Shown: positions 1 to 64,000 of the stretch, in pieces
How the letters are laid out: every line of letters starts with the position of its first letter
Position numbering within the stretch: position 1 is the first letter of the stretch
NCBI GenBank assembly: GCA_947168855.1
Contig: CAMVNO010000003.1
Location: 24,574-88,573 of the forward strand
Origin: an uncultured Clostridia bacterium
Lineage (GTDB): Bacteria; Bacillota; Clostridia; Christensenellales; CAG-138
DNA: 64,000 bases
Reading direction: 5' to 3'
Program-made: the position numbers and the translations under genes
The notes under the pieces: generated by a model
Told to the model about the DNA's origin: nothing
Seen by the model: only the letters and a program-made list of their open reading frames with translations
The model's database searches: none

Positions 1-32
1 TAAGATTTATATTATTTTGAAAGGGGACACGC

Positions 33-1043
33 ATGGTCACCATTACGGATATTTCCAAGGCATGCGGCGTATCCCGCGCAACGGTCAGCAAAGCGCTTAA
101 CGGCGCGCCGGACATTGCGCCGAAGACTGCGGCGCGGATCCGCGAGCAGGCGAAAGCGCTCGGATATCTGCCGAACGCCACGGCGAGAGCGCTGAAAGTC
201 GGCAGAAGCTACAACATCGGCGTGCTGTTCTCGGACACAACGGGCGGCGGCATCACGCACGAGTACTTTTCGCAGATCCTTGAAAGCGCGAAAGCCGAAG
301 CGGAGCGGCTCGGCTACGATATCACCTTCATCAGCAAGGATCTCGGCGCGATGTCGATGGACTATTACGAGCATGCGAAGTACCGCAGCTGCGACGGCGT
401 GATCATCGCCTCGGCGGACTTCCAGGATCCGGCGATCATCCGGCTCGCGACGAGCGAGATTCCGACGGTCACGCTGGACTATACCTTCGACAGCAGGACG
501 TCGATCCTTTCGGACAACGTCCGCGGCATGGAAACGCTGGTGCGTTTCGTCTACGAGAACGGGCACAGGAGACTGGCGTTCATTCACGGCGAGATGACCT
601 CGGTTACGCAGAAGCGCATCGCGAGCTTCAAAAAGACCTGCGCAGCGCTCGGCATCACGGTTCCTTCGGAATACATCCGCCCGGCGGTGTATCACGATCC
701 GAGATCGAGCGGGCTCGCAACGAGGGCGATTCTGGAACTTCCGGAACGACCGACATGCATCTTCTACCCGGATGATCTTTCGTTTCTGGGCGGCATGAGC
801 GAGCTGGAGCGTCACGGCATTGCGGTGCCGAGGGACATGAGCGTCGTCGGATACGACGGCATCCCGCTCTCGCAGGTGCTTCGCCCGAAGCTCACGACCT
901 ACCGGCAGGGGGCGGAGAAGATGGGAACGGAAGCGGCAAGGCTTTTGATCGAGCAGATCGAGCATCCGGATACCTGGCTGCCGCAGAGCGTGATGGCGGA
1001 AGGCGAGCTCTTGCCGGGAAGCACCGTGCGAAACATCGGTTGA
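33..1043 (+). CDS. LacI-family transcriptional regulator
   Basis: 336-aa ORF. N-terminal HTH (ITDISKACGVSRATVSKALNG) followed by a periplasmic-binding-protein-like sugar-binding core. Lies directly upstream of the sugar ABC transporter/GH5 cluster. Confidence 0.9.
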   Translation: MVTITDISKACGVSRATVSKALNGAPDIAPKTAARIREQAKALGYLPNATARALKVGRSYNIGVLFSDTTGGGITHEYFSQILESAKAEAERLGYDITFISKDLGAMSMDYYEHAKYRSCDGVIIASADFQDPAIIRLATSEIPTVTLDYTFDSRTSILSDNVRGMETLVRFVYENGHRRLAFIHGEMTSVTQKRIASFKKTCAALGITVPSEYIRPAVYHDPRSSGLATRAILELPERPTCIFYPDDLSFLGGMSELERHGIAVPRDMSVVGYDGIPLSQVLRPKLTTYRQGAEKMGTEAARLLIEQIEHPDTWLPQSVMAEGELLPGSTVRNIG

Positions 1044-1120
1044 AACGCGCAAGCGTTTTGATAATAAGAAAAACGGAGCCGAAAAGGTTTCAAAAAACAA
1101 AATAAAAAGGAGTAACAATC

Positions 1121-2590
1121 ATGAAGAAACTGGTCGCAATCCTGATGGCAGCGCTGATGCTCGTCGGCATCGTCGCCTGCACCGCGAAGCCCGCGGAACA
1201 GCCCGCGGCGGAACAGCCCGCAGCGGAACAGCCCGCGGCGGAACAGCCCGCAGCGGAACAGCCCGCAGCGGAACAGCCCGCGGCGGAACAGCCTGCGGCG
1301 GAAGAACCCGCAACGGAAGAACCCGCAGCGGAAGAACCCGCGGCTGAAGAGCCTGCGGCGGAAGAGCCTGTGGCACAGGGCAAGGTGTTCAACATCTATG
1401 CCTGGAATGTAGAATTCAAGGGATTCTTCGAGAAGTACTACACCGTTCCGGAAGGCGTCACCGTCAACTGGATCATCACCCCGAGCGACAACGGCGCATA
1501 TCAGCAGAAGCTCGACGAAGCGCTCCTGAATCAGGAGAACGCGGCGGACGACGAAAAGATCGACCTGTTCCTCGCGGAAGCGGACTACATCGGCAAGTAT
1601 GTTGATTCCGACTACACGATGGATATCAGCAAGATCGGCTTCACCAATGCCGACACGATGTATGACTACACCATCAAGGCGGCTTCCGATGTGAACGGCG
1701 TTTGCAAGGGCGTTTCCTTCCAGTGCTGCCCGGCGGCGGTCATCTACCGCAAGAGCATCGCCAAGGACGTTCTCGGCACCGACGATCCGGCAGAAGTCCA
1801 GGCGGCAATCGATTCCTGGGAGAAGTTCGATGCAGTTGCGGCTCAGGCAAAGGAAAAGGGCTATCTGATGACCGCTTCCTTCGCAGAGACCTTCCGTGCA
1901 TTCTCCAACAACTGCACCATGCCGTGGGTTGACGCAAACGACAATCTCCAGTTTGACCCGCAGATCACCAAGTGGATCGAGCAGACCGACAACTACATCA
2001 AGAACGGCTACACCCTGACCGCAGGCGTTTGGGATCCGGAAAAGACCAATGAGATGTTTGCAGACGGCAAGACCATGTGCTTCTTCGGACCGGCATGGTA
2101 CTACAACTTCTGCATGACCAACGCGATGGATCCCGAGAAGGGCTGCGTCGGCGACTGGCGCATCGTCATGGGTCCGCAGGCATATTTCTGGGGCGGCACG
2201 TGGCTGCTGGCAGCAACCGGCTCCGACAACACCGAAATGCTGAAGGACATCTTTGAGACATTCACCATCAATGAGGACGTCTGCACGAAGCTCGTTGAGA
2301 ACGAAGGTCAGTATCCGAACAACACCAAGGTTGCGGAGAAGTTCGCAAACGATCCGAACTGGGGCAACACCATGATCCTTGACGGTCAGAACGACACCGC
2401 GATCTTTGCAGAGCTTGCGAAGGACATCAAGTGGGAGAACCACACCAACTATGACCAGATCCTGAACGAGGGTCTGCAGAACAAACTGCAGGAGTACTTC
2501 AACGGCTCCGTTGACTACGAGACCGCTATGAACAACTTCTATCAGCTGATCAAGGAAACCTATCCGAACATCAAGCTGCCTGCAGCGTAA
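1121..2590 (+). CDS. ABC transporter extracellular solute-binding lipoprotein (carbohydrate type)
   Basis: 489 aa. Signal peptide with lipobox (LMLVGIVAC), then a repetitive AEQPA/AEEPA linker, then an SBP-like body. RBS aaaggag lies upstream. Followed by two permease genes. Confidence 0.85.
   Translation: MKKLVAILMAALMLVGIVACTAKPAEQPAAEQPAAEQPAAEQPAAEQPAAEQPAAEQPAAEEPATEEPAAEEPAAEEPAAEEPVAQGKVFNIYAWNVEFKGFFEKYYTVPEGVTVNWIITPSDNGAYQQKLDEALLNQENAADDEKIDLFLAEADYIGKYVDSDYTMDISKIGFTNADTMYDYTIKAASDVNGVCKGVSFQCCPAAVIYRKSIAKDVLGTDDPAEVQAAIDSWEKFDAVAAQAKEKGYLMTASFAETFRAFSNNCTMPWVDANDNLQFDPQITKWIEQTDNYIKNGYTLTAGVWDPEKTNEMFADGKTMCFFGPAWYYNFCMTNAMDPEKGCVGDWRIVMGPQAYFWGGTWLLAATGSDNTEMLKDIFETFTINEDVCTKLVENEGQYPNNTKVAEKFANDPNWGNTMILDGQNDTAIFAELAKDIKWENHTNYDQILNEGLQNKLQEYFNGSVDYETAMNNFYQLIKETYPNIKLPAA
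1190..1369 (+). repeat. In-frame 15-bp tandem repeat (12 units) encoding 7x AEQPA plus 5x AEEPA linker
   Basis: Direct reading shows gcggaacagcccgc(g/a) units followed by gcggaagaacccgc units. Two antisense low-complexity ORFs in the track are shadows of this repeat. Confidence 0.95.
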
Positions 2591-2661
2591 GCTGACAGCA
2601 TACTGCGGCAGGGGCTTCCCCTGCCGCAGTGTTTCATCTGAACTTCTCGGAGGAGAATCCT

Positions 2662-3645
2662 ATGGAAAAGATCCAAACGGGAACCGGCAAAAAGCTGAAG
2701 TCCGTGAGCTATGCAAAATGGGGGTACATTTTCATAGCGCCGTTCTTTCTTGCATATATCGTCTTTACGCTCGTCCCGCAATTATTGACCATATACAACA
2801 GTTTTTTTGAGACGTATCGAATCGGCCTTCAGCAGATCGGACCGAACTTTGTCGGACTGGGCAACTACAAAGCGCTGTTTCAGCCAGACCCGAACGGAAC
2901 GATCCTGATCCTGAAATACGCGCTGAACACGCTGATCCTCTGGATCGCGGGCGCGGTGCCGCAGTTTGTCATCGCAATGCTGCTCGCGTTGTTTTTCACG
3001 AGTACGCGTCTCAATATCAAGGGACAGAGCTTCTTCAAAACGGTCATTTACATGCCGAACCTCATCATGGCGGCGGCATTCTCGATGCTGTTTTACACGC
3101 TGTTTTCCCGCGTCGGACCGATCCAGGCGCTGCTCGAAAACTGGGGCGTCATCGATCACACCTTTGATTTCTTCGCCATCCGCGTCAGTGTACGCGGCAT
3201 GATCGCGCTGATGAACTTCCTCATGTGGTTCGGCAACACGACGATCGTGCTGATGGCGGGCATCATGGGCATCGATCAGTCGCTGTTCGAGTCTGCGACG
3301 ATCGACGGCGCAAACTCCGTGCAGGTGTTCTTCAAGGTCACGATGCCGCTTCTGATGCCGATCTTCGTCTATTGCCTGATCACGGCAATGATCGGCGGCA
3401 TTCAGATGTTCGATGTGCCGCAGGTTCTGAGCAAGGGCGACGGCGTGCCGAACGGCACCACGAGAACGCTCGTCATGTATCTGAACGGGTATCTGAAGAC
3501 CAGAAACCTCGGCATGTCCGGCGCAATCTCCGTGATCATGTTCATCATCACGGGCGGACTCGGCGCGATCGTGTACAAGATGCTTTCCGCGCCCTATAAA
3601 GATCAGAACCGCAAGCACAGAGAGAGAAAGGGGAATGTCCTATGA
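2662..3645 (+). CDS. Carbohydrate ABC transporter permease (MalF/BPD_transp_1 type)
   Basis: Multi-TM ORF. ATG at 2662 is preferred over 2629 because ggagga lies 8 nt upstream. Adjacent to the SBP gene and a second permease gene. Confidence 0.85.
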   Translation: MEKIQTGTGKKLKSVSYAKWGYIFIAPFFLAYIVFTLVPQLLTIYNSFFETYRIGLQQIGPNFVGLGNYKALFQPDPNGTILILKYALNTLILWIAGAVPQFVIAMLLALFFTSTRLNIKGQSFFKTVIYMPNLIMAAAFSMLFYTLFSRVGPIQALLENWGVIDHTFDFFAIRVSVRGMIALMNFLMWFGNTTIVLMAGIMGIDQSLFESATIDGANSVQVFFKVTMPLLMPIFVYCLITAMIGGIQMFDVPQVLSKGDGVPNGTTRTLVMYLNGYLKTRNLGMSGAISVIMFIITGGLGAIVYKMLSAPYKDQNRKHRERKGNVL

Positions 3646-4511
3646 ATAAGAGAATCAGCGACAATACCCTCGGAAAGATCAAGCTGATCGTTCTCCGCGT
3701 GATCGTCTATGCGATCCTCGTGTTTCTGACGTTCCTTTGTCTGTTCTTCTTTTATCTGATGATTGTCAACGCATCGCGTTCGAACGCGGAGCTTGCAACC
3801 GGCTTCTCGATCCTGCCGAAGGGGAATTTCTTTGTGAACCTCAAGAATGCGTGGAACGATGATTCGATCAACATCCCGCGCGGCATGCTGAACAGTCTGA
3901 TCATTGCGGTAAGCAGCGCGATCATCACGACGTATTTCTCCGCGCTGACCGCATACGGGATTCATGCATACAATTTCCGCGGAAAGAAATTCGTGTTCAC
4001 GTTCATCATGGCGATCATGATGATTCCGTCGCAGGTTTCGGCGCTCGGCTTTTTACAGATGATGAACAAAATGCACCTTACGAACAGCTATATTCCGCTG
4101 ATCGTTCCGGGCATCGCGGCGCCGGTTGTGTTCTTCTATATGAAGCAGTACATGGAAAGCGTGCTGCCGCTTGACGTCATCGACGCGGCGCGCGTGGACG
4201 GATCGAATGAGTTCCGCACGTTCAATACGATCGTGCTGCCGATGATCAAGCCGGCGCTCGCAGTACAAATGATCTTCTCGTTTGTGAGCTCGTGGAACAA
4301 CTATTTCGTGCCCGCGCTGCTGCTCGACAAGGCGGAGATGAAAACCGTCCCGATCATGATCGCGCAGCTGAGAAGCGCAGACTACTCGAAGTTCGATATG
4401 GGCAAGGTGTATATGTTCATCCTGCTGGCAATTCTGCCGGTCATGATCGTTTACGTCATTCTGTCCAAGTCGATTATCAAAGGCGTTACCGCAGGCAGCG
4501 TTAAAGGGTAA
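3642..4511 (+). CDS. Carbohydrate ABC transporter permease (MalG type)
   Basis: 289 aa, multi-TM. Its start overlaps the stop of the upstream permease by 4 nt. The EAA-like loop region (DAARVDGSNEFRTFNTIVLPMIKPAL) is typical of sugar permeases. Confidence 0.88.
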   Translation: MNKRISDNTLGKIKLIVLRVIVYAILVFLTFLCLFFFYLMIVNASRSNAELATGFSILPKGNFFVNLKNAWNDDSINIPRGMLNSLIIAVSSAIITTYFSALTAYGIHAYNFRGKKFVFTFIMAIMMIPSQVSALGFLQMMNKMHLTNSYIPLIVPGIAAPVVFFYMKQYMESVLPLDVIDAARVDGSNEFRTFNTIVLPMIKPALAVQMIFSFVSSWNNYFVPALLLDKAEMKTVPIMIAQLRSADYSKFDMGKVYMFILLAILPVMIVYVILSKSIIKGVTAGSVKG

Positions 4512-4600
4512 TTTTGCATTACCTTCCCTCCTGATAACCGCTCTGAGCTGTCAGAGCGGTTTCTTTTGAACAATACAGCATGAAGGATAGGAGCATCAAT

Positions 4601-5629
4601 ATGAAAATTTGGAACGGATATCAAAAAGGCGTCAATCTCGGCGGCTGGTTTTCCCAGTGCGATCACACGAAGGAACGGTACGACGGCTTCATCCGCGATG
4701 AGGATTTCGCGGTGATCAGGAGCTGGGGCGCGGATCACGTTCGCGTGCCGATCGACTATGAGCTGCTGGAGGACAGAAACGGAACGCCGATCGAGGACGG
4801 ATACCGGCGTCTCAAAAAGACGGTCGATCTGTGCCGGCGAAACGGGCTCAACATGATCCTTGATCTGCACAAGACGGCGGGCTTCTCCTTCGACGCAAAC
4901 GAGGGTGAAGCGGGATTCTTTGACAACGAAGCGTACCAGGAACGGTTTTACCGGCTTTGGGAACGCATTGCGGCGCGTTTCGGAAACGACGCGGACATGC
5001 TGGCGTTCGAGCTGCTGAACGAGGTGACGGACAAGGAATACTGCGATACGTGGAACCGGATCGCGGCGACCTGTATCCGCCGCATCCGGACGATCGCGCC
5101 GGACGTATGGATCCTCGTGGGCGGGTACTATCACAACAGCGCCGTTGCGGTCAAGGACATCGACGTGCCGAACGACGGCCGCATCGTCTATAACTTCCAT
5201 TGCTATGAGCCGCTGATCTTCACGCATCAGGGCGCGGACTGGATCCCCACAATGGATCCCGCGTTCCGCATCCCGGTCACGGCGACCTTTGCGGAAATGG
5301 CGGAGGCGGACGTTCGCATGGGAACGCTGTCCTGCGCGGGGTACGACCGGTTTCCGATGGACACGGTACTTTCGCCCGCGTATTTCGAAGCGTTCATGGC
5401 GGAGGCCGCCGCAGTCGCCGAAAAGAAAAATGTACCGCTGTATTGCGGCGAATACGGCGTGATCGACCGCGCAAACCCGGAAGACGCCGTCGCATGGTTC
5501 CGCATGATCCATACGGCGTTTGAAAAGTACGGCATCGGACGCGCGGCGTGGAGCTACCGCGAAATGGATTTCGGTCTTTCCGACGCGCGCATGGACGCCG
5601 TGCGGGAAGAACTGCTGCGATATCTGTGA
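4601..5629 (+). CDS. Glycoside hydrolase family 5 (cellulase/mannanase-like)
   Basis: Has GVNLGGWF near the N-terminus, a FELLNEV acid/base motif and a GEYG nucleophile region. ATG 4601 is preceded by aggag. Confidence 0.8.
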   Translation: MKIWNGYQKGVNLGGWFSQCDHTKERYDGFIRDEDFAVIRSWGADHVRVPIDYELLEDRNGTPIEDGYRRLKKTVDLCRRNGLNMILDLHKTAGFSFDANEGEAGFFDNEAYQERFYRLWERIAARFGNDADMLAFELLNEVTDKEYCDTWNRIAATCIRRIRTIAPDVWILVGGYYHNSAVAVKDIDVPNDGRIVYNFHCYEPLIFTHQGADWIPTMDPAFRIPVTATFAEMAEADVRMGTLSCAGYDRFPMDTVLSPAYFEAFMAEAAAVAEKKNVPLYCGEYGVIDRANPEDAVAWFRMIHTAFEKYGIGRAAWSYREMDFGLSDARMDAVREELLRYL

Positions 5630-5713
5630 TTATTCGAAAAGCCTCTTCGGAGGCTTTTTCTTGAATTCAGCGCCGAACCGCCGTATAATGGCAGTGTACA
5701 AAGGAGCTGTGCG

Positions 5714-7471
5714 ATGAAAAAACGTTCCGACATGATCACAAACCTGTTTTTCCGGCTGCTTCCGGTGCAGATCCTTCTGCTTGCCATCGGAAGCATCAAT
5801 TCCGTGATCGACGGCGTTATGGCGAGCAATTTCATCGGTGCGAATGCCATGACCGTGACCGGTCTCTATATGCCGCTCATCAAGGTTGCGGAAACGATCA
5901 ACGTCGTGCTGCTGGGCGGCTCGCAGATCCTGTGCGGACAGTTCCTCGGCAAGAATCAGGTCGATCGCACGCGGAAGGTGTTTTCGCTGGACATGATCCT
6001 GATCGTGTCGGTCTCCGTCCTCTTTACATTGATCTCCTTGCTCTTTCCGATGAGCCTTGCCCGCGCGGTCGGCGCGGACGCGCAAAGCGCGGAAGGACTC
6101 AGAGACTATATCCTCGGAATGGCGATCGGCGTTCTGCCGCAGATGCTAGGCATGCAGCTGACCGCGTTTCTGCAGCTTGAACAGCAGCAGAAGCGCACCT
6201 ATGTCGGGATCGGGCTGATGATGCTCGTCAACGCCGCGCTCGATTATCTCTTCATCGTTGTGCTGCGCATGGGCATGTTCGGGCTCGGACTTTCCACCTC
6301 GATCAGTTACTGGGCGTTCTTCCTTATGCTCGGCCTGTATTATTTCAAAAAGAAAGCGATCATCCGGTTCTCGCCGCGCGGTCTTAAGCGGTCGGACCTT
6401 TGGTCGATCATTCGCATCGGCATTCCCGGCGCGATCACAACGCTGTGCCTGTCGATCCGCGGCTTTGTCCTGAACGCGCTGCTGCTGAATGTTTCCGGCG
6501 GGGACGGTGTTGCCGCGCTTGCGGCGCTGAACACGTTCGGCGGGCTTCTGTACGCGGTGTCGGGCGGGCTTGCTGCGACGACGCGGCTGCTGGTCAGCGT
6601 GTATGCGGGCGAGGAGGATCGCGACGGCATCATAAGGATCATGAAAGCCGCGCTGTATAAAGGCGTTCCGATTGTGTGCGGCGTCGCTTTGCTGACTGCT
6701 TGTCTTGCGGTCCCGCTTACCCGTGCGTTCTTTCAGGATCCCGGCAGCAGCGTCTTTTTCCTGACAAAATGGCTGTTCCGGATCTATCCGCTGTGCATGC
6801 CGCTGTCCGCGATCTGCGTGATTTTCACCAATTACAATCAGAGCATGGCGCGCATGAAGATCGTGCATGTGCTGTCCGTCATGGACGGGCTTCTCGGCAC
6901 ATGCCTTGCTTCGCTGGCGCTTGCGCCGCTGTGCGGCGCGATCGGCGTGTGGATCGCGCATGTGCTGAACGGCGTGTTCACCACGGTCGCCGTCGTTGTG
7001 TATGCGATCCTCATGCGGAAGCGGTTCCCACGGTCGACGGAGGATCTGATCGCGATCCCGGACGGTTTCGGCGTGCCGGACGAGCGGAGGCTTTCGATCC
7101 CGATCCGCAATGCACAGGAGGTAACCAACGCGTCCGAACGGATCATGGCATTCTGCAGCGCGCGGGGGATCGATCGGAAGCATGCGTATTATACGGGGCT
7201 GTGCATGGAGGAGCTGGCGGCAAATATCACGGAGCACGGGTTCAACGACGGAAAACCGCACACAGCGGAGATCCGCGTCGTGCAGAAGGACGACGGACTG
7301 CTGCTGCGCATCAAGGACGACTGCCGCGCGTTCAACCCGCAGGAGGCGATGGAGCTGATGGATCCGAAGGATGTCACGCACAACATCGGTCTGCGCATCG
7401 TGCAACGGTACGCCAAGAAGATGTACTATAACAGCGCTTTGGGGCTCAACGTGATCACGATCGAGCTGTAA
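5714..7471 (+). CDS. MATE-like multi-TM protein fused to a C-terminal GHKL/SpoIIAB-like ATPase domain
   Basis: 585 aa. About 440 aa form a 12-TM MATE-like core. The tail (EELAANITEHGF...LLLRIKDDCRAFNP...GLRIV) looks like HATPase_c_2. Confidence 0.7.
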   Translation: MKKRSDMITNLFFRLLPVQILLLAIGSINSVIDGVMASNFIGANAMTVTGLYMPLIKVAETINVVLLGGSQILCGQFLGKNQVDRTRKVFSLDMILIVSVSVLFTLISLLFPMSLARAVGADAQSAEGLRDYILGMAIGVLPQMLGMQLTAFLQLEQQQKRTYVGIGLMMLVNAALDYLFIVVLRMGMFGLGLSTSISYWAFFLMLGLYYFKKKAIIRFSPRGLKRSDLWSIIRIGIPGAITTLCLSIRGFVLNALLLNVSGGDGVAALAALNTFGGLLYAVSGGLAATTRLLVSVYAGEEDRDGIIRIMKAALYKGVPIVCGVALLTACLAVPLTRAFFQDPGSSVFFLTKWLFRIYPLCMPLSAICVIFTNYNQSMARMKIVHVLSVMDGLLGTCLASLALAPLCGAIGVWIAHVLNGVFTTVAVVVYAILMRKRFPRSTEDLIAIPDGFGVPDERRLSIPIRNAQEVTNASERIMAFCSARGIDRKHAYYTGLCMEELAANITEHGFNDGKPHTAEIRVVQKDDGLLLRIKDDCRAFNPQEAMELMDPKDVTHNIGLRIVQRYAKKMYYNSALGLNVITIEL

Positions 7472-7563
7472 ACCAAACGATTGATCAACCGGGAAAAGGA
7501 GATTGTATTTATGAGCAGATCCAGCTCGGCGCATTCTTCCTGTTTCCCGGTCTGTTTCTGACC

Positions 7564-8904
7564 GTGTTCCATGAGACCAGGGATCTGGTCGTTTCTCTGA
7601 TCCAAGGGACGTTCTCGTTCTCGGCACAGGCGCCGGGGCTTGTGACGCTTCTGATTCTATTTGTGGTCACGGCACTGTGGGGACGCTTCTTCTGCGGGTA
7701 TCTCTGCTCGTTCGGCGCAATGCAGGAGCTTGTTGCGTTTGCTTCCCGTAAGATCATTCCGCGAAAAAAGCGCATTCCCGAAAAGATGGATCGCATTCTG
7801 AAGTTTCTGAAATATGCGGTTCTGTTCGCGATCGTGCTCTTTGTGTGGGTACTGCAGCTTCCGATTGACAGCTCGTTCTCCCCGTGGGGCGTGTTCGGCA
7901 TGCTCATTTCAGGCAACGGCAGCGTCATGCTTTCCGCAATCCCGACCGTCGGCTTTGCGATCCTTGTCGCGATCCTGATCGCTTCATTCTTTGTCGAGCG
8001 GTTCTTCTGCCGCTATCTCTGCCCGCTCGGCGCGCTGTTCACACCGGCGTCCAAGGGACGGCTGTTCCGCATCCGCCGGAAGGCGTCTGTCTGCAGCGGC
8101 TGCGCGAAATGTTCCCGCACCTGTGCCATGGGCGTGACCGTGCATGAGAACGATCATGTCACAAGCGGCGAATGCATCGACTGTATGCGCTGCATGGGCG
8201 TGTGCGCGCCGGAAGCGCTCACGGCAAATCCGCATCCCGCAATTGCGGGAACGGCTTCCGCACTCGTTTTGTGCGGTGCGCTCGGCGTCAGCCGCATGAT
8301 CCCGGTTCAGAGCAGCACGACGGAGGCGGTCGCCTCGGCAGACGTTGCGCAAGAGCAGGGACGTTATGCGGACGGCGTCTATACCGGCAGCGGCACGGGC
8401 TTCCGCGGCGACGTCACATCCAAGGTGACCGTGCAGAACGGCATGATCACGGATATCACGATCCTTTCCTATCGCGACGATTCGGATTATTTCAGCCGCG
8501 CGCAGTCCGGCGTTATCGGCGCGATTCTGTCTTCGCAGACGCCGCAGGTCAACGCGGTCAGCGGCGCGACGTTCTCCTCCTACGGTATCATGGAATCGGT
8601 TGCGGACGCGCTGCAGCTTGTCGAGATCAAGGACGCGGTCGCAGAGCAGTCAGAGAGCGCCGAGCAGAACAGATCACAAGGTATGAAGCAGCGCGAGGGT
8701 GAGGGCTTCACCATGCAGCCGAACGGCGATTCGCAGAAGAAAATCCGGAACTGGTTCCCCTGTACCGGGAAATCTACACAACCGGCAGCCGCCGGTATTG
8801 GGAGACGCTCGATGCCGGACTGCGGGGATATGCGGAAAGCGCGGGGCTTCTCTATGTGCGTGACGACGACAGCATGCAGCAACCGTTTGACGCGCCGCCG
8901 GTGA
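7564..8904 (+). CDS. Membrane 4Fe-4S-binding protein with C-terminal FMN-binding domain (both ends of the gene model doubtful)
   Basis: Motifs FCGYLCSFGA and FCRYLCPLGA, two Cys clusters (CSGCAKCSRTC, CIDCMRCMGVC) and an FMN_bind-like segment (VNAVSGATFSS). Protein-like sequence continues upstream of 7564 in the same frame with no ATG. The 3' 100 codons look non-native. Confidence 0.65.
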   Translation: MFHETRDLVVSLIQGTFSFSAQAPGLVTLLILFVVTALWGRFFCGYLCSFGAMQELVAFASRKIIPRKKRIPEKMDRILKFLKYAVLFAIVLFVWVLQLPIDSSFSPWGVFGMLISGNGSVMLSAIPTVGFAILVAILIASFFVERFFCRYLCPLGALFTPASKGRLFRIRRKASVCSGCAKCSRTCAMGVTVHENDHVTSGECIDCMRCMGVCAPEALTANPHPAIAGTASALVLCGALGVSRMIPVQSSTTEAVASADVAQEQGRYADGVYTGSGTGFRGDVTSKVTVQNGMITDITILSYRDDSDYFSRAQSGVIGAILSSQTPQVNAVSGATFSSYGIMESVADALQLVEIKDAVAEQSESAEQNRSQGMKQREGEGFTMQPNGDSQKKIRNWFPCTGKSTQPAAAGIGRRSMPDCGDMRKARGFSMCVTTTACSNRLTRRR

Positions 8905-8960
8905 TCGTCAATTACTTTTACCACGAGGAAGTCAAGAAATCTGCGAAAAAAGACAGGTAA
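8703..8960 (+). pseudogene. C-terminal remnant resembling the tail of a SplB-like (COG1533) radical SAM protein
   Basis: Frame 3 is open from the TGA at 8700 to the TAA at 8958. It reads ...NPELVPLYREIYTTGSRRYWETLDAGLRGYAESAGLLYVRDD...VIVNYFYHEEVKK and has no start codon. Family assignment is from memory only. Confidence 0.35.
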
Positions 8961-9000
8961 AACTTTATCCTGCGCGTGGGCGTTTCGATGAGATAACAAT

Positions 9001-9630
9001 ATGAACATGCAAGAATACGGAAATCAAGCGTCAAAAACAGTCCTCATACAACCGGTTGACGATCACGACCTTGCGCTGATCGAAAGCGAGGTCGCCGCGA
9101 TCCGCGAAACAACGGACGACTTCCGTTTGATTGCGGTGAAAGTCAACGACTGGAACAAAGATCTGTCCCCGTGGGACGCGCCGCCGGTGTTCGGTTCGGA
9201 ACGCTTCGGTAACGGGGCAGACGGCTTTCTCAAAGAGATTCTTCCGCTTTGCACGGACAGAAGCAAAATATATTTCATCGGCGGATACTCGCTTGCGGGA
9301 CTGTTCGCACTGTGGGCGGCATATCAGACGGATACGTTCGCGGGCGTCGCGGCGGCGTCTCCTTCGATTTGGTTTCCGCACTTTACGGACTACATGCGGA
9401 AATATCCGATCCGCTTGAGACGCGTGTATCTGAGCCTGGGCGATCGGGAAGAACGAACGCGCAATCCCGTCCTGGCAACGGTCGGCACGAGGATCACCGA
9501 AGCGCACGGTCTGCTGCGCGCGCAGGGCGTTGACTGCGTGTTCGAATGGAATCCGGGCAATCATTTTCAAGATCCGGATAAGCGAACCGCCAAGGCCTTC
9601 GCCCGGCTTCTTTCTGACGGAACAATGTGA
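9001..9630 (+). CDS. Alpha/beta hydrolase (esterase family)
   Basis: 209 aa with the nucleophile elbow GGYSLAG and esterase-like spacing. Confidence 0.7.
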   Translation: MNMQEYGNQASKTVLIQPVDDHDLALIESEVAAIRETTDDFRLIAVKVNDWNKDLSPWDAPPVFGSERFGNGADGFLKEILPLCTDRSKIYFIGGYSLAGLFALWAAYQTDTFAGVAAASPSIWFPHFTDYMRKYPIRLRRVYLSLGDREERTRNPVLATVGTRITEAHGLLRAQGVDCVFEWNPGNHFQDPDKRTAKAFARLLSDGTM

Positions 9631-9679
9631 TCGGGAAAACACAATACCATCCCTTTGCAGAATCAGCGGATAAAACTGC

Positions 9680-9708
9680 TTGACAATTTATATTTGATGA
9701 AATATAAT
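9680..9708 (+). promoter_or_regulatory. Sigma-70-type promoter upstream of the MarR-gpx operon
   Basis: TTGACA at 9680-9685, a 17-nt spacer and TATAAT at 9703-9708, about 30 nt before the MarR start. Confidence 0.5.
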
Positions 9709-9738
9709 TGATTCAAACAAGATGAGGAGCGTGGCACA

Positions 9739-10200
9739 ATGGATCATGATTATCATGAGGCAATGAAGCTCAAAAATCAGCTGTGCTTTCCGCTGTATGC
9801 GGCGTCAAGGAACGTAATCGGTCTCTATACGCCGTATCTAAGTCCGCTCGGTCTGACATATACGCAGTATATCGTCTTTCTGACGCTGTGGGAGAAGGAC
9901 GGGGTCACGGTCGGTGAACTTTGCGAAACGCTGATGCTGGATAACGGGACGATTTCTCCCCTGCTGAAAAAGATGCAGCAGGCGGGGTATATTAAGCGAA
10001 CAAGAAGCGAAAAGGATGACCGCGTGGTCGTGATCTCGCTGACGGAAGCGGGAAGAGCGCTGCAGGAGCAGGCAAAGGATATTCCCGCGAAGGCGGCAAA
10101 CTGCATAGCGTTGCCGCCGGAGAAAGCGCAGGCGCTTTATGCGCTGCTGTATGAACTGTTGGACAACCGGAAGAACCATAGAAAGGAGCAAAAACAATGA
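9739..10200 (+). CDS. MarR-family transcriptional regulator (OhrR-like context)
   Basis: 153 aa with a winged-HTH MarR pattern (TYTQYIVFLTLWE...LLKKMQQAGYIKRTRSEKDDRVV). Overlaps the start of the downstream peroxidase gene. Confidence 0.85.
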   Translation: MDHDYHEAMKLKNQLCFPLYAASRNVIGLYTPYLSPLGLTYTQYIVFLTLWEKDGVTVGELCETLMLDNGTISPLLKKMQQAGYIKRTRSEKDDRVVVISLTEAGRALQEQAKDIPAKAANCIALPPEKAQALYALLYELLDNRKNHRKEQKQ

Positions 10201-10742
10201 AAACAGTGTATGATTTCACAGCAAAAGACAGAAAAGGAAACAACGTGAGCCTCTCGGCATATGCAGGCAAAGTGCTGCTGATCGTCAACACGGCGACCGG
10301 CTGCGGCTTTACGCCGCATTACGATCCGCTCGAAGCAATGTACAAAGAAATGAAGGACAAGGGCTTTGAGATTCTGGACTTCCCCTGCAATCAGTTTGCC
10401 AATCAGGCGCCCGGCAGCGAGGATGAGATCCACGAATTCTGCACGCTGAAATTCGGCACGGACTTCCCGCAGTTTAAGAAGATCGACGTCAACGGCGAGA
10501 CTGCCGATCCGCTGTTTGCATACCTTGCGGCGGAAAAGCCGTTCGAGGGCTTCGGAAAGGGCATCAAAAACGCCATGCTCGAAAAGTTCGCCAAGATGAA
10601 CAACAAGCAGTTCGGTGACAAGGCGTACATCAAGTGGAACTTCACAAAATTCTTGATCGACCGCGAAGGCAGAGTCGTTGCGCGCTTCGAGCCGACCGTC
10701 GATATGGCGGATGTCAAAAAGGCCGTCGAAGAAATTCTGTAG
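10197..10742 (+). CDS. Glutathione peroxidase family protein
   Basis: 181 aa. Has NTATGCGFT (Cys in the active-site position), FPCNQF and WNFTKFL motifs. Confidence 0.9.
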   Translation: MKTVYDFTAKDRKGNNVSLSAYAGKVLLIVNTATGCGFTPHYDPLEAMYKEMKDKGFEILDFPCNQFANQAPGSEDEIHEFCTLKFGTDFPQFKKIDVNGETADPLFAYLAAEKPFEGFGKGIKNAMLEKFAKMNNKQFGDKAYIKWNFTKFLIDREGRVVARFEPTVDMADVKKAVEEIL

Positions 10743-10802
10743 GAAAAAACCGAACCGGATCTGCACTTGACAGCATTTATTTCGGATGGTACGAAAAGGC
10801 AA

Positions 10803-11285
10803 ATGACAGTATTCAGAGAAATGCAGAGAAAGAAACAGAAGCTTTCGGAGGAGGAATGCATCCGCCTGCTCAAAACCGAACTGCGCGGCGTGCTGTGCGT
10901 TCTGGGCGACGACGACTATCCGTACGGCGTACCGATCAACCACTGCTATTGCGAAACGGACGGAAAGATCTATTTCCACGGCGGCAGGACGGGGCATAAG
11001 ATCGACGCCTTAAAGCGGCATCAAAAAGCATCCTTCTGCGTCTATGATAAGGGCTTCCGTAAAGATGGGGAATGGGCGCTGAACATTCGGTCGGTCATCG
11101 TTTTCGGCAGAATCGAGTTTATTGAGGATCAAGATGTCATGATTCGGATGGCCGAAGCGCTCAGCCGGAAATTTACGGATGACGAAGCGTACATCAGAAG
11201 CGAGATCGAGCGTTCCGGACCGAGCACATTGATGTTTGCATTGATCCCGGAACATATCACAGGGAAGATCGTCAACGAAGCATAG
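10803..11285 (+). CDS. Pyridoxamine 5'-phosphate oxidase family protein (Nim-like)
   Basis: ORF track starts at TTG 10767; ATG 10803 is preferred. MQRKKQKLSEEECIRLL...GDDDYPYGVPINH...IYFHG is the typical Nim/PNPOx pattern. Confidence 0.7.
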   Translation: MTVFREMQRKKQKLSEEECIRLLKTELRGVLCVLGDDDYPYGVPINHCYCETDGKIYFHGGRTGHKIDALKRHQKASFCVYDKGFRKDGEWALNIRSVIVFGRIEFIEDQDVMIRMAEALSRKFTDDEAYIRSEIERSGPSTLMFALIPEHITGKIVNEA

Positions 11286-11344
11286 GTTGCTGAAACTGAA
11301 TACAGGACAACACAATTCGGCAACAGGAGAAATCAGAGTACAGT

Positions 11345-12484
11345 ATGAAAGAACAAAACAATGATATTGACGTCCTTGCGGCAAACAGAGAGAAAACGAT
11401 CGTTAAAACCAGCATCATCGGTATCCTGACGAACGTGCTGCTCGTCGGATTCAAAGCGTTCGTCGGGCTGATGTCCAACTCCATCGCGATCATTCTGGAT
11501 GCGGTCAACAATCTGTCCGATGCACTTTCGTCTGTCGTGACGATCATCGGCGCGAAGCTCGGTGCAAAGCAGCCTGACAAAAAGCATCCGCTGGGCTACG
11601 GCAGGATCGAATATCTGAGTTCCATGATCGTCGCCGCGCTCGTGCTTTACGCAGGCATCACGTCATTGGTGGAATCGATCAAAAAGATCATCCGCCCGGA
11701 AGCCGCCGAATACGGTACCGTAACGCTCGTCATCATCTCGGTGGCGATCGTTGTCAAACTGATTCTCGGTCTGTACGTGAAAAAACAGGGTAAAAAGGTC
11801 AACTCCGGTGCGCTCGTTGCCTCCGGCTCGGACGCCATGTTTGATGCGATCCTGTCCGCTTCGGTGCTTGCTTCGGCGATCGTTTATCTGATCTGGGGCG
11901 TCTCACTGGAAGCATACGTCGGCGTCGTGATTGCCGGATTCATCATCAAGGCGGGCGTCGAAATGATGATTGAAACGCTGAACGACATCATCGGCAAGCG
12001 CGAGGATGCGGAGACCACGAAGGAGCTGAAACAGATTATCTGTGAGGAAGAATCCGTTCTCGGCGCGTATGACGTGACGCTGTTCAATTACGGACCGAAC
12101 AGGAACTACGGCTCCGTGCATGTGGAACTGCCGGACACGCTGACCGTTGACGACGTCGACCGTATTACGCGTAAAATTCAGGTTGACGTTTATCAAAAGA
12201 CCGGCGTGATCCTGACCGGTATCGGTGTGTATTCCTACAACACGTCGAACGACGAAGCAGCGCAAATGCGCAACAAGGTTCAGGAAACTGTCCTGTCGCA
12301 CGAATGGGCATTGCAGATGCACGGCTTCTATGCGGACACGGAAAAGAAAACGGCTCGTTTCGACGTCGTCATGAGCTTCGACGTCGACCGGAAAGAAGCT
12401 CTTGAAACAATGTACAAAGAAATCTGCGGAATGTATCCGGACTACGAAATCGTGATCGTGCCGGATGTGGACGTTGCCGATTGA
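11345..12484 (+). CDS. Cation diffusion facilitator (CDF) family transporter
   Basis: 379 aa with six TM segments, the SDALSS signature in TM2 and a C-terminal cytoplasmic domain. Confidence 0.85.
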   Translation: MKEQNNDIDVLAANREKTIVKTSIIGILTNVLLVGFKAFVGLMSNSIAIILDAVNNLSDALSSVVTIIGAKLGAKQPDKKHPLGYGRIEYLSSMIVAALVLYAGITSLVESIKKIIRPEAAEYGTVTLVIISVAIVVKLILGLYVKKQGKKVNSGALVASGSDAMFDAILSASVLASAIVYLIWGVSLEAYVGVVIAGFIIKAGVEMMIETLNDIIGKREDAETTKELKQIICEEESVLGAYDVTLFNYGPNRNYGSVHVELPDTLTVDDVDRITRKIQVDVYQKTGVILTGIGVYSYNTSNDEAAQMRNKVQETVLSHEWALQMHGFYADTEKKTARFDVVMSFDVDRKEALETMYKEICGMYPDYEIVIVPDVDVAD

Positions 12485-12799
12485 CAACAGCGAAGCGCTG
12501 AAAGACAGAAAAACCTCTCGCCGGAGGGCAGCGAGAAAGCGCAGGCGCGTGTGATCGGCGTCACGCTGCTGACGAGGCACAGTATCGCTGCCTGCATCTT
12601 TGCGGGTGCAATCCGGATCTGCGGCGTGTATGCGTTTATCAAGCGCGGTTTTCCGGGCTATATGGCGGGTACGATGATGTTTGTGTTCTTCGCAGCGAAC
12701 TGCGAGTGTTCTTCTTCCCGGACGATCTCGCCGTACTCGTGTTGCTTGAAGTCGTCGGCATGGTGACTTCCGGTATACTCGGTCGTATCGGAAAGCAAA

Positions 12800-13960
12800 A
12801 TGGAACACGCACGAATCAACGGGGAAACCTATATGTGGCTGATCATCATCGGGCTGATGCTTGCGGCGTTTGCAGGCGGACTATTGTACATCTCCTTCCG
12901 GGCAGCGCACTTTGCGGCGGTGCAGCGGGTCGCGCATGGCAGGAAATGGCTTGCGCGCCTGCTGTGCTTCGGATTTTTCGTTCTTTTGACTGCGGTTTTA
13001 TGGCTTGCATGGAACATGATGAACGCCGTCGCCTGCATGATCCATCTCGTCCTTTTCTGGCTGATCTGCGATTTTGCGGCATTTCTCGTCGAAAAGATTG
13101 GAAAGAAACGCCCGAAACGGTATCTTGCGGGTGCCGCAGCGATTGCCCTTTGTGTATTATGGCTTGCGGGAGGATGGATCGCCGAGCATCATGTATGGGT
13201 AACGAACTATTCCTTCGCATCGAATAAACTGGATCGGGATCTGCGGATCGTACAAATGACAGATTCGCATATCGGCGCGACCTTCGATGCAGAGGGGTTT
13301 ACCCGGCACATCGAGCGGATCAACAATCTGCACCCGGACGCGGTTGTGATCACCGGCGATTTCGTGGACGACGATACCTCGCGGCAGGATATGCTTTCCG
13401 CCTGCGACGCCTTGGGAAAGCTCACCGCACCGCAAGGCGTATTCTTTGTCTACGGCAATCACGACAAAGGATATTTCAGCGAATCGAACCGCGGCTGGAG
13501 CAGCGCGGAACTCAGAAACAGACTGGAGCAGAACGGCGTGATCGTATTGGAGGACGTATCGGTTTCGGTCGGGGACAGTCTTTGCATCGTTGGGAGGAAG
13601 GATCGATCCGAGGAGCAGAGAAGCGGCGGACGCATGACGGCGGAAGAACTGCTGTCGTCTGTTGATATGGATCGATACGTTATTCTTCTGGATCACCAGC
13701 CGTATGATTTCGATGCCGAAGCGGCGGCGGGCGCGGATCTTGTGCTGTGCGGGCATACGCACGGCGGTCAGTTCATCCCGATCAACCATATCGGCGAATG
13801 GATCGGCGAAAACGCCCTGCGTTATGGACACGAAAAGCGGCAAAACACCGATTTTATCGTATCGAGCGGCGTCAGCAACTGGACGTTCCGATTCAAGACC
13901 GGATGTCATTCGGAGATCGTTGTGATCGATCTCAAGGCGAATTCGTTTGGAAGGAATTGA
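12800..13960 (+). CDS. Membrane-anchored metallophosphoesterase
   Basis: N-terminal TM helices followed by MTDSH, GDFVDD, GNHD and GHTHGG calcineurin-like motifs. The start may instead be 12833. Confidence 0.85.
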   Translation: MEHARINGETYMWLIIIGLMLAAFAGGLLYISFRAAHFAAVQRVAHGRKWLARLLCFGFFVLLTAVLWLAWNMMNAVACMIHLVLFWLICDFAAFLVEKIGKKRPKRYLAGAAAIALCVLWLAGGWIAEHHVWVTNYSFASNKLDRDLRIVQMTDSHIGATFDAEGFTRHIERINNLHPDAVVITGDFVDDDTSRQDMLSACDALGKLTAPQGVFFVYGNHDKGYFSESNRGWSSAELRNRLEQNGVIVLEDVSVSVGDSLCIVGRKDRSEEQRSGGRMTAEELLSSVDMDRYVILLDHQPYDFDAEAAAGADLVLCGHTHGGQFIPINHIGEWIGENALRYGHEKRQNTDFIVSSGVSNWTFRFKTGCHSEIVVIDLKANSFGRN

Positions 13961-13973
13961 GAGGGGTAAATAA

Positions 13974-14116
13974 ATGCGTTACAGGGAATTGGGCAACACG
14001 GGACTGCTCGTCAGCGAGATCGGCATGGGCTGCGAGGGGTTTTCCGAGAACAACTGTGCTATGACAAAGGAACTGTTCAATCTTGCGGAGCGGGAGGGGA
14101 TCAATTACTTCGATGC
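13974..14116 (+). pseudogene. Aldo/keto reductase, N-terminal fragment only
   Basis: MRYRELGNTGLLVSEIGMGCEGF...REGINYFDA is a canonical AKR N-terminus. Homology and GC-rich composition end at about 14116, exactly where the convergent AT-richer GNAT gene stops. Confidence 0.75.
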
Positions 14117-15055
14117 TTATTTGAGATTTTTATACCAGAAGCTAACGCTGCTCTCTGTGAAAAACCCCGCGGCGGCGTAGAATTCTTTTCTCCATCCGAA
14201 GGAATCCACATAGCACCTTTCAATACCGTGTTTTTTGCACCGCATAACCGCGCCATGAAGCATAGCAGTACCAATTCCTTTGCGACGATACTTTTCTCTC
14301 GTACTTACCGGTTCTATCAAGGCCGACTTTGTTCTTTTGTCAACATAAACAAAGCAGTATGCACAGACATCGTTCCCTTCTGCAGCGTTTTCGTCCACAA
14401 CGACACACTCAAAGCTGTCTCGGAACAGGGATGAATTCTTTCTTGCACGATATGGATTCATACCGGCTTTATAGTCAAGCGATTCCCAATCGGGATGAAA
14501 GCCCAGACGGAGCGCACTCCATTTATTCTCCTCATTTGGATAGGCTTCTCCAAAGAAGAACCGAAAGCCACTCGGTAGATCAATCGTCACATCTGCGTTC
14601 AATGGGCATATACAGTTTATGTATTCTTTTTCCGAATACTCCCTGTAGCCCGAATCATTCAGCGTTTTGCGCATATAAGCGAAACTGTCACTTACCGCGA
14701 CCCAAAACTTGATCGTCCCTTCGTCCGCCTCTGCAAACAGAGGCCGGCAATTCTCTTCGCTGAACGCGATCATGGATGGGAAGATATGCTCATAGCCGCC
14801 TTTGACACTCACATAAATGTTTTCGCCGTCAGGAAGGATGCAGGCAGCGATTTCTTCATTGTCTTCCCAGAGAAAAATGTAATCCGAAGACCTTTTTCTA
14901 TCCTCGTCTCTCTCCTGCGCGTTGACTCTGTAGATAAGGTCATGCAATCTTTCCGGCAGCCATGAATCCGCAGTATGATTCTCATAATATTGACTTCGCA
15001 AAAATGCTTCCAGGCGATCCAGGTCCTGATCCATTTGAAAATGTATTATTTTCAT
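14117..15055 (-). CDS. GNAT-family N-acetyltransferase
   Basis: C-terminal acetyl-CoA motif (REKYRRKGIGTAML). ATG at 15055 is preferred over the upstream start. AT-richer than the backbone. Confidence 0.75.
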   Translation of the reverse strand: MKIIHFQMDQDLDRLEAFLRSQYYENHTADSWLPERLHDLIYRVNAQERDEDRKRSSDYIFLWEDNEEIAACILPDGENIYVSVKGGYEHIFPSMIAFSEENCRPLFAEADEGTIKFWVAVSDSFAYMRKTLNDSGYREYSEKEYINCICPLNADVTIDLPSGFRFFFGEAYPNEENKWSALRLGFHPDWESLDYKAGMNPYRARKNSSLFRDSFECVVVDENAAEGNDVCAYCFVYVDKRTKSALIEPVSTREKYRRKGIGTAMLHGAVMRCKKHGIERCYVDSFGWRKEFYAAAGFFTESSVSFWYKNLK

Positions 15056-15134
15056 TGTTCGCCTTCTTTCACGCTTTACAAGCCCCAATTCCTCGCGTTA
15101 AGTATACCATGCGCTGGCAGTTATAACAACAAAA

Positions 15135-15171
15135 AACCTCTCTTGTCTTGGCAGACAAAAGAGGTTTTTTT
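15135..15171. terminator. Bidirectional hairpin with flanking A/T runs, immediately before a tRNA-end 12-mer
   Basis: aacctctcttgtc/ttggca/gacaaaagaggtt is flanked by aaaaa and ttttttt and followed by the 12-mer tggttgcggggg (15174-15185). The arrangement resembles that at 60688-60729. Confidence 0.6.
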
Positions 15172-15418
15172 CATGGTTGCGGGGGAGATTTTCATTGAGT
15201 ACGCACATGAAAAGTTCCCGTTCCTGCTTGGTAGAAAGTGTACTTTTGACATATATGGCGCCTATTTATCAGTGATTTGAAGATGATCCCGTTCTTTGAC
15301 AAACAACCCGATTTCTCTTGTAAATACGCATCTGCTGAATACATGCTGCGGGGGTCATTGAACCACGCAGAAACGGGGATAAAAACGATACTGAATCAAT
15401 CGTTACAAAAAAGAATAC

Positions 15419-15512
15419 TTGACTTCGCCGTACGGCTAAATTATAATGAAATTGATCAAAATAAGCCGTACGGCTAAATTGTGCCGAAGTATTTTCAAAT
15501 GAGCCGTTCGGC
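15419..15512 (+). promoter_or_regulatory. hipBA promoter with three operator-like palindromes
   Basis: TTGACT at 15419-15424, a 17-nt spacer and TATAAT at 15442-15447. GCCGTACGGC occurs at 15427-15436 (inside the spacer) and 15465-15474. A GCCGTTCGGC variant at 15503-15512 abuts the RBS. Confidence 0.6.
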
Positions 15513-15524
15513 GAAGGAGTGCAT

Positions 15525-15734
15525 ATGATCGTAACAGATGCCAAATCATTCGGAGAAGCTATCCGCAAAAGACGGAAGCAGCTGGGCTATACGCAGGCTT
15601 ATCTTTCCGAGTTTACCGGGATGAGCGTCAGCTTTCTGTCCGATTTGGAAAACGGAAAGCCAACGATAGAACTGGAGAAAGCGATCCGTATCGCAAACCA
15701 GTTGGGCCTGGATTGCTCTGTGACGGAGAGGTAA
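15525..15734 (+). CDS. hipB: XRE-family HTH antitoxin (HipB-like)
   Basis: About 70 aa. The HTH (LGYTQAYLSEFTGMSVSFLSDLENGK) is present, aaggag lies 5 nt upstream of ATG 15525, and hipA follows 3 nt downstream. Confidence 0.85.
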   Translation: MIVTDAKSFGEAIRKRRKQLGYTQAYLSEFTGMSVSFLSDLENGKPTIELEKAIRIANQLGLDCSVTER

Positions 15735-15737
15735 CAA

Positions 15738-17009
15738 ATGGAATTTACGGTCTGTATCGATATTAAGGGGAAACCGGTTGCTGTCGGATCGATTTCGGGA
15801 GAGAGCAGTGCGGACGCGCGGTTCACATACGCAGCCGATTATCTGAATGCATCCGAAGCGGTTGCGATCTCCTTCAGCCTGCCGCTTCGATCGGAGCCGT
15901 TCTCAGCGGAGCAAACCAAATGCTTTTTTGACGGATTATTGCCGGAAGGTTTCACGCGCCGCGCGGTCGCATCGAATCTGCACCTGGATGAAAATGATTA
16001 TGTGCAGATCCTGTATCAGCTCGGCCGTGAATGCATCGGCGCGCTGCGCGTGTATCGAAAGGGAGAAAAGCCGCAGGCGTTTTATGATAAGCTGACGCGC
16101 GAACAGGTCCGTGAATTGGCGCGTGAAGGGGCGACCGAATCTGCAGCGGTCGTGATCGAATCCAGGCTGTCGCTTGCCGGTGCGACCGGGAAAGTCGGTT
16201 TATACCGGGATCCGAAGACGGGGGAGTGGTACCTGCCCCGCGGAACGGCGCCGAGCACCCATATCGTGAAGCAAAGCCATGTTCGGCTGGAACGGATCGT
16301 TCCGAATGAACTGCTATGCTTGCTGACGGCGAAGCAATGCGGGATCGACGTTCCGGAAACGACGATCATCGATCTCGGATCCGGAAAGGATGAGGACATC
16401 CTGCTTGCGTCCGAACGGTTTGATCGCCGCTTTTCGGAACAATCTGCATTCGCGAATGAATTGCCAATGCCGCTGCGTTTGCATCAGGAGGATTTCGCAC
16501 AGGCGTTGGGCATCCCGGCGTCACGGAAATACGAAAACGGGGACCGGCATCTTGCAAAGATGTTCGCGCTGCTGCGCACGCATTCTTCCCAGCCGATCGA
16601 GGACCAGCTGAAGCTATGGGACAGGATCGTATTCAATTGTCTGATCGGGAACACCGACGGTCATCTGAAGAACTATTCTTTGCTGTACAGCGAGGATCTG
16701 AAGACGGTCCGACTTGCCCCGGCATATGACGTGATCAATACGATCGGCTACAAAGGTATGACGCATGAAATGTCATTTATGATCGGCAACGCAAAACGGA
16801 TCGAAGACGTAACGCGCGATTCCTTCCGCACGGCAGCCAGGGAAGCCGGACTTGGTGAACGGATGGCGCTGAACCGACTGGACGTGATGGCCAAACGCTT
16901 CCGCCCGGCGCTGGAATCTGCGGCTGAGACGCTGATACATCAGGGTGTCAAAGGAGTAGATGCGCTGAAAGCAATCATACTGGATCGCAACCCAAACACG
17001 TTGCAATAA
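15738..17009 (+). CDS. hipA: Type II toxin HipA-family serine/threonine kinase
   Basis: 423 aa with a HipA N-terminal coupling domain and the catalytic loop GNTDGHLKNYS. Confidence 0.9.
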   Translation: MEFTVCIDIKGKPVAVGSISGESSADARFTYAADYLNASEAVAISFSLPLRSEPFSAEQTKCFFDGLLPEGFTRRAVASNLHLDENDYVQILYQLGRECIGALRVYRKGEKPQAFYDKLTREQVRELAREGATESAAVVIESRLSLAGATGKVGLYRDPKTGEWYLPRGTAPSTHIVKQSHVRLERIVPNELLCLLTAKQCGIDVPETTIIDLGSGKDEDILLASERFDRRFSEQSAFANELPMPLRLHQEDFAQALGIPASRKYENGDRHLAKMFALLRTHSSQPIEDQLKLWDRIVFNCLIGNTDGHLKNYSLLYSEDLKTVRLAPAYDVINTIGYKGMTHEMSFMIGNAKRIEDVTRDSFRTAAREAGLGERMALNRLDVMAKRFRPALESAAETLIHQGVKGVDALKAIILDRNPNTLQ

Positions 17010-17221
17010 ATACACTCCCTTCATCTTACCTTGCAATAATGCGAAGCACGATGACCGCATCGTGCTTTTTTATTGCTCATATTTGATCAAAAACATGGCA
17101 AAAACGGTATAAATCGATAATAAATTAGCAGTGACAATTTTTTCTGCGAACACACATTCGCACATTTGTATGTTACAAATCACAGTGATATTCTTATTCC
17201 AAACAGAAAGGAGAAGAGCAT

Positions 17222-17437
17222 ATGAGTAAAATCATTAGGAACATGATACGGTGCAATACTTGCGGGGACACTATTGAAAGCACATCGCGCCACGATTTCA
17301 AATACTGCAAATGTGGTCGTGTGTTTGTCGATGGCGGCCATGACTATCTTTGCAGAGGATATACTGTTTCTCCAGTGGATTTCACCGAGTTATCTGTGGA
17401 AGCAGAAGACGATTCGTCTGAAGATAGTTCAAAATGA
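17222..17437 (+). CDS. Small zinc-ribbon protein, function unknown
   Basis: 71 aa with CNTCG...CKCG Cys pairs and an acidic tail. Good RBS (aaaggagaag). AT-rich. Confidence 0.55.
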   Translation: MSKIIRNMIRCNTCGDTIESTSRHDFKYCKCGRVFVDGGHDYLCRGYTVSPVDFTELSVEAEDDSSEDSSK

Positions 17438-17455
17438 TTCACATCCCAAATCAAC

Positions 17456-17484
17456 TTGAATAATGCACGTTTTTACGTTATAAT
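17456..17484 (+). promoter_or_regulatory. Candidate promoter of the helicase-NUDIX operon
   Basis: TTGAAT at 17456-17461, a 17-nt spacer and TATAAT at 17479-17484, about 30 nt upstream of ATG 17517. Confidence 0.45.
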
Positions 17485-17516
17485 TGCATTAATCAATTCA
17501 GATGGTGGAGAGACAC

Positions 17517-20500
17517 ATGCTTCCAACCGGTTTATACGAACAGATTATCAGTAAAGCATTGGATCGAGAGCTTGCCATATCGGACAAGCGCAGCCAGACT
17601 GCGCCGATCGATGACGCTGAAGCGGCTAAAATCCTGGCGAAATATGTAGCAGAAATCGTCGAACGCGGGCTTGAGAACGTGAAGGATAACGGCGGTGGTC
17701 TGAACTCCCAGGTGGAGCTTGTGAATCGCATTGTATCTACTATCGTCAATGAGACAAGGGAAGAAGCATTCGAAGGGATGTCCGTTGCGGAACGTGCTGA
17801 GCAGCTGCTGGCATTGCTTGATACAAAGAATACGATCCATGCAGTCGATGCGCGCGCGGAGATCGTCCGTCCGGAAACATCGATCGCGCAGAGCTCGCTC
17901 TTTACCGGCGCGGTGCATGAACCGCAGATGTATACGGAGCTGAAAAAAGAGATCGTTTCCTGCGACCGTATCGATATGATCGTGTCGTTCATCAAATGGA
18001 GCGGCCTACGGCTGATCATCAACGAACTGACCGAATTCACACAAAACGGTGGGGAACTGCGCATCATCACGACCTCGTATATGGGCGCAACGGATGTCAA
18101 GGCAATCGAAGAACTGCGCAAGCTTCCGAATACTCGGATCAAGGTCAGCTATAACACCAACATCACGCGCCTGCACGCAAAGGCATATATCTTTTATCGC
18201 GACACCGGCTTTACAACGGCGTATGTCGGTTCGTCCAATATTTCCAATGCTGCGCTGACCAGCGGCTTGGAATGGAATACGAAAATTACGAAAAAGGATC
18301 TTCCGGAAACGATCGATAAGGTTGCTGCGACCTTTGAGTTTTACTGGAATGATAAAGAATTTGAATACTACGACGAAGGGCAGTGCGAGCGTCTTGCCCG
18401 TGCACTGAAAGCGGAACGATACCACGACACCAATAATCCGGCATTGTACACGGTGGATGTGCAGCCGTATTCGTATCAACAGGAGATTCTTGATCGACTG
18501 GATGCGGAGCGCACGGTGCGAGGGTATTATCGCAACCTGGTCGTAGCAGCTACCGGAACAGGGAAAACGATCATTTCCGCATTAGACTATAAGCGCTTCT
18601 GCAAACGGAATCCGGACAAGCCATGCAGGCTGCTGTTCGTTGCCCATCGTGAGGAGATCCTGCAGCAGAGCATAGCCGCATTTCGTGCTGTGTTGAAGGA
18701 TGCGAACTTCGGTGCGCTGTTTGTCGGCAATTATCGGCCGGAGAGCATCGACCATCTGTTCATGTCGATCCAGACATTCAATTCGCAATCCTTCACGGAA
18801 AAGACGACGGCAGATTTGTATGACTATATCATCGTGGACGAGTTCCACCATGCTGCCGCGCCGACCTATCAAAAGCTGCTGTCATATTATCAGCCAAAGA
18901 TCCTGCTCGGATTGACAGCGACCCCGGAACGCATGGACGGCAGAAGCATTTTGCCGTACTTCAATAACCGTATTGCAGCGGAGATCCGCTTGCCGGAAGC
19001 GATCGACCGGAAGCTCTTGTGCCCGTTCCAATACTTCGGCGTGACGGATACAATCGATCTGGATTCGCTGAAATGGGCGAGGGGCGGATATGACCGGGCA
19101 GAGCTGTCGAACATTTACACGTTCAGCGGATACGAGGCAAGACGCCGCGCGGATCATGTGATTTCATCTTTGCTGAAATATGTAACAGATATCGATGACG
19201 TCAAGGGACTGGGCTTCTGTGTCACAATCGAACACGCCGGGTTTATGGCGGAGTATTTCAATGCACACGGCATCCCGTCGATCTGCCTGACCGGCGAATC
19301 CTCCGACGAGGAACGTAAAACGGCGAAGAGACGGCTTGTGTCCGGAGAGATCCGATTCATCTTCGTAGTCGATATTTACAACGAAGGTGTCGACATTCCG
19401 GAGGTCAACACGGTTCTGTTCCTGCGACCGACCGAATCGCTGACGATCTTTTTACAGCAGCTTGGACGCGGTCTGCGCCTTGCTGAAAACAAAGATTGCC
19501 TGACCGTTCTTGACTTCATCGGACAGGCGAACCGAAAGTACAATTTCGAGGACAAGTTCGCTGCGCTGCTTTCCAATACAACGCGCGGTGTGTCGCGTGA
19601 GATCAAGGAAGGCTTCACTTCTCTGCCGAAGGGCTGTTATGTGCAGCTCGAAAAGAAAGCGGAAAGCTATATCCTGGACAATATCCGCGCTTCCTACGGT
19701 AGCAGCGCGGGTCTCGTATCGCGCATCGAGGGCTTTGAAAAGGATACCGGACGCGAGCTGACGCTTGCAAACTTCCTGGAGTATTACCATCTCGATCCGC
19801 GTGCTATTTACAAATATGCGACGTTTTCACGTCTTTGTGCGCGTGCAGGCGTGATGGATGATTTCATTGAGCCGTTGGAAGAAACACTGACAAAAGCATT
19901 TTCGCGCCTTGCGGTCATCGACTCCCGCCGTTGGATCAGGTTTCTTTTGGATTTGCTCCCGCGTTTGGACGATGTGGATTTCGCCGCCTTGCCCGATTTG
20001 GAAAAGCGGATGTTGCAGATGTTTTATGTCACGGTGTGGAGCAAAACCGCGGATGACTGGAACAGCGACGAGGTGCTGGACAATCTGTATGCGCTTGCCG
20101 ACAGCCCGGTGCTGCTCGGCGAGCTTTGCACATTGTTGCAGTACCGCTACGATCATATCGACTTCATCGACGAACCGGTCGATCTCGGGTTCGAATGCCC
20201 GCTCGATCTGCATTGCACCTATACGCGCGATCAGCTGCTCGTAGCGCTCGATTTCATGAAGCCCGCGACCGTGCGCGAAGGCGTCAAGTGGCTGCCGGAT
20301 AAGAAGCTGGATGTGTTCTTTGTCACGCTGAATAAAGCGGATAAGGATTATTCGCCTACGACGATGTACAACGATTATTCCATCAACAGTGAGCTGTTCC
20401 ACTGGCAGAGTCAAAGCACCACGGCCGCAGAGTCGCCGACGGGGCAGCGGTATATTCATCATCAGGAGCGCGGCAGCCGCGTACTGCTGTTCGTCCGTGA

Positions 20501-20666
20501 ATTCAAGACGGATCGCCTTTCCGGCGGTGCAGAGGCATACACATTCCTTGGAACAGCCAATTATGTGAAGCATGAAGGTTCCCGTCCGATGAACATTACC
20601 TGGAGCCTCGACGCGCCGATCCCGGCGAAATACCTGAAGAAGACGAATAAGCTGGTGGTCGGTTGA
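17517..20666 (+). CDS. PLD-like nuclease / SF2 DEAD-DEAH helicase / DUF3427-type C-terminal domain protein
   Basis: HKD motif (LHAKAYIF...GSSNIS), Walker A (ATGTGKT), VDEFHH, LTATPER and QQLGRGLR. The last ~350 aa resemble DUF3427 by recollection. ATG 17517 follows ggagag. Confidence 0.85.
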   Translation: MLPTGLYEQIISKALDRELAISDKRSQTAPIDDAEAAKILAKYVAEIVERGLENVKDNGGGLNSQVELVNRIVSTIVNETREEAFEGMSVAERAEQLLALLDTKNTIHAVDARAEIVRPETSIAQSSLFTGAVHEPQMYTELKKEIVSCDRIDMIVSFIKWSGLRLIINELTEFTQNGGELRIITTSYMGATDVKAIEELRKLPNTRIKVSYNTNITRLHAKAYIFYRDTGFTTAYVGSSNISNAALTSGLEWNTKITKKDLPETIDKVAATFEFYWNDKEFEYYDEGQCERLARALKAERYHDTNNPALYTVDVQPYSYQQEILDRLDAERTVRGYYRNLVVAATGTGKTIISALDYKRFCKRNPDKPCRLLFVAHREEILQQSIAAFRAVLKDANFGALFVGNYRPESIDHLFMSIQTFNSQSFTEKTTADLYDYIIVDEFHHAAAPTYQKLLSYYQPKILLGLTATPERMDGRSILPYFNNRIAAEIRLPEAIDRKLLCPFQYFGVTDTIDLDSLKWARGGYDRAELSNIYTFSGYEARRRADHVISSLLKYVTDIDDVKGLGFCVTIEHAGFMAEYFNAHGIPSICLTGESSDEERKTAKRRLVSGEIRFIFVVDIYNEGVDIPEVNTVLFLRPTESLTIFLQQLGRGLRLAENKDCLTVLDFIGQANRKYNFEDKFAALLSNTTRGVSREIKEGFTSLPKGCYVQLEKKAESYILDNIRASYGSSAGLVSRIEGFEKDTGRELTLANFLEYYHLDPRAIYKYATFSRLCARAGVMDDFIEPLEETLTKAFSRLAVIDSRRWIRFLLDLLPRLDDVDFAALPDLEKRMLQMFYVTVWSKTADDWNSDEVLDNLYALADSPVLLGELCTLLQYRYDHIDFIDEPVDLGFECPLDLHCTYTRDQLLVALDFMKPATVREGVKWLPDKKLDVFFVTLNKADKDYSPTTMYNDYSINSELFHWQSQSTTAAESPTGQRYIHHQERGSRVLLFVREFKTDRLSGGAEAYTFLGTANYVKHEGSRPMNITWSLDAPIPAKYLKKTNKLVVG

Positions 20667-20667
20667 T

Positions 20668-21093
20668 ATGAAAACAATTAGAGTTGTCGCAGCCATCATC
20701 CATAAAGACGGAAAGATCTTTGCAACGCAGCGCGGATACGGCGCGTACAAGGATTATTGGGAATTCCCCGGCGGAAAGATCGAAGCAGGGGAGACGCCGG
20801 AACAGGCACTGGTTCGCGAAATCCAGGAAGAGCTTGCAACAACGATCCGAATCGAACGGTTCCTGACGACGGTGGAGTATGATTATCCGGAATTCCATCT
20901 GTCCATGGATTGCTTTATCTGCACCATCGTACAAGGTAAATTGGACCTTCTGGAGCACGAATCCGCTCGCTGGCTTTCGAAGGAACATTTGCACGATGTA
21001 AACTGGTTGCCCGCAGATTTATTGGCTGTTGATAAACTTGGGAAAGGATCTTGGGCAGATCAGGGTATGTGCTGTAAGAAAAGCAGATTCTAA
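20668..21093 (+). CDS. NUDIX hydrolase (MutT / (d)NTP pyrophosphohydrolase-like)
   Basis: Perfect Nudix box GGKIEAGETPEQALVREIQEEL. Starts 1 nt after the helicase stop. Confidence 0.9.
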   Translation: MKTIRVVAAIIHKDGKIFATQRGYGAYKDYWEFPGGKIEAGETPEQALVREIQEELATTIRIERFLTTVEYDYPEFHLSMDCFICTIVQGKLDLLEHESARWLSKEHLHDVNWLPADLLAVDKLGKGSWADQGMCCKKSRF

Positions 21094-21136
21094 TATCGAA
21101 CAAGCATCTGCAAATCTATTCGCGAATACTATACTG

Positions 21137-21595
21137 CTAAAAGGCCCAGCCTTCAGCGGCACATAAACCATTAATGTTTACTGTACAAATCCCATATGAC
21201 CTGCATATATAGGGGATTTTATTCTGTTTATCTTGGTTCTCTTCGGTGATGATTGTCAGATGATACTTCATCGCTGTAGCTATTAAAAACGCATCACCAG
21301 AGGAGGAACCCTTACCTCCAGAGGAAAAATCTATCATCTTAGGGTGTTCGGTTACTATTTTTCTAACATTTCGTTGCACATCGTTGTCAATCGGGATAAT
21401 GACACATTGCTTTGTTTTTAGCCATGTTCCGACATAACTATCATTTTCCACTTCTTCTTCGATCTCTGAACAAGTAACAATCAATTGCTCAGTTATATAT
21501 TTCTCAACTGATGCCCACAAGCTTCTATGTGTTTGACGTGGGAAAGAATCAGATGGTTTCTGCGCAAAAATTGATGATGAATCAATTTGTACCAT
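21137..21595 (-). CDS. DUF4411-like PIN-fold protein (putative orphan toxin/nuclease)
   Basis: 152 aa. GDAFLIATAMKY...TIITEE and the C-terminal IPYICRSYGI resemble DUF4411 by recollection. No partner gene remains upstream; the IS starts 28 nt away. Confidence 0.5.
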   Translation of the reverse strand: MVQIDSSSIFAQKPSDSFPRQTHRSLWASVEKYITEQLIVTCSEIEEEVENDSYVGTWLKTKQCVIIPIDNDVQRNVRKIVTEHPKMIDFSSGGKGSSSGDAFLIATAMKYHLTIITEENQDKQNKIPYICRSYGICTVNINGLCAAEGWAF

Positions 21596-21622
21596 TCCAA
21601 AGCATTGTTTCTAATATGTATT

Positions 21623-22635
21623 CTGGTTATCGGTTTTAATCAGCAAAATACAAGATATAGGTTAATGTGCCTTTTATGGGACATCGGCCATGGTATACTT
21701 GGTGCATAGAGAACGAAAGGCGGCGTGAGCTATGCACCACAAGGAAGAATTGAGTCTGAGAAAGTTTCTGAATCGTTTCCCGACTGAGGAAAGCTGCGAA
21801 GAATACCTGTTTCAGCAGAAGTGGCCGGACGGGTTTATTTGCCCGAAGTGTGGTTGCCGTGAGTTTTACCACATCAAGGGACGTAAGCTGTATCAGTGTA
21901 AGCACTGCCGTCACCAGAGCTCCGTCACGGCAAACACCGTCATGCACAGAACACACAAGCCACTGACGACATGGTTCCAGGCCATCTACTTTGTTGCATC
22001 CGACAAGCGCGGTATTTCCGCTTGCACCTTAGCCGGCAAACTGGATATTTCTTATGAAACAGCCTGGTATATGCTTGTTCGCATTCGCAAGGCCATGGAT
22101 CACAGGGAAAGCCAGTATATGCTTGCAGGCATTGTTGAGCTGGACGACTCCTACTTCGGAGCAAAAATCAAGGGCAAGCGTGGCCGTGCTGCTGGAAACC
22201 AGAGTGTGATTGTTTGCGTGTCGAAGGACAGCAAGGACCGCCCTCAATTCTTGAAAATGACTGTAGTGCCGAATGTACAGCGGTCTACAGTAGAGCAATT
22301 TGTGGATGCCGCCATTGAAAAAGGCACAACCGTTCAAACTGATAGCTACCGCAGCTATATCAAGCCTCTCAGAAAAGGATACAACCACGAGTCTGCGGAT
22401 TTTGATCCGAACAGTGAGCATTTGAAATGGCTCCACACCATCATTGGCAACGCGAAAGCCTTTCTGAAGGGCACTTACCACGGTACAAGCACGAAATACT
22501 TGCAGTCTTATCTCAGCGAGTTCTGCTATAGATTCAACCGCAGGAGCTTTCACGGGCAGATCTTTGACCGCTTGGTCCTTGCCGTTTCCTCCTGCAACTA
22601 AATCTTGTGCCTTGCTGAGTTAAGCCGATAACCAG
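21623..22635 (+). mobile_element. IS1595-family insertion sequence
   Basis: Imperfect 22-bp terminal inverted repeats: ctggttatcggttttaatcagc at 21623-21644 and gctgagttaagccgataaccag at 22614-22635. They flank a single transposase gene. Confidence 0.8.
21732..22601 (+). CDS. IS1595-family (ISXO2-like) transposase
   Basis: 289 aa. N-terminal zinc ribbon (CPKCGC...CKHCRHQ) followed by a DDE domain (ELDDSYFG...). Confidence 0.88.
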   Translation: MHHKEELSLRKFLNRFPTEESCEEYLFQQKWPDGFICPKCGCREFYHIKGRKLYQCKHCRHQSSVTANTVMHRTHKPLTTWFQAIYFVASDKRGISACTLAGKLDISYETAWYMLVRIRKAMDHRESQYMLAGIVELDDSYFGAKIKGKRGRAAGNQSVIVCVSKDSKDRPQFLKMTVVPNVQRSTVEQFVDAAIEKGTTVQTDSYRSYIKPLRKGYNHESADFDPNSEHLKWLHTIIGNAKAFLKGTYHGTSTKYLQSYLSEFCYRFNRRSFHGQIFDRLVLAVSSCN

Positions 22636-22673
22636 ATAATTTATTTGTATCGCTGCCTGTGTCCTGACGCAAA

Positions 22674-22708
22674 TCCCCACGGTAATTTTGATACAATTAC
22701 CGTGGGGA
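22674..22708. terminator. Perfect 14-bp stem hairpin
   Basis: tccccacggtaatt / ttgatac / aattaccgtgggga, followed by tactttt. Confidence 0.5.
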
Positions 22709-22849
22709 TACTTTTATGCCAAAATTGGCCTTTTTCGCCTCAAAAGTGCGCTGACAAGGTGAATTTGAAGTATTCTGAGGCCCAAGAGATCATCTGGTGA
22801 GGCCGGTTTTAGGGACATTTTGCCCTGATTTTCTGCTTTTCAGGACAAA

Positions 22850-22965
22850 AATCACGCGATTATAGAGGAGAAATCGCGTGATTTATGGGGGTAATCGCGT
22901 GATTTATGGGGTAATCGCGTGTTTTTAGTGGTAATCGCGTGTTTTTAGTAGTAATCGTCGATGGT
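22850..22965. repeat. Iteron-like array with core TAATCGCGTG (about five direct copies at 20-21 bp spacing plus one inverted copy)
   Basis: Reading gives aatcacgcgatt (inverted), then (g)taatcgcgtgatttatgggg x2, taatcgcgtgtttttagt(g/a)g x2, then taatcgtcgatgg. Confidence 0.8.
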
Positions 22966-23187
22966 AGATTGATTGCCGAAGGCATCAACCGATGCGATTG
23001 CCGCTTGTTTACTGGAGAATTCCATATCTTCGACCGCGAAGGGAATTGAATTCCTGGTGCAGATTGAGTAGCGATTGTGACCGTCAAGAATCACATTATT
23101 CCACACGATGATCGGATCAATACAGCCGTTCCGGCATATGTTCTCCTCCAATCGGCGCCGTTCATCTTGGCTAAGAGGATGAATCAG
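22945..23187 (-). pseudogene. ParB-like N-terminal (nuclease/sulfiredoxin-fold) domain fragment, 5'-truncated
   Basis: LIHPLSQDERRRLEENICRNGCIDPIIVWNNVILDGHNRY matches the ParB-N pattern. The upstream part of the listed ORF is antisense of the GC-rich patch and is not native. Confidence 0.6.
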
Positions 23188-23188
23188 C

Positions 23189-23530
23189 GTGCTGAATGAT
23201 TTCGACGGCAGCTTTGACAAGCCCCTGACCCGGGAGGCCGCCGGTCCCCTGGCGGATGCCCTGGAGGCGGTGCGGCTGGGGCCCTCCGCTGTCAACAGGC
23301 AGCCCTGGCGGGTGCTGCTGCGGGAGGGCTGGGCCCACTTCTACGAGAAGCGCGGCAAGGGCATGGAGAACGAAACTGGCGACGTGCAAAAGGTGGATCT
23401 GGGTATCGCCCTTTGCCACTTTGAGCTGGCGGCCCGGGAGGGGGGCCTGTTTCCTCTCTTCCGGCTCTCCGATCCCGGCATTCCCACGGAGGCGGACACC
23501 CAATACATCGCCTCCTATCAAATTCAATAA
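23189..23530 (+). pseudogene. Nitroreductase-family C-terminal fragment
   Basis: AVRLGPSAVNRQPWRV...DLGIALCHFELAA is typical of the C-terminal half of nitroreductases. The N-terminal half is missing. The fragment starts exactly at the composition junction. Confidence 0.6.
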
Positions 23531-23549
23531 ACATCCACAGGAGGGACTT

Positions 23550-24674
23550 ATGAGCATCCACATGGACAAAAAGCTGGGCTTTGGGGCCATGCGCCTGCCC
23601 CTGCGGGACTCGGAGGACCAAACCAGCATCGACCTGGACCTGGTCTGCCGGATGGTGGATCTGTATCTGGAGCGGGGCTTCCGCTACTTCGACACCGCCT
23701 ACCCCTACCATGAGGGCCATTCTGAGGCGGCCCTGCGACGTTGCCTGGTGGAGCGCTATCCCCGGGAGCGCTTTCTGTTGGCGGACAAGATGCCCCTGTT
23801 CCGGGTGAAGACTGCCGAGGACTATGACCGGCTTTTTCAGGAACAGCTGCAGCGCTGCGGTGTGGACTGGTTTGACGTGTATCTGCTGCACAACCTGGGC
23901 CGGGTCAGCCTGCCCGCCACGGAGCGGCTGGGGGGCTTTGAATTCCTGCTCCGCCTGAAGGAACAGGGTCTGGCCCGGAACGTGGGCTTCTCCTTCCATG
24001 ACGACGCGGAGACCCTGGACCAAATTCTCACGGCCCACCCGGAGGTGGACGTGGTTCAGCTGCAAATCAACTATCTGGATTGGAACGGGGCTGTGGCCCA
24101 GTCCGGGAAGTGCTACGAGACCGCGAAGCGCCACGGCAAGGAGCTCATCGTCATGGAGCCCGTGAAGGGCGGCCAACTGGCCAATCTGCCGAAGCCGGCC
24201 ATGGAACTGTTCACCGACTTCTACGGAAGCCAGGCCCCCTCCCCTGCCAGCCTGGCCATCCGCTATGTGGCCACCCTGGACCAGGTGAAGGTGGTGCTCA
24301 GCGGCATGAGCAGCCTGGAGCAGCTGGCGGACAACACCGGCTATATGCAGGACTTCCGGCCCCTCTCCCAGGGGGAGTTGGAGCTGACGGAGCGGATCGA
24401 GCGGGTTATGAAGCGGGCCATCAAGGTTCCCTGCACCGGCTGCCGCTACTGCATGGAGGTCTGCCCGATGCAGATCGCCATTCCCGAGTACTTCGGTCTG
24501 CCGAACCTTCACGCCGTCACCGGGAAGAAGACCAATATGTATTACAATCGCTATTCCCTGCACCACGGCAAGGCCTCCGAGTGTCTGAAATGCGGCCTCT
24601 GCGAGAAAAAATGCCCCCAGCACATCCCCATCCGGAAAATGCTGGAGGACTTTGCAGCTCTGTACGAGGGCTGA
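23550..24674 (+). CDS. Aldo/keto reductase with C-terminal 4Fe-4S cluster region
   Basis: LGFGAMRLP...RYFDTAYPYHEGHSE..., then CTGCRYCMEVCP and CLKCGLCEKKCP. RBS aggaggg. Codon style is very GC3-rich. Confidence 0.85.
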   Translation: MSIHMDKKLGFGAMRLPLRDSEDQTSIDLDLVCRMVDLYLERGFRYFDTAYPYHEGHSEAALRRCLVERYPRERFLLADKMPLFRVKTAEDYDRLFQEQLQRCGVDWFDVYLLHNLGRVSLPATERLGGFEFLLRLKEQGLARNVGFSFHDDAETLDQILTAHPEVDVVQLQINYLDWNGAVAQSGKCYETAKRHGKELIVMEPVKGGQLANLPKPAMELFTDFYGSQAPSPASLAIRYVATLDQVKVVLSGMSSLEQLADNTGYMQDFRPLSQGELELTERIERVMKRAIKVPCTGCRYCMEVCPMQIAIPEYFGLPNLHAVTGKKTNMYYNRYSLHHGKASECLKCGLCEKKCPQHIPIRKMLEDFAALYEG

Positions 24675-24743
24675 ACCATAATCATGCTCCCTCCGGAATG
24701 ACAGCAATTCCTGTCTCCCGGAGGGAGCTTTTTGCGTGAAAAA

Positions 24744-26108
24744 TCAGTGATCCACAATGACGCTGCCCCGGTTTTTCCAGCTGCCCTTCCGGTAGTAGAC
24801 CAGCATGGCGGCACTGGTGAGGATCCAGGACACGGGATAGCAGAGGCAGAGAACAAAGAGGGTGTGGATCTGGGCGAAGAGGGTGACGATCCAGACAATC
24901 CGCAGCAGGCAGATGCCCAGGCCGATGATGATGACGGGCCGCACCGCGTCGCCGCAGCCCCGGAGCACGCCGGAGAGCACCTCGATCACCACCCAGGTGA
25001 AGTAGTAGGGCACGAAGTAGATCATCATGAGCCAGGTGGTGTCCCGCACCGCCTGGTCCTTGGTGAGGATGTAGAGCAGGGGACGTCCGGTTAACATAAT
25101 GATTCCCGACAGGGTCAGGGTGATGACGGTGGCGAGAATCATGCCCTGCTTGACGCAGAGCTTCACCCGGTCGTCCCGGCCCGCGCCTCGGTTCTGACCC
25201 ACGAAGCTGGTAATGGCGGCGCCCAGGGCGTTGCTGACGGCCCAGAAAATGCCGTCGGTCTTGCCGGTCATGACCCAGGAGGCCACCACCACGGTGCCCA
25301 GGGAGTTGACGCCCACCTGGATGATCATGTTGGACACGGCGTACATGGAGGACTGGAGTCCCGCGGGGACGCCCAGCCGCAGCATGTTTTTCAGGTAGAC
25401 GCCATTCAGCCGCAGCTCCCGGAGGCTCAGCCGGTAGCTCTCCTTGGTGGTCATCAGCCTCCAGGTCAGCATACCCATATTCAACACCTGGGCCGCCACG
25501 GTGGCCACGGCCACCCCGGCTACGCCCCAGCCCAGCACCAGCACAAAGAGGCTGTCCAGCAGAACGTTGGTGACGCAGCCCGCCACCATGTACAGGAAGG
25601 GACTGACGGAGTCCCCCACGGAGCGGAGCATGTTGGACTCCATATTCAGCACCAGAATGAAAGGCACCCCGATGAAGTAGATCCGCAGATAGAGAATGGC
25701 GTCCTCCAGGGTGTCCGCCGGGGTCTTCAGCAGCCGCAGCATGGCCGGGGACAGCACCAGGCCGAAGCCCATCAGCAGCAGCCCCAGCAGGGCGAAGACC
25801 GCAATGGCGTTGCCGGCGGCGATCTGCACGTCCCGGGCCCGGTTGGCCCCGTAGACCTGGGCGATGACCACCGAGGCCCCGGAGGTGATGGCCACGAAGA
25901 AGCCGATCAGCAGATTGATGATCTGTGCGGAGCTGCCGCCCACGGCGGCCAGGGCAGTGGTGCCCACGAAGCGACCCAGGATCAGGCCGTCCACGGCGTT
26001 ATAGAGCTGCTGGATACAGGTCCCGGCGGCGATGGGCAGGAAGAAGATCAGCAACTTCTTCCACACCACGCCCTCCGTCAGGTTTTTTCGGTCTAAGTGT
26101 TGTTCCAT
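24744..26108 (-). CDS. MATE-family efflux transporter
   Basis: 454 aa, 12 TM, with the canonical N-terminus (LLIFFLPIAAGTCIQQLYNAVDGLILGRFVG). Confidence 0.9.
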   Translation of the reverse strand: MEQHLDRKNLTEGVVWKKLLIFFLPIAAGTCIQQLYNAVDGLILGRFVGTTALAAVGGSSAQIINLLIGFFVAITSGASVVIAQVYGANRARDVQIAAGNAIAVFALLGLLLMGFGLVLSPAMLRLLKTPADTLEDAILYLRIYFIGVPFILVLNMESNMLRSVGDSVSPFLYMVAGCVTNVLLDSLFVLVLGWGVAGVAVATVAAQVLNMGMLTWRLMTTKESYRLSLRELRLNGVYLKNMLRLGVPAGLQSSMYAVSNMIIQVGVNSLGTVVVASWVMTGKTDGIFWAVSNALGAAITSFVGQNRGAGRDDRVKLCVKQGMILATVITLTLSGIIMLTGRPLLYILTKDQAVRDTTWLMMIYFVPYYFTWVVIEVLSGVLRGCGDAVRPVIIIGLGICLLRIVWIVTLFAQIHTLFVLCLCYPVSWILTSAAMLVYYRKGSWKNRGSVIVDH

Positions 26109-26111
26109 GGG

Positions 26112-26738
26112 TCACTGCTCCTCAAACCACTTCTCCGCGAAGTCCCCCAGGGCCTCGGTGAGCTTTTTGATGTCCCAGCCGGTGGTGTTCACCGTCAACT
26201 CGAAGGCGCTGCCGTCGCCGCTGGCTTTGCCGGTGAGGATTTCCCGGGTGTTGGCCCGATTCTGGTCGATGCGGCGGATGTTCCGCAGAATCTGCTTCTC
26301 TGTCAGCCGTTCCTCTTGGGGACGGTTTGCCTCGTGTCCCATGCAGCGGGCCAGTCGGGCCTGCAGATCTGCGCAGACGAAAATCCGGAAGGGATGATAG
26401 TCCTCCAGAATCAGGTCCGCGTCCCGGCCGATGATGATGCAGTCGTTCCCCAGGACGGCGATGTCCCGCAGCACATCCCGCTCCCGCCGCAGCAGCTGGG
26501 CGCTGTGACCCGGGTCATACAGCAGGTGGGAAAAGCTGTTGCGGTAGGTGAGCTGGACATTGTGCCAGCCGTGGTTGGCCAGGGCCCGCTTCACGTCTTC
26601 CGGATCCAGGCCGTGCTCCGCCGCCAGGGTGTCGATGATTTCCTTGTCGTAATAGTCCCAGCCCAACCGGTCCGCCAGGCGCTTTCCCAGCTCCCGGCCC
26701 CCGCTGCCGAACTGGCGGCTGATGGTGATGATTCGCAT
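26112..26738 (-). CDS. Cytidylate kinase-like AAA family protein
   Basis: MRIITISRQFGSGGRELGKRLA... P-loop. ATG at 26738 is preceded by ggagg. The longer ORF-track start is probably spurious. Confidence 0.8.
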   Translation of the reverse strand: MRIITISRQFGSGGRELGKRLADRLGWDYYDKEIIDTLAAEHGLDPEDVKRALANHGWHNVQLTYRNSFSHLLYDPGHSAQLLRRERDVLRDIAVLGNDCIIIGRDADLILEDYHPFRIFVCADLQARLARCMGHEANRPQEERLTEKQILRNIRRIDQNRANTREILTGKASGDGSAFELTVNTTGWDIKKLTEALGDFAEKWFEEQ

Positions 26739-26861
26739 AATGGATTGCCTCCGAATGTCGTTTTCGTTCCTTCTGATTATATCACAAGTTTCCTCCTGAG
26801 CAAGGGGCAAGCATCCAAAGAAGCCTGCGGGCTGAACTGTTACTGCAGGCTCCATTCATAT

Positions 26862-27401
26862 GTTAAATATTTTTTCGCGAATCCCTTTATCACACGTGAC
26901 TATGCGAAAGCAAAGGAATGGATAAAGGGGCAGGTTCGCGGATCCCAACGCTGCGGAGTTCTTGCCTGCAGCAGTGCTCAGAGACTTAAGCCGGAAGGGA
27001 TCTACGTTCCAACGGAAATTGATGTGAAGAACTGGTTCCTTGCTCCGAGCGATGATCTTCGTTCTTCAAATATGATGGAAATCGTCGCAAGTGAGTTTAA
27101 GGTTCAAGGCCTTGAAATTGATTGGGCAGTCGTTTGCTGGGATGCTGATTTAAGAAGGAAAGTGAGCGGGAACGGATGGGATTACTATAGTTTCCGGGGA
27201 ACAAAATGGACAAAAAGAAACCAGATTGCGCAGCAAAGATACTTGATTAATTCATATCGAGTGTTGCTTACAAGAGCACGGCAGGGCATGGTTATATTTG
27301 TTCCGCAAGGTGTAGATGCAGAAGAAGATGAAACGCGCAATTCTGTTTTCTATGATCAAATCTACAGCTATTTGATCTCCTGCGGGATCAAAGAATTATA
27401 A
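26862..27401 (+). pseudogene. DUF2075-type (Schlafen-like ATPase) C-terminal fragment, 5'-truncated
   Basis: The tail ...SYRVLLTRARQGMVIFVP... is characteristic of DUF2075 C-termini. The upstream portion of the listed ORF is antisense of the GC-rich patch. Confidence 0.55.
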
Positions 27402-27409
27402 TAATGATT

Positions 27410-27440
27410 CGGAGCGCGCATCATTTCGATGCGCGCTCCG
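27410..27440. terminator. Bidirectional terminator between convergent genes
   Basis: cggagcgcgcatc / atttc / gatgcgcgctccg, followed by gtctgttttt. Confidence 0.7.
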
Positions 27441-27448
27441 GTCTGTTT

Positions 27449-28348
27449 TTATTTGTCGTCTTCATCATCAGAATGCTTCATCCGATAATATCGTCCGCAG
27501 CGGTCGCTGCAGAACTTTTGATTCGGTCGGGATGCGAAAAACGCTTTATCGCAGTTCTTGCACATCTTAATCGGAGAATGCGGATCGGTCATCGTGAATG
27601 CAAATGCCATCTGTATGGCGTGCAGCAGAGAATGAAAATCCCATATCAGCATCGGACCGTTGTCTTCCAGGGCAATATGACATGTCGGAGACGATCCTTC
27701 AAACATTTTCATGCCCCAGCGCAGCGTCTCTTTTTCATCCTCGGTCAAAGGATCGTTATAGTAAAAGAACACGGACAGAAAATTGAAGGCAATGGATTTG
27801 AATGCTTTTTCCTGCCATTCAATGTCTTCGGCATATTCGTGAAGGAAACTCATTTGCATGGCGATCGGCGTATAAGCGTCGCAGGTGAGCATCAAAGCCT
27901 GGATCTGATCGTCGCCTTCGACATCCCACTCCACGTAATCACCGGCCTTCCTGTACGTCGGCTTTTTGAACGGAAAGAACAGATCAGTATACGCTTTCGT
28001 TTCCATCGATTCAGCACGAATGAAATCGTTTTTCGGAAGATAAACATAGTGATAGTCCATAAATCGCGGCGTGGTCGGCAGAGCTGTCATCAGACCGAGC
28101 AGCCCGTAATTCCCTGCGAATTTCAGGATATCTTGTTCAATCAGCGGCCGGGGTTTCTTCGACATGATCGCCAATCCGATATTGACGGCATCCAGCACAA
28201 GCTGCTTTGCGTTCTCAAGGGGATTAATCAACTCAAGCTTCGCACCGTCGACGGCGGTCAGATATCGCTTCCCGTTATCCGCTTTTTGAATGCGATAGTC
28301 CGCATAACGCACCCAAAATGTAGATACATTTTTAAACAGATCCATCAT
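27449..28348 (-). CDS. Hypothetical protein with C-terminal zinc ribbon (mobile-element accessory)
   Basis: 299 aa ending CKNCDKAFFASRPNQKFCSDRCGRYY. Overlaps the stop of the upstream gene by 4 nt. The (+) 332-aa ORF here has R/H/F-rich junk composition. Confidence 0.65.
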   Translation of the reverse strand: MMDLFKNVSTFWVRYADYRIQKADNGKRYLTAVDGAKLELINPLENAKQLVLDAVNIGLAIMSKKPRPLIEQDILKFAGNYGLLGLMTALPTTPRFMDYHYVYLPKNDFIRAESMETKAYTDLFFPFKKPTYRKAGDYVEWDVEGDDQIQALMLTCDAYTPIAMQMSFLHEYAEDIEWQEKAFKSIAFNFLSVFFYYNDPLTEDEKETLRWGMKMFEGSSPTCHIALEDNGPMLIWDFHSLLHAIQMAFAFTMTDPHSPIKMCKNCDKAFFASRPNQKFCSDRCGRYYRMKHSDDEDDK

Positions 28349-29331
28349 ATTATAAGCCCGTCCTTCTTTGTTTTTACACAGATCAAATTCTCACTGTCAT
28401 AATCGGAGTCATACTGCCAAACGTTTTTTTCATCCACATCCGGTCGGGGCGGCGGCGGTGGAGGATGCTTTTTGACTTTGATCACGTTGGTTTGCGTCTT
28501 CGGCAGATGCCGCTTCAACGTGCGGCTGATACCGCCGCGGAAGTTCGTATGCAGCATGGCGTCCGCATATTCCTCGAGAAAAAACCTCTCGGTATTCGTC
28601 AGATCCGTTCGTCCCGTGCGCTTTTGCAGATACGCGAAGACCTTTTTCTGCAGTTTCCTTTCCAGCGCCGTTTTGATTTTTCGGATCGCCCGGAGCGAGA
28701 CGCCTTTCATTTCCGCAATCGGTTTTGTCTTCCATTCCCGCAGGAAATAGAAATACGCAACCATTTTCTGATCCACTGTCAGCGCATCATACTGCCGCGA
28801 ATAGAAAGCCTTTGCAATCAATTCTTTCAGTTCATACGGGCAATCGTAAAGGGCATCAATGAAATCGCCGTGCTGCAAACTTTTTTCAACCGGCAGATTC
28901 ATCCAAGCGGGAAACAGCTTCGGGAGCACCGACATTTCAAATTCCCACGGCAGATCTCCGCGCGGCAGTTCGTTCGCGTGGATCGTCCGTTCTCTGTTCT
29001 CGACCTTTTTATCGTATTCTTTCATCTCCTTTTCGATTGCCTTTACAGTCGGATCACCGTACTCGATCCGGCGCAATCCCTCATCCAGAACTGCCTGTTT
29101 CAAGTCCTCTGTTTTCTGTTCTTCTTCCGATTTTTCTTCCGGAAATTCCGGTTCGGCAGCGCTCCATTCCGCCATTTCTTCCAGTTGTTCGGTGCGCTTT
29201 TTGATAGTATCATAATCCAGGACAAGCTCATCGGGCGAGCTTGCCTCTTCATTCCAGTCCGTATAATCCGGCGAAAAACGAAGGTATTCTTCTTCATCCA
29301 GCATGTCGATTACTTCCATTTCAACGTTCAC
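28345..29331 (-). CDS. Hypothetical protein with sigma-70 region-4-like HTH
   Basis: 328 aa with an acidic N-terminus, an HTH-like segment (PIAEMKGVSLRAIRKIKTALERKLQ) and a proline run. Confidence 0.6.
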   Translation of the reverse strand: MNVEMEVIDMLDEEEYLRFSPDYTDWNEEASSPDELVLDYDTIKKRTEQLEEMAEWSAAEPEFPEEKSEEEQKTEDLKQAVLDEGLRRIEYGDPTVKAIEKEMKEYDKKVENRERTIHANELPRGDLPWEFEMSVLPKLFPAWMNLPVEKSLQHGDFIDALYDCPYELKELIAKAFYSRQYDALTVDQKMVAYFYFLREWKTKPIAEMKGVSLRAIRKIKTALERKLQKKVFAYLQKRTGRTDLTNTERFFLEEYADAMLHTNFRGGISRTLKRHLPKTQTNVIKVKKHPPPPPPRPDVDEKNVWQYDSDYDSENLICVKTKKDGLII

Positions 29332-29827
29332 CTACCTTCATTTTATCGATCATCATGTCCAAAAGTCTTCCCAGCATTCCTGTTCATCTTACCATATCCT
29401 ACAAAAACAACTGTCCGATAAATGGGACGACAAAAAGTTTTTAAAACTTTTTTCGGAAAGTGGTACCGATTTTCGGGTCCAGATTTCCTAATATATAGAG
29501 GCAGATTTTACGAGCGCTGCCCCATTTTTTGAGGAAGGAGGATAAACCGGGATCGCACCGCGCCGCGGGAAGGGAACAGTTCGGACAGAGTCTTTGCATC
29601 GAGCGCAGAATATCTGCGCTTTTTTCGTATGAAAACGATGCATCATGGAAGACGGAAATCAAAAATCGCGCCGCAAACAGCGGGGGAAAGGATGTGTATG
29701 AAACACGAAAACAACAACGCTGCCGGGCAAATGAACGCCCGAATCGTCATGTGCATGATCCGTAAAATAGCGGAAGCGCATGACCTGAACCGCATTTTAG
29801 AACAGAAACACAAGGAGGAAAAACACA

Positions 29828-30283
29828 ATGAAAATGCACTATGTGATGCTGAAACGGTACGGCGAGTTCGTGCCTGCAATCAAATGGGAAGGCAATGTGT
29901 ACAGCATTGCCGATTATATCGGGGAGACGGTCGGCAAGGTTCGGCTTGTTTTCTTCGATGAGGAAGACAAAAAGTACGGGATCCTGGTCGACGGTGAATA
30001 CGGCGACAAAGTATGGATGCCGCTCGGACAGTGGCCTTGGCTGAAGGTGAGGGAATACGTCAGCGCAAACCCGGGAGCAACCTTCTGGTTTGTGACGAGC
30101 TATTCGGAAAAACGCGGTCGCGTGAAGATCCGGAAAGTCGCATGGTTCTATGAGCCGGAAGAGGAAGAGGACTCCGTCCAAAACCGTAACGAGCAGGGAA
30201 CTTGTACGGCAAGTTCCATGCCGCCGAACGGGTCGGCGGGTTCTTTAGGGGCCACCCCTAACACCCCGGAGGCAGACGCATGA
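29828..30283 (+). CDS. Hypothetical protein
   Basis: 151 aa. RBS aaggagg. Overlaps the mobC start by 4 nt. Confidence 0.55.
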   Translation: MKMHYVMLKRYGEFVPAIKWEGNVYSIADYIGETVGKVRLVFFDEEDKKYGILVDGEYGDKVWMPLGQWPWLKVREYVSANPGATFWFVTSYSEKRGRVKIRKVAWFYEPEEEEDSVQNRNEQGTCTASSMPPNGSAGSLGATPNTPEADA

Positions 30284-30549
30284 AGGAACGGCTGGAGGTT
30301 CGTCTGAGTGAAGACGATAAGGCCGCGATCCGCGCCAAGGCGAAAGCCTGCGGGCTGAGCCAGAGCGAGTACATCCGGAAGCGTGCGCTGGGATATACGC
30401 CGCGCGCAGCGCCGAACGACGCGCTGCACGATCTCACTTCCGGGTTGTGTGAGATCGCAAACCGGAATCTGAGCAAGGAAACGGAAGCCGCACTGCTGAG
30501 CCTGCTGGAACGGATCCGAAAGGAACTGTTCGGTTCCGGAAAGGATTGA
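30280..30549 (+). CDS. mobC: MobC-family relaxosome accessory protein (RHH)
   Basis: RLEVRLSEDDKAAIRAKAKACGLSQSEYIRKRALG is the classic MobC/RHH pattern. Immediately upstream of the relaxase gene. Confidence 0.85.
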   Translation: MKERLEVRLSEDDKAAIRAKAKACGLSQSEYIRKRALGYTPRAAPNDALHDLTSGLCEIANRNLSKETEAALLSLLERIRKELFGSGKD

Positions 30550-30550
30550 C

Positions 30551-31849
30551 ATGGCGACAACGGGATTCTGGCCTGTCAAGGGTCATCTGCGCGATGTGCT
30601 GGTGTACGCCGACAATCCGGATAAAACCACAGACCCGGCGTATGTGGACGAAGACCTTCGGCAGGCATTGCAGTATGCCGCCGCGGACCGGAAGACGGAT
30701 CGGCAGATGTACGTCTCGGCTTTGAACTGTCCGAAGCAGCAGGCATACGAATGGATGACGGAGACGAAAAAACGGTTCGGAAAGATGGGAGGGAACGTAG
30801 CCTACCACGGTTATCAGAGCTTCCGAACGGGCGAGGTCACCCCGCAGGAAGCCCATGAGATCGGACTTGAAACGGCTCGCCGCCTGTGGGGCGACAGCTA
30901 CGAAGTCCTGGTGACGACCCATCTGAACACGGACAATCTGCACAATCACTTCGTTGTGAACTCGGTATCGTTTCGGACCGGCCGCAAATATGAAAACCAT
31001 CAGCGTGATCATTACCGGCTGCGTGAGATCTCGGACGAGCTCTGCCGCGAACATGGATTGTCCGTGATCGAGCGTCCGTCCCGGCGGTCCGAATCGTATG
31101 CCGAATGGCGGCTGCATCAGAACGGTCAATGTACGCGCAAGGACATCCTTCGGATGGATTTCGAGGAAGCGCTTTCCAAAGCGCTCGATCTCGACAACCT
31201 GTACGACCTGATGGAACAGCGCGGGTACACGGTCTTTCTGCACAGCAAGTATCCGTCGTTCCTTCCGGAAGGCGGAAAGAAACCGCTGCGGCTGAAACGC
31301 AACGGCAAGTCGCTGACCGAAGACGATCTGGAAGCCTTGCTGGACGAATCACTGACCGATCCGGACTCTGTGATCATTTCGCACAAGGTATACAAACCGA
31401 ACATTCCCTATGGTAAACAGCATGGATTCAAGGCACTGTATCTCTCCTGGATGTACGTGCTCGGGATCCTCGGCCAGGGAAAGCAGATCACATACCGCGT
31501 ACCGTATGCGGAACTGCAGAAGTTCGAACAGTACAAGCGCCAGCAGGAATACATCGACAAATACGGCATCGATACGGATGTGCAGCTCGCGGATCGCATG
31601 AAAGCACTGAAAACGGAGGAAGCCGATCTGACCGGAAAGCGGGCGGCGCTGCGTTTGGAAAAGCGCAGAGGCACTGCCTCAAAAACGGACGTATCGGCTT
31701 TGACCGCAAGGCTTCGCGCGGTCCGGAAGGAACTGGATATCTGCGGGAAGATCGCGGCGAATGTCCCGCGCATGAAACAGATGCTGCGGGAGGACGATCC
31801 GTTCGACCGCGGCGAACAGAACAGAGAACAACACTATGAGCGCTCGTGA
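30551..31849 (+). CDS. Relaxase/mobilisation nuclease domain protein (MobA/VirD2 family)
   Basis: 432 aa. Histidine triad region HLNTDNLHNHFVVNSV. Paralogous to 54113-55486. Confidence 0.88.
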   Translation: MATTGFWPVKGHLRDVLVYADNPDKTTDPAYVDEDLRQALQYAAADRKTDRQMYVSALNCPKQQAYEWMTETKKRFGKMGGNVAYHGYQSFRTGEVTPQEAHEIGLETARRLWGDSYEVLVTTHLNTDNLHNHFVVNSVSFRTGRKYENHQRDHYRLREISDELCREHGLSVIERPSRRSESYAEWRLHQNGQCTRKDILRMDFEEALSKALDLDNLYDLMEQRGYTVFLHSKYPSFLPEGGKKPLRLKRNGKSLTEDDLEALLDESLTDPDSVIISHKVYKPNIPYGKQHGFKALYLSWMYVLGILGQGKQITYRVPYAELQKFEQYKRQQEYIDKYGIDTDVQLADRMKALKTEEADLTGKRAALRLEKRRGTASKTDVSALTARLRAVRKELDICGKIAANVPRMKQMLREDDPFDRGEQNREQHYERS

Positions 31850-31889
31850 CCCGGGCGCTCAAATCATTTTCAAAAGAGAAAGGAACTGT

Positions 31890-32780
31890 ATGAAAGAAAC
31901 GACAAAGAAAGAAACCATCGGAACCATCACCGAACTGCCGCTGGAGCTCCTCGTCGCATTCGCGGAGCATCCGTTCAAGCCCTATTCCGGAGAACAACTG
32001 TGGGATCTGGTCAAGAGCATCGAGGAACACGGCGTTCTGACGCCGATCCTGGTGCGTCCCGCGCCGGACGGTCAGCGCTATGAGATCATCTCCGGGCACA
32101 ACCGCGTGAACGCAGCCCGCCGCGCCGGGCTGAAGACGATTCCCGCCACGGTTCGCGAAATGGACGATGACGAGGCGACGCTCGCCATGGTTGAGAGCAA
32201 CTTGCGCCAAAGAGAGCAGCTGCTTCCCAGCGAAAAGGCGAGGGCGTATAAAATGCGGGTGGATGCATTGAAAAAGAAAGCTGGACGTCCGTCAAATAAT
32301 CTGTCCCAAGTTGGGACAAATAAACGGACTGATCAGGTCGTTGCTGAAGAGGTCGGAGAAAGCCGAAACCAAGTTCAGCGTTACATTCGCCTGACCAAAC
32401 TCATCACGCCGATTCTGGACATGGTCGATGAAAAGCGCATGGCCATGGGTCCTGCGGTCGAGCTGTCCTATCTGAATCGGGACGAGCAGGAAATGCTGCT
32501 CGATCTGATGCAGATCGGGGATTGCACGCCGTCGCTTTCGCAGGCGATCCGGCTCCGGAAGCTTTCCGAAGCGGGCAATTTCGATTCCGATCATCTGGAC
32601 GAGATCATGGACGAGGAAAAACCGAACCAGCGTGAGAAGGTCACTTTCAAGCTGGAGGATCTGATCCCGTTCTTCCCGGAAGCGCAGTCCGTCGGCGAGA
32701 TCCGTGACATCATCATGAGCCTGATCGAGCGCGAAATGAAGCGCCGCCGAAAGGAGCGAAGCAATGACCGCGACCGATAA
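31890..32780 (+). CDS. ParB/Spo0J-like N-terminal domain protein
   Basis: GVLTPILVRP...IISGHNRVNAARRAG...LLPSEKARAY. ATG 31890 is preferred over 31836. Confidence 0.85.
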   Translation: MKETTKKETIGTITELPLELLVAFAEHPFKPYSGEQLWDLVKSIEEHGVLTPILVRPAPDGQRYEIISGHNRVNAARRAGLKTIPATVREMDDDEATLAMVESNLRQREQLLPSEKARAYKMRVDALKKKAGRPSNNLSQVGTNKRTDQVVAEEVGESRNQVQRYIRLTKLITPILDMVDEKRMAMGPAVELSYLNRDEQEMLLDLMQIGDCTPSLSQAIRLRKLSEAGNFDSDHLDEIMDEEKPNQREKVTFKLEDLIPFFPEAQSVGEIRDIIMSLIEREMKRRRKERSNDRDR

Positions 32781-33018
32781 AAATGTGCAATCGTACAATC
32801 GCCGCACATTTGACCGCGCTCGTTCGAAACGTGATAATAAATGCAGGGTGCCGGTTTCTGCGCATTTCGTCTTCGATGAAAACAAGCAGACAGTGAGGGA
32901 TTTCGAATACGAAGAAGTCTCTTTGGCACTGATCGTCGATCAACTCACGCAGAAGTTCGGCGTGGATCTGGAGATGCTTGAGAGCATCGCCGCAGAGAAA
33001 GGAGAACAAGCCCAATGA
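32764..33018 (+). CDS. Hypothetical small protein
   Basis: 84 aa. Overlaps both neighbours. Confidence 0.45.
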   Translation: MTATDKNVQSYNRRTFDRARSKRDNKCRVPVSAHFVFDENKQTVRDFEYEEVSLALIVDQLTQKFGVDLEMLESIAAEKGEQAQ

Positions 33019-34508
33019 AAGTGGCCATCTATACTCGGTTCAGTTCAAATAACCAGACAGAAATGAGCACCGCCGCACAGGTCCGCGCATGCCGCGAATT
33101 TGCGGAGCACAGTGGGATGGAGATCTATAAGATCTATTCCGACGAAGCCATTTCCGGAACCGAGGAGAAGACCGACGCCCGCCAGCAGTATCAAAGACTG
33201 CTGGCGGACGCCAAACGTCATCTCTTCGATATGATCCTGATCCATAAATACGATCGCATTGCGCGTTCGCTGGAAGAGCATGTGCGCTTGTCCGCGCTAA
33301 CGAAAAAAGAAAAGATCCCGATCGTCGCGGTTGCGCAGAATTTCGGCGACAGCATCGAAGGCGACTTCGCCAAGCAGATGATGTGGGTCCTTTCGGAGTA
33401 TTACAGCAAGAACCTGTCCAAAGAGACGAAGAAGGGGCACAAAGAGGCGGCACTGAAGGGCCTGCACAACGGCGGTGTTCCTCCGTTCGGATATGACGTG
33501 GTCGACCGGCATTACGTAATCAACGAGACCGAGGCGTACTATGTCCGCAAGATGTTCGAATCGGCGCTGAAACGGGAAAGCCGGACAAAGCTGATCGAAG
33601 AGCTTCGTCGCGCGGGTATCAAGGGTAAGCGGGGGAAGCCCCTGGGTTATCCGTCGATCTACGAGATCCTTCGGAACGAGAAATACACGGGCACATATCT
33701 GTACACGGTCGACGAGGAAGAGAACAGGGTAGACCGTCGGTCCAAGCCGAACGCCATTCGCATCGAGAACGCCTTTCCGGCGATCATCAGTAAAAAGACA
33801 TACAAGGAGGTTCAGAAAATCATGGACGAAAGAAAACAGACGGGAAAGCATTCGGACTATCTGTGCCGCGGGATCGTATACTGCACCTGCGGCGCGAAGA
33901 TGCATGCGTCCGTATGGAAGCTCAAGAACGGGAAAAAGCATGTGTATCGCTGTAAGGCGGATTGCGGCATGAAGCCGATCCCGATGGAACTGGTCGACAA
34001 AGCTGCAACGGATTATCTGGATGAGTTCTTGTCCGCGGAAATGCAGCTGAAGATCGCGGCGTTCCTGCGAAACTATAAGAACCATCAGGCGGACGTGCAG
34101 TCGGGATTCGAGGCGGCGCGGAAAAAGCAGATCGCCGAGAAACAGGCGGCATATGACAATCTGATGAAAAACATGATGTCCGGTGTGCTCAGTGAGGATC
34201 TGATCAAAGAGATCAACGACCGTCTGACCGCGATCAAAGGTGAGATCGAAACGCTGGAGAACGCGGAACCGCCGAAGGATTACACCATGGAGACGATCCT
34301 CGAGTGGCTGGATTCCATCAAAAAGGCGCCGGATCAGCGTGCAATGGAGCTTTTGATTAGGAAAATCACCGTTTCCCGTGAGAATAACAAAACAGACTTC
34401 AAAATCGAATCGAATCTGAAGTCTGTCTGCGTGGAAATGGTTGCGGGGGCAGGACTTGAACCTGCGGCCTCCGGGTTTATGAGTCCATTAAATGGGACAG
34501 CAAAATAA
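33015..34508 (+). CDS. Large serine recombinase
   Basis: N-terminal resolvase domain (VAIYTRFSSNNQ...), a recombinase domain, a zinc-ribbon region (CTCGAKMH...YRCKADC) and a coiled coil. The last ~23 codons are antisense tRNA sequence. Confidence 0.9.
   Translation: MKVAIYTRFSSNNQTEMSTAAQVRACREFAEHSGMEIYKIYSDEAISGTEEKTDARQQYQRLLADAKRHLFDMILIHKYDRIARSLEEHVRLSALTKKEKIPIVAVAQNFGDSIEGDFAKQMMWVLSEYYSKNLSKETKKGHKEAALKGLHNGGVPPFGYDVVDRHYVINETEAYYVRKMFESALKRESRTKLIEELRRAGIKGKRGKPLGYPSIYEILRNEKYTGTYLYTVDEEENRVDRRSKPNAIRIENAFPAIISKKTYKEVQKIMDERKQTGKHSDYLCRGIVYCTCGAKMHASVWKLKNGKKHVYRCKADCGMKPIPMELVDKAATDYLDEFLSAEMQLKIAAFLRNYKNHQADVQSGFEAARKKQIAEKQAAYDNLMKNMMSGVLSEDLIKEINDRLTAIKGEIETLENAEPPKDYTMETILEWLDSIKKAPDQRAMELLIRKITVSRENNKTDFKIESNLKSVCVEMVAGAGLEPAASGFMSPLNGTAK
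34438..34483 (-). repeat. Direct repeat of the tRNA-fMet 3' half (att remnant)
   Basis: 34438-34477 is identical to 60718-60757 (40/40). After one extra T, atgag matches 60758-60762. Confidence 0.9.
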
Positions 34509-34531
34509 CGCCCAAAAACCTCAAAAAGTGC

Positions 34532-34801
34532 CTATTTTACTGACTTTTTCAGCATTTCATTCAGTACCAAGAAATCCAAAGAAAAACATACAATTTCAAC
34601 CAAAGTGTCGTCATTTTTGTCGTCAAAATCAGCATAAATCGGCTGCATAATCGTATCAAAACTGTATATACATTTTGGTTTCAAAGCTGTATTTTGCATC
34701 GTTTCTTTAGCCTCAGAAATGGATATGCGTTTTTTTCGCTTAATGTCAAGAAGGGAAGCAAAACCGAAAAGCGGCAAATAAGTATTCTGGGGAAAAGGCA
34801 A
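34532..34801 (-). CDS. Hypothetical protein (possibly a gene fragment)
   Basis: 89-aa AT-rich ORF with a TTG start. No recognisable motif. Confidence 0.3.
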   Translation of the reverse strand: MPFPQNTYLPLFGFASLLDIKRKKRISISEAKETMQNTALKPKCIYSFDTIMQPIYADFDDKNDDTLVEIVCFSLDFLVLNEMLKKSVK

Positions 34802-34930
34802 AGTAGTTACATTTGAATAATGCGAGTTATCAGATCAAGAATTTATGAAAAAAATAAAATCTGATTCGATAACTTGCTTTTTTTAGTTATTTACGGTATG
34901 ATAAAGGCAGAAACATTTGCGGAGGTCGGA

Positions 34931-36160
34931 ATGGAACTATATAAACGCGAAAACTATCTGAAAAAGATCAGGGGTTTTTATCACGCGACGGACATCATCA
35001 AGGTGATCACCGGCGTGCGCCGCTGCGGAAAATCCACGCTGATGCAAATCGTTGCGGATGAGCTGCGCGGCGCGGGCGTAAGCCCGGACCGGATCGTGTT
35101 TCTGAATCTCGACAAGCGGGAATACCGCAGGATCAAGACGGCGGATCAGCTCGATGCGCTGATCGCGTCATTCCCGAAAAGCGGCGAGCCGACGTATCTG
35201 TTCATCGACGAGGTACAGAACGTCGAGGACTTCGAGGAAGTCATCAATGGTTATCGCGAGGACGGCAGCTATTCGATTTTCATCACGGGTTCCAATTCCT
35301 ACCTGCTTAGCGGCGAACTTGCCACAAAGCTCACCGGCCGATATATCGAGATCGAGCTGTATCCGCTGACCTTTGACGAATACCTGCAGATGAAGGCGTT
35401 TTACGGGAAGCCGGCCGATCCGAACCTCAGCGTCGAACTGAACCGCTATATCTTAGAAGGCGGCTTTCCACGCGCGATCCAATTCGACGATCTTGCGGAC
35501 AAGCGCAGCTATACGGAAAGCGTCGTGACCGAGATCTTCGAGAAGGACATCCGCAAGCGCGTCAAGATCAAGAACAAAGAGGCGTTCGACGCCGTGCGGC
35601 GGTTCATCATCAACAACTTCGGCGCGACGGTCAGCGTCAATAGTCTCACGGACGCACTGAACAAAAACGGCTTGAGCATCACGCGTGCAACGGTGACAAA
35701 GTACATCACCGCGCTGACGGAGGCGAAGATCCTCTACGAATGCGAACGGTTCGATATGAAATCGAAGCGTGCGCTCAAAGGCGAGAAGAAATATTATCTG
35801 TCCGATCTCAGCTTCTATTTCTGCGACAATACCGATAACCGCATCAACTTCGGTCCGGTTCTCGAAAACATCGTCTGCTTCTATGCAAAGAGCCGCGGCT
35901 ATCGTGTCAGCGTCGGACGGATAGGGAACCTCGAATGCGATTTCATCCTGCGCGATCGGGACATGAACTACGCCTATCTGCAGGTCGCCTACACCATTGC
36001 GCAGAGCGAGCAGACCGAGGAGCGCGAATACCGCCCGTTGGAGCAGATCCGGGACAATTATCCAAAATACCTGCTGACGACGGATTACCTGCTCCAGAAA
36101 CGCAACGGCATTCATCACGTCAACCTGATGGATTTCATGCGCGACGGGAAAGAGTTTTGA
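34931..36160 (+). CDS. AAA+ ATPase with DUF4143-type C-terminus (COG1373-like)
   Basis: P-loop GVRRCGKSTL and Walker B LFIDEVQ. ATG 34931 follows ggagg. Confidence 0.8.
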   Translation: MELYKRENYLKKIRGFYHATDIIKVITGVRRCGKSTLMQIVADELRGAGVSPDRIVFLNLDKREYRRIKTADQLDALIASFPKSGEPTYLFIDEVQNVEDFEEVINGYREDGSYSIFITGSNSYLLSGELATKLTGRYIEIELYPLTFDEYLQMKAFYGKPADPNLSVELNRYILEGGFPRAIQFDDLADKRSYTESVVTEIFEKDIRKRVKIKNKEAFDAVRRFIINNFGATVSVNSLTDALNKNGLSITRATVTKYITALTEAKILYECERFDMKSKRALKGEKKYYLSDLSFYFCDNTDNRINFGPVLENIVCFYAKSRGYRVSVGRIGNLECDFILRDRDMNYAYLQVAYTIAQSEQTEEREYRPLEQIRDNYPKYLLTTDYLLQKRNGIHHVNLMDFMRDGKEF

Positions 36161-36200
36161 AAAGGCATTCATCTGAAAGAGGATGCAGAGGATATAAACA

Positions 36201-36440
36201 ATGGCATTCAAGGCGTGGCAACTTGCCGCATTGGAAGAATACGGCTATATGGACACCGACGACGGGCTGATCAACCACGTCGCGCGGCGGCTTGCAGAGA
36301 GCCCGAACGATACGATTGACACAGCGGAGTTCCGCTCCGCCTGCATTACCTCCGGCGTGGATCCCGATTTGTTCACTCAAAGCGATCTCGACAAGCTGCA
36401 GCGAAAAATGAATGAGATCGCATATACTAAAACGATATAA
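36201..36440 (+). CDS. Hypothetical small protein
   Basis: 79 aa with backbone-like codon usage. No motif recognised. Confidence 0.45.
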   Translation: MAFKAWQLAALEEYGYMDTDDGLINHVARRLAESPNDTIDTAEFRSACITSGVDPDLFTQSDLDKLQRKMNEIAYTKTI

Positions 36441-36451
36441 AGAAAGTATTG

Positions 36452-36480
36452 TTGTATTAACGATATATCGATGGTATAGT
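36452..36480 (+). promoter_or_regulatory. Candidate promoter of the SNF2...Res operon, with a palindrome in the spacer
   Basis: TTGTAT at 36452-36457, a 17-nt spacer containing the perfect palindrome CGATATATCG (36461-36470), and TATAGT at 36475-36480. Confidence 0.4.
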
Positions 36481-36539
36481 ATCTGTTATACTAGAAAAAA
36501 GATAGCAAAGAACTAAGTTGAATGGTTTAGAGGCGGGGT

Positions 36540-39500
36540 ATGAAGATTCTGAACAACATCAATGATACCGTTCGGGATGATTTGCTGATTACGATCGAAA
36601 AGGGCAGTAAGGTTTCGATTGCTGCTGCCTGCTTTTCCATCTATGCATTTCAAGAGTTAAAGAAGCAGTTGGAAGGCGTCGATCAGCTTCGCTTTATTTT
36701 CACATCACCGACATTCCTCAAAGAAAAAACAGAAAAAGCAAGCCGGGAATTCTACATTCCCCGGCTGAACCGCGAGCGCAATCTGTACGGCACGGATTTC
36801 GAAATCAAGCTCCGCAATGAACTGACGCAGCGCGCCATTGCAAAAGAGTGTGCGGATTGGGTTCGCCGTAAAGCAGTGTTCAAATCCAACGTCACGCAGG
36901 AAAACATGATGGGCTTTATGAATGTAAATGAGTCCACATATATGCCCATCACAGAATTCACGACGGTTGGAATCGGTTGCGAGCGCGGCAATAACGCCTA
37001 CAATCCGGTTACGAGAATGGAGTCGTACGAGAATGGACGCTACTTCCTGAACCTGTTTGATGAACTGTGGCGAGACAACAAGAAACTGCAGGATGTCACA
37101 GATATCGTGATCGAAAATATCACTGCTGCATATAAGGAGAATTCGCCGGATTTCATCTATTTCTTCATGCTGTACAACATCTTCAGCGAGTTTCTGGATG
37201 ACATCTCCGAGGACGTGCTTCCCAATGAAGCGACGGGATTCAAAAACAGCAAGATCTGGGCGATGCTGTACAATTTCCAGCGCGATGCCGTCCTTGCGAT
37301 CATCAATAAGTTGGAAAAATACAACGGTTGCATTTTGGCTGATAGCGTCGGTCTCGGCAAAACCTTTACAGCCCTTGCGGTTGTGAAGTATTACGAGAAC
37401 CGCAATAAATCCGTTCTCGTGCTCTGCCCGAAAAAGCTTGCCGAGAACTGGAATACCTACAAGGGTAACTACAAGAACAATCCGATTGCCGAGGACAGAA
37501 TGCGTTATGACGTTCTGTTCCATACGGATTTGTCCCGTGATCGCGGACAGTCCAACGGCATTGATCTGGAGCGCTTGAATTGGGGCAACTATGACTTGGT
37601 TGTCATCGACGAAAGCCACAACTTCCGCAATGGGATCGGCACGCACAGCAACACCACCGAAAACCGGTATCAGCGGCTGATGGAACGCATCGTCAGAGCA
37701 GGTGTGCGGACAAAAGTGTTGATGCTCTCCGCAACGCCCGTCAACAACAAATTCATCGATCTCAAGAACCAGCTTGCACTTGCATACGAAGGCGACGCCT
37801 CCATTATCAACGCGCAGCTTGATACGGACAAGCCGATCGACGAGATCTTCCGCCAAGCACAGACGGCGTTCAATCAATGGAGCAAGCTTGATGCACAGGA
37901 TCGTACAACGGACGCGCTGCTTCGTATGCTCGACTTTGATTTCTTCGAGCTTCTGGACAGCGTAACGATCGCACGTTCCCGTAAGCACATCGAAAAGTAT
38001 TACAACACGGCGGACATTGGACAGTTTCCGGAACGTCTGAAACCGATTTCCAAACACCCGCATCTGACGGATCTGAAGGACACCATCAACTACAACCAAA
38101 TCTATCGGGAGCTGATTTCGCTGCAGCTTACGATCTACACGCCGTCGTTCTTTATCTATGATTCCCGCATGGACAAGTACGGCGATCTGTCCCGTGGAAA
38201 AGGGCTGACGCAGCAAGGCCGAGAGCAGGGCATTCGGCGCTTGATGAGCATTAACCTTCTGAAACGTCTCGAGAGCTCCGTCTATTCGTTCCGTTTGACG
38301 CTCGATCGCATCCGCGCGTTAATCAATGATACGATTAGGATGATTGATTCCTACCAATCCGGGCAGAAGATCCTGGACATGGTGGATTTCTCCGATGCGG
38401 ATGATTTCGACGAGGACGATCAGAACACCGATTTTTTCTCTGTCGGCAGAAAAGTAAAGATTGATCTCGCCGATATGGATTATGTATCCTGGCGAAAGGA
38501 TCTGCAGCACGACGCTGAAACGCTCGAACTGCTGTCGCTGATGGTACAGGACATCACACCTGCGCACGACACCAAGCTGCAGGAGCTGTTCCGCCTGATC
38601 CGAAACAAGCAGCAGAATCCGATCAATCCGGGCAATAAGAAGATCATCATCTTTACGGCGTTCTCCGATACGGCGGATTATCTGTATGCGAACGTCAGCC
38701 GGTTCGTAAAGGATGAATTCGGGCTTGACACGGCAATGATCACCGGCTCCGTGGATGGCAAGACGACGATCCCGAAACTGCGGGCAGATCTGAATACCGT
38801 TCTGACGTGCTTCTCGCCCGTTTCAAAGGGCAAGGATATCCTGCTTCCGAACAATCCGGCGGAGATCGACGTGCTGATCGCCACCGACTGTATTTCCGAG
38901 GGCCAAAACCTGCAGGACTGCGATTACCTGATCAACTATGATATTCATTGGAACCCCGTCCGCATCATTCAGCGGTTCGGGCGAATTGATCGTATTGGCA
39001 GCCACAACAAGGTGATCCAGCTTGTCAACTTCTGGCCGGACATGGATCTGGACGAGTATATCAACCTGAAAGCACGCGTCGAAACGCGTATGAAGATCAC
39101 TGTTATGACGTCCACCGGCGACGACGATCTGATCAACGCCGAGGAGAAGGGTGATCTGGAATACCGCAAGGCGCAGCTCAAACGGCTGATGGAAGAGGTT
39201 GTCGACATCGAGGATATGTCCGGCGGCATTTCCATCATGGATCTCGGACTCAACGAGTTCCGTCTCGATCTGCTTGAGTATATGAAGACGCACGGTGACG
39301 TCATCGAGCATGCGCCGAACGGCTTGCACGCAGTTGTCGGCGCGACGAACGAAGCCCCTGCCGGCGTCGTCTTCGTTCTGAAAAATCGTAATCAAGGCGT
39401 GAACGTGGATCGTAAGAACCGCATCCATCCGTTCTACATGGTGTATATTGCCAACGACGGCGAGATCGTCTGCGACTACCTCGATCCCAAGACGTTGCTC

Positions 39501-39758
39501 GACACCTTCCGTTATTTGTGTAGAGGAAAGAAGGACCCGGATATTGCGCTATGCCATGCCTTCAATAAGGAAACGAACGACGGACGCGACATGAAAGAGG
39601 TATCGCTGCTTCTGAACGATGCGATTAATTCCATCATCGACGTCAAGGAGGAGAGCGACATCGACAGCTTATTCTCCACAGGTGGGACGTCCGCGCTTGT
39701 ATCAAAGATTTCCGGACTGGAAGACTTTGAGCTGATCTGCTTCCTGGTGGTGCGATAA
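36540..39758 (+). CDS. SNF2-family helicase with N-terminal PLD-like (non-catalytic) domain
   Basis: 1072 aa. ADSVGLGKT, VVIDESHNFRN, LMLSATPVNN and QRFGRIDRIGS motifs. Confidence 0.9.
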   Translation: MKILNNINDTVRDDLLITIEKGSKVSIAAACFSIYAFQELKKQLEGVDQLRFIFTSPTFLKEKTEKASREFYIPRLNRERNLYGTDFEIKLRNELTQRAIAKECADWVRRKAVFKSNVTQENMMGFMNVNESTYMPITEFTTVGIGCERGNNAYNPVTRMESYENGRYFLNLFDELWRDNKKLQDVTDIVIENITAAYKENSPDFIYFFMLYNIFSEFLDDISEDVLPNEATGFKNSKIWAMLYNFQRDAVLAIINKLEKYNGCILADSVGLGKTFTALAVVKYYENRNKSVLVLCPKKLAENWNTYKGNYKNNPIAEDRMRYDVLFHTDLSRDRGQSNGIDLERLNWGNYDLVVIDESHNFRNGIGTHSNTTENRYQRLMERIVRAGVRTKVLMLSATPVNNKFIDLKNQLALAYEGDASIINAQLDTDKPIDEIFRQAQTAFNQWSKLDAQDRTTDALLRMLDFDFFELLDSVTIARSRKHIEKYYNTADIGQFPERLKPISKHPHLTDLKDTINYNQIYRELISLQLTIYTPSFFIYDSRMDKYGDLSRGKGLTQQGREQGIRRLMSINLLKRLESSVYSFRLTLDRIRALINDTIRMIDSYQSGQKILDMVDFSDADDFDEDDQNTDFFSVGRKVKIDLADMDYVSWRKDLQHDAETLELLSLMVQDITPAHDTKLQELFRLIRNKQQNPINPGNKKIIIFTAFSDTADYLYANVSRFVKDEFGLDTAMITGSVDGKTTIPKLRADLNTVLTCFSPVSKGKDILLPNNPAEIDVLIATDCISEGQNLQDCDYLINYDIHWNPVRIIQRFGRIDRIGSHNKVIQLVNFWPDMDLDEYINLKARVETRMKITVMTSTGDDDLINAEEKGDLEYRKAQLKRLMEEVVDIEDMSGGISIMDLGLNEFRLDLLEYMKTHGDVIEHAPNGLHAVVGATNEAPAGVVFVLKNRNQGVNVDRKNRIHPFYMVYIANDGEIVCDYLDPKTLLDTFRYLCRGKKDPDIALCHAFNKETNDGRDMKEVSLLLNDAINSIIDVKEESDIDSLFSTGGTSALVSKISGLEDFELICFLVVR

Positions 39759-39768
39759 AGGAGAAAGA

Positions 39769-40419
39769 ATGCTGAATCTGCCTGCCGCAACTGAGTTTAA
39801 TAAACGAATACCGAAACAAAAGTTTTATGAGAATCTTCCGATTTCTCCGACGATGAAACGGGTTTTTGTCGAACAGATTCGTACGATCATCTGGCGCAAC
39901 AAGATCGCGGCGACGACGATGAATCTTGCGGAAGGCGACGCCGTCAAGGAGCTGGAAGTCTTTGAGATTCAGCTCAACAGCCCGGCGCTGGATGAATTGG
40001 TTTTGAAGCAGATGGATCAGGTGATCCCGTATCACATCCTGTTCCTGCTGTCATACGAGGGAAAGGTGCAGGCGTGGATCGGCTACAAGGAAGCGGCGCA
40101 ATCCGGCACCAACGCCTTCAAGGTGAGCGGATATTACCATACGGATTGGCTGCCGGAAACGGACATGCAGCTTCGCATCGAAGGGCTGTCCACCGACGCT
40201 GTCTATGAAAACCTCGTCCGGCAGATCGCGGGGACAGAACTGCAGATGCAAACAGGCGATACCCTGCAGGCGACGGTGGAACGCACCAAACAGCGTGCCG
40301 ATCTGGAAAAGAAAATCGCCGCGCTGGAAGCAAAGATCCGCAAGGAAAAGCAACTGAACCGCCAGATGGAACTGAACGCGGAAGTGAAGAGATTGAGGAA
40401 GGAGATAGAAATACTGTAA
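39769..40419 (+). CDS. DUF4391-family protein
   Basis: 216 aa. The N-terminus EFNKRIPKQKFYENL and the YHILFLL core match the DUF4391 pattern by recollection. Has a coiled-coil tail. Confidence 0.7.
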   Translation: MLNLPAATEFNKRIPKQKFYENLPISPTMKRVFVEQIRTIIWRNKIAATTMNLAEGDAVKELEVFEIQLNSPALDELVLKQMDQVIPYHILFLLSYEGKVQAWIGYKEAAQSGTNAFKVSGYYHTDWLPETDMQLRIEGLSTDAVYENLVRQIAGTELQMQTGDTLQATVERTKQRADLEKKIAALEAKIRKEKQLNRQMELNAEVKRLRKEIEIL

Positions 40420-41276
40420 TGGCAAGGAAAACAATATTTGAATTATACCAGCAGAATAATGACAGGGAGAGGGACTATGCCCGTATTGTTTCGCTTGTGA
40501 GATCTGACAAGTGCGTTGTGAAGCGCAGTGATTCAAACACAGGATGGCCTCTCAAACATATGTTTGAAGTCGGTTTTAGAGAATGGAAACAGCGAGGACG
40601 ATGCATTAGTCTGGAAGACTATTTGCAAACGATCGATTTTGAATCAATAAAGATATGCGCAGGTGCGTTTACAGATAATTTTTTAACCTATATTGAAGTC
40701 ATCTATAACGCTTGGTTCTTTGTTGATAAAGAGATTAAAGATCATTGGACAGTTATACAATGGGGCGTAGACGGGAAAGAGCTTCGAAGACTGATGGACG
40801 AAGTCCTGTCCGAGATGAATCAAAAAGCATATTATGATCCGGAAACGGAACAATGCTTGATCGGAGAGGATTCACCGCAGGTAACGACGGCAGTTGAAGC
40901 AACAGAACCGGAAACGGCATCGCAGATTCTTCACTATAATCATAGGCAGCTTGCAGGGGAGATTGCCAAGAAAAAGTCTATTTTACAAATTCTTGCAAAA
41001 TACCTTGAAGGGCGAGAATCAGAACTAAAGTCGATCAATATGCAGCTGTTTACAGACTTAAATACTGCCTTCAATAATCTTGATATTCGGCACAACAATA
41101 TAGTGCAGCGTGATTCTTCTGATTATAAAGAAAAACTTGCACAGATGACACCGGAGGAATTGGAGAAATGGTATGACGATGTGTATCAGCTAATTCTTTT
41201 GGCGATTCTGGAGATGGACAACGTAGAAAGAAGGAAACGTTTGAGAACCTTAATACAGGACATTAATCAGAAATGA
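40419..41276 (+). CDS. Uncharacterised protein (cassette 1, gene A)
   Basis: 285 aa, AT-rich. The start overlaps the DUF4391 stop (TAATG). No TM segment or recognised catalytic motif. Confidence 0.7.
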   Translation: MARKTIFELYQQNNDRERDYARIVSLVRSDKCVVKRSDSNTGWPLKHMFEVGFREWKQRGRCISLEDYLQTIDFESIKICAGAFTDNFLTYIEVIYNAWFFVDKEIKDHWTVIQWGVDGKELRRLMDEVLSEMNQKAYYDPETEQCLIGEDSPQVTTAVEATEPETASQILHYNHRQLAGEIAKKKSILQILAKYLEGRESELKSINMQLFTDLNTAFNNLDIRHNNIVQRDSSDYKEKLAQMTPEELEKWYDDVYQLILLAILEMDNVERRKRLRTLIQDINQK

Positions 41277-41293
41277 GGTAAGGGGTAAAGCAA

Positions 41294-42409
41294 ATGATTC
41301 AAGAATACTTGTTCGTTTCCGATGAGAAAATAGAAGATATCAAGAAGTACAATGTCAAAGATGTAAAAAAGACATGTGTTCAAATTAAGAATACAAATAG
41401 TTGGATTGTGACATTTTCGATCAAAAGCGATAGCATGGAAAGCGCTAAAGTCTTGTCGAATGCAAATGATTATATTGTAAAAACTTATAAGCCAACAGTA
41501 TTGATGAATGGCAGCGCTGCATATTTCACGAAGAGGCTTTATCCTCTTGCAGCGGATTTTGAACGTTCATTAAGAAAGCTTTTATACCTGAAAACTGTTA
41601 TAAGCAAGAGCAAAGCTGCTGAAAAATACATTCAGAATTTGGAAGAGAAGAATTTGGACGACATTAAAGCAATTCTTTTCTATGATAAAGGGTTTTATGA
41701 GAATGTGCACAAAGTTATAAATCAAAAAAAGGTATTCAGAAAAGATGAAATCCTTTCTGCGATAAATAATTTTGATGAAAAAACAGTATGGCAAGCTTTA
41801 TTCCCGGATAATCCTCCAAAACACTTGAAAGAACAATTCTCTACGATTATGCTGTATCGAAATGATATTATGCATTCACATAATATCAATCTTGCGGAAT
41901 ATGAAAGCATAAAGACTTTGTTTGAACAAATAAACGAAGAAATATCAACCGCAATAAATAATCTGTTAGAGCAGGAGCTTGATAATGAGAACGCGATAGA
42001 ATTTGATCAGTCTTTAGGACAAGCAATAGAAGCGCAAACAGAGGAAGCGCTCTACAAGCAGAATTACTACGCACTGTTGACAGGTTATCTTAATAGTTCT
42101 GCTATTGAATCTGCAAGGCAAATCGCGGCAAAGATCGATTTTAGTGCTTTGGCAAAGTATCAAGAACAAACCCAGGAGATGGTTGCCCGGATGGATTTTA
42201 GCAAACTTTCCGAATTAGAACAGCAGGCACTCGGAACAATCGCAAAGTTTAATTCGCCAGAGTTTCAGAAAACTATAGATCAGGCAGCCAAGGCTTTGGC
42301 GAGATTATCAATGACGAATTATGACAAGGCTACTCAGAAAGAAGAGAAAGACAAAGATGGCGAGAAGAAGCCAACATCGGATGATGAAGACAAGGGGGAT
42401 AAAGAGTAA
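41294..42409 (+). CDS. Uncharacterised protein with HEPN-like RNxxxH motif (cassette 1, gene B)
   Basis: 371 aa, AT-rich. MLYRNDIMHSHNI fits the HEPN Rx4-6H (RNxxxH) signature. C-terminal half is coiled-coil/low-complexity with a K/D/E tail. The stop overlaps the Mod start (TAATG). Confidence 0.7.
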   Translation: MIQEYLFVSDEKIEDIKKYNVKDVKKTCVQIKNTNSWIVTFSIKSDSMESAKVLSNANDYIVKTYKPTVLMNGSAAYFTKRLYPLAADFERSLRKLLYLKTVISKSKAAEKYIQNLEEKNLDDIKAILFYDKGFYENVHKVINQKKVFRKDEILSAINNFDEKTVWQALFPDNPPKHLKEQFSTIMLYRNDIMHSHNINLAEYESIKTLFEQINEEISTAINNLLEQELDNENAIEFDQSLGQAIEAQTEEALYKQNYYALLTGYLNSSAIESARQIAAKIDFSALAKYQEQTQEMVARMDFSKLSELEQQALGTIAKFNSPEFQKTIDQAAKALARLSMTNYDKATQKEEKDKDGEKKPTSDDEDKGDKE

Positions 42410-44376
42410 TGGAACGAATGAAGTTTGAGACGCCGGATATGGTGGCGGGGAATGTGGAGAAGATCGCGGCTCTGTTTCCGAACTGCGTTACCGAGGCGGT
42501 GGACGAGGAGAAAAGCACCCCGGAGAAGACGGTTTATAAGAAAGCGATCAACTTTGAACTGCTGCGGCAGATGCTGAGTCGTGACGTCATCGAGGGAGAT
42601 GAAGCATACGAATTCACATGGGTGGGCAAGAAGGCGGCGATCGTGGAAGCCAACGCGCCGATCCGTGCCACGCTGCGCCCGTGCCCGGAGGAGAGCGTCA
42701 ACTGGGACACCACCGAAAACCTCTATATCGAAGGCGACAATCTGCAGGTGCTGAAACTCTTGCAGGAGAGCTATCTCGGCAAAGTCAAAATGATCTATAT
42801 CGATCCGCCGTATAACACTGGGCACGATTTTGTCTATCCAGATTCTTTCATTATGGATAACAAAGAGTACAATGAAGGCACAGGATATTATAATGACGAT
42901 GGAGATGTAAATTTTAATCGAGAAAACAATGTGACTGCAGCGCGGTATCATTCTGACTGGTGTTCCATGCTTTATTCACGTCTACTATTATCCAGAAACT
43001 TACTATCAGATGAAGGTATTCTTTTCCTTTCAATAGACGAGAATGAAGTCACAAATGCTAAAAGGATCTGCGAAGAAGTGTTCGGGGCAGCCAATTGTCT
43101 GGGCGTTATTAGCAATACAAACAATCCGAAAGGGCGTTCTGATGATAATTATATTGCAACGGCACATGAATATATACTTGTTTATGCCAATCAAGAAGCA
43201 AAAGCAAAGTGGTTCGGCTTTGAACCGACGGAAGAAATAATTAAGAGATACAACAAAATTGATATAAACGGAAGAAAATATAGAGAGATCGACTTACGAA
43301 AAACTGGCGAGAATGATTTGAGAGAAGATAGGCCTAACCTGTTTTACTATTTTGCGTATAATCAAGAGACAGGGGACTTTTATCCGTGTAAAGAAGCAAT
43401 TGCTCCCAATGGATACTTTTTGATAAAGCCACAAAGAGAGGATGGCCGCGAAGGAAACTGGAGATGGGGGATAGAAACTGCGAGAGCACAGATCAATGAA
43501 TTGATTCCCAAATATATGCCTACAAGGAAAGTATGGGGCATTATGGAGAAAGACTACCTTGAAGACAGAGATTTTGTGAAGCCGACAAGTTCGTGGACAT
43601 TCAAAGATGTTAATAGTGAAAGAGGGACAGAGGAGTTCATCGATTTGGGATTTGATAAACGTGTTTTTCCAAAACCTAAACCTTTAGGAACGATTGAACG
43701 TTGTATTAAATTGTCTTCTCGGAGCAATAGCGATATTATAATGGACTTCTTTAGCGGTAGTGCGACAACAGCCCATGCGGTTTATAAAATGAATGCTTAT
43801 GATGGCGCTAAAAGACAGTTCATTATGGTTCAGTTGCCTGAGCCGTGTAAGGACAATTCGGTTCCATATTCAAAAGGTTTCAAAACCATCTGCGACATCG
43901 GCAAAGAGCGTATCCGCCGCGCAGGAAAGAAGATTCAGGAGGAGAATCCGCTGACGACGCAGGATTTGGATATCGGGTTTCGCGTACTGAAGCTCGATTC
44001 CACGAACATGAAGGACGTCTATTATTCGCCTGCGGAGATCAGTCAAAACCTGTTGACGGCTTTGGAATCCAACATCAAGGAGGATCGAACCGATCTCGAT
44101 CTGCTGTTCGGCTGCCTGATCGACTGGGGCCTGCCGCTGTCGCTGCCGTACAAGAGTGAAACGATCGACGGCTGCACCGTGCATACCTACAACGACGGCG
44201 ATCTGATCGCCTGCTTCAACGAAAATATCTCGGACAGCGTGATCCAGAAGATCGCCCGCCGCAAGCCTCTGCGCGCCGTCTTCCGCGACGCGAGCTTTGC
44301 TGACAGTCCCTCGAAGATCAACGTCTTCGAGATCTTCAAGCTCCTCGCCCCCGACGCGAGCGTCAAGGTGATATAA
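42409..44376 (+). CDS. mod: Type III-like DNA methyltransferase (Mod; beta-class N6A/N4C)
   Basis: 655 aa. Motif IV IYIDPPYNTG lies before motif I DFFSGSATTAHA, with a long variable central region between them. Confidence 0.88.
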   Translation: MERMKFETPDMVAGNVEKIAALFPNCVTEAVDEEKSTPEKTVYKKAINFELLRQMLSRDVIEGDEAYEFTWVGKKAAIVEANAPIRATLRPCPEESVNWDTTENLYIEGDNLQVLKLLQESYLGKVKMIYIDPPYNTGHDFVYPDSFIMDNKEYNEGTGYYNDDGDVNFNRENNVTAARYHSDWCSMLYSRLLLSRNLLSDEGILFLSIDENEVTNAKRICEEVFGAANCLGVISNTNNPKGRSDDNYIATAHEYILVYANQEAKAKWFGFEPTEEIIKRYNKIDINGRKYREIDLRKTGENDLREDRPNLFYYFAYNQETGDFYPCKEAIAPNGYFLIKPQREDGREGNWRWGIETARAQINELIPKYMPTRKVWGIMEKDYLEDRDFVKPTSSWTFKDVNSERGTEEFIDLGFDKRVFPKPKPLGTIERCIKLSSRSNSDIIMDFFSGSATTAHAVYKMNAYDGAKRQFIMVQLPEPCKDNSVPYSKGFKTICDIGKERIRRAGKKIQEENPLTTQDLDIGFRVLKLDSTNMKDVYYSPAEISQNLLTALESNIKEDRTDLDLLFGCLIDWGLPLSLPYKSETIDGCTVHTYNDGDLIACFNENISDSVIQKIARRKPLRAVFRDASFADSPSKINVFEIFKLLAPDASVKVI

Positions 44377-44388
44377 AGGAGATTCTTC

Positions 44389-45225
44389 ATGAGCAGATTC
44401 TTTTACAGAATACCACGAACTCTACGTAACAGTATTACTTTAGCATTGGCTATTATCACAGTGGCAAGCACTATCACGGGGATCATTGGCTTTTCTATTA
44501 GAGACGTTGACTCCAAACTGACATGGTGGGGCAGCCTTCTAATACTCCTCGGCTTGTATATACTTTTAGTTACAGTCATTTACATCGTATTAAAAGTAGT
44601 ACAAAAACGGCCAATTCGGTTTTCGATTAACGGTAATCAGGGAGAGATACGGAAAGGAAATATCTTTTCAACGGATGGAATGAAGGTGATTCCGTTTAAT
44701 GAGTTCTACGATACGAAGGTAGATGATGTAATAATATCAAAGAAATCATTAAATGGGGTGTTCATTTCCGGATATGTTAAGGATATCGAACATCTGAAGG
44801 AACGAATTATTGATGCAGAAAATGAGCCAAGCAGTTTGAAAAGTGAAGACATAAATGGTAGGAAGAGATATCCGCTTGGCAGAATAATACCGTATGATGA
44901 GTATCTGCTGCTTGCATTTTCACACTTTAACGCGAACAATGAAGCTCATATTGATATAGCGGATTACGAAAGATGTCTATTTCAAATGTGGAGAGAGATT
45001 CGTAGAACGTATTCAGGAAAGGACGTAGTTCTTCCGTTAATAGGTTCTGGCATAACAACGTTTGATGGAATATTGAAAAAGGACAATAACGATCTGCTGA
45101 AATGCATTTTATGCACGTTAAGGGCAAGCGGCGTTCAGCTTAACAGTAAAATAACAATTATTCTTACAGATGAGGTTTTTAATTCAATCAATCAAGACAG
45201 TATCAGAGAGGAGTTAAAACAATGA
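44389..45225 (+). CDS. 2-TM protein with C-terminal macro-like domain (Thoeris type II ThsA-like effector)
   Basis: 278 aa. Two N-terminal TM helices (ITLALAIITVASTITGIIGFSI; WWGSLLILLGLYILLVTVIYIVL). The C-terminal domain has a macro-like VVLPLIGSGITTF loop. Confidence 0.55.
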   Translation: MSRFFYRIPRTLRNSITLALAIITVASTITGIIGFSIRDVDSKLTWWGSLLILLGLYILLVTVIYIVLKVVQKRPIRFSINGNQGEIRKGNIFSTDGMKVIPFNEFYDTKVDDVIISKKSLNGVFISGYVKDIEHLKERIIDAENEPSSLKSEDINGRKRYPLGRIIPYDEYLLLAFSHFNANNEAHIDIADYERCLFQMWREIRRTYSGKDVVLPLIGSGITTFDGILKKDNNDLLKCILCTLRASGVQLNSKITIILTDEVFNSINQDSIREELKQ

Positions 45226-45734
45226 CATATTATAGAACTAGAACATATATTGCAGCAGATTGGACAGGCGATTATGATGCGGTTGAACAGCTGCGGAAAT
45301 GGAATGATAGCAATTATTGGAGCCTGAGTTTTACGGATGCCCATGATCTTAAGCAAGCGCGCGATGGCAGCTTGAATTGTACTATAAAAAATTCGTTGCG
45401 CGACAGATTAAACGCATCGAAAACGTTTGTTTTGATCGTTGGTGATCAAACAAAAAACTTGCGGAGTGGTAGCTGTGTCTACTGCCCTAACTATAATAAT
45501 TATTCGTGTGATAACCGTAATATCGTTGATTTTAGGAGTTACATTGAATTTGAGTGTGATAAGGCTATAAGTGATGGTTTGAAGATAGTTGTCCTTTATA
45601 ACTCAACTCGTGTAGATAAAACAAAATGCCCGGAGGTTATTCAGAAGTATGGGATTCATGCCGCAATGAAAGAGTACAAATATGGTCTTGTATACTGGAA
45701 TTATGCGGCTGTTAGAGATGCAATCATGGATTGA
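45222..45734 (+). CDS. TIR-like (DUF1863/ThsB-like) protein
   Basis: 170 aa. The blocks TYIAADW..., SKTFVLIVGDQT and IEFECDKAISDGLKIVVLYN line up with my recollection of Bacillus cereus ThsB. ATGA overlap with the upstream gene. Confidence 0.6.
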   Translation: MTYYRTRTYIAADWTGDYDAVEQLRKWNDSNYWSLSFTDAHDLKQARDGSLNCTIKNSLRDRLNASKTFVLIVGDQTKNLRSGSCVYCPNYNNYSCDNRNIVDFRSYIEFECDKAISDGLKIVVLYNSTRVDKTKCPEVIQKYGIHAAMKEYKYGLVYWNYAAVRDAIMD

Positions 45735-45802
45735 TTTAAATAGGACAATGCAACTGCTGATGCAGTTAACCTTACATGGTTCCAGTGCTGAGGAGAATTA
45801 TC

Positions 45803-46564
45803 ATGGAGAAAAGTAGCGATACCGCGCTTTATAAGTACATGCCTTATAAGTTCTTTTCCAAAATGTTGGAGGAGAGCGCGCTGACGCTTGTCGATCCTTT
45901 TCAATGCTGGGAAGATACATATGAAGGCGCTTTTTACCGTGCCATAAAAGATGAAGAAACTTTCAATTATCTTGTTTCAATTACCCGACATAAGACTGAA
46001 AGCGAGAGCGTAATCGCATCTTTTAGGCGCTTGCTATTAACTGTCAGCAGCGTTAAAGCGCAGAGCTGGACTAAAAACCGGGATGATCTCTTAATGTGGG
46101 CTGCGTACTCGAATAATAAAAGGTCTATTATGGTTCAAACGAGTATAGATAAATTGAATACCGTTTGCAAGGATAATTATCCCGCGAGCATTGATGCACT
46201 CTCTCTGCCATGGATACATGACGTTGTTTATGATTATGATAGAGAGTCTTCCATACAGTCAGATATAATACGAGCTTTCGATGCTATCGCTTTGTCAATG
46301 AATCCATATGAGCCTTTCTTACATAAGCGTACCGAACTTTCATTCGAACAGGAAGTAAGATTACTCGCTGCAGATTCAAATCAATCTAATAGAAAGACAG
46401 CAAAACTAAGGATTAATGATATCAAGGCATTCATTGATGGGGTGATGGTTCACCCTGGAGCAACAAAGCAATTTGCAGGGAAAGTCTGTAACGAATGTGA
46501 GAAATACGGGATTACATATCTTGGGAAATCACAAAAGTACGATGTTTCTTTTTTAACGGTGTAA
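45803..46564 (+). CDS. DUF2971-family protein
   Basis: LYKYMPYKFF..., LMWAAYSNNKRSIMV and FEQEVRLL motifs. ATG 45803 follows gaggag. Confidence 0.65.
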   Translation: MEKSSDTALYKYMPYKFFSKMLEESALTLVDPFQCWEDTYEGAFYRAIKDEETFNYLVSITRHKTESESVIASFRRLLLTVSSVKAQSWTKNRDDLLMWAAYSNNKRSIMVQTSIDKLNTVCKDNYPASIDALSLPWIHDVVYDYDRESSIQSDIIRAFDAIALSMNPYEPFLHKRTELSFEQEVRLLAADSNQSNRKTAKLRINDIKAFIDGVMVHPGATKQFAGKVCNECEKYGITYLGKSQKYDVSFLTV

Positions 46565-46578
46565 CCGGAGGGACAGGA

Positions 46579-49500
46579 ATGAAACTTCAATTCAAACATC
46601 AAAAATTCCAGGCGGATGCGGCGAAGGCGGTTGTGGACGTCTTTGCAGGGCAGCCGTATCTGACGCAATCGTATCTGATGGATCGCGGCAGAGGGTATCA
46701 GCGGTTGGATGAGGACGAGCGATTTACCGGTTGGCGCAATGAGCGGATCGTGCCGGAGCTGACGGATTCCATGATTCTGGATCACATTCGCAAGATCCAG
46801 CGTGTGAATCAGATCGAGCCGTCCGATCGGTTGGAGGGGCGCTATAACCTGACGATTGAGATGGAAACCGGCGTCGGCAAAACGTATACCTATATCAAGA
46901 CGATGTACGAGCTGAACAAGCAATACGGCTGGAGCAAGTTCATCGTCGTCGTGCCGAGCATTGCGATCCGCGAGGGCGTCTATAAGTCGTTCCAGATCAC
47001 GCAGGAGCATTTTGCTGAGGAATACGGGAAGAAGATCCGGTTCTTCATCTATAACTCCGCGCAGCTCACGGAGATCGATCGGTTTGCTTCTGACAATGCG
47101 ATCAACGTCATGATCATCAATTCGCAGGCGTTCAATGCGAAGGGAAAAGATGCGCGGCGCATCTATATGAAGCTCGACGAGTTCCGCAGCCGTCGCCCGA
47201 TCGACATCATTGCCAAGACGAATCCGATCCTGATCATCGACGAACCGCAGTCCGTGGAAGGCGCGGCGACAAAGGAGCGGTTGAAGGAGTTTTGCCCGCT
47301 GTTCACCCTGCGCTATTCCGCGACGCATAAGTCGGACAGTATCTATAACATGATCTATCGGCTCGATGCGATGGAGGCGTACAATAAGCGGCTGGTAAAG
47401 AAGATCGCCGTGAAGGGCATTACTGAAACGGGATCGACGGCGACGGAGGGCTATGTATACCTGCAGAGCATCAATCTGTCGAAAGCCGATCCGACGGCGA
47501 CGCTGCAGTTTGACGTCAAAGGCGCATCAGGCGTGCGTAAAAAGACGCAGATCGTCAAGATCGGAACGAATCTCTATGATCTGTCCGGCGGGCTGGAGGA
47601 GTATAAGAACAATTTCACCGTCAGCTTTATCGATGGGCGTGACGATTCCGTTTCCTTCCTGAACGGCGTGAAAATCTACGCTGGCGACGTCATCGGCAGC
47701 GTCAGCGAGGAGCAGATGCGCCGGATCCAGATCCGTGAAACGATCCTTTCGCATATTGATCGGGAACGGCAGTTGTTCCACCGGGGGATCAAGGTGCTGT
47801 CGCTGTTCTTCATCGACGAGGTTGCGCATTACAAGCAGTACGACGCCGCAGGGCAGCCGTACAACGGCATCTATGCCGATATGTTCGAGGAAGAATATGA
47901 CGATGTCATGCATTCGCTGCAGATCGCTGCAGGCGAGGAGGATTATGTCATATACCTGCAGTCGATCAAAGCAAAGGATACGCACGCCGGGTACTTCTCG
48001 ATCGACAAGAAGGGACACATGACGGACAGTAAGATCGGAGACAAGAAGGAAAAGACATCGGACGATATCGACGCTTACGATCTGATCATGAAGAATAAGG
48101 AACTGTTGCTGGACCGGGATCCGAAGAAATCGCCGGTACGGTTTATCTTTTCGCACTCGGCGCTGCGCGAGGGCTGGGACAATCCAAATGTATTCCAGAT
48201 CTGCACACTAAAGCAGAGCAGCAGTGAGGTGCGCAAGCGTCAGGAAGTCGGACGTGGACTGCGTCTGTGCGTCAATCAGGACGGCGAGCGCCAGGACATC
48301 AATGTGCTTGGCAACGATGTGCAGAACGTCAACGTGCTGACGGTTATCGCATCCGAAAGCTATGAGAGCTTCGCAAGAGAACTGCAGACAGAGCTTGCAG
48401 AGGCGGTTGCGAATCGCCCGCGTGCCGTTACGCCGGAGCTGTTTACAAATCGTGTAATCACCGATGCAAACGGTAATTCGGAGGTGATCACGCAGAACAC
48501 TGCTTTGGAGATCTGGATGAACCTGCGTATGGATGGGTACATCGACAGGGACAATGCTCTGACGGACAAGTTCTATACCGATCGTGCAAATGGGAGCGTG
48601 CATGTTATCGAGGAGGTTGCCGCTTACGGCGATTCGATCATACAGATCCTTGATTCCGTCTACAATGCCGCGGCGATGCAGCCGGAGAATGCCCGCAGCA
48701 ACAACGTGGAGCTTTCCGTCAATCGTGACAAGCTGGAGATGGCGGAGTTCAAGGCGCTCTGGAAGCGCATCAACAAGAAATCGTATTATGTCGTTGACTT
48801 CGACACGGACGAGCTGGTGCGTAATTCCGTACAGGCATTGAACACTAAACTGCGGATTCCGAAGATCTTCTTCCGCGTGACGATGGGGACGATGGATTCA
48901 ATTTCGTCGAGGGAATCACTGCAGGCAGGGGAGGCGTTTACAAAGACGTCCTCTTCCGTGCATGACGAGCATACCAGGATCGCTGCTAACCGCAGCGTGA
49001 AGTACGATCTGATTGGAAAGCTCGTGGACGCAACAGGGCTCACGAGAAAGGCGATCGTCGAGATCTTAACCGGCATCGAGAAGGATGTCTTTGATCAGTT
49101 CGCCAATAATCCGGAGGAGTTCATTCTGAAGGCGGCGGAGCTGATCAACGATCAGAAAGCGACGGCGATCATTCAGCACATCACTTACGATTTGCTGGAC
49201 GAAGAGTACAAGACGGATATCTTCACGGACGCCACGATCAAGGGCAAACTCGGCGTCAATGCGATCCGAGCGAACAAGCATTTGTATGATCATGTCGTCT
49301 ATGATTCGACGGTAGAAAAGAAACTGGCGCAGAATCTGGAGGCCAGCACAGATGTCGCTGTATATGTGAAGCTGCCGAACGGATTCTACATCTCCACGCC
49401 GGTAGGCAAGTACAATCCGGACTGGGCGATCGCGTTCTACGAGGATCACGTCAAGCACATCTACTTTGTAGCGGAGACGAAGGGCGATCTGGCATCGCTT

Positions 49501-49638
49501 GAACTGACGCATACGTCCTCGCTGGAGAAAGCAAAGATTGACTGTGCACGTCAGCACTTCAAGGCGATCAGCAACGGCGAAGTGGTTTACGACGTCATCG
49601 ACGGATATGACGCATTGTTGCAAAAGGTGATGCGGTAA
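46579..49638 (+). CDS. res: Type III restriction enzyme Res subunit (COG3587-like helicase-nuclease)
   Basis: 1019 aa. METGVGKTYTY, ILIIDEPQ, LREGWDNPNVF and a C-terminal PD-(D/E)xK (NPDWAI...VAETKG). Confidence 0.9.
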   Translation: MKLQFKHQKFQADAAKAVVDVFAGQPYLTQSYLMDRGRGYQRLDEDERFTGWRNERIVPELTDSMILDHIRKIQRVNQIEPSDRLEGRYNLTIEMETGVGKTYTYIKTMYELNKQYGWSKFIVVVPSIAIREGVYKSFQITQEHFAEEYGKKIRFFIYNSAQLTEIDRFASDNAINVMIINSQAFNAKGKDARRIYMKLDEFRSRRPIDIIAKTNPILIIDEPQSVEGAATKERLKEFCPLFTLRYSATHKSDSIYNMIYRLDAMEAYNKRLVKKIAVKGITETGSTATEGYVYLQSINLSKADPTATLQFDVKGASGVRKKTQIVKIGTNLYDLSGGLEEYKNNFTVSFIDGRDDSVSFLNGVKIYAGDVIGSVSEEQMRRIQIRETILSHIDRERQLFHRGIKVLSLFFIDEVAHYKQYDAAGQPYNGIYADMFEEEYDDVMHSLQIAAGEEDYVIYLQSIKAKDTHAGYFSIDKKGHMTDSKIGDKKEKTSDDIDAYDLIMKNKELLLDRDPKKSPVRFIFSHSALREGWDNPNVFQICTLKQSSSEVRKRQEVGRGLRLCVNQDGERQDINVLGNDVQNVNVLTVIASESYESFARELQTELAEAVANRPRAVTPELFTNRVITDANGNSEVITQNTALEIWMNLRMDGYIDRDNALTDKFYTDRANGSVHVIEEVAAYGDSIIQILDSVYNAAAMQPENARSNNVELSVNRDKLEMAEFKALWKRINKKSYYVVDFDTDELVRNSVQALNTKLRIPKIFFRVTMGTMDSISSRESLQAGEAFTKTSSSVHDEHTRIAANRSVKYDLIGKLVDATGLTRKAIVEILTGIEKDVFDQFANNPEEFILKAAELINDQKATAIIQHITYDLLDEEYKTDIFTDATIKGKLGVNAIRANKHLYDHVVYDSTVEKKLAQNLEASTDVAVYVKLPNGFYISTPVGKYNPDWAIAFYEDHVKHIYFVAETKGDLASLELTHTSSLEKAKIDCARQHFKAISNGEVVYDVIDGYDALLQKVMR

Positions 49639-49662
49639 ACATATTCAAAAGGTGTAAGATAT

Positions 49663-49695
49663 ATAAGCAATGTGCAAAATATGCACGTTGCTTAT
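49663..49695 (+). terminator. Hairpin downstream of res
   Basis: ataagcaatgtgca / aaata / tgcacgttgcttat, a 14-bp stem with one G-T pair. No strong T-run follows. Confidence 0.4.
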
Positions 49696-49814
49696 TCGCA
49701 TATACCTGTTAAGTATGATACTACTAGTGCCAGAATGCACATACTGACACGGGCACCAACTATTGCAGATTCTACAACAGTTCAAACAAAACGCAGCCGC
49801 AGAAAGAAAAGGTT

Positions 49815-50116
49815 GGATTTATCTAAATAATTAAAATCTTGCGTTAATTAGTAAAATCGGCATTGAAATTAGACAAATCTGATGAAAAGTACTCAAATCA
49901 TTATCTGAATTAGTGAAATTTAGGCAAATCGTTGCCTAAATTAGTTAAATCTGATGAAAATTACTCAAATCACCGCCTGATTTAGATAAATCTTATGGCA
50001 TTTAAGCAAATCATTTGCCTAAATTAGTGAAATTTGATTAAATTACGCAAATCATTTGCCTAAATTAGGCAAATACTTATCTAAATTAGTCAAATTCTTT
50101 TGAAATTAGACAAGAC
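49815..50116. repeat. Phased iteron-like array: about 14 copies of A(A/T)TTAGNNAAAT(C/T) at 19-22 bp spacing
   Basis: The hexamer aattag or a variant starts at 49846, 49867, 49887, 49908, 49918, 49939, 49959, 49980, 50000, 50022, 50041, 50063, 50084 and 50104. Embedded short palindromes include atttgcct-aaatt-aggcaaat. Confidence 0.85.
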
Positions 50117-50150
50117 GGATGGAGCTCCGATGGCTCATCCGTCTTTTGTT
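50112..50150 (+). terminator. Hairpin with T-run closing the iteron region
   Basis: aagacggatggagc / tccgatg / gctcatccgtctt, followed by ttgtttcgg. Confidence 0.6.
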
Positions 50151-50290
50151 TCGGTCAAATGTACGCGAAGATCGCGGAACGTATCTTCTATCGGTGCAAC
50201 GCGGCCGGCGGTGACATCGGCTTCACTTTCTGCAAGAACTTGGAGCAATTCCAGCTCGGATTGATTTTGCTTTTTCATTGGTTTGTCTTT

Positions 50291-51844
50291 TCAATTCTTA
50301 TTCTTCCGGTTCGGGAAGGAAGATTCGAGCCACGCTTCGTATTCCTCGACCGTGATCTTGCCGTCGGCGCATTCGTCACGTTTTGTGAGCGCCTGATACT
50401 TCCATTTCTTGAAATCGGCTTCCTTAATCTGCCGCACCTTTACACGCGCAGAGTAGCGCTTATAGTATTTGCTGTATAGCGCGTATTCCTTGTTTTCCGC
50501 TGCCTTCGCTCTATAGTTCTCGATTGCTGCAAGTTCCTGACAGGTGCGCGTACTGCCCTCTGCAATCCGATCACAGTAGTTTGTGTCGTAATTGCCTTTC
50601 ATAATGAAATACCTGCCACAACGCTTGCATTTGCGGAAGTGGATGTTTTCTTCCAGCATCTTCGTGAACTCCAATTCCAGCATCTCCGCCGCGGTGGAGA
50701 CATCGTATTGAATGCTCATAAAGGACGGACGGCGGATCATCATGGTAAGGTGTCCAACGTCCAATCCGTATTCTTCTGCAAATGCTTTTTCCGCTTCGGT
50801 TTCGTTTGAGGAAAACGCCTTGATGATTCTCTTGATGTATTCCTCCTGTTCCATTCCGAACGGCATACGCCTCGGGCTGCCCATGTGTTCGTGCGAGATC
50901 ATCAATTCTTCGCGACGAGTATAAGAATCGGACAGATCGTGTATATCCCGATACAAATGGTATCGTTCGCTCGGATAGAGGTTTCCGAGTACTTCGGGAT
51001 GGAAATTTTCATCATAAACGAATTCAAGAAGCTCCTGGTATTCCTTTTGCAGCGTTACCAGATAATCCGCATAGCGTCCCATCATCCTATCTGTATCTGC
51101 GTCGTATCCAACAAAACACGGCGGGAACAGCGCGGAGTAGAGGGAAGCATACAGCGCGTCGCCGAGATCGTCGCAAGTAGAGCAGAACTGAAAGTAATGC
51201 TCTACGATCTCCTGCGTCCGGTTATAAACCTTTTCCGGTTTTTCTTCCTCGATAGGTTCTGCCCCCGGAAGGTCAACATCATCCTTTTCTCTGATTCTGC
51301 GGAACAAACGATAGATAGCGTATCTTTCCTTCATCGGTGTAATGAGATCGGAATACACGAAATCCAAGATTCCTTCGCCATATCGAATGGTCACACACGT
51401 TCCGCTGAGCACATCGTTCATTGGCTGACGGATCGGCTCCTCGGCATCGTAATCAATGTTCCCGTTTTCATCTGTCGGATAGTCGGAAAAATCGGTTGGA
51501 TCGCCATGCGACGATATGCGCTCAATTTCGTATTTCTTTTGTAGCAGGGCATACTGCTCCCGATTCTTTTTTACTCTCTTTGCAGCAAATTCCTTATCTT
51601 CCGGATAATCTTTCAGCTTGACACCACGCCGTTTCTCTTGTTCGTCTTGGTACTCGTCAATAAAGCTGTCCATCGAATAATCTTCATTGAGATCATCGAC
51701 ATAAAAGCGGATCGTTCGCTTTTCTGCATCGAAACGGACCTTGTTATGGAAGTACCCTAAGATAATATCCTTCCGGTGCTCCCGCTTCATACGGTACCGG
51801 TCATACGCTGTTAATTCATATTCGGAGTAGTCTTTTTCTTTCAT
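50291..51844 (-). CDS. Hypothetical protein with C-terminal zinc ribbon (mobile-element accessory)
   Basis: About 517 aa from ATG 51844 (gaggac RBS). The CKRCGRYFIMKG...YCDR...TCQ region parallels the tail of 27449-28348. Confidence 0.7.
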   Translation of the reverse strand: MKEKDYSEYELTAYDRYRMKREHRKDIILGYFHNKVRFDAEKRTIRFYVDDLNEDYSMDSFIDEYQDEQEKRRGVKLKDYPEDKEFAAKRVKKNREQYALLQKKYEIERISSHGDPTDFSDYPTDENGNIDYDAEEPIRQPMNDVLSGTCVTIRYGEGILDFVYSDLITPMKERYAIYRLFRRIREKDDVDLPGAEPIEEEKPEKVYNRTQEIVEHYFQFCSTCDDLGDALYASLYSALFPPCFVGYDADTDRMMGRYADYLVTLQKEYQELLEFVYDENFHPEVLGNLYPSERYHLYRDIHDLSDSYTRREELMISHEHMGSPRRMPFGMEQEEYIKRIIKAFSSNETEAEKAFAEEYGLDVGHLTMMIRRPSFMSIQYDVSTAAEMLELEFTKMLEENIHFRKCKRCGRYFIMKGNYDTNYCDRIAEGSTRTCQELAAIENYRAKAAENKEYALYSKYYKRYSARVKVRQIKEADFKKWKYQALTKRDECADGKITVEEYEAWLESSFPNRKNKN

Positions 51845-52346
51845 AATGTCCTCACTGATTTGGAGAATACGGATCCTCACAATTTTGGAGTATTAACATC
51901 ACCACAAACAACATGATACAAAACTATTGTATAAATGTCAAGAACCCAATATAATTCTGCGTGGGAAATGATGATTGAGAATGATCATCATTTTTTGTTT
52001 TGTAAGCGCTTTGAAAACAGAATAACGAAAGAAAAAACGAACGATTTATGAACAGCTCCATCAGAACTGCAAAAAATGACTGTTTTTTCGCATTGTGTAT
52101 GGGAGGGCTAAAAATGCGACGAAAAAGCGAGTTATTTAAGAAACTGTGAACATTTTGCTTTTTCCTGCAAAAAATCGCTGTTTTTCCGCAATGGGTATGG
52201 AGGGACTGTTTTTGAATGCGCCCGGCAAGAGAGAACGCCGGTGCAGATACACCGTTTCCCCTGATCAAGGAAACGAGACCGTTGCCGCTTCGGGACGCCG
52301 AGGTGATAAGCACACATTACACGGATTACGAAAGGAAACCAAACGT

Positions 52347-52556
52347 ATGAACAAACCATACACAAATACAAACGAGTTGCCCTATACGCTCAGCGTAGAG
52401 GAGATGGCGGCCTTCTTAGGAATTTCCAGAGTCGGCGCTTACAATCTGAGCCACAGCAAGGGGTTCCCGTCGAAGCGGATCGGAAAGCGCATCCTGATCC
52501 CGCGAGATGAATTCCTTGCCTGGCTGAAGGAACTGCCGGAGGTGAGCAATGCATGA
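52347..52556 (+). CDS. xis: Excisionase-family HTH DNA-binding protein
   Basis: 69 aa. LSVEEMAAFLGISRVGAYNL...ILIPRDEFLAWL is the MerR-like Xis pattern. Confidence 0.75.
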   Translation: MNKPYTNTNELPYTLSVEEMAAFLGISRVGAYNLSHSKGFPSKRIGKRILIPRDEFLAWLKELPEVSNA

Positions 52557-53482
52557 GTACAAAACAGGAAAAAGAAACCATCGTTGTAATCCGCATTGAT
52601 CAGATTCAGCCGTTTCCGAATCACCCGTTTCAGGTGAACGAAGACGAAGCGATGGAACGACTGAAAGAAAGCATCGCAGAGAACGGCGTGCTCATGCCTG
52701 CGATTGTACGGCAAATGTCGGACGGATCGTTCCAGATGGTCTCCGGACACCGGCGCATGGCGGCGTGCAAAGCGCTCGGGATTGAAAAGATGCCTGCGAT
52801 CGTGCGGGATATGGACGACGATCTTGCTACCGTCACTATGGTGGACGCAAACAGCCAGCGGGAACAGATCCTCCCAAGCGAAAAGGCGTATGCGTATAAG
52901 ATGCGGCATGACGCATTGAAGCACATGCGCGCTGCGGGCACCGTTCCGGCAAACGGGCGCACGACGGAACAGGTCGGCAGGGAGAACAGCAAGAGCTTTA
53001 TGACGATTACCCGCTATATTCGAATGACGCGGCTGTTGCCCGATCTGCTGAAACTGGTGGACAGCAAGAAGCTGAAGGAAACGGCGGCGGAGCGGATTTC
53101 ATACCTCTCTGAATCGGAACAGCAGATTGTGCTGTCCATCATGCAGTCGGAATTGTGCGTACCGAACAAGGCACAGGCGAAACGCTTGAAGCAGATGCAC
53201 GACGACAGGGAACTGACGGAGGACGCAGTGAGAACTCTGCTCACGGACAGCAAGGGAAAAGCGGAGAAAGTGTCCATCCCAACGGAAACGCTCGAACGGT
53301 TCTTTACCGAAGACGAGACGCCGGCGCAGATGACGGAAACGATCGTTGCGACGATGGAGCAATGGGAAAAGCTGAAGGCGTACTTTCAAAAGGATGTTTC
53401 CCCGGCGCGCATGACGGAAATGATCGTGAAAATGCTCGAGAACGAAAAACGCCGTCAGCGCAGCAAAGCACAGGAGCGATAA
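52553..53482 (+). CDS. ParB-like N-terminal domain protein
   Basis: GVLMPAIVRQ...MVSGHRRMAACKALG...ILPSEKAYAY. Paralogous to 31890-32780. Confidence 0.85.
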   Translation: MSTKQEKETIVVIRIDQIQPFPNHPFQVNEDEAMERLKESIAENGVLMPAIVRQMSDGSFQMVSGHRRMAACKALGIEKMPAIVRDMDDDLATVTMVDANSQREQILPSEKAYAYKMRHDALKHMRAAGTVPANGRTTEQVGRENSKSFMTITRYIRMTRLLPDLLKLVDSKKLKETAAERISYLSESEQQIVLSIMQSELCVPNKAQAKRLKQMHDDRELTEDAVRTLLTDSKGKAEKVSIPTETLERFFTEDETPAQMTETIVATMEQWEKLKAYFQKDVSPARMTEMIVKMLENEKRRQRSKAQER

Positions 53483-53716
53483 TCGACCGCAGGGCAGAGC
53501 GGCAATCCTGAAAGGCGGACATGTGCTTGGGCGACCGTGTAACACCGTGTTACACGATGGAATTCCCTAAGGCAGCACAAGGTTTACGGTGCGGGGAGGC
53601 AACTCCCCGCGCCGATCCCGGACACGGAAATGATAGCATTCTTTCCGAAAATGATAGCTTTTTTGAGGTTGAAACCGGGACGGCAGATTTGATCCCGTTA
53701 GGGATTAACAAGCATG

Positions 53717-53757
53717 GGATTGTGGTAGCACAATCCGTCCGTAAGGGAGCGCCCTTA
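53717..53757 (+). promoter_or_regulatory. Candidate oriT (inverted repeat plus nic-like sequence)
   Basis: Inverted repeat ggattgtg/gtag/cacaatcc (53717-53736), followed 4 nt later by GTAAGGGAGCGCCCTTA. This resembles the MOBQ nic region TAAGTGCGCCCT of RSF1010 as I recall it. A further perfect palindrome cgtgtaacac-c-gtgttacacg lies at 53536-53556. Confidence 0.4.
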
Positions 53758-53787
53758 AACCCCTGCAAGAGAAAACGGAGGTAAAAA

Positions 53788-54141
53788 ATGTTGAAACGAA
53801 GCATTCAAATCAACTTCCGCGTCGATGCGGAAGAACAGGAACTCATAAAGACAAAAGCGAAAAGATGCGGACTGTCCATTGCGAAGTATCTGCGGTTTCT
53901 GATTCACGACTGCATTCCGAAGGAACAGCCGCTGGCGGATTACAAAGTGCTGATCCGCGAGCTGCACGCGATTGGGAACAGCATGAATCAGATTGCGGCA
54001 AGAGCGAACGCAACGGGGTATATCGCATCGAAAGAATACGCGGAGAACGCAGAAAAGCTGAACGAGGCAATCCTGAACATACAGGAAGCAGTTACAGGAC
54101 CGGAGGTAATGCATGGCGACGACGAAGATATGGCCGGTTAA
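53788..54141 (+). CDS. mobC: MobC-family relaxosome accessory protein
   Basis: IQINFRVDAEEQELIKTKAKRCGLSIAKYLRFL is an RHH pattern. Overlaps the relaxase start. Confidence 0.85.
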   Translation: MLKRSIQINFRVDAEEQELIKTKAKRCGLSIAKYLRFLIHDCIPKEQPLADYKVLIRELHAIGNSMNQIAARANATGYIASKEYAENAEKLNEAILNIQEAVTGPEVMHGDDEDMAG

Positions 54142-55486
54142 GACACGCCTTGATCATGTGCTCCGGTATGCGGAGGACGAAGGGAAAACAGAGAATGCGG
54201 ATTGGAGCAAGATCGGTGATCCGTCTTTGCGCGACGTCATGGACTATGCCATGGATGATGCGAAAACGCAACAACAGTATTACGTTTCCGGTTGGAATTG
54301 TTTGCCGGGAATAGCATTGAAAGAGATGCGATTAGTCAAACGCATGTTTGGCAAGGAGGACGGCATTCTTGCGTTTCACGGCTATCAGAGTTTCAAACCG
54401 GGTGAGGTATCGCCGGAGATCGCGCATGAGATCGGGATGAAACTGGCGGAAGAGCTGTGGCCCGATCACCAAGTAATCATTGCGACACACGTGAATAAGG
54501 ACCATGTTCATAACCATTTCGTCTTGAATTCCGTTGGTCTCCATGGCAAAAAGTTCAATGCGTGCAAAGCAAGTTACCGTGAAATGCGCGCTGCATCCGA
54601 TCGCCTTTGCAGGGAATACGGACTGTCGGTCATCGAACCGAAGAGCACCAGCACGACGAAGCACTACACGGAGTGGGCAGCGGAACACGCCGGGGAACCG
54701 ACCTACCGTTCGATTATTCGGCAGGACATCGATACCGCAGTTAAGTACAGCATGACCGTTCAGGAGTTCTTCAAAGCCATGAAAAAGAAGGGATATGTCT
54801 TTGAGCAGCGCGGCAGCTTCCTGCGCATCAAGGCAAGCGGTTCAAAGCGGTTTATGCGCCTTCGGTCATTGGGACCGGGATACTCGGAAGAATCCATAAA
54901 ACAGAGAATCCTGCGGCACCGATACCCGGAGATCGAACCGCGAGAACCGAAGAAGCCGAAGAAGTACGTTCGCGTACAGGGTGATTTCCGCTTGTCTAAG
55001 GTCACATGGAAAGGTCTGCGAGCTCTGTATTTTTTCTATGTGCGGAAACTTCGGGAAGCGAAAAGTCATCCGAAACAGCGTTACCCGTTCGTGCTGAAAG
55101 AGGACTTGCGGCATCTTGACGCGCTCTCGGAACAGTCCAAATTTCTATTCCGGTACAAGCTCGACACCGGCGAGCAAGTACAGGCATTACAGAAAACGCT
55201 CTCCGAGAAGCTTTCCGATTTGCAATCCGAGCGTAAGGAACTGAATAACGAACGCCGCAGAACCGGCACAACGGAGGAGCGCAAAACCGAGATCGAGGAT
55301 CGGCTGAAAGCACTTTCCGAAACCGGGAAGCAGCTTCGCCGGGACTTGAAACTGTGTACGGACGTGCTGTTGCGATCCATAGAGATTAAGGAAAAGAGAC
55401 GCACCATGCAGCAAGAACGATTGGCACAGAAACCTACCGAGAAAGGAAAGAGCCGAAATGCGCGGAGACGGGACTATGAACGGTGA
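54113..55486 (+). CDS. Relaxase/mobilisation nuclease domain protein
   Basis: 457 aa. HVNKDHVHNHFVLNSV histidine motif. N-terminus MATTKIWPVK parallels 30551-31849. Confidence 0.88.
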   Translation: MATTKIWPVKTRLDHVLRYAEDEGKTENADWSKIGDPSLRDVMDYAMDDAKTQQQYYVSGWNCLPGIALKEMRLVKRMFGKEDGILAFHGYQSFKPGEVSPEIAHEIGMKLAEELWPDHQVIIATHVNKDHVHNHFVLNSVGLHGKKFNACKASYREMRAASDRLCREYGLSVIEPKSTSTTKHYTEWAAEHAGEPTYRSIIRQDIDTAVKYSMTVQEFFKAMKKKGYVFEQRGSFLRIKASGSKRFMRLRSLGPGYSEESIKQRILRHRYPEIEPREPKKPKKYVRVQGDFRLSKVTWKGLRALYFFYVRKLREAKSHPKQRYPFVLKEDLRHLDALSEQSKFLFRYKLDTGEQVQALQKTLSEKLSDLQSERKELNNERRRTGTTEERKTEIEDRLKALSETGKQLRRDLKLCTDVLLRSIEIKEKRRTMQQERLAQKPTEKGKSRNARRRDYER

Positions 55487-55648
55487 TACAATCGAAATCT
55501 TCTTCACGGTCGAGCCGATCGTGGATGCCGTTTTGAATGCAACGGATTTATCTCCGCCGATTATAAAATTATCTCACGTTTTCGGTTGCAAAAACGCGCG
55601 GGATGAACTATTCGTTAAAGTGACTAAAAATAGAAAGGAGAAACGACC

Positions 55649-55999
55649 ATGAACATTATGTACAGACAAGAGGGCGATTACCTGCTTCCGAACCTGACGC
55701 TCGATCCGCAGCCGGAGGGCGAGATCGGCTTCTGGGGCTGGCGGCGGAAGCAGTTTCTCAAGGAACGCCGCAAGGGCACCTACAACGCTATGCTGATGAA
55801 AGGCACGCTGACGCAGCATTTGATCGACACGAACGAAGCCGCGCTCGACATGATGGAAACGCTTGTCAAGCAGATGGCGGCAGCCGATGACGTGACGGAG
55901 GATCTGAAACGCCGCGATCAGATGGCATGGGTGGGAGCCATGAACAATATCCGAAACCGTGCCGACGAGATTGTCCGCGCCGAGTTGATCGAGGTATAG
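55649..55999 (+). CDS. tnpV: TnpV-like transposon-encoded protein
   Basis: 116 aa. YRQEGDYLLPNL...GFWGWRRKQFLKE...LMKGTLTQHL matches the TnpV pattern. Confidence 0.75.
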   Translation: MNIMYRQEGDYLLPNLTLDPQPEGEIGFWGWRRKQFLKERRKGTYNAMLMKGTLTQHLIDTNEAALDMMETLVKQMAAADDVTEDLKRRDQMAWVGAMNNIRNRADEIVRAELIEV

Positions 56000-56000
56000 T

Positions 56001-57191
56001 ATGGCACGGGCAAAGAAACGCGAGGACAAGCGGTACGAAAAGAAGATCACTGTCGGACGGAACTTTGACGGCTCCCTGAACCGGATCAGCGTCTATGCCG
56101 CAACGCAAAAGGAACTGGAAAGCAAGGTTGCGGAGATCAAGGTACAGATCGAGCAGGGCATTTATCTGAGCTCGGATACGGCACTGTTCGGAAAAATCGC
56201 CGAGAACTGGATCGAGCATTTCAAACCGACGATCAGCGAAAAGATGCGTCTGCGGTATAAAGGCATCATCAAGGGAAAGCTGCAGCCGCTTGCCGAAATG
56301 CGGGTGCGCGATCTGCGACCGATGCATCTGCAGGTCATCATCAACGAAATGGCAAAGGACGGTTACGCGCAGAAATCCATGCAGATGGTGAAGCAGACGG
56401 CGTCGCAGATTCTCGATCTCGCCATGCAAAACGACCTCGTTTATCGGAACGTGTTTGAGAAGATTAAGGTCCCGCACGTTGACGCGGAGGAGCGGCAGCC
56501 GATCACCGAGGAGCAGCGGGAACTGATCCTGAACACATGGGAGGGGCATCGCATGGGCGTACCGGCGCTGATCATGCTGTACTGCGGGCTGCGGCGCGGA
56601 GAACTGCTCGCCCTGCTGTGGACCGACATCGACTTCAAGGCAAAAACGCTTTCGGTCAGCAAGGCGGCGGATATGCCGACGAACGCAACCACGGTGAAGA
56701 AACCGAAGACAAAGGCGGGCACGCGCATTGTTCCGATCCCGGACGCGATCATGCCGGCGCTGCTCAGGGCGAGGAGAGAAGCAATCTCAATGTATGTATG
56801 CCCGGCGATGCACACGGGGGACATCATGAGCGCGCAAGCGTACACGGAGGCGTGGAGCAGCTATATGCACTATCTGAACCTTTGTGCCGGCGGTCGGGAC
56901 AAGGTGCGGACAAAGAACGAAAACGGAAAGGTCTGCTTCATCCCTGCGGTGCAGGCGATGGAACCGTTTACCGCGCATCAATTGCGTCACTCCTACGCGA
57001 CCATGCTCTACGACGCAGACGTGGACGTCAAGACGGCGCAAAAGCTGCTCGGGCACGCGGATTTCTCCGTCACGATGAAGATCTACACGCACTTGTCCAC
57101 GGAAAAGGAAAGCGCGGGCATCGAGAAACTGAATCAGCACGTCACGGAGCATCTCGGCAACAGAATCGAAGTTCTTGCGAATGAGAGATAA
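56001..57191 (+). CDS. int: Tyrosine-type site-specific integrase
   Basis: 396 aa. R (GLRRGELLAL), HQLRHSYAT and LGHADFSVTMKIYTH catalytic blocks. Confidence 0.92.
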   Translation: MARAKKREDKRYEKKITVGRNFDGSLNRISVYAATQKELESKVAEIKVQIEQGIYLSSDTALFGKIAENWIEHFKPTISEKMRLRYKGIIKGKLQPLAEMRVRDLRPMHLQVIINEMAKDGYAQKSMQMVKQTASQILDLAMQNDLVYRNVFEKIKVPHVDAEERQPITEEQRELILNTWEGHRMGVPALIMLYCGLRRGELLALLWTDIDFKAKTLSVSKAADMPTNATTVKKPKTKAGTRIVPIPDAIMPALLRARREAISMYVCPAMHTGDIMSAQAYTEAWSSYMHYLNLCAGGRDKVRTKNENGKVCFIPAVQAMEPFTAHQLRHSYATMLYDADVDVKTAQKLLGHADFSVTMKIYTHLSTEKESAGIEKLNQHVTEHLGNRIEVLANER

Positions 57192-57220
57192 TGCAGCAAT
57201 CGAACAGAACGGCAGCGCAT

Positions 57221-57250
57221 CGGGGAACCGATGCGCCGCTTTTTTCGGAA
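57221..57250 (+). terminator. Rho-independent terminator after int
   Basis: ggcagcgcatcgg / ggaa / ccgatgcgccgc, followed by tttttt. Confidence 0.75.
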
Positions 57251-57335
57251 CGAGTGGTAGTACACTGAAGACTTGAAAACCAAGAACAAAGTATAGTATA
57301 ATCAAAAAGAAATCAATAGTGGTGGGAGGGTGCTT

Positions 57336-57638
57336 ATGTATAACAATGTAGGTAAAAAGATCATGGTATTAGCACAAATTCTTGGTTGGGTTGGCTTAAT
57401 AGCCGGTATAATTACTTGGATTGTGCTATTGATAAATGATGAAAAACTCGGAGGTTGGCTCTCGCTTGTAGGAGGCGTTTTGTCCTTTGTATTTTCATGG
57501 TTTATGTATGGCTTTGGTCAACTCGTGCAAGATGTACACGAAGGTAAAATGAACGCTCCTATTGGTTCAAATGGAGAAAAGAAAACAGAACAAAATGTGC
57601 CGCAGACAGTAGTTTCCGACGAATTGCCGGACCTTTGA
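57336..57638 (+). CDS. Small membrane protein
   Basis: About 100 aa with two or three TM helices. AT-rich. Followed 9 nt later by the next gene. Confidence 0.6.
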   Translation: MYNNVGKKIMVLAQILGWVGLIAGIITWIVLLINDEKLGGWLSLVGGVLSFVFSWFMYGFGQLVQDVHEGKMNAPIGSNGEKKTEQNVPQTVVSDELPDL

Positions 57639-57647
57639 GGAAAGAAT

Positions 57648-59615
57648 ATGTCCGAACGTTATACTCGCTTATTTACACTTCCGGAGGAAAACCTATATGC
57701 TATCGGTTCTCCTATTATCATTTGTGCCGGAGCATTATTAAAAGACACTTTATCTGGAAACATTATCGCGCAGTTGAAGTTTCGCAACATCGGAAACAAA
57801 ACAGTCTCTGCTTTGAAGGTTTCTATACGAACGTTTGATATTTTTGGAAAAGAATTAGAAGGTATAACAGAGTATCAGTATCTAGATTTAGCGGTTTTGA
57901 GGAATCAAGAATTTGGTCAGAAAACCGCTGTGGTTCTGCCAAACCCGGATACTCGTTCTTTTTGCTGTGATTGTCGTAGTGTAGTATTTGCTGATGGCTC
58001 TGTTTGGGAAGCAAAAGAAGCGAATTGGTCACCTCTGAAAAAGCAAGAATCATTACAATCTCGTTTTGGCGATCTGATAAGTCAATATCAACGTGATATA
58101 GGAGATCCGGAAGCAAGATTTGTTGCAATCAATGACCGCGATCTTTGGTTTTGCACGTGTGGAGCAATCAACAATAGTGAGGAAAAAATCTGTCATAGTT
58201 GCAAGGCAAAAATTGAGAAATTAAAAGAGGCAGAAGATACGACGCTCTTAAAAGAGCATTTACAGGAGTATCTACAGAAGGAAGAACAGGCTCGTCTTGA
58301 AGCTGAACGCAAAGCAGAAATCGTACGTGTAGAAAAAGCACGCAAAGCGGAAGAAGAACGGATCGTAGCAGAACAACAAAAGAAGAAAAATATAAAGAGA
58401 GTAATTACGGCATTCGCTATTATTGCGCTGATTGCAGTAATAATCATAGTGTATACTACTATTATTCACCCAATCATTGATTATAATAATGCTAAAGAGT
58501 TATATGAAAAAGGACAGTATGAAGAAGCGATAGCGGCGTTTGAAACAATGAACGGTTATCGGGATAGCGCAGAGCAGATAGAAAAATGTGAAGATGCTAT
58601 CAAAGATGTTAGATATTCCGAAGCAATTGATCTTTATAATGCTGGTAATTATGGAGATGCGATTGTGGTTTTCTCTTCTCTAATAGACTATAAAGATAGT
58701 CGGGCATATGTAGAAGCATGTGAATTGACGATGAAGAATCAAGAATATGAAAATGCGGTCTTGTTGCTCGAATCAGAGCAGTATGAGGATGCCATCATAG
58801 CATTTCAAGCTTTGAAAGACTTTAATGATAGCAAAGATCGTATTATTGATTGTAAGTATCACATTGCTATTAAATTATATGAGAATGGAGAGTATGAAGA
58901 AGCAATTGCAGCTTTCACTGCATTGAATGGGTATAAAGATAGTAGTTCAAAAATAAAGGAAATAACGCCACTGTACAAAAAGGCTTTGCTTGCAAGTGCT
59001 AAGATTGGATCAATTGTTCTTTTTGGGAAATACGAGCAAGACAACAATATGTCTAATGGAAAAGAGAACATTGAATGGCAAGTTCTTGCTAAAGAAGGCG
59101 ACAAAATTCTTCTGCTGAGCAATTATGCACTTGACAGCCAACCATATCATACAACGAATACGAATGTGACTTGGAAAACAAGTTCGCTGCGTAAATGGCT
59201 TAACGAAACATTCTTCAATAATGCGTTTGATACAGATGAAATGAAAATGATTCTTACTACTTCTAACTGTACAACTACTGATACTCGTTCAAATAAATCT
59301 ACAGATGAGATTACAAATGATAGAGTTTTTCTTTTAAGTGTTGAAGAAGCAAAAAAGTACTCTAGTATTATAACATACGATAACACGTATAGCTTTAAGA
59401 AGAAAGGAACTGACTACTGCTTTGCACAAGGTGCAAAGCGAGATGGCAGAGGAAGTACAATTTGTAGGTATTGGTGGTTAAGAGACATCGGGTGTTCTAG
59501 CGCCGGCATTTATGGCGGTAGTTATATTGATGTCTACAAAATTGCGACCTATGAGATTCGTGTGGAGTATAGTGATGTCGCGGTCTGTCCTGCAATTTGG
59601 ATTGATGTTGGGTAA
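57648..59615 (+). CDS. Membrane-anchored repeat protein (N-terminal domain with zinc ribbon, coiled coil, TM, TPR-like repeats, C-terminal DUF6273-like domain)
   Basis: 655 aa. CTCG...CHSC ribbon, K/E-rich coiled coil and a TM helix (VITAFAIIALIAVIIIVYTTII). At least four copies of a ~38-aa motif (G.YEEAI.AF..L.GYKDS). The tail has WWLR and CPAIWI. Confidence 0.7.
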   Translation: MSERYTRLFTLPEENLYAIGSPIIICAGALLKDTLSGNIIAQLKFRNIGNKTVSALKVSIRTFDIFGKELEGITEYQYLDLAVLRNQEFGQKTAVVLPNPDTRSFCCDCRSVVFADGSVWEAKEANWSPLKKQESLQSRFGDLISQYQRDIGDPEARFVAINDRDLWFCTCGAINNSEEKICHSCKAKIEKLKEAEDTTLLKEHLQEYLQKEEQARLEAERKAEIVRVEKARKAEEERIVAEQQKKKNIKRVITAFAIIALIAVIIIVYTTIIHPIIDYNNAKELYEKGQYEEAIAAFETMNGYRDSAEQIEKCEDAIKDVRYSEAIDLYNAGNYGDAIVVFSSLIDYKDSRAYVEACELTMKNQEYENAVLLLESEQYEDAIIAFQALKDFNDSKDRIIDCKYHIAIKLYENGEYEEAIAAFTALNGYKDSSSKIKEITPLYKKALLASAKIGSIVLFGKYEQDNNMSNGKENIEWQVLAKEGDKILLLSNYALDSQPYHTTNTNVTWKTSSLRKWLNETFFNNAFDTDEMKMILTTSNCTTTDTRSNKSTDEITNDRVFLLSVEEAKKYSSIITYDNTYSFKKKGTDYCFAQGAKRDGRGSTICRYWWLRDIGCSSAGIYGGSYIDVYKIATYEIRVEYSDVAVCPAIWIDVG

Positions 59616-59631
59616 AGAATAATGGAGTTGA

Positions 59632-60402
59632 ATGATAATTATGATAGACAAAGCATATTCTGACCTTGAAATAGAGGAGCTTGAGGCAAATCAACAAAAC
59701 CTGTGGGAAGAATGCGAACAAGAACCGAAACTATTATTTAAGTACAAATCAATTGCATTAGCAAAAGATTTTGCTCGGATTTATGATTGCATAAAGCTGA
59801 ATTATCTTTACTTCCCTACAGTGGAAAAACTGAATGATTCTCTAGAAGGAATCGGAACAAAAATACTTTTAGAAAACACAGAACAGTTTGAAAGTGAAAA
59901 GAAAAATGAATACCATGTATTAGCGCTTTCTGAAAATTGCTTTTCTCCGGTCATGTGGGCTCATTATAGCTCGAATAGAAGTGGAGTCTGTCTTGGCTTT
60001 TTCAAAGGGAATCCTCTTGATAGTACTAATGATAGTGCATTTAGAGATGCTAGGCGCGTATACTATGTTGATAAACGATCAGCATTTTCATCTGACGAAG
60101 AAATGGCCGTAGAACGCGACTTATTCTACAAGAATAGTGATTGGTCGTATGAGAAAGAATGGAGAATAGTGAAGAAAACAGATGAAAATGAGTTTAGATA
60201 TAACGAAAGTGATTTAGCATGTGCTATCTTTGGAGAAAAAGCAGACCGTGTATTAAAAGAATGTATTAGAACAATAAATCCGAAACTTTGTTTTTATGAA
60301 GTGCATTACGATGCGCAGCACTATTGCCTATATCTTTCAAACAATACAGCTAAACTCTATACTATTCAAGAATTATATGATGATATTGTAAGTAAAACGT
60401 AA
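59632..60402 (+). CDS. DUF2971-family protein
   Basis: LLFKYKS..., LNDSLEG, VMWAHYSSNRSGVCLGF and YEKEWRIV motifs. Confidence 0.65.
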   Translation: MIIMIDKAYSDLEIEELEANQQNLWEECEQEPKLLFKYKSIALAKDFARIYDCIKLNYLYFPTVEKLNDSLEGIGTKILLENTEQFESEKKNEYHVLALSENCFSPVMWAHYSSNRSGVCLGFFKGNPLDSTNDSAFRDARRVYYVDKRSAFSSDEEMAVERDLFYKNSDWSYEKEWRIVKKTDENEFRYNESDLACAIFGEKADRVLKECIRTINPKLCFYEVHYDAQHYCLYLSNNTAKLYTIQELYDDIVSKT

Positions 60403-60622
60403 GCGAGAACCTGTATTATCCTTCATCTCGTAGAGGGATTTTTTGAGTTATCTACCGGACATTACCAACATTCATAAAGAACATCAAGGTCAATCTGTTT
60501 TTATAAAGGATAGGCAAAACTGCTTCAAATTCGGCGGGGATCGGAACTCGATCTGCCGCCTTTTTTTATGCATAAAACATCGAAACCGATGGGCGATGAA
60601 CAGCACCTCCAAAAAGTCTGTG

Positions 60623-60655
60623 TCGTCAAAGTGTCGTCAAAGTGTCGTCAAAACC
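60623..60655. repeat. Three tandem copies of GTGTCGTCAAA
   Basis: Read directly: gtgtcgtcaaagtgtcgtcaaagtgtcgtcaaa, about 65 nt from the tRNA 3' end inside the island. Confidence 0.85.
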
Positions 60656-60717
60656 CAAAAATCGACGGCTTGCGAAAGAGCCAAAAAGGGAAAATGCCCT
60701 AAATTAGGGCACTTTTT

Positions 60718-60793
60718 TGGTTGCGGGGGCAGGACTTGAACCTGCGGCCTCCGGGTTATGAGCCCGACGAGCTACCGACTGCTCCACCCCGCG
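60718..60793 (-). tRNA. Initiator tRNA-Met (anticodon CAT), CCA encoded
   Basis: The reverse complement reads CGCGGGGTGGAGCAGTCGGTAGCTCGTCGGGCTCATAACCCGGAGGCCGCAGGTTCAAGTCCTGCCCCCGCAACCA. It has a C1-A72 mismatch and three G-C pairs closing the anticodon stem, both initiator hallmarks. Confidence 0.9.
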
Positions 60794-60872
60794 ACGGTGG
60801 ACTTATATTATAGCAAGCATCATACGAATTGTCAAGCCCTGAATAAAAGATTTATTCATCTGTAAAAAAGAC

Positions 60873-60903
60873 TTGACTCTCTCCCAACGTCATGGTTTAC
60901 AAT
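60873..60903 (+). promoter_or_regulatory. MerR-type promoter with 19-nt spacer
   Basis: TTGACT at 60873-60878, a 19-nt spacer and TACAAT at 60898-60903, directly upstream of the MerR/TipA-like gene. Confidence 0.45.
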
Positions 60904-60921
60904 AGCGGTATGGAAAGAACG

Positions 60922-61632
60922 ATGAAAACCGTACAGGAAGTGAGCAAGCTGAGCGGCGTCACGATCCGCACGCTGCGCTATTACGACCGCATCGGACTTT
61001 TGAGCCCTGCGGCGCGCACCGAGGCGGGCTATCGGCTGTATGATGACGCGGCTTTGATGCGGCTAATGCGGATCCTGCTTCTCAAAGAGCTGGAGATCCC
61101 GCTCAAGGACGTCAAGCGGCTGCTGCAGCTGTCCGACGCGGCGCAGCGCGAGGCGATCGGGCTGCAGATCAAGGCATTGGAACTCAAGAAGGAACGGACA
61201 GAAAAGCTGATCGCGCTTGCGCGGCGGCTGGAGAAAGGAGAGGGGACGATGGATTTTTCGGCATTCGACAGAAGCAGAGAGGAGGCGTACGCCGCCGAGG
61301 CAAAGGCGCGATGGGGAGATACCGCGGCGTATCGTGAATACGAGACCAGACCGAGGCAGCCCGGCGCAGAGGACCGGCTCATGGCGATCTTTGCGGATTT
61401 CGGCGCGCTCAGGGACGGCGATCCGGCGTCTGCTGAGGCGCAGGTAAAGGTGAAGACGCTGCAGGATTGTATCAGCGCAAACTATTATACCTGCACCGAC
61501 GAGATCCTTTTCGGGCTCGGGCAGATGTATGCCGCGGATGAACGGTTTCGGGCGAACATCGACGCCGCGGGCGGGGAAGGCACGGCGGCGTTTGTACAAA
61601 AGGCGATCATAGCGTATTGCGCGAAAAGGTGA
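60922..61632 (+). CDS. MerR-family regulator with TipAS-like C-terminal domain
   Basis: MKTVQEVSKLSGVTIRTLRYYDRIGLL HTH. The C-terminus (ARWGDTAAYREYE...GLGQMYAADERFRANID) is typical of TipAS. ATG 60922 is preferred. Confidence 0.85.
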   Translation: MKTVQEVSKLSGVTIRTLRYYDRIGLLSPAARTEAGYRLYDDAALMRLMRILLLKELEIPLKDVKRLLQLSDAAQREAIGLQIKALELKKERTEKLIALARRLEKGEGTMDFSAFDRSREEAYAAEAKARWGDTAAYREYETRPRQPGAEDRLMAIFADFGALRDGDPASAEAQVKVKTLQDCISANYYTCTDEILFGLGQMYAADERFRANIDAAGGEGTAAFVQKAIIAYCAKR

Positions 61633-61711
61633 ACAGGATCCTTCATCGCTGCGCTTCTCAGGATGACAGTACGAAAAAGAGCCGCGGCTGCGGCTCCGTT
61701 TCATTTTTGGC

Positions 61712-62167
61712 TTACGCGCACATGCCGTGGCATGCCATGTAATCATAGATGCGCTTGCCGTGTTCCTGTTCTTCCTTCTGGATGTGGTTCAGCGCATTGC
61801 GCGCACCGGCGTCGGTAAACTCAAAGATGCACGCGTCATACAGCGAGGAAACGTGCTTTTCCGTGTCCAGCGCGTCGCGGCAGAGGAATTCGTCATTCTC
61901 GCTCTTTCTGCCGCAGTTGTCGCACGGCTGCGCGTTGTTCTGCTGTTGCTGCTGCCCGCCCGCCATCATGGGGACAGTGCCCTGCATCAGTGATTCGATC
62001 GTCTGCAGATGCGTTTTCTCCGCTTCGCGAATGCTTTCAAAGAGCATCTTCAGCGTGGGATCCTCGGCGCGCTCGGCATACGTTCCGTATTTTTCGATGC
62101 AGAGCTCCTCCGAGCTTTTCAGGTCCTTCAAAAGGGACGTTTCTTTTTGCGTCAGTTTCATTTTCAT
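61712..62167 (-). CDS. Spore coat protein F (CotF)-like protein
   Basis: LTQKETSLLKDLKSSEELCIEKYGTYA... duplicated four-helix pattern with a Q-rich linker. Start is ambiguous (62179, 62167 or 62161). Confidence 0.65.
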   Translation of the reverse strand: MKMKLTQKETSLLKDLKSSEELCIEKYGTYAERAEDPTLKMLFESIREAEKTHLQTIESLMQGTVPMMAGGQQQQQNNAQPCDNCGRKSENDEFLCRDALDTEKHVSSLYDACIFEFTDAGARNALNHIQKEEQEHGKRIYDYMACHGMCA

Positions 62168-62237
62168 CACCTCGCCCATAGCATGGACGAAAAACCGCCG
62201 CCTATGCGCAGGCGGCGGGATTCGCTATCATTCGAGA

Positions 62238-63533
62238 TTAATCTATCGGAAAGGACAGCACGATCGGATTGCCGGACGCGTCCGTCTCCGCAAGCGTCAG
62301 AAGCAGCTTATTCTTTTCCTTGAGCCATTGGAACGTCCACGTATCGCCCGTTTCGTCGTTCCAAACGGTCAGCAAATCATCTGCGTCGACGGACCAGTCA
62401 TAGCCGGATTGTTCTTCGCCGCCGACTGTGACGGACGCAACATGGAAGTACTGGCTGATCGTTGTTGGATAGCCGAGATCATACGAGTCGCCGAGATTGA
62501 TCTGCATTCCGATGTACCTCTCGGGGACGGCGATCTCCGTTTCGTCTCCCATGCGCCGAAGTTTTGCATAGACGGTTCCGGCGTCGGTGCTGTGCATCAG
62601 CGTCAGCGTGCGCGTATCGCGGTCGTATTGCCCGAAGCGGAACGCGCCGGCAGTATCGTCGCCTGCGATGTATACGTAATCGTCATGCACCTCGTAGGGG
62701 TAGGTTACCGGATGCCCGAACGCAAGGTCGTAGTTCGAGGAGATCGGCACCGTCTCGTTATAGGTCACCGTGCCGTCCTCTTGGAAGCGATACTCCTTCC
62801 AAAGCTCGACCGAGGTCTGATAGAGCACGTTGCCGTCGTTGTCCGTCTCCTCCCGAACGAGCCATTCGCCGTAAAGCTCGGATTCATGCAGCTCGCGGTT
62901 CAGAACGGTCACGGAGCCATCGCTTTGCCAACGGCAGCAGATAAGACCGTCCTGCAATGTAAGCGTGCCGCAGTCGATCCGCTTATCGCCGTTATAGGGC
63001 GTTTTGCCGATGAGCAGCGCGCCGTCCGACGTGTACAGACGATAATCGAACGCGCCGCGATCCCAGAGTGTATAGCTCTGTTTGTTTGCATAGTCGTATA
63101 CGACGACATGTTCGTCGATCATGCCAGAGCCGAAGCAGACCGAGGCGCAAAGCTCGGGCTTTTGATCGCCGGTCACGTCCGTAAAAAAGACGTTTTGGAT
63201 CGGCATACCGGTAAAAAGCGTGCGTGCCGCGCCGTTTTCTTTCGCTTCGACGCTGCCGGACGTCCAGCGGAATGTAACGCCCGGGAACGCGTCGATTGCG
63301 ATTTCTTTCGTTTCCTCCCACGATGTCTGGTTCGATGCGCTGTAATAATCAAGCCACTGCACGACCTTATCGGAGGGGACGGGGGACGCTTGCGGTGCGG
63401 ATGGTTCTCTCTTCGGCGTCGTCAGCAGGCAAACCGCGACGGCAATGCAGACGAGGATCGCCGCAAGGATGATCCAGAACAACGGCTTTTTGTAAACGGG
63501 CTTGCGGGAATCGTGTATTTGATTTGTCTCCAT
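62238..63533 (-). CDS. Membrane-anchored hypothetical protein
   Basis: 431 aa with an N-terminal TM anchor (LFWIILAAILVCIAVAVCLL) and backbone-type codon usage. The overlapping 615-aa (+) ORF is R-rich junk. Confidence 0.7.
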   Translation of the reverse strand: METNQIHDSRKPVYKKPLFWIILAAILVCIAVAVCLLTTPKREPSAPQASPVPSDKVVQWLDYYSASNQTSWEETKEIAIDAFPGVTFRWTSGSVEAKENGAARTLFTGMPIQNVFFTDVTGDQKPELCASVCFGSGMIDEHVVVYDYANKQSYTLWDRGAFDYRLYTSDGALLIGKTPYNGDKRIDCGTLTLQDGLICCRWQSDGSVTVLNRELHESELYGEWLVREETDNDGNVLYQTSVELWKEYRFQEDGTVTYNETVPISSNYDLAFGHPVTYPYEVHDDYVYIAGDDTAGAFRFGQYDRDTRTLTLMHSTDAGTVYAKLRRMGDETEIAVPERYIGMQINLGDSYDLGYPTTISQYFHVASVTVGGEEQSGYDWSVDADDLLTVWNDETGDTWTFQWLKEKNKLLLTLAETDASGNPIVLSFPID

Positions 63534-63715
63534 GATCGGCTGCCTCCTGTTGAACTGATGGGATTATACCATCTTTTGCGTGCAGAAATATGCTAATCGA
63601 GAAATTGTTGAGAGAATTTTACATTTGTGACGAATCCGTGACATTTCGCGTCGGTGCATTGACCGAAGGCAGGGGGGCGTGTATAATTATACCGGAGAAA
63701 GGAAAGGAGATTCGT

Positions 63716-64000
63716 ATGAACCTGTTGTTCTTTCTGACGCCGAAGTGCGACGTGTGCGTGCTGCACAGCGACTATACGCTCCGGCAGGCGGTGGAGAAGC
63801 TCAATTCGTCGGGACGCAGCGCGATCCCCGTGATCGACGACGAAGGGCATTACTGCGGGACGGCGTCCGAGGGCGATCTTTTGCGGGCGGTGCTCAAGGA
63901 GGATTCGCAGAAGGATTGGGAGCATGTGCGGCTGATGAATATCATCCGGAAGGATTTCAATCCGCCGGTTTCCGCATTCGCTTCGATCGAGGACCTTTTA
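63716..64000 (+). CDS. CBS domain protein (partial; runs off the window)
   Basis: ATG 63716 follows aaaggagat. The frame is open to the window end. LRQAVEKLNSSGRSAIPVIDDEGHYCGTASEGDLL is a CBS motif. Confidence 0.7.
   Translation, partial: MNLLFFLTPKCDVCVLHSDYTLRQAVEKLNSSGRSAIPVIDDEGHYCGTASEGDLLRAVLKEDSQKDWEHVRLMNIIRKDFNPPVSAFASIEDLL

What the first reader, a model, noticed from the sequence alone, without database searches (positions are those of the whole stretch)
49815..50116. Fourteen phased ~21-bp iteron-like repeats at the cargo/backbone boundary
Seen: the motif A(A/T)TTAGNNAAAT(C/T) recurs about 14 times in one orientation. Successive hexamer starts are 19-22 bp apart (mostly 20-21, i.e. 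two helical turns), with one extra half-spaced copy. Short palindromes are interspersed (aggcaa-atcg-ttgcct; atttgcct-aaatt-aggcaaat). The region is very AT-rich and non-coding, and it ends in a hairpin with a T-run at 50112-50150. Established knowledge: arrays of 17-22-bp direct repeats on one helical face are typical of plasmid replication-origin iterons and of centromere-like partition sites. Inference: this is a high-occupancy protein-binding platform (origin, partition site or recombinase/Xis arm-site cluster) for segment B. The cognate binder could be one of the ParB-like proteins or the 517-aa zinc-ribbon protein encoded next to it.
Basis: partly seen in the sequence, partly recalled or inferred. 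Interest (0 to 1): 0.65.

Follow-up and report, generated by a model that had tools for sequence, protein, structure and literature searches.

The report
Orphaned, amplified Schlafen-gene operator repeats
The AT-rich block is a real array of about 15 evenly phased copies of a 13-bp protein-binding-type motif. It is not an origin or partition site: it matches the repeat array found in front of bacterial Schlafen (pSlfn-HisKinase-HTH) defence genes, and here it has lost its gene and been amplified inside a mobilizable island.

Summary
Positions 49816-50117 hold 14-15 same-strand copies of AAATTAGNCAAATC, with spacings alternating 20 and 21 bp (a 41-bp super-unit). Four or five inverted copies sit at half phase. 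The array ends in a conserved intrinsic terminator.

- The array lies inside a 26.3-kb tRNA-Met integrative mobilizable element, 15 kb and 10.6 kb from the att sites, so it is not an arm-site cluster.
- No Rep or ParA gene was found among the ORFs scanned against Pfam.
- DUF6076 is excluded as the binder. None of 80 DUF6076 loci carries the array, and relatives carry the array without DUF6076.
- The ParB-like protein has a better candidate site, a clade-specific parS-like palindrome (53537-53555).

The same motif, with the same phasing, lies directly upstream of pSlfn-HisKinase-HTH genes in five independent contexts. One of these is a sister element whose array is homologous to this one. In the three closer contexts the last repeat fills the spacer of a TTGAAA-17-TA(A/G)AAT promoter.

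In this window the gene and the -10 box are gone and a terminator takes their place. The motif and phasing have nevertheless survived about 23% backbone divergence.

Best reading: an orphaned, duplicated operator-type array bound in trans by an HTH protein. The binder and the present function are untested.

The parts
49816..50117 (+). Repeat array: 15 + strand copies of AAATTAGNCAAATC, spaced alternately 20 and 21 bp, plus 4-5 inverted copies at half phase. The conserved left edge is AAATCTTGCG (49836-49845). The last copy (50105-50117) runs into the terminator stem.
   Evidence: conserved in L182, L245, L247, L254
49848..49991 (+). Two copies of a 72-bp segment (3.5 units each; 75% identical), showing that the array grew by segmental duplication. 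The 10-bp half-spaced copy at 49908-49917 is absent from L182.
   Evidence: (D3)
50002..50074 (+). 41-bp super-units containing imperfect palindromes TTA(A/C)GCAAAT-C-ATTTGCCTAA, and the 21-bp palindrome ATTTGCCTAAATTAGGCAAAT (50053-50073).
   Evidence: D1
49740..49815 (+). About 75 bp of non-coding leader left of the array. It is conserved (about 73%) with L245 but not with other relatives. A 2-nt indel difference argues against coding.
   Evidence: (L245 6096-6259 = window 49756-49920), read by eye
50113..50150 (+). Intrinsic terminator: a 12/11-nt stem with one bulge, followed by TTTTGTTT. It is conserved in L182, L245 and L247, with compensatory upper-stem changes (GAGC/GCTC to GCCC/GGGC). 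It occupies the place of the -10 box and pSlfn gene seen in L254.
50135..50278 (-). 47-aa ORF with no family match. Its stop codon lies inside the terminator stem. It is present in L182 and L245 and absent from L247 and L254, so it is not required for the array.
50291..51880 (-). DUF6076 zinc-ribbon protein, which converges on the array. It is context only and is not the cognate binder.
53537..53555 (.). Perfect 19-bp parS-like palindrome GTGTAACACCGTGTTACAC, 55 bp after the ParB-like gene. It is the likelier cognate site of the ParB/Noc-like protein (52553-53482).
34438..34477 (.). attL core: a 40-nt perfect copy of the tRNA-Met 3' part. With 60718-60757 it bounds the 26.3-kb element that contains the array.
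   Evidence: (D4); the L245 attL arm is 95% identical
60718..60757 (.). attR core inside the intact tRNA-Met gene (60718-60793, - strand).

Best explanation
Shown:
- The block is a helically phased array, about one site every two turns, all on one face. The motif is bipartite, TTAG-NN-AAAT, inside AAATTAGNCAAATC.
- It belongs to a family of tRNA-Met integrative mobilizable elements of gut Clostridia. The backbone is HTH_17 excisionase-like, ParB/Noc-like, NikA, MOB relaxase, TnpV and tyrosine integrase. The array sits next to a slot that holds variable defence cargo.
- It is homologous to the array in sister element L254.
- The same motif and phasing recur immediately upstream of SLFN_AlbA_2 + HATPase_c_4 + Fic-like_C(wHTH) genes. 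This is the 'pSlfn-HisKinase-HTH' class of prokaryotic Schlafens.
- In the three closer gene-linked contexts the last repeat fills the 17-nt spacer of a TTGAAA-N17-TA(A/G)AAT promoter, and the gene heads a variable defence cassette.

Inferred:
- The repeats are operators. An HTH protein binds them cooperatively along one face of the DNA. The best candidate is the C-terminal winged HTH of the pSlfn-HisKinase-HTH protein itself, acting as an autoregulator.
- In this window the -10 box and the gene have been replaced by a terminator hairpin and an inverted 47-aa/DUF6076 module.
- The array was then enlarged from about 6-7 to about 15 units by 72-bp and 41-bp duplications.
- It therefore has no promoter to control. 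It can only act in trans, as a high-capacity binding sink or roadblock at the cargo/backbone boundary, fed by a pSlfn-type or other HTH protein encoded elsewhere in the host.
For: Reality and phasing.

Element limits and position.

Orthologous arrays in relatives:
- L182: 92.5% identity over window 52836-49835, with homology stopping at the array's left edge.
- L245 and L247: ParB 76-78% identical, 6-7 units, the same terminal hairpin. L247 has neither DUF6076 nor the 47-aa ORF.
- L254: 78% identity over 103 bp, with the shared left edge AAATCTTGCG.

Link to pSlfn-HisKinase-HTH genes, five independent contexts:
- L254: sites at -133, -114, -93, -72 and -51. Promoter TTGAAA-17-TAAAAT with TG at 209-237.
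- L253 and L266-274: gene 91-95% identical, lying behind a TnpV gene. The -10 hexamer in L266 is TAGAAT (read by eye).
- L275-283: gene 76.5% identical, different neighbours, followed by TIR-WD40 genes. Promoter at 4950-4978.
- L229: gene 51% identical, array inverted, ATTTCACTAA x3.
- Acetoanaerobium noterae NZ_CP154629.1: gene 52% identical, ATTTNNNTAA repeats spaced 21, 20, 20 bp.

Domain class and defence role of pSlfns: PMC13056530; Pfam labels.

Constraint on the array:
- Window versus L182: core 4.8%, spacer 7.8% and NN 27% divergent (Fisher p = 0.002, core versus NN). The neighbouring 50118-50300 is 13.7% divergent.
- Among distant arrays: core 78%, spacer 61% and NN 47% identical.
- The arrays still align at 72-80%, and their 20/21 phasing is kept, although the backbone is about 77% identical. 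Most of the non-coding DNA upstream of HTH_17 gave no blastn match between window and L245/L247.

No pSlfn gene in window, L182, L245 or L247.
Against: - No binding experiment exists for any member. The pSlfn HTH as binder rests only on conserved gene-motif linkage, in five contexts, two of which have the array inverted.
- A conserved host regulator, or an element protein (the HTH_17 excisionase-like protein or TnpV), could be the binder instead.
- The window shows no pSlfn-HisKinase-HTH gene, and the rest of the host genome is unknown. A trans-acting supply is therefore assumed.
- Sister elements L249 and L255 lack the array, so it is dispensable for the element.
- L253's gene-linked array is partly decayed.
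- The divergence statistics rest on small counts and on alignments anchored by the repeats themselves.
- Gene conversion among units could mimic constraint.
- Distant homologues (24-29% identical) in other phyla sit inside operons such as BREX, without their own upstream region.
Confidence: 0.55

Rival explanations
1. Functionless relic. The array is the left-over upstream region of a deleted pSlfn gene. It was expanded by replication slippage or unequal crossing-over and survives only because too little time has passed.
For: - The gene and -10 box are gone.
- Copy number varies from 5 to 15 between relatives, and segmental duplications are visible.
- The array is absent from L249 and L255 and decayed in L253.
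- No promoter is predicted in the window array apart from one weak, non-conserved - strand match.
Against: - All four orphan arrays share the same hairpin junction. The loss therefore predates about 23% backbone divergence, yet they keep the motif and the exact 20/21 phasing.
- Core positions diverge far less than NN.
- The array is less diverged from L182 (about 8%) than the adjacent 47-aa ORF region (13.7%).
Confidence: 0.2
2. Operator or regulatory platform for an element-encoded small DNA-binding protein, either the excisionase-family HTH_17 protein (52216-52556) or TnpV. Such proteins typically coat phased direct repeats. It would couple cargo expression, or read-through at the boundary, to the excision/transfer state.
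For: - HTH_17/TIGR01764 and TnpV are present in every array-bearing element.
- The array always has the same orientation relative to the backbone.
- It is established knowledge, from memory, that excisionase-type proteins such as P2 Cox, 186 Apl and lambda Xis bind phased direct repeats.
Against: - The same motif arrays occur upstream of pSlfn genes where no such backbone is visible within 5 kb (L275 group) or 3 kb (Acetoanaerobium L312).
- L249 and L255 encode the same proteins but lack the array.
Confidence: 0.1
3. Centromere-like or parS-like loading array for the element's ParB/Noc-like CTPase, or for a helper element's ParB. It would stabilise the excised circle or silence neighbouring genes.
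For: - The ParB-like protein is a Spo0J/Noc relative with a GxRR motif and an HTH.
- Multi-copy arrays such as sopC are known centromeres (from memory).
- One integrative mobilizable element, SGI1, is reported to hijack a helper's parABS system (PMC10954446, title and abstract).
Against: - No ParA was found among the ORFs scanned against Pfam.
- The array is absent from sisters that encode ParB.
- A perfect parS-like palindrome lies next to parB (53537-53555). In the 55-63% ParB clade it is replaced by GCGGGACACGGTGTCCCGC, which is the expected behaviour of the true cognate site.
- The array units are mostly direct repeats, not dyads.
- The array is linked to pSlfn genes elsewhere.
Confidence: 0.07
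4. Iteron-type replication origin or copy-control (handcuffing) locus for the excised element.
For: The 19-22-bp phasing, AT richness (30% GC) and multiple same-orientation copies match iteron arrays (iteron knowledge from memory).
Against: - No Rep-family initiator was found among the ORFs of 100 aa or more scanned from 9.0 to 60.4 kb, which include the whole element.
- No related sequence was found in 72,556 plasmids or 50,697 phages.
- The array's position relative to the backbone varies and it is sometimes absent.
- In relatives it overlaps a promoter.
Confidence: 0.04
5. RNA-level element, either the 3' UTR of the cargo operon or an sRNA ending at the terminator, or a single-strand origin for the transferred strand.
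For: - A + strand terminator follows the array in all four orphan loci.
- The region folds better than shuffled sequence on both strands, z about -6.
Against: - Fold stability is equal on both strands and comes from the short palindromes plus the terminator.
- In L254, L266 and L275 the promoter lies at the downstream end of the array, so the array is not transcribed with the gene.
- No conserved promoter lies upstream, because the cargo differs in every relative.
- There is no Rfam match.
Confidence: 0.03

Closest known systems
Upstream repeat arrays of pSlfn-HisKinase-HTH genes (prokaryotic Schlafens; PMC13056530 describes the proteins, not the repeats)
   Same: Same motif (TTAGNNAAAT), same 20-21-bp phasing, same mix of direct copies and a few inverted copies. 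There is direct sequence homology to the array of sister element L254.
   Different: Here there is no downstream pSlfn gene and no -10 box. A terminator hairpin takes their place. Copy number is about 15 instead of 4-7.
Plasmid and phage iterons (P1 incC/incA, F, RK2, R6K, lambda ori) - from memory
   Same: Arrays of 17-22-bp direct repeats about two helical turns apart. AT-rich surroundings. Copy number varies. Extra arrays can act by titration or handcuffing.
   Different: No Rep initiator was found. The array is not linked to a replicon and has no plasmid or phage relatives. In relatives it is promoter-linked.
Centromere arrays (F sopC 12 x 43 bp, pSK41 and R1 parC) and ParB-parS - from memory
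   Same: Tandem binding units, including a 41-bp super-unit with internal dyads. A ParB-family gene lies 2.4 kb away.
   Different: No ParA was found. Presence of the array does not track ParB. A separate parS-like palindrome is the better ParB site.
Phased operator arrays of excisionase or Cox-type regulators and autoregulated defence-island regulators (P2 Cox, 186 Apl; BrxR/CapW-type) - from memory
   Same: Several direct repeats on one helical face overlap a promoter that heads a defence operon. Autoregulation by a wHTH protein is the inferred logic.
   Different: The protein here would be a Schlafen nuclease-ATPase-wHTH fusion, not a dedicated small regulator. The window copy is detached from any promoter.
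SGI1 use of the IncC helper's parABS system (PMC10954446; title and abstract only)
   Same: Precedent for a mobilizable island depending on a trans-encoded DNA-binding system.
   Different: Different proteins, sites and bacteria. No helper is identified here.

Membership tests
Iteron replication origin (oriV) | Several 17-22-bp direct repeats, helically phased, in AT-rich DNA | tested here: met
   15 copies at 19-22 bp spacing, 30% GC
Iteron replication origin (oriV) | A cognate Rep initiator gene next to the repeats, or at least in the same element | tested here: not met
   Pfam scans of most ORFs of 100 aa or more from 9.0 to 60.4 kb show no Rep family. The neighbours are type III Res, a 47-aa ORF and DUF6076.
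Iteron replication origin (oriV) | Conserved as part of the replicon in related elements | tested here: not met
   Absent from L249 and L255. Lies on the far side of a 7.4-kb cargo in L254. No plasmid or phage matches.
Iteron replication origin (oriV) | Supports autonomous replication | not testable with these tools
   Needs a replication assay.
ParB centromere (parS / sopC-like) | A ParB-family binder encoded by the element | tested here: met
   52553-53482: ParB_N + HTH_ParB, Spo0J/Noc-like
ParB centromere (parS / sopC-like) | A partner ParA-type NTPase | tested here: not met
   None found among the scanned ORFs of the element.
ParB centromere (parS / sopC-like) | The site co-occurs and co-varies with its ParB across relatives | tested here: not met
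   The array is absent from ParB-encoding L249 and L255. The palindromes GTGTAACACNGTGTTACAC and GCGGGACACGGTGTCCCGC follow the ParB clades instead.
Integrase/excisionase arm-type site cluster | Lies within a few hundred bp of the att core | tested here: not met
   The att cores are at 34438-34477 and 60718-60757. The array is 15.3 kb and 10.6 kb away. The arms carry GTCGTCA repeats.
Promoter-operator array of pSlfn-HisKinase-HTH genes | TTAGNNAAAT-type motif repeated at 20-21 bp | tested here: met
Promoter-operator array of pSlfn-HisKinase-HTH genes | Sequence homology to a gene-linked array | tested here: met
   Window 50011-50113 matches L254 120-222 at 78%. Shared left edge AAATCTTGCG and unit order.
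Promoter-operator array of pSlfn-HisKinase-HTH genes | The last repeat lies in the spacer of a sigma-70-type promoter, followed by the pSlfn gene | tested here: not met
   The window keeps the TTGAAA, but a hairpin replaces the -10 box. No pSlfn homologue is found in the window. The array is therefore an orphaned derivative, not a working member.
Promoter-operator array of pSlfn-HisKinase-HTH genes | Bound by the protein's HTH, or by another defined regulator | not testable with these tools
   Needs EMSA, footprinting or ChIP.
Intrinsic (Rho-independent) terminator (for 50113-50150) | GC-rich hairpin followed by a U-run, conserved in relatives | tested here: met
   compensatory stem changes in L182
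Origin of transfer (oriT) | Inverted repeat and nic region next to the relaxase and accessory genes | tested here: not met
   A conserved inverted repeat, GGGATTGTGGTAGCACAATCC, lies at 53716-53737 upstream of NikA and the relaxase in 8 relatives. The array is 3.6 kb away.

The most novel reading that the evidence does not exclude
The amplified, promoter-less array is a DNA decoy. By offering about 20 high-affinity operator copies, the mobilizable element would titrate the HTH of resident pSlfn-HisKinase-HTH defence proteins, or their regulator. That would rewire or blunt a Schlafen-type defence, or the expression of pSlfn-led defence cassettes, in the host it enters. A second possible role is as portable homology for swapping pSlfn-led defence cassettes into the element's cargo slot.
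Probability: 0.08. Interest if true: 0.8.

Novelty: new variant of a known kind. Interest (0 to 1): 0.45.

Why it matters
Prokaryotic Schlafens were shown only recently to be anti-phage effectors, and the HisKinase-HTH fusions are one of their largest classes (PMC13056530). The paper passages I searched mention native promoters but not these repeats.

This analysis links a precise, phased cis-motif (TTAGNNAAAT every 20-21 bp, overlapping a TTGAAA-17-TA(A/G)AAT promoter) to these genes in Clostridia. That gives a directly testable hypothesis for the role of the HTH domain.

It also shows that such arrays can be detached, amplified and kept at the cargo boundary of mobilizable defence islands.

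Finally, it removes a tempting mis-annotation of the block as an origin or centromere. It also points to the likelier parS, oriT and att sites of this element family.

Tried and rejected
- blastn of 49640-50290 against plasmids and phages: no match.
- Two-site and promoter-type patterns in IMG/VR: only chance hits or simple satellites.
- ParB and pSlfn protein scans of IMG/VR: distant or no relatives, and no arrays.
- Three-site pattern in metagenomes: 120 or more hits. Nearly all were unrelated tandem repeats. The TTAGCTAAAT arrays of the JGI24158/24159 contigs lie in ORF-poor, probably eukaryotic DNA. Only L182 and L229 were relevant.
- DUF6076 as binder: rejected.
- The 47-aa ORF: no family match, not on record, and absent from L247 and L254.
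- Exact-protein look-up of Res: nothing found.
- Coding hypothesis (21 bp = 7 codons; a leader ORF at 49672-49830): rejected, because of stop codons, variable spacing and a 2-nt indel relative to L245.
- Tn7/Mu-type transposon end: no second, inverted cluster anywhere in the window.
- Folding as ssDNA or RNA: stable but strand-symmetric, so it does not discriminate.
- Rfam: only the tRNA.
- Distant pSlfn homologues on plasmids of other phyla sit inside operons such as BREX, so they say nothing about upstream arrays.
- No protein in the window resembles the pSlfn C-terminal wHTH.
- Literature search for DUF6076: nothing.
Full report
**1. The observation**

- AWTTAGNNAAATY occurs 9 times exactly in the 64-kb window, always inside 49816-50096, against 0.2 expected.
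- With one mismatch, 17 of 18 matches are in the array.
- A weight matrix built from the clear copies maps 15 + strand sites between 49825 and 50103. Start-to-start spacings are 20,21,20,21,10,21,20,21,20,22,19,22,21,20.
- Minus-strand copies sit at half phase at 49815, 49928 (weak), 50011, 50030 and 50052.
- Random placement of 15 sites in 302 bp never gave 13 of 14 spacings within 19-22 bp in 200,000 trials.
- TRF sees a 41-bp period. The repeat finder sees a 72-bp duplication and 41-bp units. The array therefore grew by segmental duplication of a two-unit (20+21 bp) block.
- GC content is 30%. No ORF of 50 aa or more lies inside.
- The hairpin with T-run at 50113-50150 is real.

**2. Where it sits**

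Pfam scans give the following gene order.
- To the left of the array: a defence cargo of a PDC-S01 ATPase, an SNF2 helicase with DUF4391, a methylase, Thoeris ThsA/ThsB, DUF2971/PDC-S31 and a type III Res.
- Then the array and its terminator.
- On the opposite strand: a 47-aa ORF and a DUF6076 zinc-ribbon protein.
- Then a mobilization backbone: an excisionase-family HTH_17 protein, a ParB/Noc-like protein, NikA, a MOB relaxase, TnpV and a tyrosine integrase.

A 40-nt perfect direct repeat of the 3' part of tRNA-Met lies at 34438-34477 and 60718-60757 (tRNA). It bounds a 26.3-kb integrated mobilizable element.

The att arms carry their own GTCGTCA repeats. The array is internal, 15.3 kb and 10.6 kb from the att cores. 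It is therefore not an arm-site cluster.

**3. Testing the proposed binders**

*DUF6076.* Eighty genome loci encoding DUF6076 homologues (39-87% identity) contain no copy of the array and no comparable tandem array. In the two closest, homology to the window stops exactly at the ends of the gene. Conversely, relatives L247 and L254 have the array without DUF6076. DUF6076 is excluded as the binder.

*ParB-like protein.* It is a Spo0J/Noc relative with the GxRR motif.
- A perfect 19-bp parS-like palindrome, GTGTAACACCGTGTTACAC, lies 55 bp after its gene at 53537-53555.
- The same palindrome is present in the close relatives.
- In the clade with 55-63% ParB identity a different perfect palindrome, GCGGGACACGGTGTCCCGC, takes its place. 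One copy lies inside parB and one lies upstream of HTH_17.
- That co-variation is what a cognate ParB site should show.
- The AT-rich array, in contrast, is absent from the ParB-encoding sisters L249 and L255.
- No ParA and no Rep gene was found among the scanned ORFs.
- A conserved inverted repeat at 53716-53737 upstream of NikA and the relaxase is the likely oriT.

**4. Relatives that carry the array**

A three-site DNA pattern in metagenomes returned mostly unrelated satellites. It also returned L182, which is 92.5% identical to window 52836-49835. Homology ends at the left edge of the array and a different cargo lies beyond it. L182 lacks the 10-bp 'half-spaced' copy.

Contexts of ParB homologues gave further sister elements with the same backbone.
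- L245 and L247 (backbone about 77% identical) carry 6-7 units with strict 20/21 spacing and the same terminal hairpin.
- L245 also shares the attL arm.
- The cargo to the left of the array differs in every element.
- L249 and L255 have no array.
- In L254 (and, decayed, in L253) a homologous array lies on the other side of a 7.4-kb cargo. The match is 78% identity over 103 bp, with the same left edge AAATCTTGCG.

**5. What the array is attached to in L254**

Its last repeat fills the 17-nt spacer of a TTGAAA-17-TAAAAT promoter with an extended TG. That promoter is 26 nt upstream of a 478-aa SLFN_AlbA_2 + HATPase_c_4 + Fic-like_C gene.

This architecture is the 'pSlfn-HisKinase-HTH' class of prokaryotic Schlafens. 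It accounts for 19.2% of pSlfns in PMC13056530, where tested pSlfns are phage-activated tRNases.

Close homologues are very numerous. Every context I could fetch shows the same motif at the same phasing immediately upstream.
- L266-L274: gene 91% identical, lying behind a TnpV gene, followed by type I R-M genes.
- L275-L283: gene 76.5% identical, different neighbours, followed by TIR-WD40 genes. Promoter at 4950-4978.
- L229: gene 51% identical, array inverted, ATTTCACTAA x3.
- Acetoanaerobium noterae DSL2: gene 52% identical, ATTTNNNTAA repeats spaced 21, 20, 20 bp.

The motif array is therefore a conserved cis-element of this gene family. The gene typically heads a variable defence cassette.

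The window, L182, L245 and L247 contain no such gene. At the point where L254 continues into the -10 box, they continue into a terminator hairpin.

**6. Is the orphan array still constrained?**

- Between window and L182, the eight core positions (TTAG, AAAT) differ at 4.8%, spacers at 7.8% and the central NN at 27% (p = 0.002 for core versus NN). The adjacent 50118-50300 differs at 13.7%.
- Among the more distant arrays, pairwise identity is 78% for core, 61% for spacer and 47% for NN.
- The four orphan arrays share one junction, so the gene loss predates their roughly 23% divergence. They nevertheless keep motif and phasing.
- Most of the non-coding DNA upstream of HTH_17 gave no blastn match between window and L245/L247.

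This argues for continued selection. The counts are small, however, and the alignments are anchored on the repeats.

**7. Mechanism**

*Shown:* phasing on one helical face; a bipartite motif with a free central dinucleotide; homology to promoter-overlapping arrays; loss of promoter and gene here; and amplification.

*Inferred:*
- The repeats are operators bound cooperatively by an HTH protein. The most economical candidate is the wHTH of the pSlfn-HisKinase-HTH protein itself, acting as an autoregulator.
- In this window the array can only bind such a protein in trans. It would act as a sink or a roadblock in front of the terminator that separates defence cargo from backbone.

*Rivals:* a functionless relic; binding by the element's HTH_17 or TnpV protein; a ParB platform; an iteron origin; and an RNA or single-strand origin. 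Each is listed with its evidence in the rival-explanations section. Folding is strand-symmetric and does not help to choose between them.

**8. Comparison with known systems and novelty**

The array looks like iterons and centromere arrays, but it fails their defining tests: no Rep or ParA was found, and it does not co-occur with the replicon or with ParB. It passes the motif and homology tests for the pSlfn upstream arrays. It fails the 'promoter plus gene' test, so I file it as an orphaned derivative.

The passages of PMC13056530 returned by my term search do not describe the pSlfn-linked repeats themselves. I did not read the whole paper. I rate the finding a new variant of a known kind (operator or iteron-like binding arrays), with moderate interest.

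The most novel reading still open is a decoy array that titrates Schlafen-type defence proteins. I give it about 8%.

Noticed in passing
window 34438-34477 and 60718-60757; arms 34603-34631 and 60620-60652: A 40-nt perfect direct repeat of the tRNA-Met 3' part bounds a 26.3-kb integrative mobilizable element. Both arms carry GTCGTCA-type repeats (GTGTCGTCAAA x3 near attR), probably integrase arm sites. The attL arm is 95% identical in L245.
   Followed up: partly
window 53537-53555; L249/L253/L254 position 9377, L255 1941, L263 1011: A perfect parS-like palindrome, GTGTAACACCGTGTTACAC, lies just after the ParB-like gene. In the clade with 55-63% ParB identity it is replaced by GCGGGACACGGTGTCCCGC, with one copy inside parB and, in most of these relatives, one upstream of HTH_17. 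L247 has both types. This looks like ParB/site co-variation.
   Followed up: partly
window 53716-53737: The inverted repeat GGGATTGTGGTAGCACAATCC, followed by GTCCGTAAGGGAGCGCCCTTAAAC, is almost invariant in 8 related elements upstream of NikA and the relaxase. It is probably the oriT.
   Followed up: partly
window 52067-52109 and 52165-52207; L247 8200-8600: A 43-nt direct repeat lies upstream of the HTH_17 gene, whose real start is probably the ATG at 52216. Relatives carry up to four promoter-like units of about 100 bp (TTGCAA...TACAGT). These could be tandem promoters or operators for the backbone operon.
   Followed up: no
L247 7560-7720; L249 7540-7660; L253 7330-7450; L254 7790-7920; L255 230-350: Relatives without DUF6076 carry a conserved, apparently structured non-coding stretch ending in a terminator-like hairpin, preceded by a good promoter (TTGCTT...TATAAT). 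It has no Rfam match. It could be an element-specific sRNA or a single-strand origin. It gave no blastn match in the window.
   Followed up: partly
window 30551-34508: A second mobilizable unit (MOB relaxase, a second ParB-like protein and a large serine recombinase) abuts attL. The recombinase ORF runs into the tRNA-derived repeat. A similar unit lies next to the sister element in L249, on the other side and inverted.
   Followed up: no
window 34874-49638 and 57330-60402: The cargo is a stack of defence genes: PDC-S01 ATPase (AAA_14/DUF4143), SNF2 helicase with DUF4391, N6/N4 methylase, Thoeris ThsA-macro/ThsB-TIR, DUF2971 (PDC-S31) twice, type III Res, and a TPR-DUF6273 protein. Sister elements carry Kiwa, type I R-M, nSTAND/RhuM or AbiEii in the same slot.
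   Followed up: partly
L001 7610-7720 and L002 7720-7800: Downstream of the closest DUF6076 genes, which lack the array, both loci share a conserved hairpin (CTTCAGCGCC...GGCGCTGAAG) flanked by TAATCC/GGATTA. Its role is unknown.
   Followed up: no
L004, L007, L015, L016, L263, L264 and others: Many metagenome assemblies break within a few hundred bp after DUF6076 or just left of HTH_17. This suggests that repeats or population variability at this junction disrupt assembly.
   Followed up: no
L313 (Azotobacter salinestris plasmid NZ_CP045303.1): A distant AlbA_2-HATPase_c_4-HTH homologue (27% identical) sits between brxC and pglX inside a BREX-1 operon. This family is therefore defence-associated well beyond Clostridia.
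   Followed up: no
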